A stretch of 32,000 bases of DNA, taken from positions 1,560,001-1,592,000 of the forward strand of contig NZ_CP019633.1 of NCBI RefSeq assembly GCF_001997385.1, written 5' to 3'. This DNA is from Sedimentisphaera cyanobacteriorum. GTDB lineage: Bacteria; Planctomycetota; Phycisphaerae; Sedimentisphaerales; Sedimentisphaeraceae. The position numbers and the translations under genes were made by a program. Every line of letters begins with the position of its first letter. Positions within the stretch are counted from its first letter, which is position 1. The notes beneath the pieces were generated by a model that made no database searches, had not been told where the DNA came from, and saw only the letters and a program-made list of their open reading frames with translations. Positions 1 through 32,000 of this stretch are shown here, in pieces.

Positions 1-2304
1 TGCATAGCGATGGTCTGCAAGGTCGAACCGGCCGAAGCTGTCGAATATTGATATCCCGTCTGCCCCGAGAGAGCCTGCCCTCTGCTGGTGAGTTTGCACG
101 GCTCCTGCAAAGGTCTGTGAATCGTTTGGGTCGTCCTGATCTGTGAATGAACAAACCGCCGGCGCCATAACGATCTGGGCTGGCGAGAAGATCGGCTCAT
201 TTGAAGGCTTGAGCTGCATCTGAATATTATTCAGCTCCCCTGTAATGTCCTGACCTATTAAGATGAAGGCGTTAACATTAACGAAAGAATCAGGCAGCAG
301 GAGGCCTGTATTATCGCCATCTTCATCAACGAGCTGGCCTTGCTTCTTCTGGAATTTCTCTTCGTCCGGTGCAACAGGGGTGTTTAACTTAACCTCTGCC
401 CAGTCAACCAGGAGGGTATCTCCTGATGCCGGGTAGTCTTTTTTGTAGATCTTTACAATATCACCGTTTTGCAGTGAGAGGGATGGATAGGAATAGTAAT
501 CGAAGGAATCCTTGAAAATCTCTTCTGCGTCCTGCTGGTCTGCAAGGTTGGTTACTGCAGCAAATCCATCTGCTGGTATATCATCGTCAACCACATCAGA
601 TAAATTGAATTCATTGACAACAAAGCCGTCTCTAACGATATGAATCTCGTATTCATTGCTTGAGGCTACAGTCATCCCGCCTTCACGGAAGAATTCGAGC
701 AGGTAATATGTGCCTGTAGGTACAGTGCCCAAATTTTGCGGGTCTGTATGATCATAGATGCCGATGGCGCTGCAGTGGAGCGTTATATCCTTGAGCTCCT
801 CTGCGCCGTCATAGCCGTAATAAAGGATATTGGAATCGCTGTCGTAATGATCGCTGCCTTCGCTGTCAGAGTCCTGCCAGTCGAGCAGGTTCAGTGCGAA
901 CTGGGTGCTAAGCCTTCCGGCTGAATACCCCGCTCCGAATTCCTCGTGAGGGCTGTCGTTCAGTACGCTAAATACTGCTTCACGAATTTCTGCGAATTCA
1001 TAATCAGCTACGCCTTCCTCGCCGGTTATCTCTTCGGGGAAAGCCTTTACTCCCAAATCAGGCGTAATCTGGCGTGATTTGCTCATTGCAGTAAAGAGGT
1101 GGCGTCTTTCGGGATTGACTGTTTTCTCGTCAATCTCGCCGCCTCCGAAAATGCCAATGTACCAGCTCTCAAGCGCATCAACATTAGAAACTCTGGTGTC
1201 AGCGCCGTACATCTTGTACATATCGCCCCAGTAGCTGTCATTAGCGGGATCATCCTCATCTGCTCCGACAGTTGCCGGAAGCAGTGATTCAAGGCGTGAT
1301 GTAAAACTTGAATTTATGCAGAAGCGGTGCCTCAGCTCAAACTCATCGTCGAGGCTGTAGGGGCGGTAGTAGCTAAGGCCTTCAGAGGAAGTATTTTCAA
1401 TCCTCAGAGCTGCGTTTTCCGTATAGCTGAACCAGTCATCCTGAACTCCCGGCCTGCATCTTGAATTGTGGAAATCATCAATATTATCGGCCTCTGGAAT
1501 AACTGGCGCATACCAGAAAGGACCGCCGTATTTATTGTTATTGGTATTGAGCAGAAAATTCATCCCAACGCAAAGCGGAGACTCGCCGGAATATTTATAT
1601 TCTTCATTGCCGCTATTTTGTTCAATATCATTGAAGTAAGCAGTGTTTACGTTGACCATAGCTGAATTGTCTATAATCCGCACTGCGGCGAAATAGCTCT
1701 GCCCTGCCGGGGTTTTCATATCTGGAACTTCAAACCACCTCGCATCTACTACGCCGTCTCCATCCGCATCTGCAGGGAGGCCTTTAATATCTTCCGCGGT
1801 GAGCTCATCATCTTCGTCTTTATCATCTATAAATTTGTAAAATTCCTGATAGTCCGGGATATTTTTCATTGTTCCGGGCGGGTCAACATTCATATCGTTT
1901 TGAGATTCCGCGCCGAAATCAGCGAAACTCGGCTTGCTTATCTGCAGCCATTTTACAACGTCTCTGCCGGTTTCGTTTTGATATTTAACCACGCCCCCGC
2001 CATTATTTAAATCCTCGCCGGAGTAATACGGCTCAAGGCTGGCAAGCCAAGGGTCAGCGGGGCCCGGATAGTCAAACGGTTCGCTTGAAGCTGAGCAGTC
2101 CTTAGCGATCTCATCTGCTATAAGCTCCACTACCACACCCGAGGCGGTTTCTGTGTATGCGTCTTTTTTCTCAGCAGTGAGCTTTAGATTGCTTATCCTC
2201 GCAACAGAGAGCATTGTAAGCCCTACAGCAGCGAGAACTGCCATAAGAACCAGCACAATAATCATTGCCGAGGCTTTGCTGTTTTGTTTTAAGCTTTTCA
2301 TCAT
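1..2304 (-). CDS. gspK: Giant GspK-like minor pseudopilin (tip subunit); C-terminal part runs off the window (>=768 aa)
   Basis: Absent from the ORF track because there is no stop in the window. My translation of the minus strand from ATG 2304 (second ATG 2301) stays open to position 1. The N-terminus MMKSLKQNSKASAMIIVLVLMAVLAAVGLTML is a basic leader plus a hydrophobic helix without Glu+5, as in GspK. Other GspK-type blocks: AAVRIIDNSAMVNVNTA, FALNLLDWQDSD and an ADADGDGVVDARW Ca-site-like loop. It is the last gene of the G-H-I-J-K series. Confidence 0.7.
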   Translation of the reverse strand, partial: MMKSLKQNSKASAMIIVLVLMAVLAAVGLTMLSVARISNLKLTAEKKDAYTETASGVVVELIADEIAKDCSASSEPFDYPGPADPWLASLEPYYSGEDLNNGGGVVKYQNETGRDVVKWLQISKPSFADFGAESQNDMNVDPPGTMKNIPDYQEFYKFIDDKDEDDELTAEDIKGLPADADGDGVVDARWFEVPDMKTPAGQSYFAAVRIIDNSAMVNVNTAYFNDIEQNSGNEEYKYSGESPLCVGMNFLLNTNNNKYGGPFWYAPVIPEADNIDDFHNSRCRPGVQDDWFSYTENAALRIENTSSEGLSYYRPYSLDDEFELRHRFCINSSFTSRLESLLPATVGADEDDPANDSYWGDMYKMYGADTRVSNVDALESWYIGIFGGGEIDEKTVNPERRHLFTAMSKSRQITPDLGVKAFPEEITGEEGVADYEFAEIREAVFSVLNDSPHEEFGAGYSAGRLSTQFALNLLDWQDSDSEGSDHYDSDSNILYYGYDGAEELKDITLHCSAIGIYDHTDPQNLGTVPTGTYYLLEFFREGGMTVASSNEYEIHIVRDGFVVNEFNLSDVVDDDIPADGFAAVTNLADQQDAEEIFKDSFDYYSYPSLSLQNGDIVKIYKKDYPASGDTLLVDWAEVKLNTPVAPDEEKFQKKQGQLVDEDGDNTGLLLPDSFVNVNAFILIGQDITGELNNIQMQLKPSNEPIFSPAQIVMAPAVCSFTDQDDPNDSQTFAGAVQTHQQRAGSLGADGISIFDSFGRFDLADHRYA

Positions 2305-2326
2305 AACACTCACTTAATCAGGCGAA

Positions 2327-3376
2327 TCAGTCTAAGTAAACTGTCTGGCTGAAGGTTTTTACGTTTCCTGAATCGTCCAAATCTTTTTCAAATTCGAAGC
2401 GGAACCTGACGGCTATAGGCTTCAGGCCGGCCTCTATCGGCGCAGCTTGAGCAGAATTGCCGCTGAGCTCTATTCGCTCGAGCTCTCCGTCTCCGGGAGT
2501 GAACCAGCCTTCGCCGGTCAAATCAAAGCCGGCCATATTGAAGTAAACGCCGAATTCATCACTGCCAATCAAATCGTAATCCGAATCATTGCCGGTATGA
2601 GAGGTGTATGGGTCTGAATCCGGGAACCACCTTGTTATATACGGCTCGCTGCCGTCTGGGAGGCGGTCTTTCTCTGCTCCAAGGCCTGTTTGGATCTGAA
2701 GGCTCTTTACGCCGTCGAAAAGAAGAATCGGCCAAAACTCGCTGTTCCACTCGGAATCAGAGGTTTCAGGCGAGAACAGCTCAGAATTAAATTCTCTCAG
2801 ATAGCCCAGGTAAGCCAAAACATTTAATTCATTTTGAAAAAGCGAATTCCATCTCAAAAGGGAAATACTGTCGTAGCCCTTTTTATGGCTGTCAAACAGG
2901 CTCTGAGGAGCTAACATTGGTCCGTTTATCGTGGGGAAAGGATCCTGATTTGAATGACCGAGATCGTACTGATACTGGTCTATAATATTCACCTGGCGGA
3001 TGAGCTTGTTATTATCTTTATCTATAGAATAAAGCACCCTTGCAGATGAGCCTTCTATCTCTTCGGCCTCGGTTAGCGGATTTGCATAACCGCTGAAGCC
3101 TGCCGAAGAGAAGAACTGCATTCTGGCGTCTCCGTTTTCGCTGAACCACACGGCAAACGGGGCGTCTTTTATAAGAGCCTCAAGGTCGTTAGACAATACG
3201 TCTTTAGAAACGCTGAGCCTGTCCATAACAGAATTCACATGCGAGGAGGCCTTCTGCGCTCGGGCTGCCTCGTGAAATACCGCCGCTCCGGTGGCAAGGA
3301 TGATAACCACAAGAGCCGCTGATATAAGCATTTCAACAATTGTCATTGCTTTTCTGTTCATATTCTCAGCTTTCAA
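2327..3376 (-). CDS. gspJ: Minor pseudopilin with prepilin-type N-terminal cleavage/methylation motif (GspJ-like by position)
   Basis: 349-aa ORF. Leader ...NRKA|MTIVEMLISAALVVIILATGAAV has a hydrophobic helix with Glu+5. TTG 3376 overlaps the upstream gene by 11 nt; the alternative ATG 3361 gives leader MNRKA. The letter assignment rests only on gene order. Confidence 0.7.
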   Translation of the reverse strand: MKAENMNRKAMTIVEMLISAALVVIILATGAAVFHEAARAQKASSHVNSVMDRLSVSKDVLSNDLEALIKDAPFAVWFSENGDARMQFFSSAGFSGYANPLTEAEEIEGSSARVLYSIDKDNNKLIRQVNIIDQYQYDLGHSNQDPFPTINGPMLAPQSLFDSHKKGYDSISLLRWNSLFQNELNVLAYLGYLREFNSELFSPETSDSEWNSEFWPILLFDGVKSLQIQTGLGAEKDRLPDGSEPYITRWFPDSDPYTSHTGNDSDYDLIGSDEFGVYFNMAGFDLTGEGWFTPGDGELERIELSGNSAQAAPIEAGLKPIAVRFRFEFEKDLDDSGNVKTFSQTVYLD

Positions 3377-4136
3377 AATTCAAAACCGTTTCGTAAACGC
3401 TGATAGCAGGCGAACGCATCCCGCCGTTCGCTGCCGGGGGAACTGTCCAGACAGTGGTGATATTATCCCTGTCAGAATCCTCAAGGAACTTATCTATCCT
3501 GATATAAACATCTGCTCCTTCGGTGAAGATGTCCTCTATCTGATAATCATTGCCTGTGTTATCAGCTATGACAATCGCCTCTTTTACAATAAGCTCTTTC
3601 CAAGAGGGGGCTGTTCTTGAAGCGAGCGAGCTGTGAAGCTTCAAGAGATTCCCGGGCCTTGCATCATCAATTTCATCATCCAGAGGAAGGGCTATTAAGT
3701 TCGGGTAATCTGCCCAGTCATCGGGGTTTTGAGAGAATTTGTTATCATTAGTTCTGTAGAGGCTGTTTTTAAATATCTTTCTGCACGGTACAATCAAGAG
3801 CCTCCTAGCCTGACCTGCCGGAGGGCTGAGAAGCGGAGCAATAAGATACTCGCTTGAGCCTTGTTCATCTTTTACTCTGTATTCAGAGACATCTCTGCTG
3901 AGATTGCTGAATACATCTTCAAAACCAGCAGCGGTTGAGGGCTTTGCGAGGATCTTCATATCCGTCTCGAACTTTTCAGCTGCGAGCGAGCCTATCGTTT
4001 TCTCGGCGTTTTTTGCGGTGAGCGAGATTCCAAGCGGAAAAACGCTTGCAACAAGGGACATACCTATCACAAAGATACCCATAGACATGAGAACCTCGGT
4101 GAGAGTGAATGCCTTTTTGTTTGTTCTGTTTCTCAT
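3366..4136 (-). CDS. gspI: Minor pseudopilin with prepilin-type N-terminal motif (GspI-like by position)
   Basis: 256-aa ORF with MRNRTNKKA|FTLTEVLMSMGIFVIGMSLVASV. Its start overlaps the stop of the upstream gene by 1 nt (TAATG). Confidence 0.7.
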   Translation of the reverse strand: MRNRTNKKAFTLTEVLMSMGIFVIGMSLVASVFPLGISLTAKNAEKTIGSLAAEKFETDMKILAKPSTAAGFEDVFSNLSRDVSEYRVKDEQGSSEYLIAPLLSPPAGQARRLLIVPCRKIFKNSLYRTNDNKFSQNPDDWADYPNLIALPLDDEIDDARPGNLLKLHSSLASRTAPSWKELIVKEAIVIADNTGNDYQIEDIFTEGADVYIRIDKFLEDSDRDNITTVWTVPPAANGGMRSPAISVYETVLNFES

Positions 4137-4930
4137 TATTCTACCGCTTCTGTTTTAAGAAGGCCGCCTGTCCAAGTGTTGATTCGGTATTTCGGAAGCT
4201 GGAACAGAAATAAGCCCTTATCCTCCGCCTTCTGGAAGTCGAGATTTTTGAAAACAGATATTCTGCTAAGTCTGCTTTTTTCGCCGCCGTAGCCGTTTTC
4301 GGCGCTGTTATCAGCGCTTAAGAGTATCTTTGAGTCCTGCAGATTTCCCTGATTGAAGTAATCCTCGTACTCACCGAAGAGAATATCTTCACTGTTTGTC
4401 TTGCGGTAATCAGGGAAGATGCGCACCTTTCTAACAACCGCCTTGCCCGCCGGGCTGAAGCAAACGGTAAAGGTGGTAGTATCGTTCAGGTTCTTCGGTT
4501 CTACAGGGTTTCCAAGCGGATCGCTTTCATATATCTTTTCGTTTGAATAATTGCTTCTTTTGCGCATATCGCAGATTGAATAACCTGCGGGGAGATTCAC
4601 GGGCTTTCTGCCCGGGACGGGCTCAAAAGCATACTGCCTGCTTGAGTGCATCCCTTCGATATCACCTATAAACCGCACAAAAACCATATACTGGCTCCCG
4701 TCTTTGCTGCGCTGGAAGCGCACGCCTACGGGTTTCCCCTCGCTTACCGCCCTTGCACGGGCATTTGCAAGCGCAGATTCAACCGTATTAACAACGATAC
4801 CCTCAGATATGAAGGAATCCTTGAGTGCTGCTGCCGGAGGGATTGCCAGAAATGCCAGAACGAGCATCAATGACAGAACCACCAGGAGCTCAACGATTGT
4901 ATAGGCTTTTTTATTCAAATTTATATCCAT
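4136..4930 (-). CDS. gspH: Minor pseudopilin with prepilin-type N-terminal motif (GspH/FimT-like by position)
   Basis: 264-aa ORF with MDINLNKKA|YTIVELLVVLSLMLVLAFLAIP, followed by a VESALANARARAVSEGKPVGVRF segment reminiscent of GspH/FimT. Confidence 0.7.
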   Translation of the reverse strand: MDINLNKKAYTIVELLVVLSLMLVLAFLAIPPAAALKDSFISEGIVVNTVESALANARARAVSEGKPVGVRFQRSKDGSQYMVFVRFIGDIEGMHSSRQYAFEPVPGRKPVNLPAGYSICDMRKRSNYSNEKIYESDPLGNPVEPKNLNDTTTFTVCFSPAGKAVVRKVRIFPDYRKTNSEDILFGEYEDYFNQGNLQDSKILLSADNSAENGYGGEKSRLSRISVFKNLDFQKAEDKGLFLFQLPKYRINTWTGGLLKTEAVE

Positions 4931-4981
4931 CTGCGGCCCCGCTTTTCAAGCTTAAAACCAAGCGCACCAGCCGCTTAATTT

Positions 4982-5833
4982 CTACTGATTTTGGCTGAAA
5001 TTCGTTATGTCGTCTTCTGTGCCGAACTTGCCGTCTTTGCCCGCTGTGATAAGCAGGAAAGACTGAGGGCGGTATGGAACGATTTTGCTGTCATCCGCTG
5101 ATGAGATAGACTCATTCTTGATATACTGATTAAAAACTTCCTGATCAGTTAAAGCCCCGTCCGGGTCTTCCCAAGGACGCTCAAGGCCATTAAAGAATTG
5201 TGAATAATCTGAGTTATCCGTATCGAAAGGTACATTGCTGTCGCTTACGTCATAAACGCTTGATGCGCCTGCTGCTGTCTGCAGCTTGTTGTTTGTATTA
5301 GCCCTGTAGTAAAGAACCGGCATACCGTATTCAGCAGAGTCTCTCTTGAACACATCTGCTATGTAGTATCCGCCCGCTGCTAAATCCAGAGCGTCTTGCG
5401 TATGGCCAGATTCAACAGGATTTATCTTATCCGGCTCGATGTATGGGCCGGAGCGGGAATCGAGATTGAGTACATTGCCGTCATCATCTGCATAGAGGTT
5501 GTTATCATCATCTGCGTCAAACTGCGGTAGAGCATCTGGGTGAAGCCCAAGCATATCATATCCGAGAAGCGCTTCTGAGAGCTTCTGGCTTCCGTAATAA
5601 GCGTTCCCGTCTGAATCTGTATTGTCAGAATCGGGATACTGGCCGAAGTCGTTATTGAACGTTTCGAGGGCAACTGCGATTGTAGTAAGCTGGGATGTCT
5701 GCCTAACCTTCTGGCCTACATTTGCCACCTGATTTAGTGCAGGAATCAGCAGCACCAGCAAAACAGCAATTATTGATATCACCGTTAGAAGCTCAACGAG
5801 CGTGAAAGCCTTTGATTTATTTATCTTTTTCAT
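4982..5833 (-). CDS. gspG: Long GspG-like pseudopilin paralogue 4
   Basis: 283 aa. MKKINKSKA|FTLVELLTVISIIAVLLVLLIPAL; internal GPYI block; C-terminus ITAGKDGKFGTEDDITNF (GspG-type). RBS agagga upstream. Confidence 0.8.
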   Translation of the reverse strand: MKKINKSKAFTLVELLTVISIIAVLLVLLIPALNQVANVGQKVRQTSQLTTIAVALETFNNDFGQYPDSDNTDSDGNAYYGSQKLSEALLGYDMLGLHPDALPQFDADDDNNLYADDDGNVLNLDSRSGPYIEPDKINPVESGHTQDALDLAAGGYYIADVFKRDSAEYGMPVLYYRANTNNKLQTAAGASSVYDVSDSNVPFDTDNSDYSQFFNGLERPWEDPDGALTDQEVFNQYIKNESISSADDSKIVPYRPQSFLLITAGKDGKFGTEDDITNFSQNQ

Positions 5834-5866
5834 ATTTCAATCCTCTAAATAGAAGCTGCTAAAGCC

Positions 5867-6826
5867 TTAATTATCAAAATTCGTGATATCATCATCAGTT
5901 CCGAAAGCGCCGTCGTAGCCGGCGGAGATTATTATATATGAATCTTTGCGGACAGGCATATCATACGACCCGACCTTCCGGCTTGTAATAAACTCGTAGA
6001 ATTCCTGCTTGCCGTCTTTCCCGTTTCCGTCTTCATCGCCCTCAGCGAATCTGTGAGGCTCATCAGGATTCTTGAGGTTTTCCATTTCGAAGAAGCCGAT
6101 GTTGTCGTAATAATTGTAAACCGAATAGCTGGACGCCTCTTCATCCATGCTCGTCCAGCTTGTGTTTTCACCCGGACGAAAATATTTCGCCGAAGGATTA
6201 GACCTGAAATACAGCACTGGAGTTCCAGCCTGAACAACCGAGCCGCTCTCCAGCTCCACTCGCTTCATACTGTAGTTGTCGCTGATTACCGGAGCCCGCT
6301 GGTAGCCATTGCTTATGCTGTGGGAGTCTGCATCGTACTGGCAGTAGATACCGCCGTCGCTGTAGTCATCATAAAGCTGGCTTGGCTCTACAACGTTTAT
6401 GCTTTCTCTGTCTATATTGAGATACGGCCCAACCCTGTTGTTCCGGCTTTTCTCCTCTTCAGCATCGTAGTAAGTTGGCTCATTATCGATTCTTTTCTGC
6501 TCTCTTGAGGCTACGTAGAAGCCTGAATCCTCGTCAACGCCGGCAAGGTCTCTTCCTACAAGCCCCTCTGCAAGCTGCTGGGCTCCGTAAACATAACTGC
6601 CTCCGAGAGGCATACGCGTGGAATCGGGATAAAAGCCGAATTCCTTTTCAAAAAGCTCCAGCCCCACTCCCATAGAATGAATATTTGCGGCCTGCTGCAT
6701 ATTCTTGGATACAATCCGCACCCTTCCGGCAGCCACACCAATCACAGACATCAGCATGGCGATAATTGAAATCACCACGAGAAGCTCAATGATTGTAAAA
6801 CCTTTATTATTGTCAGGAGCTTTCAT
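5867..6826 (-). CDS. gspG: Long GspG-like pseudopilin paralogue 3
   Basis: 319 aa. MKAPDNNKG|FTIIELLVVISIIAMLMSV; GPYL block; C-terminus ISAGYDGAFGTDDDITNF. Confidence 0.8.
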   Translation of the reverse strand: MKAPDNNKGFTIIELLVVISIIAMLMSVIGVAAGRVRIVSKNMQQAANIHSMGVGLELFEKEFGFYPDSTRMPLGGSYVYGAQQLAEGLVGRDLAGVDEDSGFYVASREQKRIDNEPTYYDAEEEKSRNNRVGPYLNIDRESINVVEPSQLYDDYSDGGIYCQYDADSHSISNGYQRAPVISDNYSMKRVELESGSVVQAGTPVLYFRSNPSAKYFRPGENTSWTSMDEEASSYSVYNYYDNIGFFEMENLKNPDEPHRFAEGDEDGNGKDGKQEFYEFITSRKVGSYDMPVRKDSYIIISAGYDGAFGTDDDITNFDN

Positions 6827-6844
6827 TTGAAACCTTCCATAAAA

Positions 6845-7462
6845 TCAGAAATTACTTATATCGTCTTCGGTATCGAACTCGCAGTCCGGGCCTGCTGAAA
6901 CAATCCTCGGGAACGTCCATTCAGCTTTGTAATAATACCGTATTGCATTGCCCCAAGAGTCTGTAATCCTCGGGAGTATATACTCTTTGCCGGCATAAGC
7001 TGCCTTGAGCGTTTGGCCGTCATATTTTGCAGTTATCATATCAGAGGAGATCTCTTCGAGAAACTTCGCTGAATCAGGGCATCTTGAAAGAATAAAATAA
7101 AGCGCTTCAGAGCCGGCGAAGCTGTTATGAACAGAGGGTTCAGGAAGAAGCGTAACCGCGCCGCCATCAGCTTCCGGGCTGCCCGAGATTTCGGCCTCAA
7201 TAATCTCTTTGAGCTCATCAGGCTGAGGCAATCTGATATTCCCTGAATCATCTAGTGTTGTAAAAGGAACGTCGCCTCGGGCATTCTGATATCGCTCCAC
7301 AGCATCAGCAAGAACCGTTAAAAGTGCTTTAGTGTCTTTAAGCTTGAACTGGTTCTTCACTTTGACAGAAAACGGCACCGCCACGCCTGCTATTATAAGC
7401 AGAACAGCTGAAACAATCAGCAGCTCAACAATCGTAAAAGCTTTTAGTTTGCGCGGGCGCAT
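6845..7462 (-). CDS. gspG: GspG-like pseudopilin paralogue 2 (short form)
   Basis: 205 aa. MRPRKLKA|FTIVELLIVSAVLLIIAGVAVPF; DSWGNAIRYYY (GspG DPWGxxY-like block); C-terminus VSAGPDCEFDTEDDISNF. Confidence 0.8.
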   Translation of the reverse strand: MRPRKLKAFTIVELLIVSAVLLIIAGVAVPFSVKVKNQFKLKDTKALLTVLADAVERYQNARGDVPFTTLDDSGNIRLPQPDELKEIIEAEISGSPEADGGAVTLLPEPSVHNSFAGSEALYFILSRCPDSAKFLEEISSDMITAKYDGQTLKAAYAGKEYILPRITDSWGNAIRYYYKAEWTFPRIVSAGPDCEFDTEDDISNF

Positions 7463-7486
7463 GGCACATTCCTTCCCTGCAGGCCG

Positions 7487-7507
7487 CCGGCCGCAGAGAG
7501 CGGCCGG
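7487..7507 (-). promoter_or_regulatory. GC-only 8-bp stem / 5-nt loop hairpin between GspG paralogues 1 and 2 (intra-operon attenuator or mRNA-stabilising element)
   Basis: ccggccgc-agaga-gcggccgg lies 22 nt after the stop of the first GspG-like gene. There is no U-tract after it. Confidence 0.4.
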
Positions 7508-7528
7508 GCTTATTAAGTCTTAACAGGA

Positions 7529-8500
7529 TTATTCTTTTTCGTTGTCAAAGTTTGTAAGGTCGTCGGCAGTTCCGTAGAGACCGTCTTTGCCGGCAGACCA
7601 AAGGATATATGAGTTCGCTCTGTAAGGCCTTTTGATAGAGTCAACTTTCTCGTTGAGGATGAGATCTTCGAGCTTATCTTCACTGTATGTTTCGTCTGCT
7701 TCGTAAATAAACGGATGTTCTTCATTCTGCGAACCGGGTACGCCTTCATCTATCAGGGCATAGTTGTCGATAGAGTAGTAGATGTCGTCCTGATACTCAT
7801 CGAGGTCATCCTGATCGTTCTCGTCGTGCGTATAATCCTGACGGCTGAACTGAGTTCTTGCCTTGAAGTAAAGAATCGGCATACCGGTTTTCAGCCCGCT
7901 GGCTCTTCTGGTTTTTGCGAAGATATCGCAGAGAACAAGAGAATCAGCAGCAAAGTTTGCCGTATTTTCGTAAACATCGCTCATCTGGAATGCGTTGGCA
8001 TTTTCAAGATCGAGATAAGGCCCAGTTCTTGCATCAAGATTTTCTTCAGCTGTCTGCCATTGGGCAGTGTCTGTTTCTGCGTTGTAAACCTCTTCAAGAC
8101 CTCTTGTACCATCATCATATCTCACGCAGGCCTCTCCATCGCTCCAGAAACCTGAAGAAGGATGGAAGCCGAGCATATCTAAGCCCATCATAGCCTCTGC
8201 AAGCTTATTGGCACCAACGTAATGATTTGTGTCTTCCTGAGAGCTTCCGGCACAGGTTCTCTCCGGAGTTAAGTCGTTATTGTCTTCGTTAATGTTGTCG
8301 TATGAATCCGGCATCTCGCCAAAGTCCGACTGGAACAGCTCAATGCCCACTTCAATACTGTGGAACTGAGCCTTCTGCTGGATTACCTTGGAGTAGTCGC
8401 GCACCTGCTGGAGCGCCGGAAGAAGCAGACTGATGAGAATCACGATGATCCCCATAACGGTAAGCATCTCCACAATTGTGAAACCTTTAGACCTTTTCAT
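7529..8500 (-). CDS. gspG: Long GspG-like pseudopilin paralogue 1 (candidate major subunit)
   Basis: MKRSKG|FTIVEMLTVMGIIVILISLLLPAL; GPYL block; C-terminus WSAGKDGLYGTADDLTNF. ATG 8500 is preceded by aaaggacaggaatt (RBS). The ORF-track TTG 8533 would give an atypically long 17-aa leader. Confidence 0.8.
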   Translation of the reverse strand: MKRSKGFTIVEMLTVMGIIVILISLLLPALQQVRDYSKVIQQKAQFHSIEVGIELFQSDFGEMPDSYDNINEDNNDLTPERTCAGSSQEDTNHYVGANKLAEAMMGLDMLGFHPSSGFWSDGEACVRYDDGTRGLEEVYNAETDTAQWQTAEENLDARTGPYLDLENANAFQMSDVYENTANFAADSLVLCDIFAKTRRASGLKTGMPILYFKARTQFSRQDYTHDENDQDDLDEYQDDIYYSIDNYALIDEGVPGSQNEEHPFIYEADETYSEDKLEDLILNEKVDSIKRPYRANSYILWSAGKDGLYGTADDLTNFDNEKE

Positions 8501-8623
8501 AATTCCTGTCCTTTCGATATTACTTTTTAACAAGCCCGGCTTACTGACCGGCCGGAAATCGGCATTTATTAGATTTCAGATTTACGATTCAAAATTTTCA
8601 ATTTTTATTTTTTGCTTTCCTGA

Positions 8624-9877
8624 TCATCCCATAAGAGCTGTAATGATAGTTACAATCGGCAGGAACATAGCAAGAACAATCGTTCCTACGATAAGGCCGA
8701 GTCCGACAATCATCAAAGGCTCAATAAGAGACATCAGAGAACCTACAAGTACATCCACATCTTCATCGAAGTTGTCTGCAACTTTGTAGAGCATTTTATC
8801 GAGATCACCTGTTTCCTCGCCCACATCAATCATATTGACAACGAGCGGGTCAACGGATTTTGTTTTCCTTAGCGGATTTGCGAATGTATCACCCTGCCTG
8901 ATAGCCACATGCACCTTATCGAGCACGCCGGCATAAATCTCATTGTCAGCTGTGTCTCTCGTGATATTGATTGCGTCGAGAATAGGAACACCTGCGCTGA
9001 TAAGCGTACCGAGCGTTCTTGTCCAGCGGGCAACACAGATTTTGTATGAAAGAACACCTACGACAGGCAGCCTGAGCTTAATCTTATCAAGAACGAGCCT
9101 TCCGAAACGGAATTTGCGTATAAATTTAAGAAAAATCTTGAAGGCTATCGGAAAAGCTATCACATAGACCCAGCCGTACTGGTTTGAGATCCAGTCGCTC
9201 AAGTCCATAAGGGCGAGCGTAATTCCGGGCAGCTCTGCCTTTCCGTCGGTCATATCTACAAGCACCTCAGCAAACTGAGGCACGATAAATTTCATCAAAC
9301 CCAAAAGAATTAAAATAGCTATCGCAAGAACTACAGTAGGGTAGGTAAGAGCACTTTTTACCCTTGATTTGAGCTTTTCAGCAGATTCGTAGAAATCTGC
9401 AACACGATTGAGAATAACATCGAGAACACCGCCGAGCTCGCCGGCAGCAATCATATTAACGAAAAGGGTGTCGAAACATTTGTTGTACTTCGCCATAGAC
9501 TCTGAAAGGCTCAAACCGCCTTCAATATCCTCAGACATAGCAGAAATAATCTTCTTGAGCGGCTTGCCCTTTTTCTGCTGCTCCTCGAGAATCTGGAGAG
9601 AGCGCAAAACCGAAAGTCCTGCATCCTGAAGCGTACTGAGCTGCCTTGCGAACTGGGTAACGTCTTTTGTACCGACCCTTTTATTCACACCAAACCGGCC
9701 TCTTCGCCGGCTTGTATCCACTTTAACCTTTTTCCCACCGCCTTTGGCCTTTATCTTTGTTGGATAATTGCCCTGATTGCGTATCTTGCTTCCGGCCTCC
9801 TTGCTGTTAAGGGCTTCAATTTCGGCCTTGAATTCCTTGCCGTTGGCATCTAAGGCTATATATTCAAAAACTGGCAT
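8624..9877 (-). CDS. gspF: T2SS/T4P inner-membrane platform protein (GspF/PilC family)
   Basis: 417 aa. Duplicated GspF-type cytoplasmic domains (FARQLSTLQDAGLSVLRSLQIL...; WTRTLGTLISAGVPILDAINI...) alternate with hydrophobic segments. AAGGAG RBS lies 10 nt after the upstream stop. Confidence 0.9.
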   Translation of the reverse strand: MPVFEYIALDANGKEFKAEIEALNSKEAGSKIRNQGNYPTKIKAKGGGKKVKVDTSRRRGRFGVNKRVGTKDVTQFARQLSTLQDAGLSVLRSLQILEEQQKKGKPLKKIISAMSEDIEGGLSLSESMAKYNKCFDTLFVNMIAAGELGGVLDVILNRVADFYESAEKLKSRVKSALTYPTVVLAIAILILLGLMKFIVPQFAEVLVDMTDGKAELPGITLALMDLSDWISNQYGWVYVIAFPIAFKIFLKFIRKFRFGRLVLDKIKLRLPVVGVLSYKICVARWTRTLGTLISAGVPILDAINITRDTADNEIYAGVLDKVHVAIRQGDTFANPLRKTKSVDPLVVNMIDVGEETGDLDKMLYKVADNFDEDVDVLVGSLMSLIEPLMIVGLGLIVGTIVLAMFLPIVTIITALMG

Positions 9878-9887
9878 TTCTCACTCC

Positions 9888-11636
9888 TTACTCTTCATCA
9901 GCAATGGTCTCCTTGACAACTTCTTCAATGGTCGTAAGCCCATCATAGATTGCCCTGAGCCCGCTTTCTCTAAGTAATACCATACCGCCTTTTCTTGCAG
10001 AGTTCCTGAGAACGGCAGTTGAGGCGTCATTCATTATCAAATCACGAATTTCATCGTTGAAGGCCATAATTTCAAAAATGCCGAGTCTGCCTTTGTAACC
10101 TGTGTTGTTGCAAACATCGCAGCCTCTGCCCCTGTAAAACTTTTTACCCTTCACATCGGAGGGGGTTAGGCCGAGTTCCATAAGCTCTTCTTCGGCCGGC
10201 TGATACTCCCTTTTGCAGTTCTGGCATACACGCCTTACAAGACGCTGTGCAACGATAGCCTCTACAGTTGCAGTAACGAGGAATTTCTCGAGGCCGAGGT
10301 CCAACAGACGAGCCACAGCACTCGGTGCGTCGTTGGTGTGAACCGTAGTTAAAACGAGGTGTCCTGTTAGGGCAGCTTCAGCAGAGATCTGGGCTGTCTG
10401 AAAATCTCGAATCTCACCAACCATTATCACGTCTGGGTCCTGCCTTAAGATTGATCTCAAACAGGCAGGGAACGTGAGGCCGATATCCGTTCTTATCTGA
10501 ACCTGATGAAGGCCTTCAACATCGTACTCTACCGGATCCTCAGTTGTGATTACCTTTCTTTCAATGCTGTTGAGCTCTTTGAGGCCTGCATAGAGTGTGG
10601 TTGTTTTTCCTGAGCCGGTTGGGCCGGTAACGATGACAATCCCGTTCGGCCTTCCGATAACCTGCTCCATAAGATCAACCTCCCTAGGCCCGAGGCCGAG
10701 CTCACTCATTGTAAGCTCAATCTGGGAGCGGTCTAAAACACGAAGCACTACGCTCTCGCCGAATACCGTGGGCAGTATGCTCACACGCATATCCACCTGT
10801 CGGTTGTTGAGAGTAAGCGAGATACGGCCGTCCTGAGGGAGACGCCTTTCGGAAATATCCAGATCCGCCATTACCTTAACCCTCGAACTGAGAGCTACAG
10901 CAATATGCTTAGGCGGAGGAACCATCTCGTAGAGCACCCCGTCAATACGGTAGCGCATGCGGTAGCTCTCTTCAAAAGGCTCGAAGTGTATATCGGAGGC
11001 CTTGTCGTTTATCGCCTGAATCAAAACAAGATTCAGCAGCTTCTTAACAGAGCTGGATTCGGCAAGCTCGGAGATCTCGTCGAGGTCGATACTCTCATCG
11101 CGGCCTTCCATACTTGTAAGGAAGGAATCCTTCTCGATCTCTCCGATAATTTCGTTTATGTTGCCCTTGTCTTTTGAGTAGTACCTGTCCAGCACCTGAT
11201 CAAGGGAATTTTTAGATGTAACCACAGCCTTGACATTATAGCCCATCAAACTCTTGAGCTCATCTGTAGCCCTGAAATTGTTCGGGTCGTCTATTGCTAT
11301 GGTGAGAAGGTTATCTGACTTGCTGAAATCAACAGGAACAATCCTGTAGGAGGCTGCCATTTGTGCCGGAATAGTGCTGGCCACCTCGTCGCTGAGCTCC
11401 ATCCCTTCAATCTCGCTGTATTCCATTCCCCTCTGCGCGGCCAATGCTACGTTCAGCTGCTGCTGGGTAATGTGCCCCTGGGATATCAGGATCTGCCCAA
11501 GCTTTTGCCCCGCCATCTCGGACTTCTGCAGCTTGATGCATTCATGCAGAACATTCCTCGTAAGGATGCCCTTCTTTATAAGGACCCTTCCAAGGTATCT
11601 ACCCCTGAGTTGATCTAATGGGACTTCTTTAGCCAT
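9888..11636 (-). CDS. gspE: PilB/GspE-type assembly ATPase, copy 2, with N-terminal MshEN-like domain
   Basis: 582 aa. Walker A GPTGSGKTT; Asp box TTEDPVEY; Walker B VIMVGEIRD; His box TGHLVLTTVHTNDA; tetracysteine CQNC...CDVCNNTGYKGRLGIFE. The N-terminus carries two tandem LGxxLIxxGxIxxxxLxxxLxxQ motifs. Confidence 0.9.
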   Translation of the reverse strand: MAKEVPLDQLRGRYLGRVLIKKGILTRNVLHECIKLQKSEMAGQKLGQILISQGHITQQQLNVALAAQRGMEYSEIEGMELSDEVASTIPAQMAASYRIVPVDFSKSDNLLTIAIDDPNNFRATDELKSLMGYNVKAVVTSKNSLDQVLDRYYSKDKGNINEIIGEIEKDSFLTSMEGRDESIDLDEISELAESSSVKKLLNLVLIQAINDKASDIHFEPFEESYRMRYRIDGVLYEMVPPPKHIAVALSSRVKVMADLDISERRLPQDGRISLTLNNRQVDMRVSILPTVFGESVVLRVLDRSQIELTMSELGLGPREVDLMEQVIGRPNGIVIVTGPTGSGKTTTLYAGLKELNSIERKVITTEDPVEYDVEGLHQVQIRTDIGLTFPACLRSILRQDPDVIMVGEIRDFQTAQISAEAALTGHLVLTTVHTNDAPSAVARLLDLGLEKFLVTATVEAIVAQRLVRRVCQNCKREYQPAEEELMELGLTPSDVKGKKFYRGRGCDVCNNTGYKGRLGIFEIMAFNDEIRDLIMNDASTAVLRNSARKGGMVLLRESGLRAIYDGLTTIEEVVKETIADEE

Positions 11637-11692
11637 AATTAGCTTTCTCCGTCTTCTTTGCGAAACTCGAGCATTATTGAAGCTCTAACATT

Positions 11693-11720
11693 AATATAAC
11701 ACTGAAAAACCGCATTACAA
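11693..11720 (-). promoter_or_regulatory. Putative internal sigma70-type promoter (extended -10) upstream of gspE copy 2
   Basis: On the minus strand, TTGTAA-N16-(TGT)TATATT sits in the 175-bp pilT/gspE gap. The RBS gacggag follows. Confidence 0.3.
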
Positions 11721-11811
11721 GCAATAAAAAGGTTAGACACTTAGTAATTGAAACAGCCTCTTTGTATAGAATGCGGATTTGGGCTTTTGAAACATCCAAA
11801 TTTTGGGCGTC

Positions 11812-12948
11812 TCAGGCCTGGCCGAGAGTCTGCATTTCTCCAATGATCGGCCCCATTTTTGCGTGGTCGGGGTCTTTGGGGAAGTTTTCCCTTGCCTTCT
11901 TGAGCATCTCTGCGGGGTTTCTGGATTTGTCAACCAGCTCCATAAGGGAAATCTGCCCCTTCTGATAAAGCTCCCATAAGTGGTCGTCAAGAAGCCTCAT
12001 ACCCAGATTGCGGCATGTCTGTATGGTTGATTCAATCCTATAGGTCTTATTTTCCCTGATAAGGTTTGAAATAGCTGGAGTAACAAGCATAAACTCGTAT
12101 GCCGCTACCCTGCCTTTTGCATTCTTAACCGGACAAAGCGTTTGAGAAAGCACGGCAATAAGGTTGGTACTGAGCTGCACCCTGATCATTTCCTGCTGAT
12201 TGGTAGGGAAGGCATCAATAATCCTGTTTACAGTTCCCTGACAGCCGGTGGTGTGAAGCGTTCCAAATACCAAGTGTCCAGTCTCTGCGGCACTTATAGC
12301 AGCCTCGATTGTATCGAGATCGCGAAGCTCACCTACGAGAATAACATCGGGGTCCTGACGCAGAGATCTCTTCAGTGCCTCAGCAAAAGTGGGCACATCA
12401 AGCCCTACCTCACGCTGGTTTATAACCGCCCTTTTGTGGTTATGATAATACTCAATCGGCTCTTCCACAGTAATGATATGTGTATCAAGATTTTCGTTGA
12501 TATAGTTAATCATACTTGCAAGCGTTGTCGTTTTACCCGAACCAGTTGGGCCGGTAACGAGGAACAGGCCTCTCGGGCGTCTGCAAAGGCTGGCAGTTGG
12601 GCCGGGGAGGCCAATCTGATCAAATGATAAAAACTTTGAGGGAATCAGACGAAGAACCATCGAAATATTGCTCTTCTGCCTGAAAACCGCCACACGGAAA
12701 CGACCGTAATCGCCGAAAGCGAAACCAAAATCGCAGCTTCCGTCTTCCTGAAGCTGCTGCTGATTTTTCTCCGGCGTAATACTTTTCATAAGGGCTGTAG
12801 TGTCCTCAGAATCCAGCACTTTTGTATCCAGTGATTTGAGCGATCCGCTGATACGAAGTGTCGGCGGGCGGCCTACGACAATATGTATATCTGAGCCCCC
12901 CATTCTGATACAAGCATCAAGTAACCTGTCAATTTGTATAGTTGCCAT
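11812..12948 (-). CDS. pilT: PilT-type retraction ATPase
   Basis: 378 aa. SDIHIVVGRPPTLRISG; Walker A GPTGSGKTT; DPDVILVGELRD; ETGHLVFGTLHT; PilT signature AISNLIRENK. No N-terminal T2SSE_N domain and no tetracysteine motif. Confidence 0.9.
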   Translation of the reverse strand: MATIQIDRLLDACIRMGGSDIHIVVGRPPTLRISGSLKSLDTKVLDSEDTTALMKSITPEKNQQQLQEDGSCDFGFAFGDYGRFRVAVFRQKSNISMVLRLIPSKFLSFDQIGLPGPTASLCRRPRGLFLVTGPTGSGKTTTLASMINYINENLDTHIITVEEPIEYYHNHKRAVINQREVGLDVPTFAEALKRSLRQDPDVILVGELRDLDTIEAAISAAETGHLVFGTLHTTGCQGTVNRIIDAFPTNQQEMIRVQLSTNLIAVLSQTLCPVKNAKGRVAAYEFMLVTPAISNLIRENKTYRIESTIQTCRNLGMRLLDDHLWELYQKGQISLMELVDKSRNPAEMLKKARENFPKDPDHAKMGPIIGEMQTLGQA

Positions 12949-12992
12949 TTATGTAAATCCTGTAATTTTATAATGATATTATAAATAATTTT

Positions 12993-14705
12993 TTATTCGA
13001 TAACAATCTCGTCGCTCTGCGCAACTCTGGCCACCTCTTCGGGCGTTGTGTAGCCTGAGAAGATCTTCTTAATCCCGTCTTCAACCAGAGGCCTCATCCC
13101 GCTTGAAAGGGCAGCTTTTCGAAGCTCCTGAGTAGGAGCGCAGGCAAACGCAAGCTCTCTCAATTCTGTATTCATTTCGAGCATTTCGAAAATAGCCATA
13201 CGCCCCTTATAGCCTGTGCCGTTGCACCTGCTGCAGCCTTTTCCTTTGTATATTGGTTTTTCTTTGAAGTCTTCATTTTGAATGTTCAATGCACGAAGGT
13301 ATCTTGAATCGGGTTCATGGTCAACCTCCTTGCATTCAGAGCAAATCCTTCTTACAAGCCTCTGAGCCATAATGGCCTGTATCGAACTTGCCACGAGGAA
13401 AGGCTTAACGCCCATGTCAATCAAACGAGCTACAGCACTTGAGGCATCGTTTGTATGGAGTGTACTGAATACCAAGTGTCCTGTGAGAGCTGCCTGAATG
13501 GCGATATCAGCCACCTCGCCGTCTCGAATCTCACCAACAAGAATAACATTCGGCGACTGCCTCAGCATAGAACGCAGGATAGTGGAAAAATCAAGTTTGA
13601 TTTCCGTATTAACCTGACACTGATTTATTCCGCCTACCATATACTCAACAGGGTCTTCAGCGGTAATAATCTTCTTATCCGGACGGTTAAGCTCTTTCAG
13701 AGCTGAGTAGAGCGTAGTTGTTTTACCAGAACCCGTTGGGCCGGTAACAAGGAAAATACCGTTCGGCCTCTTGATAATTTTTTCAAATCTGCCGTAAAGC
13801 TCGTCATCAAACCCGAGTGCCTGAATACCGATATTAACATTATCCGGACGCAGAATACGAAGAACAATGCTCGGGCCGTGATACCCGGGAAGGCAGGATA
13901 CACGAAAATCGATCTGCGTTCCTTTGTACTCCCTCTTAATACGGCCGTCCTGAGGAATCCTTCTTTCCGCAATATCCATATTGGAAAGAATCTTGAAACG
14001 GGCAATCAGCGGATTCTGCATATTCTTGGGCACATCGCTTCGCTCTATGCACACGCCGTCGATTCTGTAGCGAATACGCACCCTTGAGGCCATTGATTCA
14101 ATATGAATATCCGAAGCCCCCATATTAACCGCTTCATCAATAATCAGATTAGCAAGCTTGATTACAGGCCCGTCATCATCGGCCTGCTCGGCATTGCCTG
14201 CAATCTTGATTGTGCTTTCAATTGTCTCGCCCTCTTCGAAGAGGTCTTCAGTAGCCTTATCGATGCTGTCTCGTATTACATCTGTAGCCTTATTGATGTA
14301 TTCCCGAATTCGAGTTGGACTGCCTACATAACATTCGAGGTCTTTGTTGAATTTGAAGCGGAGCGTGTCGAGAGCCTCGAGATTTCGAGGGTCTGAGATG
14401 ATTATTTTCATTTTTCCGTTCTCTTCGCCGAACGGGATTGCCTGTAGGGATTTTACGATGTCCTTGGGGAGATAAGTCTCTACGTTTTCAGGGAGCCTGA
14501 TCTGATCGAAATCGGCGTATTTCATTCCTGCCTGCTTGGCAAGAGCCGAAGCCACATCATCCTCGGTTACCGCGCCCATTTCTACAAGAACCTCGCCTGT
14601 AAGCCGGTCTGTCTTTTGAGCAGTTTTTACTGCTTTTGCCAGAGGCAGCTTATCAACGAGATTCCTACCGTAAAGAATTTCTCCAATTCTTTTTTTCTTA
14701 GCCAT
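12993..14705 (-). CDS. gspE: PilB/GspE-type assembly ATPase, copy 1
   Basis: 570 aa. Walker A GPTGSGKTT; AEDPVEY; VILVGEIRD; TGHLVFSTLHTNDA; CSEC...CSRCNGTGYKGRMAIFE. An N-terminal T2SSE_N-like domain is present with degraded MshEN motifs. Confidence 0.9.
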   Translation of the reverse strand: MAKKKRIGEILYGRNLVDKLPLAKAVKTAQKTDRLTGEVLVEMGAVTEDDVASALAKQAGMKYADFDQIRLPENVETYLPKDIVKSLQAIPFGEENGKMKIIISDPRNLEALDTLRFKFNKDLECYVGSPTRIREYINKATDVIRDSIDKATEDLFEEGETIESTIKIAGNAEQADDDGPVIKLANLIIDEAVNMGASDIHIESMASRVRIRYRIDGVCIERSDVPKNMQNPLIARFKILSNMDIAERRIPQDGRIKREYKGTQIDFRVSCLPGYHGPSIVLRILRPDNVNIGIQALGFDDELYGRFEKIIKRPNGIFLVTGPTGSGKTTTLYSALKELNRPDKKIITAEDPVEYMVGGINQCQVNTEIKLDFSTILRSMLRQSPNVILVGEIRDGEVADIAIQAALTGHLVFSTLHTNDASSAVARLIDMGVKPFLVASSIQAIMAQRLVRRICSECKEVDHEPDSRYLRALNIQNEDFKEKPIYKGKGCSRCNGTGYKGRMAIFEMLEMNTELRELAFACAPTQELRKAALSSGMRPLVEDGIKKIFSGYTTPEEVARVAQSDEIVIE

Positions 14706-14758
14706 TGGATTTATGCCTGAATTGAATCATTAACAAAATTAAAGCCTGCATTTTTGGA

Positions 14759-14786
14759 ATTATATAAAGGCTTTGTTTTTAGTCAA
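14759..14786 (-). promoter_or_regulatory. Putative sigma70-type promoter of the T2SS/T4P-like operon
   Basis: On the minus strand, TTGACT (14786-14781), N16, TATAAT (14764-14759), about 54 nt upstream of ATG 14705. Confidence 0.5.
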
Positions 14787-14793
14787 ACAAAGC
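14770..14793 (-). terminator. Possible weak intrinsic terminator of cinA
   Basis: On the minus strand, gctttgttt-gactaa-aaacaaagc (9-bp, AT-rich stem) starts at the last base of the cinA stop codon. It is followed by the T-rich cTTTaTaTaaTT. Confidence 0.3.
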
Positions 14794-16016
14794 TATAAAA
14801 ATTCTCTGCGGAGTACGTCAATACCAGTAAGCGCTGCTCTAAGCCTGCATCCTTTCCTTCCTCCCGGGTAGAACAGCTTCCGGACAACACATTTTTCTTT
14901 AGAAGCAACGCAGATATATACCGTCCCGACCGGTTTTTGTTCAGTCCCGCCAGAAGGGCCGGCAACCCCGGAAACAGAGACAGAAAAATCTGCCGCAGAG
15001 ATTTTCAGTGCATTTTCGGCCATCTCACGTACTGTCTGCTCGCTCACTGCCCCGTACTGCTTTAGAGTGTCCGGGCATACACCGAGCCTTTCGGATTTTG
15101 CCTCATTTGAATAGCTAACCCAGCCGATTTGGAAACAGCCGCTGGAACCGGGAACATCGGTGAGCAGTTTGGCAATCAGCCCGCCCGTGCAGGACTCAGC
15201 TGTGGTTACAGTTTTGCCGGCATCCAGCAGCCTTCGAACTGCGGCTTCCGGAAGACTTATATCCTCATCTGCATACACGTATTCGCCCAGAAGAGATTTC
15301 GCCTTATCCACTGAGTTACTAAGCAAATCTTCGGCTTCCTTCGATCCTGCCCTTGCAAGAAACGAAAGAGTTATAACGTATTCTTTTACCGTACAGTTGA
15401 TCTCTGGGTTTGCGCCTCTGTCCATCATATCGCCCAGCAGCTCGGCTACGCTCGATTCTCCAAGGCCAAAAACTTTGAGAACTCTTCTATCAGCAAAGGC
15501 TTGGCCTGAAATCTCAGGGGCTATATGCTGCTCAAACATCGCCTTCATCTCAGAGGGTACGCCCGGGAGCGAATAGACAGCGAATGAACCGGAAGAAATC
15601 TTTATGCCCGGGGCCGTTCCGTTATTATTCAAAAGAGGCTGACTGCCCTCAGGGATGTATGCCTGCACTGAGTTTATCTCGCTCATCCTGCGGCGTCGCT
15701 TTTGAAAATAACTTTCGATATGAGCAAAAAGGCTGTCTTTGTAAACAAGCGGTCTTCCAGTCCAAACAGATAGAGCATCACGAGTAATATCATCTTTGGT
15801 TGGGCCTAGGCCCCCGGTTATTATGCAGATATCAGAAAACCTTGAGGCATAATCTAAGGCCTCCGCCAGAGCCCAATGTTCATCCGGGAGCTTCATTGAA
15901 AGCGAAAGCTCAAAATTTAAGTCTATCAGCTTTTCCTTAAGCCATTCGGAATTGCTGTCATAACAGCTGCCGTTAATGAGTTCGTTTCCTACAGATATTA
16001 TCGCCGCTTTTTTCAT
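14793..16016 (-). CDS. cinA: CinA family protein (MoCF-like N-domain + nicotinamide-nucleotide amidohydrolase PncC C-domain)
   Basis: 407 aa. AAIISVGNELINGSCYDSNSEWL...ITGGLGPTKDDITR (CinA N-domain). TVTTAESCTGGLIAKLLTDVPGSS...VSGVAGPSGGTEQKPVGTVYI (CinA_C). Confidence 0.9.
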   Translation of the reverse strand: MKKAAIISVGNELINGSCYDSNSEWLKEKLIDLNFELSLSMKLPDEHWALAEALDYASRFSDICIITGGLGPTKDDITRDALSVWTGRPLVYKDSLFAHIESYFQKRRRRMSEINSVQAYIPEGSQPLLNNNGTAPGIKISSGSFAVYSLPGVPSEMKAMFEQHIAPEISGQAFADRRVLKVFGLGESSVAELLGDMMDRGANPEINCTVKEYVITLSFLARAGSKEAEDLLSNSVDKAKSLLGEYVYADEDISLPEAAVRRLLDAGKTVTTAESCTGGLIAKLLTDVPGSSGCFQIGWVSYSNEAKSERLGVCPDTLKQYGAVSEQTVREMAENALKISAADFSVSVSGVAGPSGGTEQKPVGTVYICVASKEKCVVRKLFYPGGRKGCRLRAALTGIDVLRREFL

Positions 16017-16020
16017 AATA

Positions 16021-16059
16021 AAATAAAAAAAAGCTCCGCGGCCGGAAGGCCGTCGAAGC
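16021..16059 (-). terminator. Intrinsic terminator downstream of the HU-like gene
   Basis: On the minus strand, gcttcgacggcc-ttcc-ggccgcggagc (11 bp, one bulge, one G-U) is followed by TTTTTTTTATTT. Confidence 0.6.
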
Positions 16060-16083
16060 CCTGCAATTCAAACTTAGAGCCTT

Positions 16084-16371
16084 CTAATCGCCGGAAACCT
16101 TGTTTTTCATCATTCTTCCCGGCTTAAATTTAACAGTCCTTTTCGAAGGCACCTGAACTTTCTCAAGAGTTTTAGGATTCTGAGCTACTCTATGAGCCCT
16201 GTTTTTAGTTTCAAACACACCGAAATCACGAAACTCGAGCCTGTTGCCCTGTTCGAGCTCTTCCACAATTTCATCAAGGAATGTCTGCACTACAACCTTG
16301 ACCGCAACTCTTTTTTCGCCAGTCTTTTCTGCTATTCTGTCAATCAACTCTTTTTTGGTGACGGTATTCAT
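16084..16371 (-). CDS. hup: HU/IHF family nucleoid-associated DNA-binding protein
   Basis: 95 aa. MNTVTKKELIDRIAEKTG...VVQTFLDEIVEEL..GNRLEFRDFGVFETKNRAHRVAQNPKTLEKVQVPSKRTVKFKPG matches the classic HU/IHF fold signature. Confidence 0.9.
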   Translation of the reverse strand: MNTVTKKELIDRIAEKTGEKRVAVKVVVQTFLDEIVEELEQGNRLEFRDFGVFETKNRAHRVAQNPKTLEKVQVPSKRTVKFKPGRMMKNKVSGD

Positions 16372-16639
16372 TAGACCCTCTTCAGTAATGTATGATCTTA
16401 AAATCAGCCATCTTTTCTTCTACAAAGCCAAACGCGGCAAGTAACTATAACGTAAAGACTTCCATTCAGCAAGTTAAAAATTCAACTTTTAATCAAGCTT
16501 TTTGTGTATATTTTAGCTTAGCGGATTTTAAGAGGTTTTTTTCGCTTAGTAAACAGTTTTCTGAAACATCTTCTTGAGGGAAAAGCGATATGCAAATTCG
16601 CAGAAAGCCTATCCGCACAGTTGAATTTGAGTTTAAAGA

Positions 16640-17089
16640 TTAAAAACTCACGCCGCCGTCAGCGTCTTTCTGCGGGGGCTTTTCAACCTTACGGCATACA
16701 ATCCTTCTTTCGCCAAGCATCGTTCCGTTAGCGTAAATCTGGAAGCGGTATTCCCCGGGTTCAGGGAAAACAACACCCTGCATTTTCAGGGCAAGGGTGA
16801 GAATGTGTCTTACATCTCGAAATTCGACAGTTTTTTTCTGATTAAACAGGACTTTGTCGTCTTCTTCCAAGTCAACAAGAACTATCTCTACTTCCGTCTG
16901 TCCGTGGCCGTTAGTAAGTTCGCAGAAAAACACCAGCTCGGAATGACGCAATGGGAAATTTACAGAATTTACTACCTGCACGATATTTATAATACTCGGC
17001 ATACCGGATATTCGGTCAAAAATCACCCTGTCGCAGGTAATCGCCGAAAGCATAACTGGAGGTACTTCTGACATTATGAATCCATCCAT
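16640..17089 (-). CDS. Hypothetical protein (small, soluble, no motif I recognise)
   Basis: 149-aa ORF with coding-like composition, flanked by AT-rich gaps of 133 and 268 bp. The alternative ATG 17074 is preceded by ggatgga. A possible TTGTTA-N16-TAGAAT promoter lies at 17135-17162. Confidence 0.5.
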   Translation of the reverse strand: MDGFIMSEVPPVMLSAITCDRVIFDRISGMPSIINIVQVVNSVNFPLRHSELVFFCELTNGHGQTEVEIVLVDLEEDDKVLFNQKKTVEFRDVRHILTLALKMQGVVFPEPGEYRFQIYANGTMLGERRIVCRKVEKPPQKDADGGVSF

Positions 17090-17222
17090 TTAAAATTAAA
17101 AATCAGGGGCAGAATAACCTTAAAAATCAAGTTTATTCTAACATAAAGCTGCTGATTAACAAGTTAATAATGCCTATTGGCAACAGGGTTAAGCCATTCG
17201 CAGGCGAAACATTTTAACTTAT

Positions 17223-18565
17223 TTAAAATTCCATTTCGCTCTCGAGGAATCCAGTATCAATTTGGTTGTTCCTGTATGAGGGGTGATCAATTATCTGGAG
17301 CGAAGCAGGTATTGTAGTTTTGATCGGAGCTATACGGAATTCCTGCAAGGCGCGTTTCATAGTAGCAAGAGCCGTTTCCCTGTCGGGCTGGTGAACGAGC
17401 AGCTTTGCAATCATAGAATCATAATTCGGCGAGATAAAATCCCCCTGCTTGAGGAAAGTTTCCACACGTACGCCAAAACCGCCCGGCACAAAAAACTCAT
17501 CTATAGGCCCGGGGCTGGGGCGAAATTCATCTGGGGATTCTCAGCGTTTATCCTGCACTCTATCGCGCATCCCTCAAGCTTTATATCATCCTGAGATACC
17601 GGCAGGGGCAGTCCCGCTGCCACAAGTATCTGATGCTTGATAAGGTCTTGGCCCGTAACAAGCTCAGAAACAGGGTGCTCAACCTGTATCCTGGTATTAA
17701 CTTCAATAAAGTAGAAGTTGTTATCCTTGTCGAGGAGGAATTCAATTGTAGCAGCGTTGTGGTAGTTCGCCTCTTTCAGCAGTCTCTTTGCGGCTTCGCA
17801 GAGCTTTTCCCTTGTTTCAGGCTTAATCACCGGACATGGAGCTTCTTCGATTAGCTTCTGATGCCTTCTCTGGACAGAGCAGTCTCGTTCGTAGAAGTGA
17901 ACCACATTTCCGTAAGTATCCGCCAATGCCTGCACCTCAACGTGCCTGGGGCGTTCGATGAACTTCTCTATGTAAACCTCATCATTCTTGAAGGCAATCT
18001 CCGCCTCGCTTTTTGCAGCAGTAAGGGCATTTTTCAGGTTCAGGTCGTTGTGAACAACCCTCATTCCCCTGCCGCCTCCGCCTGCGGAAGCCTTTACTAT
18101 AACTGGAAATCCAATCTCTTTTGCAAGCTCGAAAGCCTGAGCCTCAGATTCAATCGCCCCATCAGAGCCCGGAACAACGGGCACATCGGCCTTCAAGGCA
18201 ATCTCTCTTGCCTTTACCTTATCCCCAAGCTGCTTCATAGATTCCGGCGATGGGCCGATAAATGTAATCCCGCAGTCTGCGCATATCTCGGCAAACTCCG
18301 CATTCTCTGCAAGAAATCCGTAGCCGGGATGAATCGCATCAACATCTGTTATTTCCGCTGCGCTTATAATAGCCTGCACATTCAGATAGCTTTTAGCAGG
18401 CTGGGCAGGACCGATACAAACTGCATGGTCTGCGAACTTAACATAGGAGGCGTTTCTATCCGCCTCTGAAAACACTGCTACAGATTCTATACCAAGCTCT
18501 TTACAGGCACGAATTACCCGAAGGGCAACCTCGCCCCTGTTTGCAATCAAAATTCTTGAAAACAT
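17223..18565 (-). pseudogene. accC: Acetyl-CoA carboxylase biotin carboxylase (accC), split into 354-aa and 88-aa ORFs by a 1-nt frameshift
   Basis: The N-terminal fragment [26 protein letters not shown]...[14 protein letters not shown]...CRINAENP then leaves the homologous frame. The homologous sequence continues in the -1 frame as [25 protein letters not shown]...DSMIAKL. The shift maps to the C4 run (G4 on the + strand, 17533-17536). Confidence 0.9.
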
Positions 18566-18579
18566 ATCGAAAGCCCTTC

Positions 18580-19089
18580 TTAGTCGGGTTTAACCTTAAA
18601 CAGCTCCTGTCCGTACTCAACTGATTCGCCGTTGGATACAAGAACCTTTTCTATAACCCCGGAGGTTTCCGCCTTGATTTCATTCATCACTTTCATCGCC
18701 TCAACGATGCAAACCACAGTTTCGGGGGTTACCCTGTCGCCAACCTTAACAAATGGTTCGGCATCCGGACTCGCCGCTGTGTAGAAAGTTCCCACAATCG
18801 GGCTGGAAACAGCATCCATACCGGCATCGTCCTGCTGAGAGCTTCCGAGATTTGCCTGCTCCTGCTGGGCAGGTGCCTGAGGCTGGGCAGACTGGGGCTG
18901 CTGCGGGGCAGTATTCACAAACTGAGGCGGCATTTGCTGCACAATCCTTTCAGACTGCGGTTCCGGCCTGCGCAAATGAATTGTTTTTTCTTCGTCTTTT
19001 ACTTTTATCTCTACAAGCTCGTTTGTTTTCATCATTTTCACGAGCTCCCTAACGACCTTTACATCGTCTCTGTTAATTTTCTCTGACAT
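18580..19089 (-). CDS. accB: Biotin carboxyl carrier protein of acetyl-CoA carboxylase
   Basis: C-terminal biotinyl domain [26 protein letters not shown]...[15 protein letters not shown] with the biotinylation Lys in EAMKV, plus a Pro/Gln/Ala-rich linker. I prefer ATG 19089 because the ORF-track TTG 19140 lies between the -35 and -10 of the predicted promoter. Confidence 0.9.
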
Positions 19090-19129
19090 AATAAAGCCTT
19101 TCAATTTTAACGAGGTAAACCGTTGCGGA

Positions 19130-19157
19130 ATTATAGCCAAATATTAAGTTCGTTCAA
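19130..19157 (-). promoter_or_regulatory. Putative sigma70-type promoter of accB-accC
   Basis: Minus strand TTGAAC-N16-TATAAT, with the -10 about 41 nt upstream of ATG 19089. Confidence 0.45.
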
Positions 19158-19257
19158 ACAAAATCAATACAAGCAGCTATACGGCTGTTAATTTAATCCT
19201 CAGTGAAACAAAAAATTAAAAATCGGCAAATCTTCAGGCCAAATGAGCCTTTAATTA

Positions 19258-19285
19258 TTGAAATAACTCTCTTCTTACGGATAAT
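19258..19285 (+). promoter_or_regulatory. Putative sigma70-type promoter of hldD
   Basis: TTGAAA-N16-GATAAT, about 35 nt upstream of ATG 19320. It is divergent from the accB promoter. Confidence 0.4.
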
Positions 19286-19319
19286 AAAACGACAATTGTC
19301 TTTCTAAGAGGAATTGAAA

Positions 19320-20300
19320 ATGATAGCAGTAACAGGCGCCGCAGGATTTATAGGTTCCTGCCTTATAGCAGAGCTCAACAGACGGGGCGTTGAGGACATT
19401 TTAGCTATAGATGAATTGGGCTGTGATGAAAAATGGAAAAATCTCAGGCAACTCAAAATAAAAGATTATATAGAAAAGGACGATTTCTTAAGTCTTATTC
19501 TTGATGATGATATTTCTTTACGGAAAAACATATCGGCTGTTTTGCATATGGGTGCTTGTTCCAGCACAACAGAAACCAACTGCTCCTATTTGATAAATAA
19601 CAATTTCAAATACAGCAAAATTCTTTGCAAATGGGCGATAGAAAATGCTGTCCGTTTTGTATATGCCTCCAGCGCTGCCACTTACGGCAGCGGGGCAAGC
19701 GGTTTCAGCGATGAACACAGCCTGCTGAATTCCCTTGAGCCGCTGAATATGTACGGCTATTCTAAACACCTATTTGATAAGTGGGCTCTTGCCGGAGGAG
19801 CACTGAACTTTATAGCAGGATTTAAATACTTTAATGTATTCGGCCCAAACGAATACCATAAGGGCTCTATGAGAAGCTTTGTTTTGAAGGCCTATGAGCA
19901 GATAAGGGATACCGGCAAGGTTCGGCTTTTCAAAAGCGAAAGCCCCGATTACGGCCACGGCGAGCAGCTTAGAGACTTCGTTTACGTAAAAGACGTAACT
20001 GCTATGACACTTTTCGCACTGGAACGCAGGAACGTAAACGGGATATTCAATGCAGGCACTGGGGAGGCAAAGAGCTGGAACAGGCTAGCCAAGGCGGTGT
20101 TTTCCGCAATGAACAAAGAGCCAGAAATTGAATACATTGATATGCCGGATCATCTAAAAGGCAAATATCAGTATTATACTAAGGCTGATATGAGAAAACT
20201 CAGAAATGCCGGCTACAATAATGATACTGCCGAATTTGAAGAGGCTGTAAGAGACTGCGTACAAAATTACCTTCAGAAAGGGAACTATTATCACAGCTAA
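19320..20300 (+). CDS. hldD: ADP-L-glycero-D-manno-heptose 6-epimerase
   Basis: MIAVTGAAGFIGS...HMGACSSTTE...FVYASSAATYG...NMYGYSKHLFD...FKYFNVFGPNEYHKGSMRS...RDFVYVKDV...GIFNAGTG is colinear with E. coli HldD/RfaD as I recall it. ATG 19320 is preceded by aagagga. Confidence 0.9.
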   Translation: MIAVTGAAGFIGSCLIAELNRRGVEDILAIDELGCDEKWKNLRQLKIKDYIEKDDFLSLILDDDISLRKNISAVLHMGACSSTTETNCSYLINNNFKYSKILCKWAIENAVRFVYASSAATYGSGASGFSDEHSLLNSLEPLNMYGYSKHLFDKWALAGGALNFIAGFKYFNVFGPNEYHKGSMRSFVLKAYEQIRDTGKVRLFKSESPDYGHGEQLRDFVYVKDVTAMTLFALERRNVNGIFNAGTGEAKSWNRLAKAVFSAMNKEPEIEYIDMPDHLKGKYQYYTKADMRKLRNAGYNNDTAEFEEAVRDCVQNYLQKGNYYHS

Positions 20301-20421
20301 AAAGAAAAAACAGCATCCATACACCAACGATGCAAAAAAATACCTCGCTAAAAGAGGCTATAAAACCGAAGAGCTGGGAACTAAAGAGCTTGAAGCAGTA
20401 TTAGACCACGTTCGAACGCAT

Positions 20422-20805
20422 TTGCAGGAAAAAATAGCCTTCTGGATTCTCGGCGTTTCAATTTTACTTCTGATTCCGATACTTTATTTCAGTCTTAATA
20501 TGATAGAGCACAGAGTAGCTTCGGTAAATACAGAAGACGCTCTGCTTTATATTACAGTAACTGATTCAAGTGAGGTAAGTTATCAGCCTCAGCAGATTCA
20601 GGCGATGTTAGGCTATTATACCAAAGAGTGTATTATGTTCGGCTTTTACTCCGGACTCGGGATTGCCTTTATACTTCTGCTCTTGGCCTCTATGCAAAGC
20701 AGGAGATCGAGGCGTAAATTCATAGAGGCACTGCTTCCGGAGAAAGAACAAGAAAATTCAGGAGGCAAATCTGAGCTCAGCAAAGAACAAGACGATAAAG
20801 CTTGA
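20422..20805 (+). CDS. Hypothetical two-TM membrane protein (start uncertain)
   Basis: 127 aa from TTG 20422, with two hydrophobic helices (IAFWILGVSILLLIPILYF; MFGFYSGLGIAFILLLLASM) and a charged tail. The frame is open upstream to 20251 without a canonical start (see finding). Confidence 0.45.
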   Translation: MQEKIAFWILGVSILLLIPILYFSLNMIEHRVASVNTEDALLYITVTDSSEVSYQPQQIQAMLGYYTKECIMFGFYSGLGIAFILLLLASMQSRRSRRKFIEALLPEKEQENSGGKSELSKEQDDKA

Positions 20806-20908
20806 AACGTGCGAACAGAAGGAGCTGTATAAGCGTGTTGAAACGCTCAGCAGACTCGCCGATGAAAATGAACTGAAAGGCAAGACATTTCATCAAAGCA
20901 TTTTTGAA

Positions 20909-21688
20909 GTGAGCAGATTTCTGCCTCAAGGATTTGTTGACCTTTTAATCGCAGACCCGCCCTACAATATGAGCAAAAGCTACAACGGAACAAGCTTTTC
21001 ACGGTGCTCAGAGAACGAGTATGAAGAATATACCGAAAGCTGGATAAGCTCGCTCAAGCATACGCTCAAGCCGAACGCATCTGTTTACATCTGCAGTGAA
21101 TGGCAGTGCTCAGGGGCAGTGCAGCGGGCTGCATCGAGGCATTTCAAGATTCAAAACAGAATCACATGGCAGAGAGAAAAGGGCCGCGGGGCAAAGATGA
21201 ACTGGAAAAACTCAAGCGAGGACATCTGGTTTTGTACGGCAGGTGCTGATTATACCTTCAATATTGAGAAAGTGAAGCAGAAGAAAAAGGTAATCGCACC
21301 TTACAGGGATAAACTCGGCGAGCCTAAAGACTGGCAGAAAGAAGGAAAAGGTGCATTCCGGCTCACGCACCCTTCCAATATCTGGTTTGATATTACTGTT
21401 CCATTTTGGAGCATGGCCGAGAATACCGGACATCCCACACAGAAGCCTGAAAAGCTGATTGCCAAGCTGATTCTTGCAAGCAGCAATGAAGGAGATTTTG
21501 TATTCGACCCGTTTCTCGGCAGCGGAACCACGAGCGTTGCCGCAAAGAAGCTGAGCAGAAATTTTGCAGGCGTTGAACGGGAAAAGTATTACTGCTGCCT
21601 CACTGAAAAAAGGCTTGAAAACACAAGGGAAAGCAAATCTATCCAAGGATATAAAGATGGATGTTTCTGGGACAGAAACTGCCTTTAA
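20909..21688 (+). CDS. Beta-class DNA methyltransferase (N6-adenine/N4-cytosine family, DPPY type); N-terminus probably longer than called
   Basis: Motif IV LLIADPPYN precedes motif I VFDPFLGSGTTSVAAKKL (beta order); HPTQKPEKL block. GTG 20909 cuts into the conserved region preceding DPPY, and the frame is open upstream to 20726. Confidence 0.85.
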   Translation: MSRFLPQGFVDLLIADPPYNMSKSYNGTSFSRCSENEYEEYTESWISSLKHTLKPNASVYICSEWQCSGAVQRAASRHFKIQNRITWQREKGRGAKMNWKNSSEDIWFCTAGADYTFNIEKVKQKKKVIAPYRDKLGEPKDWQKEGKGAFRLTHPSNIWFDITVPFWSMAENTGHPTQKPEKLIAKLILASSNEGDFVFDPFLGSGTTSVAAKKLSRNFAGVEREKYYCCLTEKRLENTRESKSIQGYKDGCFWDRNCL

Positions 21689-21739
21689 ATATCCCCAATG
21701 TGATTAGAAAAATTACAGCCCGGCTGTGGAGTTTTTCAA

Positions 21740-21768
21740 TTGACCTTAAACACACTTTTTGTTCTAAT
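21740..21768 (+). promoter_or_regulatory. Putative sigma70-type promoter of the aminotransferase/GT-C/GT2/alr operon
   Basis: TTGACC-N17-TCTAAT, about 55 nt upstream of ATG 21824. The ORF-track TTG start at 21740 is this -35 hexamer. Confidence 0.4.
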
Positions 21769-21823
21769 GTTGCTCCGGCGTAATTTCAAAACAAAAAACT
21801 ATTTATCTAAAATTGGGGAACCG

Positions 21824-23011
21824 ATGGTAAAAGTAAGTCGAAGAGCGAAAGAAGTGCCGGCTTCAGCTACTATGGCTGTTGCATCAAGGGCTAAAGAGCT
21901 GAAGGCTCAAGGGGTAGATGTAGTCAGTTTCGGTGCAGGCGAGCCGGATTTTGACACACCGGAACATATTAAGCAGGCTGCTGTTAAGGCTTTGAAAGAC
22001 GGAAAAACAGGCTACACTCCAACGCCTGGAATTCCTGAGCTCAGAGAAGCTGTTGCAGATAAACTCAAAAGAGACAACGACCTCGAATACGAACCTACTC
22101 AGGTGATTATCAACGTAGGTGCGAAACATTCAATCTATTCAACAATGCAGGCAATTGTGGATCCAGGGGATGAGATTCTACTTCCTGCCCCGTACTGGGT
22201 AACTTACCCGGAGGCAATTAAACTTGCCGGCGGCAAGCCTGTAGCAATAGCAGGTCAAGAAGAAAATCAGCATAAGGTTAGTGCAGAGCAGATTAAGGCT
22301 GCAATAACAGATAAAACTGCCGCCCTTCTGCTGAACTCTCCAAACAACCCTGGCGGATTTACCTATACACCTGAAGAACTGCGGAAAATAGCCGAGGTTC
22401 TTGAAGGTACCGATATCACAGTAATCTCAGACGAGATATACGAAAAGCTTGTTTACGGCGACACAGAATTTATGAGCTTTGCTGCTGTAAGCAATGACGC
22501 ATTAGAAAGAACGGTAACCATCAACGGCTGGAGCAAGGCATACGCCATGACCGGCTGGCGGTTAGGCTTCACTGCCGGCCCGCAGGATATAATCTCGGCG
22601 ATGGGCAGAATTCAGTCTCATATGACGCAGAATCCTGTAAGCTTTGTTCAGTATGCAGGCATCGCAGCATTTGACTGCGCAGATGAAGTAGAGAAAATGC
22701 GAAGCGAATTCGAAAAAAGAGCAGAATACACCTACAACCGTCTTAACGGCATCTACGGTGTTCACTGCGACAGACCTACCGGAGCTTTCTACTGCTTCCC
22801 GGATGTAAGCAGCTTCTACGGCAAGAAAATCGGCGGGGAGATCATAAACGGAAGTATGGACTTTGCTAAAGGGCTCCTGGAGCAGGCTAACGTTGCGATG
22901 GTTCCGGGCGGGCCATTTGGATGCGATAAAAACATCAGGCTGAGCTTTGCCTGTTCAATGGAAAATATCGAAAAAGGAATAGACAGGCTTGAGCAATGGC
23001 TGACGAGCTGA
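21824..23011 (+). CDS. aspC: Class I pyridoxal-phosphate aminotransferase (aspartate aminotransferase-like)
   Basis: MVKVSRRAKEVPASATMAVASRAKELKAQGVDVVSFGAGEPDFDTP...LLNSPNNPGG...NGWSKAYAMTGWRLGF (PLP-Lys motif SKxxxMTGWRxG). ATG 21824 is preceded by ggggaa. Confidence 0.85.
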   Translation: MVKVSRRAKEVPASATMAVASRAKELKAQGVDVVSFGAGEPDFDTPEHIKQAAVKALKDGKTGYTPTPGIPELREAVADKLKRDNDLEYEPTQVIINVGAKHSIYSTMQAIVDPGDEILLPAPYWVTYPEAIKLAGGKPVAIAGQEENQHKVSAEQIKAAITDKTAALLLNSPNNPGGFTYTPEELRKIAEVLEGTDITVISDEIYEKLVYGDTEFMSFAAVSNDALERTVTINGWSKAYAMTGWRLGFTAGPQDIISAMGRIQSHMTQNPVSFVQYAGIAAFDCADEVEKMRSEFEKRAEYTYNRLNGIYGVHCDRPTGAFYCFPDVSSFYGKKIGGEIINGSMDFAKGLLEQANVAMVPGGPFGCDKNIRLSFACSMENIEKGIDRLEQWLTS

Positions 23012-25302
23012 AGGCGAACTCAAAACCCAGCAAGCATCAAATCGTAAGTATTTTAGTGTGGCTGGCTTTTTTTGTATATGCCGGCCACTGTTTTTCTCAT
23101 ATGGTTGCCGCAGGTGATACGTGGGTAGCAATGGCCTGCGGCAGGCATTTTTCGAACCACGGCGTTGATACTGTAGAGCCGTTCAGCGCTAACTCTCACT
23201 CTACAGGGCCTACCGAAGAAGACCTTGAGCCCTGGCCGGAATTTACCCACGATTTCCTGAAAGAATACCATCCAACAGGCTGGATAAATCAAAACTGGCT
23301 TACTCAGCTCATATTCTTTGAAATAGCCGGAGGCGAGGGCAGCAAAACAAACTACGACAGGCTGAACTACAACGCTATGGTTGTATGGAAGTTTATCATC
23401 TGCCTGCTTGTAATATGCAGCGTTTACTATAGCTCACGCCTTCTCGGGGCAGGAAAGATAAACGCAGCGTTTTTTGCAGCGGTTTCTGTATTTGTGGGCA
23501 GAAGCTTCTACGACATCCGACCTGCTGTATTTTCGAATATGCTTGTGCCGGTATTTATCCTGATTCTGCTTTTGAGCCAGCGGAAAAACAGACGGTTTAT
23601 ATGGCTGAGCGTCCCGCTTATTGTTTTCTGGGGCAATGTACACGGCGGATACCTTTACGCCTTCATTACGTTGTTTCTTTTCTGGGCAATCAACCTGATT
23701 GTCTGGAAGTTTAAGCCGCGATTCTGCAAGCTTTGCTCAGGCCAGCTTATAATCGACACAATGCTTGCAGGTGCTGCATCGTTTATAGCGATGGTAATCT
23801 TAAACCCCTACCACCTGACCAACCTCACCCATACGTTCATAATTACAGTCAGCGAGCATGCTTCAGAATGGAAAGATGTAAACGAATGGCACAGCGCTTT
23901 TGAGCTGAGCAATCCGGTGGGAACTTCGATTCCGTTTATCATAATGCTCGGGCTGGGCGGTGCGGCCCTGCTTGTCTGGGGAATAATCACTGTTGCCAAG
24001 ATAAAAAAGGCTGGCAGATTGCAAGCAAACAAAACGAAAAATATATCAGCAGATTCAGAGCCTCCCGGAAAGCCTCAAATTGACCCTGCTTATATCGCTA
24101 TAGTTTTATTCTCATTGTGGATGGCAGTAAGCTCGAGAAGATTTATTCCAATTGCATCTGCAGCCTTCTGCCCGCTTCTTGCTATGATAGCCCAGCAGGC
24201 CATAAACAAAATCTCAAATAACCTATCTGCAATGCCCGACAGGAAGCGCCTCTTAGAAAAAATATCAATAGCAGCATTTGCAGCTTTCGTGCTTATCCCG
24301 GGCGTGCTTTGGGCGGGCAAATTCAAGAAGGTTTATTTAGACCCATTCTGCCTCGACGATACGTACAACAGCATTTTTATGCGTATGACCGCTTCTTACG
24401 CCAAACCGTTTGAGGCATGTGAATTTATTCGGGAAAACAATCTATCCGGAAATATGCTCAACTACTGGACAGAAGGCGGCTTCATAGCATTTATGCAAAA
24501 CCCCGACCCCGAAACTGGCTTTATCCCGCTAAAGCTGTTTATGGACGGACGTGCTCAGGCGGCCTATGATATCGAGATGTTCAGAACTTATAAAAACGAA
24601 ATAATGAGCGGCGGGGAAGACTTCCGAAGAATTGCCCAAAAAGCAAGGCGCCAGAGAAAAAGGCTATCAAGCTTCAAAGAAGAGCTCAGAGAGGCCTCGA
24701 AGAAAATGGATGAAAGGCTCAACAGCAAAGAAGTATGGATATATCTGATGCCTTCAAATGCTGTTAAAAGCGGTTTTATGACCCTTATGCGGTACAACAG
24801 CGACTGGAAACCGGTTTATATCGACGGCAAGCAGTCTATATTTGTTGACACTGACACGGAAAAAGGGCTTGAGCTCTACAAGGGGCTTTTCAACGGCGAT
24901 ACCAAGTACCCTTCAGAACACATACGGAAAACCTCGCTCATTCATTATCTGATCGGTTCAAAGCCGGAAGAGGCGTACAGGCGGGCACGCAAACTCTACG
25001 AGAAATCCGAAGAACTTCTTGCAATGAAACTGCTCACAGATTCAGCAAGAACCAAAGAGCTAAAAGAGAAGGCGTATGAATACTGCAAAGCAGAGATATC
25101 CGATTTTGTGAAAGAGAAAGACCAGCTCCACAAGCAGGACGGGTATATAAATAAGTACAGCATTGCTGATATATGCCTGAAGTTTGTTATAAATAACAGC
25201 AAAGATTTTGCAAGCGACAAAAACAAGATCTCGGTTTACAAGTCTTACAGGGAGCAGCTCAAAGAAGAGACAGGGCGAATCAGGGAAGCAACTAAATGGT
25301 AA
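22996..25302 (+). CDS. Large polytopic membrane protein, GT-C-fold glycosyltransferase-like, with ~300-aa helical C-terminal soluble domain
   Basis: 768 aa with about 12 hydrophobic helices in the first ~450 aa. An acidic residue lies in the first loop (AAGDTWVAMACGRHF...EPFS), as in ArnT/PMT-type enzymes. It overlaps aspC by 16 nt and the following GT2 gene by 7 nt. The family assignment is an inference, not a recognised signature. Confidence 0.45.
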   Translation: MADELKANSKPSKHQIVSILVWLAFFVYAGHCFSHMVAAGDTWVAMACGRHFSNHGVDTVEPFSANSHSTGPTEEDLEPWPEFTHDFLKEYHPTGWINQNWLTQLIFFEIAGGEGSKTNYDRLNYNAMVVWKFIICLLVICSVYYSSRLLGAGKINAAFFAAVSVFVGRSFYDIRPAVFSNMLVPVFILILLLSQRKNRRFIWLSVPLIVFWGNVHGGYLYAFITLFLFWAINLIVWKFKPRFCKLCSGQLIIDTMLAGAASFIAMVILNPYHLTNLTHTFIITVSEHASEWKDVNEWHSAFELSNPVGTSIPFIIMLGLGGAALLVWGIITVAKIKKAGRLQANKTKNISADSEPPGKPQIDPAYIAIVLFSLWMAVSSRRFIPIASAAFCPLLAMIAQQAINKISNNLSAMPDRKRLLEKISIAAFAAFVLIPGVLWAGKFKKVYLDPFCLDDTYNSIFMRMTASYAKPFEACEFIRENNLSGNMLNYWTEGGFIAFMQNPDPETGFIPLKLFMDGRAQAAYDIEMFRTYKNEIMSGGEDFRRIAQKARRQRKRLSSFKEELREASKKMDERLNSKEVWIYLMPSNAVKSGFMTLMRYNSDWKPVYIDGKQSIFVDTDTEKGLELYKGLFNGDTKYPSEHIRKTSLIHYLIGSKPEEAYRRARKLYEKSEELLAMKLLTDSARTKELKEKAYEYCKAEISDFVKEKDQLHKQDGYINKYSIADICLKFVINNSKDFASDKNKISVYKSYREQLKEETGRIREATKW

Positions 25303-26024
25303 ACGAAGAAGCTCTTAAGCCGGCACTGAGTGTTTTCTTCCCGTGCTTCAATGAAGAGCAAAATCTGGGCGGACTCATTGAGGAAACGCTCAGCTTCCTG
25401 CCTGAAATAAGCGATAATTTTGAGATAATAGCAGTTGACGACGGCAGTACAGACAAAACAGCCCAAATCGCTCAAGAATACGCCCGAAAAGATTCAAGAG
25501 TGAGATTAGTGAGCCACGATTCCAACAAGGGATACGGAGAGGCTCTCAAAACCGGCTTCAGAGAAGCGAGTAAAGAGTATGTTTTCTACACAGACGGTGA
25601 TAAGCAGTTTTCGATTAAAGATTTGAGCAGGATTATCCCGCTTGCAGCAGGCGAAGATGCACCAGCGGATATCGTCTCCTGCTACCGTCAAAACCGTCAG
25701 GACAACATCTTCAGGAAACTCACCGGACATACTTGGAACATCCTTATGTGCCTGCTCTTCGGCTTTAAGCTCAAGGATATCGACTGCGCTTTTAAGCTTT
25801 ACCGCAGAGAAATATTTGATAATATTAAGCTCAAGAGCTCAGGAGCGCTTATAGACACTGAAATACTCGTGAGAGCCCGTAAGAAGGGGTTTAGGATTAC
25901 TCAGCTGCCGGTCAGACATTACCCGAGGGTTTACGGGGAGTCTTCCGGGGCCAAACCTGCTGTAGTTTTCAAAGCGTTTGCAGAGCTTTCAAAATTGTGG
26001 CTTGATATAGTGACGGATCACTAA
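25296..26024 (+). CDS. GT2 family polyprenyl-phosphate glycosyltransferase (Dpm1/GtrB/ArnC-like)
   Basis: 242 aa. LSVFFPCFNEEQNL...IIAVDDGSTDKT...NKGYGEALKTGF...YTDGDKQF...DIDCAFKLYRRE (GT2 DxD and catalytic blocks). Confidence 0.8.
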   Translation: MVNEEALKPALSVFFPCFNEEQNLGGLIEETLSFLPEISDNFEIIAVDDGSTDKTAQIAQEYARKDSRVRLVSHDSNKGYGEALKTGFREASKEYVFYTDGDKQFSIKDLSRIIPLAAGEDAPADIVSCYRQNRQDNIFRKLTGHTWNILMCLLFGFKLKDIDCAFKLYRREIFDNIKLKSSGALIDTEILVRARKKGFRITQLPVRHYPRVYGESSGAKPAVVFKAFAELSKLWLDIVTDH

Positions 26025-27163
26025 TGGCTTGTTCAGATACTTTTTTCAGGCCCGACCTCAGGGCCAGCATAGATTCTCGAAGACTAACCGGCAATGTTAA
26101 TCAGCTCCGCGGACTCACGCCGGCGGATAATAAATTCTGCGCCGTAGTAAAAGCAAACGCCTATGGACACGGTATCAGGGAAGTTGCTAACCTGCTGAAA
26201 GATGAGGATGTGGATTTTTTTGCAGTTGCGAGTATTTTTGAGGCTGTTTACATAAAGCCTTTGATTAGTCGTCAAAACATCCTTGTATTCGAGCCGCTTA
26301 ATATCTGCACACCCGCCAAATATATAGATTTCGCTTGCAGAAATGATGTACACTGGGCAATATGCTCACTCGAAGCAGCTAAAAGGGCATCGCAGCTTGC
26401 CGGCGGGAAAAAGCTGAAACTGCATATCAATATAGAAACCGGAATGGGAAGGCTCGGGCTCGAACCAACTCAGGCAGAAGAGCTTATAAACTTCATAGCA
26501 GACTCGCCCAAACTCGAATTGGCAGGGATTTACACGCATTTCGCAACCGCGGACGAAGATGACCTCTCTTTCGCTTATGAACAGCTCGAAAATTTTAAGC
26601 GATTTATTAAAACCAATCAGAACTTCTTAGATGAAAACGTAATCCGGCATGCCGCAAACAGCGCCGCATGCATTAAGATACCAGAATCTCATTTTGATAT
26701 GGTAAGATGCGGGATCAGTATGTACGGTTATTTCTCCAGATCGCAGAGACACGCCCCCGTAAATTTGAGCCCTGTGATGAAGCTTGAGGCGCCGATAGTG
26801 CATATCAAAAAGCTGCCTGCGGGCAGGTCTGTAAGCTACGGGCGGTCTTATTTCACCAAACGTGAAACGGCAACGGCGATAATCCCCTCCGGCTATGCAG
26901 ACGGGTATTCAAGGCTTTATTCGAATAATGCTTTTGTGAGGATAGGCGAAAAGTTTGCTCCTGTTATAGGCAGGGTATGTATGGATCAGATAATGGCCGA
27001 TGTAACAGATATCCCTGAAGCGAAGGTAGGCCAGTTCGCTGTTATAATAGACAACGACCAGAGCTCTCCGGCAGGTGCCTACTGCCTTGCGAATGCCTCA
27101 AACACAATCTGCTATGAGATACTAATCAGCGTACATGAACACGTAAGACGAACAGTAATCTGA
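26024..27163 (+). CDS. alr: Alanine racemase
   Basis: 379 aa. PLP-Lys motif AVVKANAYGHG; ...HIETGMGRLG...THFATAD...VSYG...GRVCMDQ. Its start overlaps the GT2 stop by 1 nt (TAATG). Confidence 0.9.
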   Translation: MACSDTFFRPDLRASIDSRRLTGNVNQLRGLTPADNKFCAVVKANAYGHGIREVANLLKDEDVDFFAVASIFEAVYIKPLISRQNILVFEPLNICTPAKYIDFACRNDVHWAICSLEAAKRASQLAGGKKLKLHINIETGMGRLGLEPTQAEELINFIADSPKLELAGIYTHFATADEDDLSFAYEQLENFKRFIKTNQNFLDENVIRHAANSAACIKIPESHFDMVRCGISMYGYFSRSQRHAPVNLSPVMKLEAPIVHIKKLPAGRSVSYGRSYFTKRETATAIIPSGYADGYSRLYSNNAFVRIGEKFAPVIGRVCMDQIMADVTDIPEAKVGQFAVIIDNDQSSPAGAYCLANASNTICYEILISVHEHVRRTVI

Positions 27164-27263
27164 CTATTTTTTCGTTTTGGGAAAGTTTTTATCAGGGTCT
27201 TCTGGATTTATCGCTGATAATTTGTTAAACTCATACCTTCGAAGCTAAAGCGGAATGTATTGA

Positions 27264-27291
27264 TTGACAGTCAATTTGTTATTACTAAAAT
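27264..27291 (+). promoter_or_regulatory. Putative sigma70-type promoter with palindromic -35 region, upstream of the PilT-like gene
   Basis: TTGACA (27264-27269), N16, TAAAAT (27286-27291). The -35 is embedded in the perfect inverted repeat TTGAC-a-GTCAA. The ORF-track TTG start at 27264 is this hexamer. Confidence 0.5.
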
Positions 27292-27344
27292 TTCGATTCT
27301 GTTCTTATTTTATTCAAATTTTTATCTTTCAGAGGACAATAAAA

Positions 27345-28478
27345 ATGACAAAGGGACAACCAATAGACAGTCATCGGAGCGTAAATCATAATCCGAAAAT
27401 AAACAAGTTTTTTAAAACCGTTATCTCATACAAAGCGAGCGACCTCCATCTTAAAGTAGGCCTTCCGCCTAAGATGCGTATAGACGGTGTTCTCAAGAAG
27501 ATGAAGGCAGACGTAATCACAGAAGAGACAATGGAAGATCTTATCTTCGATCTTCTCACAGAAGAGCAGAAAAAATTCTTCCTCAAGCGCGGCTCAATAG
27601 ACTTTGCCCACGCCCTAACTGAGATTGACAGATTCCGTGTGAACGTATTCCGCCAGAAGGGATACATAGGGCTTGTTGCAAGGCGTATTGATTCGAATAT
27701 CCCGCCTTTTGAAAAGCTGAACCTGCCCCCCATTATTCGAGATATAGCAGAATATCCCACTGGGCTTGTGCTTGTGGTAGGGCCTACCGGCTCAGGCAAG
27801 AGTACTACAATTGCATCAATGATAGACAAAATCAACAGAGAGCGTGCCTGCCATATAGTAACCGTTGAGGATCCTATCGAATATGTCCATCAGGACAGAA
27901 AGGCCAATGTTAATCAGCGTGAGGTGGGCATAGACTGTGTTGACTTTAAGGACGCTCTGCGTAGCCTTATGAGGCAGGATCCGGATGTAGTGCTTGTGGG
28001 TGAAATTCGAGACGTGGAAACGCTGGAAGCAGCTATGCAGGCGGCAGAGACAGGCCATCTTGTATTTGGTACACTTCACGCAGCAAGCGCTTCTCAGACT
28101 ATACAGCGTATTCTAGATATGTTCCCGCAGGAAGAAAGGGAACTTGCAAGGCAGACATTTGCACTTACTATCAGGGGAATCATCGCCCAGATGCTGCTTC
28201 CGAGTATTGACCCGAAAGTTAAGAGGGTTCCGGCGCTTGAGATTATGGTAGCAAATCCATCGGTGAGGAAGCTGCTGAAAGAGGAAAGGGAAGATGACAT
28301 CCCTTCTGTAATACGCTCATCACAAAATGAAGGTATGCAGGACTTGACAGAAAGCCTGAGAATACTTATAGAAAAAGAACTTATAGACCTCGACAACGCC
28401 CTGGTATACGCACCGAACAAAGAAGAGCTGAGGATGGCAATAAAAGGAATCAGAGCTAATTCAAGCGCAATTCTCTAA
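27345..28478 (+). CDS. Divergent PilT/PilU-family hexameric ATPase
   Basis: ATG 27345 is preceded by agagga. ASDLHLKVGLPPKMRIDG; Walker A GPTGSGKST; VEDPIEY; DPDVVLVGEIRD; ETGHLVFGTLHA. The PilT signature AIRNLIRE is replaced by PSVRKLLKE. Confidence 0.85.
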   Translation: MTKGQPIDSHRSVNHNPKINKFFKTVISYKASDLHLKVGLPPKMRIDGVLKKMKADVITEETMEDLIFDLLTEEQKKFFLKRGSIDFAHALTEIDRFRVNVFRQKGYIGLVARRIDSNIPPFEKLNLPPIIRDIAEYPTGLVLVVGPTGSGKSTTIASMIDKINRERACHIVTVEDPIEYVHQDRKANVNQREVGIDCVDFKDALRSLMRQDPDVVLVGEIRDVETLEAAMQAAETGHLVFGTLHAASASQTIQRILDMFPQEERELARQTFALTIRGIIAQMLLPSIDPKVKRVPALEIMVANPSVRKLLKEEREDDIPSVIRSSQNEGMQDLTESLRILIEKELIDLDNALVYAPNKEELRMAIKGIRANSSAIL

Positions 28479-28535
28479 TGTGCAGCAGGGTAGGCTTTGA
28501 AAACTAAATACAAACAGATTAACGGAGCATAATAG

Positions 28536-30167
28536 ATGTATTACTTATCCCTTTTAGCAGATATATCCTTCTCCGGCTATATTGCGATCTACAAATTTAT
28601 ACCATTTGTTTTGCTGTTTTATTTATGGCTTCTGCTTGTCAATTGGGTTCATTTCGACACAAAGGCCGTTCAGACAGACACAATGAAATGGGTTTCGATT
28701 ATTACTGCAGGCGGGCTTATGGCGATGTGCCTATGGCTTTTTGTGCCTGTATTTATAATCGGCTTCTCATCTTATCTGCTCTTAATGATCACCACAATAA
28801 TGGTTTACGTGATCCACAGAAACTCACTTGTTGCTGATTTTGAAAAAGTACTCACGCTAAACCATATCAAAGGGCTTTTGAGCAACGAATCTGCAAAAAT
28901 CGAAAAAGCCGCTCGCGGATTCAGTTTCGTAACTGCAAACGGCAACCCCGTTGAGATACCCGAGCCCAAAACGAAAGAGGCATACGGCTTCAAAACAGCC
29001 TGCTATCTGCTTGATGATGCGATCTGGAAAAGGGCTGAGCTGATCAAGATCACGCCCGGGGAAGAAGAATACAAAGTTAATTACGTAATAGACGGACTGA
29101 AAAACGATGCCGACCCAATAGAAGCTGAAGAAATGCCCTACCTGCTCTACTATCTCAAACAGCTTGCAGATTTGGATGTGGAGGAGAAAAGAAAGCCGCA
29201 GACAGGAAAATTCCAAACGAAAAAAGACGGCGATAAGTCAAGCTGGCATATCACTACTGCCGGTTCAAGACAGGGCGAACACATTACTATAAAGAAGGAT
29301 GTACAGTTCAGCCTGATGTCTTTTGCAGAGCTGGGCTTTGAATCCGACCAGATCGACGAGCTGAAAAAACTCAAGGACGCCCCGAAGGGACTGTTCCTTG
29401 TTGCTGGGACAAAAGGCTCTGGTCTTACCTCCTGCCACTACACGCTGCTGAGAAATCACGATCCGTTCCTCAACAGCATCAACACACTTGAGAAATCACC
29501 CGCAGGCGACGTACAAAGCATTATTCAGAATGTTTACGACCCTAGCGAGGGAATGAGCTATGCAGAGCGGCTTAAGGCTCTGATAAGAAGAGGCCCTGAT
29601 ATTGTGGGCGTGTTCGACTGCAACGACCCTGAAACAGCAAAGGCTGCATGCGAGGCCTCGAAGAAGAAGCTAATTTACGTATCAATAGAATCAAAGACAG
29701 CTCTTAAAGGCCTTGCACATTGGATAAAGATGGTTGGCGACAAAAAAGAGGCTATTGAACCCTTGATAGGACTTGCCTCCAGCCACCTTGTAAGAAGGCT
29801 TTGCGAGGAGTGCAGGGAAGAATACATCCCGAACCCCGGCACACTCAAGAAACTCAGCATAGCTCCTGAGAGGGTTAAATCTCTATGGAGACCTGGAGAT
29901 ATCGAATACACCAGAGGCGGAAAACCAATTCTCTGCGAAAACTGCCAGGGACAGGGCTACAAAGGCCGAGTGGGCGTTTATGAGTCCTTCGTATTAAGCG
30001 AAGAGGTTAGAAAAGAGATGCTTGCGGCTAAGAGTATAAAGGAAATCAGCGCTTCGCTGAAACGAAACGGGATGCAGTTTTTCCAGGAAAGACTCACGCA
30101 GAAAATATCAGATGGAAGCACAAGCATCAACGAAATGATACGAGTATTGAAGGTATTAAACGGTTAA
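28536..30167 (+). CDS. Membrane-anchored GspE/PilB-family protein with degenerate catalytic motifs (predicted pseudo-ATPase)
   Basis: 543 aa with about 3 N-terminal TM helices (residues ~14-95). The N2-like domain (YKVNYVIDG...KRKPQTGKF) and the tetracysteine CEEC...CENCQGQGYKGRVGVYE are retained. Walker A is GTKGSGLTS (Lys lost), the Asp box is TLEKSPAGD, Walker B is IVGVFDCND (Glu lost) and the His box is KKKLIYVSIESKTA. Confidence 0.7.
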   Translation: MYYLSLLADISFSGYIAIYKFIPFVLLFYLWLLLVNWVHFDTKAVQTDTMKWVSIITAGGLMAMCLWLFVPVFIIGFSSYLLLMITTIMVYVIHRNSLVADFEKVLTLNHIKGLLSNESAKIEKAARGFSFVTANGNPVEIPEPKTKEAYGFKTACYLLDDAIWKRAELIKITPGEEEYKVNYVIDGLKNDADPIEAEEMPYLLYYLKQLADLDVEEKRKPQTGKFQTKKDGDKSSWHITTAGSRQGEHITIKKDVQFSLMSFAELGFESDQIDELKKLKDAPKGLFLVAGTKGSGLTSCHYTLLRNHDPFLNSINTLEKSPAGDVQSIIQNVYDPSEGMSYAERLKALIRRGPDIVGVFDCNDPETAKAACEASKKKLIYVSIESKTALKGLAHWIKMVGDKKEAIEPLIGLASSHLVRRLCEECREEYIPNPGTLKKLSIAPERVKSLWRPGDIEYTRGGKPILCENCQGQGYKGRVGVYESFVLSEEVRKEMLAAKSIKEISASLKRNGMQFFQERLTQKISDGSTSINEMIRVLKVLNG

Positions 30168-30189
30168 TCATCCTTACTGAGGTTTTGAA

Positions 30190-31299
30190 ATGATAGTAAT
30201 TGGTCTTTTCGCAGTAATAACACTGGCAATATTAGCCGAGGCGATTGTAAAGCCGAATTTTTATAAGTATGTAATAATGCTGTTCTCGATGGTGAGCGGG
30301 CTTGTATTTGCGTTCTCGTTTTTCGAGCCGCTTTCTAAGATTGTATCAAAGATAAACTGGTTCCCGGCGGCAGCAGAAGGACTGTCATTCGTTCTTATTT
30401 TCGGAATATCCTTCGCAATCCTGAAACTGCTTGGAGATTTCACAATTCGCCCGGAATTGAAACTCCCCGACATTGTAAACAGGTCTTTTTCGGCTTTGTT
30501 CTCTTTGATATTCAGCTTTTTTGTTACGGGAATGATAATTGTTTTTCTCTCGATGATGCCCATGGAATCAAAGTACCCTTACCCCAGATACGCAAACAAG
30601 CCGATAGTTACAAACAGCAACTATGAGATTGCACCGGACAATACTTTCCTGAATCTCGATTCAGCGGTTACCGGATTCTACAATATGCTCTCTGCAGGAA
30701 GCCTTAGCGGAGATAAGAATTTCGGTATAGTTCACGACAACTTCATAGACACCAACTTCCTCGACAGAGCTCTTTATGAGGAAGGAGTTTCCCCAATAGC
30801 CGGCGAGAAAGCTATCGATGTACCGAATACACCTCAGGCAGTTCGCAAGGCGCCCAAGCTTATGAAATACGACGAGGTCAATCAAGTAGTGAAGAAGATT
30901 TCCGGCAAGCAGATGTTTCTGGTGAAGGTAGAGATATCTCAGGATAAAGTGAAAAACGGGGGAATAATAGAAAAAGGCGGCGGATACGAAATAGGCCCTG
31001 CCCAGCTTCGCCTTATCTGCAACAAAAACTACGCTGATATGTTCAAGGGCGACGGGCTTTCTGTTTTCCCTGTGGGCTATGTTACAGATAACAGCAAATT
31101 CAAAAAATTTGACCTAAAATCAAAATTTAATCTTCTTCCGCACAAACCCGATAAAAACAAAAATGCGGTATTAGACGTAGGGTTTTATGTTCCTGAAGGC
31201 TACGTACCTGTAGCATTGGAATTGAGACAGGACGATATTGCCAGGGTTCCAAATGTAAACGCAGAGCCTGAAGAAGAGCAATCAGAACAAAACGGATAA
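30190..31299 (+). CDS. Polytopic membrane protein, CvpA-like N-terminal region + unknown C-terminal domain
   Basis: 369 aa with four hydrophobic helices in the first ~125 aa. Spacing and a PDIVNRSFSALFSLIFSFFVTGMIIV segment resemble CvpA (colicin V production) family topology; the similarity is weak. The ~240-aa C-terminal part has no motif I recognise. Confidence 0.4.
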   Translation: MIVIGLFAVITLAILAEAIVKPNFYKYVIMLFSMVSGLVFAFSFFEPLSKIVSKINWFPAAAEGLSFVLIFGISFAILKLLGDFTIRPELKLPDIVNRSFSALFSLIFSFFVTGMIIVFLSMMPMESKYPYPRYANKPIVTNSNYEIAPDNTFLNLDSAVTGFYNMLSAGSLSGDKNFGIVHDNFIDTNFLDRALYEEGVSPIAGEKAIDVPNTPQAVRKAPKLMKYDEVNQVVKKISGKQMFLVKVEISQDKVKNGGIIEKGGGYEIGPAQLRLICNKNYADMFKGDGLSVFPVGYVTDNSKFKKFDLKSKFNLLPHKPDKNKNAVLDVGFYVPEGYVPVALELRQDDIARVPNVNAEPEEEQSEQNG

Positions 31300-31320
31300 T
31301 TCTGGAAACTTTAATAACTA

Positions 31321-32000
31321 ATGGAAAACGAAAACAAAGCGAAACCTGAAAATGCTGCAGGACAGATTCCCGGTTATAAAATACTTGGCAAACTGGGTTC
31401 TGGAGCAATGGCAGTGGTTTACAAGGCCAAGCAGGTTAGCTTAGACAGAACAGTAGCAATAAAGGTTTTGCCGAATAAATTTGTCGGGAAGAGCAACTAT
31501 GTGGAGCGGTTCTACAAAGAAGGCCGGCTTGCAGGAAGGCTTAACCACAACAATATCGTTCAGGCATATGATGTTGGGGAGGCGAAAGGGTTATACTATT
31601 TCGTGATGGAGTATGTAGAAGGCAAGTCTATATACGACGATCTTTCGAAGGGAAAGATATTTGAAGAGAAAAAAGCCCTCGAGATAATGATCCAGCTGGC
31701 CAAGGCATTAGAGCACGCCCACGCACAGGGCCTGATACACCGAGATATCAAACCAAAAAATATAATGATTACCAAAGAAGGCGTTGTTAAGCTTGCAGAC
31801 CTCGGGCTTGCCCGGACAACGGACGACTCTGAAGCAGCAAGTGCGGAAAAAGGCAAGGCCTTCGGAACCCCTTTCTACATCGCCCCAGAGCAGATCAAGG
31901 GGGAAGTGGATATAGACGGCCGTGCAGATATATACGGCCTCGGGGCAACTCTTTATCATATGGTTACCGGCACAGTTCCGTTCAAGGCTCAAAAGCCGGC
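31321..32000 (+). CDS. Hanks-type Ser/Thr protein kinase (N-terminal kinase domain; runs off window)
   Basis: Not in the ORF track because there is no stop in the window. MENENKAK...; Gly loop GSGAMAVVYKA; VAIKV Lys; catalytic loop HRDIKPKN; DLGLA; GTPFYIAPE. Confidence 0.9.
   Translation, partial: MENENKAKPENAAGQIPGYKILGKLGSGAMAVVYKAKQVSLDRTVAIKVLPNKFVGKSNYVERFYKEGRLAGRLNHNNIVQAYDVGEAKGLYYFVMEYVEGKSIYDDLSKGKIFEEKKALEIMIQLAKALEHAHAQGLIHRDIKPKNIMITKEGVVKLADLGLARTTDDSEAASAEKGKAFGTPFYIAPEQIKGEVDIDGRADIYGLGATLYHMVTGTVPFKAQKP

Follow-up and report, generated by a model that had tools for sequence, protein, structure and literature searches.

PilB/GspE and PilT ATPases are soluble motors that dock on PilC/GspF platforms and build or retract pilin filaments. 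In the PilT-PilU pair, two paralogous ATPases of this superfamily are encoded side by side, one dependent on the other, with PilU being both soluble and catalytically active. In the type IV coupling proteins (TrwB/VirD4) and in FtsK/SpoIIIE, a ring-forming P-loop motor at the membrane carries an N-terminal transmembrane (TM) domain. CvpA-family membrane domains occur in the E. coli CvpA, a single-domain protein of about 160 aa, and in fusions such as the M. tuberculosis MarP, where the 4-TM domain leads into a C-terminal domain outside the membrane. Here we describe three adjacent genes, G1, G2, and G3, which on the basis of sequence comparison constitute a conserved, previously undescribed gene module in both of the Planctomycetota classes sampled. 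What is new is a PilB-type ATPase homologue with its own conserved 3-TM domain, paired with a PilT paralogue and a CvpA-like protein and with no filament genes attached.

The window, i.e., the whole stretch of 32,000 nucleotides of Sedimentisphaera cyanobacteriorum DNA that was analysed, contains the three genes and a fourth, G4, all on the plus strand and read in one direction (Table 1). As the preliminary description of this DNA had it, the four co-directional genes are separated by gaps of only 21-57 nt (57, 22, and 21 nt for G1-G2, G2-G3, and G3-G4, respectively) and follow a near-consensus promoter match, which lies 54 nt upstream of the G1 start codon. No plus-strand terminator-like sites were detected in the three gaps. 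The true start of G1 is an ATG preceded by AGAGGA, and the TTG that opens the mechanically called ORF is the -35 hexamer of the promoter match. Promoter-like sites number 10 in the region where 8.0 are expected, and the case for a module beyond chance is based on synteny over 80 species, not on the promoter match. An Rfam scan of the 5' region retrieved nothing (RAGATH-30 at 16.9 bits versus a cut-off of 59.5).

Table 1. Positions of the promoter match and the four genes, counted from the first nucleotide of the window
Feature	Position	Strand	Basis
Sigma-70-like promoter match, TTGACA-16-TAAAAT	27264..27291	+	11/12 matches, best of the region; pattern match only
G1, PilT-clade hexameric ATPase, 377 aa	27345..28478	+	TIGR01420; intact catalytic boxes; clade linked to G2
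G2, 3-TM N-terminus, conserved linker, PilB/GspE N2 and C-terminal ATPase domains	28536..30167	+	PF00437; AF2 model
G3, CvpA-like, 369 aa	30190..31299	+	PF02674; AF2 model
G4, Hanks-type Ser/Thr kinase	31321..32000 (gene cut by window end)	+	Pkinase, PF00069

The product of G1 scores 436.2 bits on the PilT/PilU family model TIGR01420 (cut-off 319.1) and matches the Aquifex PilT (2ewv) with an E-value of 3e-94, while its Planctomycetia orthologue at locus L047 scores 390 bits on the same model. Aligned to the Aquifex PilT and to the PilT of a pilus operon elsewhere in the window, all of its catalytic boxes are intact: Walker A GPTGSGKST, Asp box VTVEDPIEY, Walker B DPDVVLVGEIRD, and His box TGHLVFGTLHA. 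At the site of the PilT signature AIRNLIRE, G1 instead reads SVRKLLKE and its G2-linked orthologues read NPx[VI]RKL[IL], with the pilus-operon PilT of the window reading AISNLIRE. The earlier account of G1 as a PilT-family ATPase with intact boxes and a degraded signature is therefore correct; its description as an orphan, in contrast, does not hold, as G1 belongs to an orthologous PilT clade of its own that travels with G2. G1 is 43% identical to the pilus-operon PilT, and for each of the 52 G2-linked orthologues G1 is the higher-scoring match of the two. The dN/dS of G1 is 0.031. A P-loop match to PF01580, found on G1 only, was sub-threshold.

G2 matches PF00437 (T2SSE) at 148 bits, and its best equivalog model is that of GspE, although it stays below the equivalog cut-offs for both GspE (TIGR02533, 180.3 versus 630.25) and PilB (TIGR02538, 172.4 versus 675.65), as does an active Planctomycetia orthologue (458 and 413, respectively). 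The AlphaFold2 (AF2) model of G2 has a pLDDT of 86 and places TM helices at residues 18-45, 49-69, and 73-98; this N-terminal 3-TM domain is highly conserved. Searched with Foldseek, it retrieved PilF/PilB/GspE cores with E-values of 1e-37 to 1e-30, TMt up to 0.90, and rmsd 2.5. The MshEN/N1E domain PF05157, which both PilBs of the window have, was not matched by G2. The zinc-binding tetracysteine motif is kept (CEEC...CENC), and the catalytic boxes are degenerate: Walker A reads GTKGSGLTS with Leu in place of Lys, the Asp box NTLEK, and Walker B GVFDCND with Asp for the canonical Glu, and the His box is lost (KLIYVSIES). This degeneration is common to all 44 Phycisphaerae-type orthologues, two of which (L013 and L026) have kept or regained a basic residue at the Lys position of Walker A. 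In contrast, all four boxes are intact in the 19 Planctomycetia orthologues. As such, the preliminary view of G2 as a dead, TM-anchored GspE homologue stands for this lineage, with its three TM helices and degenerate boxes, and fails for the Planctomycetia; the intact boxes there mark G2 as a class-specific pseudo-ATPase, and its predicted loss of catalysis is a derived state of the Phycisphaerae.

We also considered whether G2 might be a decaying pseudogene. This was ruled out by a dN/dS of 0.030, the same as that of G1 (alr, for comparison, has 0.067), and by replacement motifs that are conserved in 44 species (GPxKSGVT[ST], NHDPF, NTLE[KR], and GPDIVGVxDCxD). Identity between the G2 proteins of the two classes falls to 26-31%. 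In Planctomycetia, a signal-peptide-like segment often stands ahead of the three TM helices, which fits a topology with the N-terminus out and the ATPase domain in.

The catalytic loss in G2 coincides with a larger form of G3 (at least 350 aa, with a C-terminal beta-rich domain where examined). Residues 1-125 of G3 form a CvpA-like 4-TM domain, with both the AF2 model and hydropathy showing four helices, and PF02674 matches residues 24-128 at 40.9 bits against a gathering threshold of 29.3. Several orthologues reach only 18-29 bits on this model, and many lie under the Pfam cut-off. The 4-TM domain is followed by some 80 conserved residues predicted at low confidence (KYPYxRF; LNxDGxV..GSxS), such that the most conserved segment of G3 is the lowest-confidence part of the AF2 model, and then by a beta-rich domain at about 205-355, which is probably periplasmic (overall pLDDT 70; beta strands at 218-352). 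Beyond the CvpA-like domain, a region of roughly 240 aa shows conservation across the family and has no match in Pfam, NCBIfam, or the PDB, in line with the original reading of G3 as a polytopic protein with a domain that could not be placed. A fold search of G3 against the PDB gave nothing significant (best E-value 0.15), and PilP, GspC, PilO, and GspM were not retrieved. Queried by itself in a word-indexed protein search, G3 retrieved two relatives; an alignment query and exhaustive HMMER recovered the family, which has 164 clusters at E<1e-30. The long G3 is homologous to the short form found in Planctomycetia (hhalign 98.4%), and its dN/dS is 0.063.

Synteny was assessed over 80 species-representative loci, 44 of them Phycisphaerae-type, and neighbour clustering was performed on 81 loci. 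The order and strand of the trio are kept in essentially all 44 Phycisphaerae-type loci: G1 adjoins G2 in 39 of the 41 where the flank is long enough, and G3 adjoins G2 in 38 of 40, the median gaps being 22 and 55 nt, respectively. Where no G1 had been called, tblastn placed it next to G2 in L038 and L040 and, for L005, at a distance of 6 kb upstream. A version with G1, G2, and a short G3 is present in the Planctomycetia (Isosphaeraceae, Gemmataceae, and Singulisphaera). Here the ORF caller under-calls high-GC loci on account of antisense ORFs, making tblastn the better record of G1 adjacency, and G1 was not found upstream of G2 in the Planctomycetales loci L050, L055, and L064 (5.6-8 kb of flank) or L067 (3.7 kb). 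Lower-ranked loci from Omnitrophota and Acidobacteria, together with L073 and L079 (labelled Planctomycetia), encode an ordinary PilB with no TM domain, followed in most cases by PilC and pilin genes, and were not counted. The proposed neighbourhood check thus finds the trio, with the kinase excluded, conserved in order across both classes. The claim that no described system has this combination likewise held up in the profile libraries and papers searched, where we found neither a TM-anchored GspE/PilB nor an association between CvpA and PilT described, and no account of the trio in Planctomycetes.

Gene order could have been kept by chance, with the proteins acting separately, G2 for instance as an ATPase-derived sensor or regulator that works alone in the membrane and G3 as a CvpA-type transporter. 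Housekeeping genes are indeed plentiful around the trio, and their order, too, is conserved in part (MgtE, found upstream in 17 loci, HisA/F, and EF-G). However, besides these housekeeping genes only the three module families recur in the neighbour clustering, and order, strand, and short gaps persist across two classes despite the low identity of G2. The coincidence of catalytic loss in G2 with the larger G3 also speaks against this explanation, as does an independent paralogous lineage in which a TM-anchored, active T2SSE ATPase is followed by a CvpA-like protein with gaps of 4-8 nt (L043, L084, L085, L087, and L088). The repeated pairing supports an ATPase/CvpA functional couple, and hhalign values of 81-88% between G3 and the CvpA-like protein of this second lineage give moderate support for homology. 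We consider separate action of the three proteins very unlikely.

The preliminary description had joined the kinase gene to the trio as a four-gene unit. That G4 encodes a Hanks-type kinase is clear from a Pkinase match of 181.5 bits (cut-off 31.7) and from readable kinase motifs (VAIKVL, HRDIKPKN, DLG, and APE), and its orthologues of 346 aa (L002) and 348 aa (S. salicampi) carry a C-terminal TM anchor. Identity as a PASTA kinase was rejected, the 348-aa orthologue scoring 313 versus 450 on NF033483. In favour of a kinase that regulates the ATPase pair as an integral part of the unit, one could point to its position 21 nt after G3 in Sedimentisphaera (the window, L002, and L083 of S. salicampi), to an orthologue of 70-85% identity within 8 kb of the trio in 10 of the 44 Phycisphaerae-type loci, and to an FHA (phosphothreonine-binding) protein encoded ahead of the paralogous module in L043 and L084-L086, a hint that Ser/Thr phosphorylation may control modules of this kind. 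However, kinase adjacency is confined to this one genus. In another 8 loci the kinase is 2-7 kb off, in some of them on the opposite strand; in 6 loci it is separated from the trio by a small ORF and a radical-SAM gene, and in 3 it lies on the opposite strand 5-6 kb away. Within the 8-kb neighbourhood it was not found in 34 of the 44 Phycisphaerae-type loci or in any of the 19 Planctomycetia loci. The dN/dS of G4, 0.008, fits a general housekeeping kinase. A kinase-controlled four-gene unit is thus improbable, and the kinase is a lineage-specific neighbour, at most a regulator and not part of the module core.

Of the type IV filament superfamily set (T4P/T2SS/Tad/Com), the module has the ATPases only, without a pilin, a prepilin peptidase, or a PilC/GspF/TadBC platform; the profile search and the neighbourhoods agree with the initial statement that it holds no pilin, platform, secretin, or peptidase. 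The pseudopilin operon reported 13 kb away on the opposite strand is present with its own three ATPases (two MshEN-PilBs and a PilT), a T2SSF platform gene, and at least 8 N-methyl pseudopilins. This raises the possibility that the trio is a trans-acting part of a T4P/T2SS-like pseudopilus machine encoded elsewhere, here by this operon, with G2 and G3 serving as a tether or alignment unit resembling GspL/PilMNO and G1 as an extra retraction-type motor docked on the PilC platform of that machine. In favour, the PilT/PilB relatives that have been characterised all work, as far as is known, on pilin filaments; no PilM/N/O or GspL/M genes accompany the operon within the window; and the same MshEN-PilB, T2SSF, and pseudopilin operon recurs in L019, L028, L034, and L044, divergent from the trio and 5-6 kb away. 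Against this, most of the 81 loci have no pilin or PilC gene within 8 kb; no pilin, platform, or secretin genes were found within 8 kb of the trio in about 40 of the 44 Phycisphaerae-type loci or in any Planctomycetia locus, and L001 (Anaerohalosphaera lusitana) has no such neighbours either. A T2SSF gene adjoins G2 in 0 of 63 full-length loci; the CvpA-like gene lies downstream instead. Moreover, a PilT and two PilBs are already encoded in the operon itself, and the G3 fold search did not recover PilP, GspC, PilO, or GspM. A role in such a machine is possible but, on balance, doubtful.

The explanation we favour, to which we would give somewhat less than an even chance, is that G1, G2, and G3 are one conserved operon encoding a membrane-associated motor complex of the PilT/PilB superfamily specific to Planctomycetota. 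G1 would be the sole ATP-hydrolysing subunit in this organism, with G2 as a non-catalytic, membrane-embedded hexameric scaffold or coupler that may still bind nucleotide and that could recruit G1 or relay its conformational changes into the membrane. G2 would in this way replace a GspL/PilM-type tether and perhaps the platform role too. G3, with both termini out, would use its beta-rich domain to convey the output to the periplasm. The ancestral form, as found in Planctomycetia, may have had two active ATPases, a PilB-like/PilT-like pair, together with a short G3. Weighing against this motor complex, we know of no characterised PilB/PilT-family pair that operates without pilins and a PilC/GspF platform, and of no precedent for a filament-free role.

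More speculatively, and with a good deal of doubt on our part, the trio may be a filament-independent envelope motor, with a TM-built PilB-type ring, a PilT-type drive, and CvpA-like periplasmic coupling, acting as a housekeeping device of Planctomycetota in, for instance, membrane or envelope remodelling, macromolecule uptake, or the FtsZ-less division of the phylum. If so, the Phycisphaerae form would be a case of one of two motor ATPases having turned into an obligate pseudoenzyme subunit. The pairing holds in both sampled classes of a phylum with unusual cell biology, and the Phycisphaerae G2 offers a natural example of a motor subunit becoming a putative pseudoenzyme scaffold, one that remains under strong selection despite the predicted loss of catalysis. 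The trio is also a first genomic handle on possible partners of a CvpA-family membrane domain. The Planctomycetia include the genetically tractable Planctopirus and Gemmata, and as orthologues in this class are predicted to be active ATPases, the hypothesis may be testable there, provided that these two carry the module.

An anti-phage defence role was considered and rejected: with the PADLOC models, G2 and G3 had no matches, G1 had weak P-loop matches, and the kinase had the generic PD-T4-6 and Mad6, and both the housekeeping context and conservation in the two classes argue against such a role. Among the systems that are closer, the type IVa pilus ATPases resemble the trio in having a bona fide PilT (G1) and a PilB-fold tetracysteine protein (G2), and the Planctomycetia pair of active PilB-like and PilT-like proteins recalls the extension/retraction pair. 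The trio differs from PilB/PilT/PilC in coming without platform, pilin, peptidase, or secretin genes, in the integral 3-TM domain that G2 has where PilB has its N1/MshEN domains, in the lack of the Walker A Lys, Walker B Glu, and His box in the Phycisphaerae G2, and in the lack of AIRNLIRE in G1. With GspE-GspL-GspF of the T2SS it would share a GspE-type hexamer held at the membrane as the core; G2 scores best on the GspE model. In the T2SS, however, GspE is a soluble protein that attaches via its N1E domain to the bitopic GspL (4pht was one of the Foldseek matches of G2), whereas G2 carries its own TM helices, lacks N1E, appears catalytically dead, and has no adjacent GspF, GspL, or GspM. Side-by-side paralogous ATPase genes are a likeness to PilT-PilU, but unlike PilU, G2 belongs to the PilB/GspE branch, is membrane-integral, and is predicted to be inactive. 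TrwB/VirD4 and FtsK/SpoIIIE may be compared to G2 by analogy of architecture; they belong to another ATPase clade (FtsK/HerA) and were not matched by G2. No link between CvpA and a secretion ATPase is described in the literature searched. G3 differs from the Colicin V production protein CvpA in its greater length and in its additional segment and beta-rich domain with no detectable relative; as in MarP, an extra-membrane C-terminal domain would come after its CvpA-like 4-TM domain.

The trio of genes for a PilT-family ATPase (G1), a TM-bearing PilB/GspE-type protein (G2) and a CvpA-like protein (G3) is followed by a Hanks Ser/Thr kinase gene (G4) in the window, which comes from Sedimentisphaera cyanobacteriorum (Phycisphaerae, Planctomycetota); a protein known from this species matches G2 at 100% identity. 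All four genes are co-directional, lie 3' of a TTGACA-16-TAAAAT site and are separated by 57, 22 and 21 nt, just as the preliminary description had it when it placed four genes with gaps of 21-57 nt after a near-consensus promoter. No terminator-like site was found on the + strand in any of the three gaps between G1 and G4. The "TTG start" of the mechanical ORF at 27264 is the -35 hexamer of the site, and the actual G1 start is the ATG at 27345 after AGAGGA, which agrees with the 377-aa length common to all orthologues. Directly 5' of the module, a 768-aa polytopic membrane protein without a Pfam match is encoded by a gene whose stop runs into the start of the next gene, for a GT2 glycosyltransferase, and this second gene abuts the alanine racemase gene (alr). 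Together they may form a gene set for envelope glycans or one related to peptidoglycan. The same 768-aa protein/GT2/alr block is also found in S. salicampi. On the - strand, the biotin carboxylase gene accC (17223-18565) is split into two ORFs. By DNA reading there is a one-base frame change near ...AATTTCGCCCCAGCCCCGGGCCTATAG..., with the expected protein sequence resuming in the other frame; the cause is either a sequencing error at a homopolymer or a genuine frameshift in this essential gene.

Coordinates of features in the window and at loci of other genomes (L numbers)
Feature	Coordinates	Strand	Remark
Pseudopilin operon	1-14705	-	
DUF6941 protein	16640-17089	-	54.7 bits; between split accC and a CinA-like gene
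accC part 2, 88-aa ORF	17489-17223	-	C-terminal domain
accC part 1, 354-aa ORF	18565-17501	-	
768-aa membrane protein and GT2 block	22996-26024		
GT2 glycosyltransferase	25296-26024		
alr	26024-27163		upstream of TTGACA-16-TAAAAT site
TTGACA-16-TAAAAT site	27264-27291		11/12 matches
G1, PilT-family ATPase	27345-28478	+	
G2, T2SSE-domain protein	28536-30167	+	
G3, Colicin_V/CvpA protein	30190-31299	+	
G4, Hanks kinase	31321-32000	+	truncated by window end
Kinase orthologue, S. salicampi	L083 11129-12175		
624-aa protein, S. salicampi	L083 12249-14123		beyond window end; same strand, 73 nt after kinase
Radical-SAM gene	L013 10970-12309		
Paralogous three-gene module	L043 94-2945		upstream of trio, 4 kb away

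The T2SSE domain of G2 scores 148 bits, and the protein falls far under the GspE and PilB equivalog cut-offs. In its AF2 model (pLDDT 86), TM helices at 18-45, 49-69 and 73-98 are followed by a linker and by the PilB N2 and C-terminal ATPase domains, and the modelled core superposes on the PilF, PilB and GspE cores (TMt 0.9, rmsd 2.5 Å). The MshEN/N1 domain, present in both PilBs of the opposite-strand operon, is absent. The boxes read GTKGSGLTS (Walker A), NTLEK (Asp box) and GVFDCND (Walker B), with the His box lost and a CxxC...CxxC motif retained. All 44 loci of the Phycisphaerae type carry mutually conserved replacement motifs in G2 (GPxKSGVT[ST], NHDPF, NTLE[KR], GPDIVGVxDCxD), two of them (L013 and L026) with a basic residue kept or regained at the Walker A lysine position; in the Planctomycetia type, 19 of 19 have canonical GPTG[SA]GK[ST]T, ITxE[DN]PxEY, DPDVxxxGEIRD and TGHxVF[ST]TxH. 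The PF00437 score runs from 387 bits for the L047 G2 down to 148 bits for that of the window. Compared with the sister species S. salicampi, dN/dS is 0.030 for G2, 0.031 for G1, 0.063 for G3 and 0.067 for alr, at dS of 0.68-0.81. Boxes that are degenerate but conserved, together with this low dN/dS, argue that the Phycisphaerae-type G2 is a pseudo-ATPase under strong constraint, by its sequence a derived and selected state. The earlier reading of G2 as a TM-bearing GspE/PilB homologue with no intact catalytic box thus holds for this type. An N-out, ATPase-in topology would fit, and the signal-peptide-like segment with which Planctomycetia G2 often starts, ahead of three TM helices, is compatible with it.

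G1 scores 436 bits on TIGR01420 (cut-off 319) and matches Aquifex PilT with an E-value of 3e-94; its four catalytic boxes are all intact and SVRKLLKE stands where AIRNLIRE is expected, so that the intact boxes and degraded PilT signature first reported are both real. All 52 G2-linked PilT-like proteins scored better to G1 than to the PilT of the window's pilus operon; G1 therefore belongs to a separate orthologous clade and is not the orphan it had been called. Residues 24-128 of G3 hit the Colicin_V/CvpA profile at 40.9 bits (threshold 29.3), and the G3 model places four TM helices before a poorly modelled, highly conserved segment (KYPYxRF; LNxDGxV..GSxS) and a beta-rich domain. The last 240 residues of G3 have no match in Pfam, NCBIfam or PDB, in keeping with the polytopic protein with an unplaceable domain of about that length noted before. 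Positive charges are concentrated in loops 1 and 3, and in CvpA-domain fusions such as MarP the C-terminal domain is periplasmic; both suggest that the beta-rich domain is periplasmic. Long G3 forms (at least 350 aa, with the beta-rich domain where examined) coincide with catalytic loss in G2 and short forms occur in the active class, the two being homologous by profile-profile comparison (98.4%, E 5e-15). About a quarter of G3 relatives, among them those downstream of G2 in L003, L023, L024, L031, L045 and L046, reach ~570-610 aa as against ~360 aa, and their extra C-terminal region is likewise without a Pfam match.

An alignment built from G2 relatives was used to search a single genome of each GTDB species, and of the at least 579 relatives the 80 best loci were taken. 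Among these, G1 is directly 5' of G2 in 39 of the 41 Phycisphaerae-type loci with room (median gap 22 nt), and G3 is directly 3' in 38 of 40 (median gap 55 nt), with identities to the window proteins of 51-83% (G1), 38-68% (G2) and 23-43% (G3). Where no G1 was called, tblastn located it adjacent to G2 in L038 and L040 and 6 kb upstream in L005. Planctomycetia (Isosphaeraceae, Gemmataceae, Singulisphaera) have a full-length G2 including the TM domain (26-31% identity), in most loci with a G1 orthologue (46-51%) before it and a CvpA-like protein of 190-270 aa after it. Neighbour clustering of 81 loci found no further family consistently linked to the trio, the recurrent neighbours being housekeeping genes (MgtE, HisA/F-type, EF-G); no pilin, platform, secretin or peptidase genes were among the linked families, which agrees with the earlier claim that the module contains none. 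Two genes recur upstream of G1 in 17 Phycisphaerae-type loci: on the - strand, one for a ~212-aa signal-peptide protein without a Pfam match (e.g., L001 4230-4877, ~3 kb from G2 on its 5' side), and on the + strand, one for the magnesium transporter MgtE. The gene before G1 is of the HisA/HisF type in 7 Planctomycetia loci.

The proposed quartet survives this comparison in its G1-G2-G3 order and not in its kinase. Orthologues of G4, which measure 346-348 aa and are anchored by a C-terminal TM segment, directly follow G3 only in the genus Sedimentisphaera (the window, L002 and S. salicampi). Six loci have the kinase downstream at 2.6-4.6 kb, on the same strand and beyond at least a radical-SAM gene, and three have it 5-6 kb off on the opposite strand; of the best 80 loci, 10 of the 44 of the Phycisphaerae type and 0 of the 19 of the Planctomycetia carry it within 8 kb. 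It is conserved at 70-85% identity across the order (G2 only ~43%), with a dN/dS of 0.008 against S. salicampi. The kinase is most plausibly a tail-anchored housekeeping enzyme that neighbours the trio by chance, and a four-gene, kinase-controlled unit seems quite improbable, with some room for Ser/Thr-phosphorylation control left by the FHA protein of a paralogous module. The gene for the radical-SAM protein (~340 aa) separates G3 from the kinase in six loci of Sedimentisphaerales (L013, L014, L018, L025, L030, L040), five of which have a small ORF (~80-130 aa) before it; Sedimentisphaera lacks both. In S. salicampi the kinase is followed by a 624-aa protein with no match in Pfam or NCBIfam, and then by TrkA, a HAD hydrolase and PolA.

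The opposite-strand operon encodes MshEN-PilB, PilT, a second MshEN-PilB, T2SSF and at least eight N-methyl pseudopilins (200-770+ aa), and so has three ATPases of its own, as described previously. A further, giant pseudopilin-like ORF extends past the window start, and several of the pseudopilins share the C-terminal sequence SAG.DG.FGT.DDITNF. Genes for PilM/N/O/Q or GspL/M/C/D were not found within the window. The trio might then serve this pseudopilus machine as a trans-acting accessory, a reading that four other Sedimentisphaerales keep alive (L019, L028, L034 and L044, each with the same PilB-PilC-pseudopilin operon, divergent and 5-6 kb from the trio). Most loci, however, among them that of the completely sequenced Anaerohalosphaera lusitana, lack this operon near the trio; the link is loose, and we regard this unestablished role as rather unlikely.

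A second lineage bears on whether the trio's proteins cooperate at all. The paralogous module in L043 encodes, in this order, a protein with an FHA domain, a 492-aa protein in which two N-terminal TM helices precede a T2SSE domain (379 bits) predicted to be fully active, and a 217-aa CvpA-like protein (PF02674, sub-threshold at 21.6 bits). In a metagenome scan the ATPase/CvpA-like pair recurs in L084, L085, L087 and L088 with gaps of 4-8 nt and ATPase identity down to 57%, and an FHA gene is 5' of the module in L084-L086. The CvpA-like protein of this lineage (about 200-217 aa) aligned with both G3 forms in hhalign at 81-88%. That two paralogous lineages both show the pairing is the strongest evidence so far for a joint function of G2 and G3; that the proteins are independent and merely conserved in order appears very improbable.

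Tentatively, and with slightly less than even confidence, we favor G1-G2-G3 as one operon for a tripartite membrane motor. G1 would form a catalytic PilT-type hexamer, G2 a PilB-type scaffold or coupler that sits in the membrane, lacks catalysis and stands in for the usual GspL/PilM tether, and G3 a partner in the membrane and periplasm; the ancestral form would have had two active ATPases and would persist in Planctomycetia. The preliminary description knew of no system with this gene combination, and we likewise found none described in profile libraries, solved structures or the literature. Compared with known secretion-ATPase motors, the novelty would lie in their use in a membrane-integral, filament-gene-free and pseudoenzyme-containing arrangement.

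What the first reader, a model, noticed from the sequence alone, without database searches (positions are those of the whole stretch)
28536..30167. GspE/PilB-family protein with N-terminal TM helices and every catalytic box degenerate
The active paralogues in this window allow a direct comparison. Walker A: GPTGSGKTT versus GTKGSGLTS (29406-29432), with the invariant Lys replaced by Leu. Asp box: TTEDPVEY versus NTLEKSPAGD. Walker B: VGEIRD versus VGVFDCND. His box: TGHLVLTTVHTNDA versus KKKLIYVSIESKTA. The N2-domain core and the C-terminal tetracysteine motif are preserved, which argues for a folded, selected pseudo-enzyme rather than decay. Secretion ATPases are normally soluble and recruited via GspL/PilM, so a covalent membrane anchor is atypical.
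Basis: seen in the sequence. Interest (0 to 1): 0.75.

Follow-up and report, generated by a model that had tools for sequence, protein, structure and literature searches.

The report
Membrane-anchored inactive secretion-ATPase paralogue
This gene encodes a membrane-anchored copy of a pilus/secretion motor protein that has lost its ATP-splitting residues; it is nevertheless conserved in hundreds of Planctomycetota genomes, nearly always between an intact PilT-type motor gene and a CvpA-type membrane-protein gene, which points to a three-protein membrane module I could not find described.

Summary
ORF 28536-30167 (+, 543 aa) is a GspE/PilB-family protein (Pfam T2SSE, 148 bits; predicted fold matches PilF/PilB, TM-score 0.90). 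Three N-terminal transmembrane helices replace the usual soluble N-domain. The Walker A lysine, first arginine finger and both His-box histidines are lost, and the catalytic Glu is Asp. The Asp-box Glu, P-loop glycines and Zn-binding cysteines are kept.

It is not gene decay. At least 509 species genomes carry full-length orthologues, and the best 80 are all labelled Planctomycetota. Among the 120 best database homologues (42-72% identical) none has the Walker lysine.

The gene sits in a conserved cassette: a dedicated PilT-like ATPase with all motifs intact (72/74 loci), then this gene, then a CvpA-family membrane protein (68/75 loci). One metagenomic protein fuses CvpA to this protein type.

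The same anchor and cassette occur in a clade that includes Gemmataceae, where the orthologue keeps every catalytic residue. The anchor is therefore ancestral and the inactivation derived.

Best reading (inferred): a membrane-embedded scaffold ring that couples the PilT-like motor to CvpA. I found no literature, Pfam or NCBIfam description. Verdict: real, a new variant of a known kind, moderately high interest.

The parts
28536..30167 (+). Whole ORF: membrane-anchored, catalytically degenerate GspE/PilB-family protein (543 aa)
   Evidence: ORF; Pfam T2SSE 148 bits; 100% identical to the protein that a source names 'Type II traffic warden ATPase [Sedimentisphaera cyanobacteriorum]'
28524..28527 (+). 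GGAG Shine-Dalgarno-like sequence, 8 nt upstream of the ATG
   Evidence: Read directly from the sequence
28536..28829 (+). N-terminal membrane domain (aa 1-98): predicted TM helices at aa 18-45, 49-69 and 73-98. No Pfam family matches it.
   Evidence: Hydropathy; AF2 helices with block-mean pLDDT 81-91 over residues 21-100; invariant W31, W37, D41, W52, W67, P71, G76, Y91, R95; Pfam finds nothing significant; a phmmer search with this region found 271 representative proteins, and the 43 of 500 aa or more (among the best 150) that I aligned all carry GspE-type motif regions
28830..29006 (+). Conserved juxtamembrane linker (aa 99-157), including the VLT..H motif also present in the Gemmataceae-containing active clade
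   Evidence: Family consensus; comparison with the active clade
29007..29330 (+). N2D-like domain (aa ~158-265) with the family signature E-K-R-K-P-Q (aa 217-222, nt 29184-29201); first arginine finger replaced (H238)
   Evidence: Alignment to PilF/GspE structures; invariant E217, R219, K220, P221, Q222; Arg-finger columns
29406..29432 (+). Walker A remnant GTKGSGLTS; the canonical Lys position is L297
   Evidence: V67/L27/I19/T6/A1 and no K among 120 family members; G291, G296 and T298 are conserved
29481..29510 (+). Asp-box remnant NTLEKSPAGD; the Mg-coordinating Glu (E319) is kept, the following Asp is Lys
   Evidence: E 120/120; K/R 117/120; role of this Glu from PMC5424180
29604..29627 (+). 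Walker B remnant VGVFDCND; Gly->Phe, catalytic Glu->Asp (D361), Arg->Asn
29661..29702 (+). His-box remnant KKKLIYVSIESKTA; both His lost (K378, E385)
29802..29945 (+). Tetracysteine Zn-binding motif (C423, C426 ... C467, C470), with an insertion between the two Cys pairs relative to the canonical paralogues
   Evidence: all four Cys present in 82/82 loci
27345..28478 (+). Upstream partner: dedicated PilT-like ATPase with all motifs intact (likely start M28 of the listed ORF)
   Evidence: TIGR01420 436 bits; intact boxes; present upstream in 72/74 loci at 50-83% identity; 43% identical to the window's other PilT; boxes recognised in 53/53 parsed loci, Walker B in 52/53
30190..31299 (+). Downstream partner: CvpA-family membrane protein (Colicin_V domain, aa 24-128) with a ~230-aa C-terminal region of unknown family; 22-nt intergenic gap
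   Evidence: Pfam PF02674 at 40.9 bits; present downstream in 68/75 loci; the 92%-identical protein is named 'CvpA family protein' in S. salicampi; gap read

Best explanation
SHOWN. The gene encodes a GspE/PilB-type protein in which three transmembrane helices replace the soluble N-terminal domain. Its nucleotide site lacks the Walker A lysine, the first arginine finger and both His-box histidines. It is conserved under purifying selection. It is the middle gene of a cassette found across Planctomycetota: PilT-like ATPase, then TM-anchored GspE-like protein, then CvpA-family membrane protein. A clade that includes Gemmataceae carries the same anchor with every catalytic residue intact, so the membrane anchor is ancestral and the loss of catalysis is derived.

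INFERRED. The protein no longer hydrolyses ATP. It still assembles into a GspE-like ring: the Zn motif, the conserved QRLVRR stretch (R417, R420) where I place the GspE/PilB inter-chain arginine, and the N2D/CTD fold are all retained. This ring would be held in the inner membrane by 18 helices. There it would act as a fixed scaffold or adaptor that docks the co-encoded, catalytically intact PilT-like hexamer and the CvpA-family protein. ATP turnover by PilT would then be transmitted to the membrane components. Non-catalytic subunits play a comparable role next to catalytic ones in other ring ATPase machines.

The output of the module is unknown. Candidates are envelope or membrane transport, or remodelling.
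For: Homology and fold: Pfam T2SSE E=3.7e-43; profile against PDB PilF/GspE/PilB at E 1e-57 to 1e-70; AF2 mean pLDDT 86 and Foldseek TM-score 0.90 to PilF/PilB.

Loss of residues that PMC5424180 reports as completely conserved in the PilT-like ATPase family: Walker Lys is K in 0 of 120; Arg finger 1 is E in 93 of 120; His-box residues become K/R and E/D; catalytic Glu is D in 88 of 120.

Selection: 375 database homologues with the best 120 full length, and 509 species genomes. The TM domain contains invariant residues. All four Cys and the Asp-box Glu are 100% conserved. R417 is nearly invariant and R420 invariant.

Cassette: PilT-like upstream in 72/74 loci and CvpA-like downstream in 68/75. 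The same order holds in four distant homologues, one from a genome named Planctomycetales bacterium 10988. The PilT partner keeps all boxes and is a distinct PilT paralogue: 43% identical to the window's canonical PilT but 50-83% identical to cassette PilTs in other genomes. Short gaps with SD-like sequences suggest one operon.

Physical link to CvpA: P0207 fuses Colicin_V + TM domain + T2SSE in an order different from the gene order, so it is not a simple read-through.

Ancestral activity: the 120 closest homologues of P0254 carry the same TM domain (E 1e-18 to 1e-26). In that clade the Walker Lys is K in 119/120, the arginine fingers R in 119/120 and 120/120, the Asp-box Glu E in 120/120, and the Walker B and His-box consensus is canonical at >80%. 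They are basal in a rough NJ tree.
Against: No experiment or complex prediction was possible. Ring formation, contact with PilT and contact with CvpA are all inferred.

The hypothesis that PilT substitutes for the lost activity predicted that catalytically intact orthologues would lack the PilT partner. They do not. PilT's role therefore predates the inactivation and is not simply compensatory.

The P-loop glycines, Walker Thr, Asp-box Glu and an acidic residue at the catalytic position are retained, and 117 of 120 members have a K or R at P-loop positions 2-5. Nucleotide binding cannot be excluded.

The ex-catalytic positions show only average conservation (about the 50th percentile), so there is no strong sign of a new, tightly selected pocket.

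The NJ tree is crude and vulnerable to long-branch effects.
Confidence: 0.5

Rival explanations
1. Non-hydrolysing nucleotide (or other phosphate-ligand) sensor. The degenerate site still binds ATP/ADP or a signalling nucleotide through the retained P-loop backbone, the Walker Thr, the Asp-box Glu and a displaced Lys/Arg. Ligand occupancy would switch the ring's conformation and so regulate the PilT-like motor or CvpA.
For: G291, G296, T298 and E319 are invariant or nearly so. 117 of 120 members carry K/R at P-loop positions 2-5, with consensus GPKKSGVTS. An acidic residue persists at the catalytic position in 96 of 120.
Against: The phosphate-binding Lys is always replaced, in 113 of 120 by a hydrophobic residue (V/L/I). 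Arg finger 1 is usually Glu, a charge reversal facing the phosphates. The displaced K/R positions are only averagely conserved and are G or P in some members.
Confidence: 0.2
2. Accessory subunit of the canonical type IV pilus / type II secretion-like machine encoded elsewhere in the genome (in this window at 2327-14705, minus strand). It would act as a membrane tether or mixed-ring partner for the soluble GspE/PilB ATPases, taking the place of GspL/PilM-type anchors.
For: The window holds two canonical GspE/PilB genes, a PilT, a GspF/PilC and several prepilin-like genes, and Pfam recognised no GspL or PilM. One distant locus has T2SSF and prepilin-like genes about 3-6 kb from the cassette.
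Against: The conserved neighbours are PilT-like and CvpA, not GspE, GspF or pilins. The cassette lies about 13 kb from the pilus cluster on the opposite strand, separated by unrelated genes.
Confidence: 0.15
3. Still an ATPase, working through non-canonical residues (for example K293 replacing the Walker Lys and D361 acting as catalytic base).
For: D361, E319 and T298 are retained and a Lys sits nearby in the P-loop. One orthologue has regained a Lys at the canonical position (L076, GIPQSGKTT).
Against: Five of the family-wide conserved catalytic elements are altered together (Walker Lys, Arg finger 1, both His, Walker B Gly). The replacements vary among orthologues.
Confidence: 0.05
4. Decaying pseudogene, mis-called start or sequencing artefact.
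For: The window does contain an apparent frameshift in another gene, accC, so local errors or pseudogenes occur in this sequence.
Against: The reading frame is intact over 543 aa with an SD-like site. Full-length orthologues occur in at least 509 species genomes with the same motif states. The N-terminal domain is conserved and the fold is predicted with confidence.
Confidence: 0.02

Closest known systems
GspE / PilB / PilF assembly ATPases (Pfam T2SSE PF00437; PilB/GspE clade of the PilT-like ASCE ATPases)
   Same: Homologous N2D + CTD core (27% identity to PilF, TM-score 0.90), the tetracysteine Zn motif typical of the PilB/GspE clade, the conserved QRLVRR stretch, and the Asp-box Glu.
   Different: No N1E/MshEN-type soluble N-domain; three TM helices instead. 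Walker Lys, Arg finger 1, both His-box His and Walker B Gly are lost, and the catalytic Glu is Asp. Scores are far below the NCBIfam equivalog cut-offs. The gene is not next to GspF/PilC or pilins.
Catalytically intact orthologues with the same membrane anchor (clade that includes Gemmataceae; e.g. P0254 and its 120 closest homologues)
   Same: Same N-terminal TM domain, same EKRKPQ signature, same Zn motif, and for P0254 itself the same PilT-like / X / CvpA cassette.
   Different: They keep the Walker A, Asp box, Walker B, His box and both Arg fingers, and most (81 of 119) have an extra hydrophobic, signal-peptide-like N-extension. These proteins also appear to be undescribed.
PilT / PilU pairs (two co-encoded PilT-family ATPases, one dependent on the other; PMC6762196, title and abstract)
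   Same: Two PilT-superfamily proteins encoded side by side and presumably acting together, with one relying on the other's activity.
   Different: I recall PilU being soluble and catalytically active, acting on type IV pili (own knowledge; I did not read the body of the paper). Here one partner is membrane-integral and degenerate, and no pilus genes are linked.
Archaellum FlaH (non-hydrolysing RecA/KaiC-like ring protein between the FlaI ATPase and the FlaJ membrane platform); from my own knowledge, not checked here
   Same: Functional analogy only: a non-catalytic ring component that bridges a PilT-family motor ATPase and membrane components.
   Different: FlaH is not a GspE homologue, is soluble, and keeps its Walker A and binds ATP.
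TM-anchored hexameric ASCE motors (VirD4-type coupling proteins, FtsK/SpoIIIE); from my own knowledge
   Same: Architecture: N-terminal TM helices followed by a ring-forming P-loop domain on the cytoplasmic face.
   Different: A different ASCE family; those are active translocases with known DNA or protein substrates.
GspL / PilM / TcpR-type membrane tethers of secretion ATPases; from my own knowledge
   Same: They solve the same problem of holding a GspE-type ring at the inner membrane.
   Different: Those are separate proteins that bind the ATPase N-domain. Here the tether is covalent and unrelated in sequence, and hhalign found no relation to GspF or CvpA either.

Membership tests
GspE/PilB-type secretion ATPase (T2SSE, PF00437) | Sequence and fold homology of the N2D + CTD core | tested here: met
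   148 bits against a 24.9-bit cut-off; PDB profile hits at E 1e-57 to 1e-70; Foldseek TM-score 0.90
GspE/PilB-type secretion ATPase (T2SSE, PF00437) | Walker A GxxxxGK[ST] with the phosphate-binding Lys | tested here: not met
   GTKGSGLTS, with L297 at the Lys position; 0 of 120 family members have K there
GspE/PilB-type secretion ATPase (T2SSE, PF00437) | Atypical Walker B (hhhhG) followed by the catalytic Glu | tested here: not met
   VGVFDC: Gly->Phe and Glu->Asp (D361). In the family the Glu position is D in 88, E in 8 and other residues in 24
GspE/PilB-type secretion ATPase (T2SSE, PF00437) | Asp-box Glu that coordinates Mg2+ | tested here: met
   E319 is conserved in 120/120; the next acidic residue is K/R
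GspE/PilB-type secretion ATPase (T2SSE, PF00437) | Two arginine fingers (R271 and R286 of G. metallireducens PilB) | tested here: not met
   I assigned the equivalent positions from spacing and conservation. Position 238 is H (family: E 93, R 0). Position 253 is K (family: K 46, R 11, other 63)
GspE/PilB-type secretion ATPase (T2SSE, PF00437) | His box with two His | tested here: not met
   K378 and E385; in the family K/R in 110/120 and E/D in 106/120
GspE/PilB-type secretion ATPase (T2SSE, PF00437) | Tetracysteine Zn motif (specific to the PilB/GspE clade) | tested here: met
   C423, C426, C467 and C470 are invariant
GspE (TIGR02533) / PilB (TIGR02538) equivalogs | Score above the curated equivalog cut-off | tested here: not met
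   180 against 630 bits, and 172 against 676 bits
GspE/PilB-type secretion ATPase (T2SSE, PF00437) | Soluble N-terminal domain (N1E or MshEN) and genomic linkage to GspF/PilC, pilins and GspL/PilM | tested here: not met
   Pfam finds no soluble N-domain; TM helices occupy that position. The conserved neighbours are PilT-like and CvpA
GspE/PilB-type secretion ATPase (T2SSE, PF00437) | ATP hydrolysis and hexamer formation | not testable with these tools
   Needs biochemistry, or multimer modelling with coordinates
Pseudo-enzyme (pseudo-ATPase) | Enzyme fold retained, catalytic residues lost, sequence under purifying selection across many lineages | tested here: met
   fold; residues; conservation. 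The actual lack of activity is inferred, not measured.
Planctomycetota PilT-like / TM-GspE-like / CvpA cassette (defined in this work) | Homologous N-terminal 3-TM domain plus EKRKPQ signature; PilT-like gene immediately upstream; CvpA-family gene immediately downstream | tested here: met
   In the window: 27345-28478, 28536-30167, 30190-31299
Anti-phage defence systems (PADLOC) | Match to a known defence-system protein model | tested here: not met
   No hit for the target or for CvpA-like; only generic P-loop hits for PilT-like

The most novel reading that the evidence does not exclude
The PilT-like / TM-anchored GspE-like / CvpA cassette is a previously unrecognised, pilin-independent membrane machine of Planctomycetota. 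A PilT-family motor would act on a membrane-integral GspE-derived ring and a CvpA channel-like protein to move or remodel something in the envelope. In most lineages the ring subunit became a pure stator after losing catalysis. If so, this would also give the long-enigmatic CvpA family its first mechanistic partner.
Probability: 0.3. Interest if true: 0.8.

Novelty: new variant of a known kind. Interest (0 to 1): 0.62.

Why it matters
Secretion and pilus ATPases of the GspE/PilB/PilT family are treated as soluble, catalytically active hexamers that separate proteins recruit to the membrane. This case departs from that picture in two ways. The family member is covalently membrane-anchored, and in a large radiation it has been kept for its structure rather than its chemistry.

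It always travels with a dedicated PilT paralogue and a CvpA-family protein. That defines a compact three-gene module in a phylum known for unusual envelope and membrane biology, where many conserved genes have no known function.

Catalytically intact and degenerate orthologues exist in the same cassette. This is a natural experiment on how a motor subunit becomes a scaffold.

The module also provides a concrete, testable partner for CvpA, a widespread membrane protein whose molecular role is, to my knowledge, still unclear. The practical consequence is that current annotations ('GspE/PulE family protein', 'TadA', 'traffic warden ATPase') over-predict an active secretion ATPase in these genomes.

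Tried and rejected
1. Prediction that catalytically intact TM-anchored orthologues would lack the PilT partner, which would have shown that PilT compensates for lost activity. Rejected: P0254 (all boxes intact) and P0284 (Walker A intact) sit in the same PilT / X / CvpA cassette.

2. Idea that the dead pocket was rewired into a tightly selected salt-bridge network (R->E, D->K, H->K, H->E). Only weakly supported: those positions have average entropy, around the 50th percentile.

3. Origin of the TM domain from CvpA or from GspF/PilC. hhalign probabilities were 0.2% and 0.1%, so no relation was detected. Pfam has no model for the domain.

4. Structure of the CvpA-like partner. The word-based homologue search found only 2 proteins. 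AF2 on the 3-sequence alignment failed (pLDDT 35), so no fold search was run.

5. Foldseek against afdb50, intended to give a taxonomic spread: the library was not available.

6. Defence-system membership: no PADLOC hit.

7. Literature: six searches combining Planctomycetes, GspE, PilB, PilT, CvpA, pseudo-ATPase, transmembrane and degenerate Walker A found nothing on this protein or cassette. A 2025 review of Planctomycetota mentions none of these terms.

8. Essentiality of the cassette in the Planctopirus limnophila Tn-seq data. I could not map the orthologues from product names alone. The only annotated CvpA there (Plim_1277, non-essential) has 'hypothetical' neighbours, and the stored file is truncated.

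9. The look-up of encoding contigs for P0013 returned nothing.
Full report
**1. The observation**

The ORF listing finds an ORF at exactly 28536..30167 on the + strand (543 aa, ATG start). A GGAG sequence sits 8 nt upstream. The next gene begins 22 nt after the stop codon.

Pfam T2SSE matches residues 158-536 at E=3.7e-43 and 148 bits. The two canonical GspE/PilB paralogues in the same window (9888-11636 and 12993-14705, minus strand) score 447 and 435 bits and also carry MshEN N-domains. The NCBIfam GspE and PilB equivalog models give 180 and 172 bits against cut-offs of 630 and 676.

| Motif | Canonical paralogue | This protein |
|---|---|---|
| Walker A | GPTGSGKTT | GTKGSGLTS (nt 29406-29432) |
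| Asp box | TTEDPVEY | NTLEKSPAGD |
| Walker B | VGEIRD | VGVFDCND |
| His box | TGHLVLTTVHTNDA | KKKLIYVSIESKTA |

Both CxxC pairs are present.

Hydropathy shows two strongly hydrophobic blocks in the first 95 residues. An AlphaFold2 model built on 45 orthologues (mean pLDDT 86) places three helices at 18-45, 49-69 and 73-98, followed by a linker and the N2D and CTD domains. The model superposes on Thermus PilF and Geobacter PilB with target-normalised TM-score 0.90 and rmsd 2.4-2.6 A over about 390 residues. A family profile matches PilF, GspE and PilB chains of the PDB at E 1e-57 to 1e-70.

**2. Which catalytic residues are gone**

McCallum et al. (PMC5424180) report as completely conserved across PilT-like ATPases the Walker A and B residues, the catalytic Glu, two arginine fingers and a Glu of the Asp box. 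They report one His-box histidine as highly conserved.

I placed the two arginine fingers at the R of 'xRVS' and the R of 'VLRV', which lie 15 residues apart as R271 and R286 do. This assignment rests on spacing and conservation, not on a structural superposition. Column counts are for the 120 best homologues.

| Element | This protein | Family (n=120) |
|---|---|---|
| Walker Lys | L297 | V67 / L27 / I19 / T6 / A1, no K |
| Walker Thr | kept | T/S in 120 |
| Asp-box Glu | E319, kept | 120 of 120 |
| Next Asp-box residue (Asp in canon) | K | K/R in 117 |
| Walker B Gly | F | A / E / G |
| Catalytic Glu | D361 | D88 / E8 / other 24 |
| Arg finger 1 | H238 | E93, R0 |
| Arg finger 2 | K253 | K46 / R11 / other 63 |
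| His box, first His | K378 | K/R in 110 |
| His box, second His | E385 | E/D in 106 |

'Every box degenerate' is therefore right in substance. However, the Mg-binding Glu, the P-loop glycines and Thr, and an acidic residue at the catalytic position survive. The former catalytic positions are now only averagely conserved (about the 50th percentile of column entropy), while G291, G296, T298 and E319 remain invariant or nearly so.

**3. Not decay, not a mis-called start**

The protein is 100% identical to an entry that a source names for Sedimentisphaera cyanobacteriorum (class Phycisphaerae). The search returned 375 homologues at E<=1e-5, and the best 120 are full length: 543-571 aa, 42-72% identical, 96-100% query coverage.

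A pattern scan of one genome per GTDB species found 509 genomes encoding a relative. The best 80 are all labelled Planctomycetota, many of them Phycisphaerae or Sedimentisphaerales.

Across 45 diverse orthologues the N-terminal membrane region contains invariant residues: Y15, K20, W31, W37, D41, W52, W67, P71, G76, Y91, R95. It is therefore translated and under selection. In the 82 loci examined, all four Cys and E319 are always present, and only one orthologue has a Lys at the Walker position.

**4. Conserved cassette**

In the window the gene lies between a PilT-like gene (27345-28478; TIGR01420 436 bits, all four boxes intact) and a CvpA-family gene (30190-31299; Pfam Colicin_V in residues 24-128, followed by a ~230-residue region with no Pfam match).

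The same order holds in Anaerohalosphaera lusitana and in a second complete genome. Across the fetched loci a PilT-like gene lies immediately upstream in 72 of 74 cases where enough flank exists. A CvpA-like gene lies immediately downstream in at least 68 of 75.

The partner PilT is 50-83% identical between genomes but only 43% identical to the window's other PilT. It is therefore a dedicated paralogue. All four boxes were recognised in the 53 loci I could parse, except the Walker B pattern in one.

**5. The anchor is older than the inactivation**

A phmmer search of 1.84 billion representatives with residues 1-155 alone found 271 proteins at E<=1e-3. I aligned the 43 proteins of 500 aa or more among the 150 listed, and all carry GspE-type motif regions. 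Most have a degenerate Walker A, and a few are intact.

Four of these distant homologues sit in the same cassette, with a HisF-like gene upstream of it:

| Protein | Motif state | Source |
|---|---|---|
| P0254 | all boxes intact | metagenome assembly |
| P0152 | degenerate | genome named Planctomycetales bacterium 10988 |
| P0284 | Walker A intact | metagenome assembly |
| P0285 | degenerate | metagenome assembly |

In three of the four the downstream gene carries a Colicin_V hit on record. The 235-aa gene downstream of P0284 has none.

The 120 closest homologues of P0254, several of them labelled Gemmataceae, all carry the same N-terminal domain (E 1e-18 to 1e-26 against an HMM of the target family's N-terminus). 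Their consensus motifs are GPTGAGKST, ENPVEY, IGEIRD and TGHMVFTTLHANDT. In that clade the Walker Lys is K in 119 of 120, the arginine fingers R in 119 and 120 of 120, and the Asp-box Glu E in 120 of 120. They share the EKRKPQ signature with the target family.

Most of them (81 of 119) have an additional hydrophobic, signal-peptide-like stretch before the conserved RGPGFYF motif. That fits a topology in which the N-terminus faces outward and the GspE-like domain is cytoplasmic.

A rough neighbour-joining tree on 390 columns makes the anchored proteins monophyletic relative to the window's canonical GspE/PilB. The active clade branches first, then partly degenerate forms, then the fully degenerate clades that include the target. 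This tree is indicative only.

**6. Link to CvpA**

One metagenomic protein (P0207, 757 aa) fuses a Colicin_V domain (residues 7-133), the TM domain (218-321) and T2SSE (372-753). The domain order is the reverse of the gene order, so a read-through artefact is unlikely. It is a single instance on a 3.2-kb contig.

**7. Mechanism**

The following points are shown by the data:
- a GspE fold;
- loss of the phosphate-binding and gamma-phosphate-sensing residues;
- a conserved three-helix membrane domain;
- a conserved operon-like cassette with an intact PilT paralogue and CvpA.

The following is inferred. The protein does not hydrolyse ATP. It still forms a GspE-like ring: the Zn motif and the conserved QRLVRR stretch (R417, R420), where I place the GspE/PilB inter-chain arginine, are retained. 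It would serve as a membrane-fixed scaffold that couples the PilT-like motor to CvpA.

I tested one prediction of a 'PilT compensates' version of this idea, namely that active orthologues would lack PilT. It failed. PilT is therefore an original component of the module, not a late replacement.

Alternatives:
- a non-hydrolysing nucleotide sensor (scaffold residues retained; K/R at P-loop positions 2-5 in 117 of 120);
- an accessory of the canonical pilus/secretion machine;
- residual non-canonical ATPase activity;
- decay or artefact, which the comparative data contradict.

**8. Comparison with what is known**

By homology it belongs to the GspE/PilB clade of PF00437, but it fails most catalytic and contextual criteria for a GspE or PilB. 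No Pfam, NCBIfam or PADLOC model is specific for it or for its N-domain.

Sources name it generically: 'GspE/PulE family protein', 'ATPase, T2SS/T4P/T4SS family', 'TadA', 'traffic warden ATPase'. Literature searches found nothing on a membrane-anchored or catalytically dead GspE/PilB homologue, or on a PilT-GspE-CvpA cassette.

Functional analogies come from my own knowledge and were not tested here:
- FlaH next to FlaI in the archaellum;
- PilU next to PilT;
- TM-anchored ring motors such as VirD4 and FtsK;
- GspL/PilM tethers.

**9. Verdict**

Two facts extend it. The anchor is ancestral and shared with orthologues that keep all catalytic residues. The protein is one part of a conserved three-gene module.

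I rate it a new variant of a known kind, with interest about 0.6. It would surprise specialists in type IV filament and type II secretion systems, and it gives a testable handle on both CvpA and planctomycetal envelope biology. Its function, however, remains inferred.

Noticed in passing
window 2327-14705, minus strand: The gene order here is GspE/PilB (12993-14705), PilT (11812-12948), GspE/PilB (9888-11636), GspF/PilC (8624-9877), then seven ORFs. Five of the seven have prepilin N-methylation motifs. This matches the order of the Planctopirus limnophila locus Plim_0410 to Plim_0401 (T2SS E, twitching motility, T2SS E, T2SS protein, six planctomycete-specific hypotheticals), which Tn-seq scored essential (PMC10632474). 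Orthology was not tested by sequence.
   Followed up: partly
window 17223-18565, minus strand: Biotin carboxylase (accC) appears to be split by a frameshift. A 354-aa ORF (17501-18565) ends at '...FAPAPGL*'. The expected C-terminal part ('MPGGFGVRVETF...') continues in another frame as an 88-aa ORF (17223-17489). This could be a sequencing error, a pseudogene or a genuine split gene.
   Followed up: partly
window ~20000: The GC-skew sign flips from negative to positive near 20 kb, where gene orientation switches from minus to plus. This may be a replication origin or terminus, or simply the divergent gene orientation.
   Followed up: no
window 22996-25302, + strand: A 768-aa ORF has no Pfam match even at E<=1. 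It lies between an aminotransferase gene and a family-2 glycosyltransferase gene and overlaps both by a few bases.
   Followed up: no
window 9888-11636 and 12993-14705, minus strand: Both canonical GspE/PilB paralogues have MshEN domains and match the NCBIfam MshE-related c-di-GMP-binding motif model NF053729 (43.3 and 37.5 bits against a cut-off of 38). This suggests c-di-GMP control of at least one of them.
   Followed up: no
window 30580-31299 (C-terminal ~230 aa of the CvpA-like protein); compare L083, L084, L086: The CvpA partner is 340-440 aa in most of the loci of the target's own family but only 201-217 aa, the CvpA domain alone, in L083, L084 and L086. The extra C-terminal region has no Pfam match, and AF2 could not model it.
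   Followed up: partly
P0207 (JGI metagenome protein, 757 aa, 3.2-kb contig): A fusion of Colicin_V/CvpA, the family's TM domain and T2SSE, with a degenerate Walker A (AMPANGLRT).
   Followed up: partly
L076 (Phycisphaerae MAG SKKI01000148.1) and L030, L039, L040: One orthologue inside the degenerate family has a Lys back at the Walker A position (GIPQSGKTT), and three have Arg there (GPAGSGRTT or GPAQSGRTT). Across the 82 loci no orthologue has Arg at the first arginine-finger position.
   Followed up: no
L083-L086, upstream of the cassette: In all four distant loci a HisF-like (His_biosynth) gene lies directly upstream of the PilT-like gene. In the two loci of the target's family whose gene calls were returned (L001, L002) the upstream neighbour is MgtE, and in the window it is alanine racemase.
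   Followed up: no
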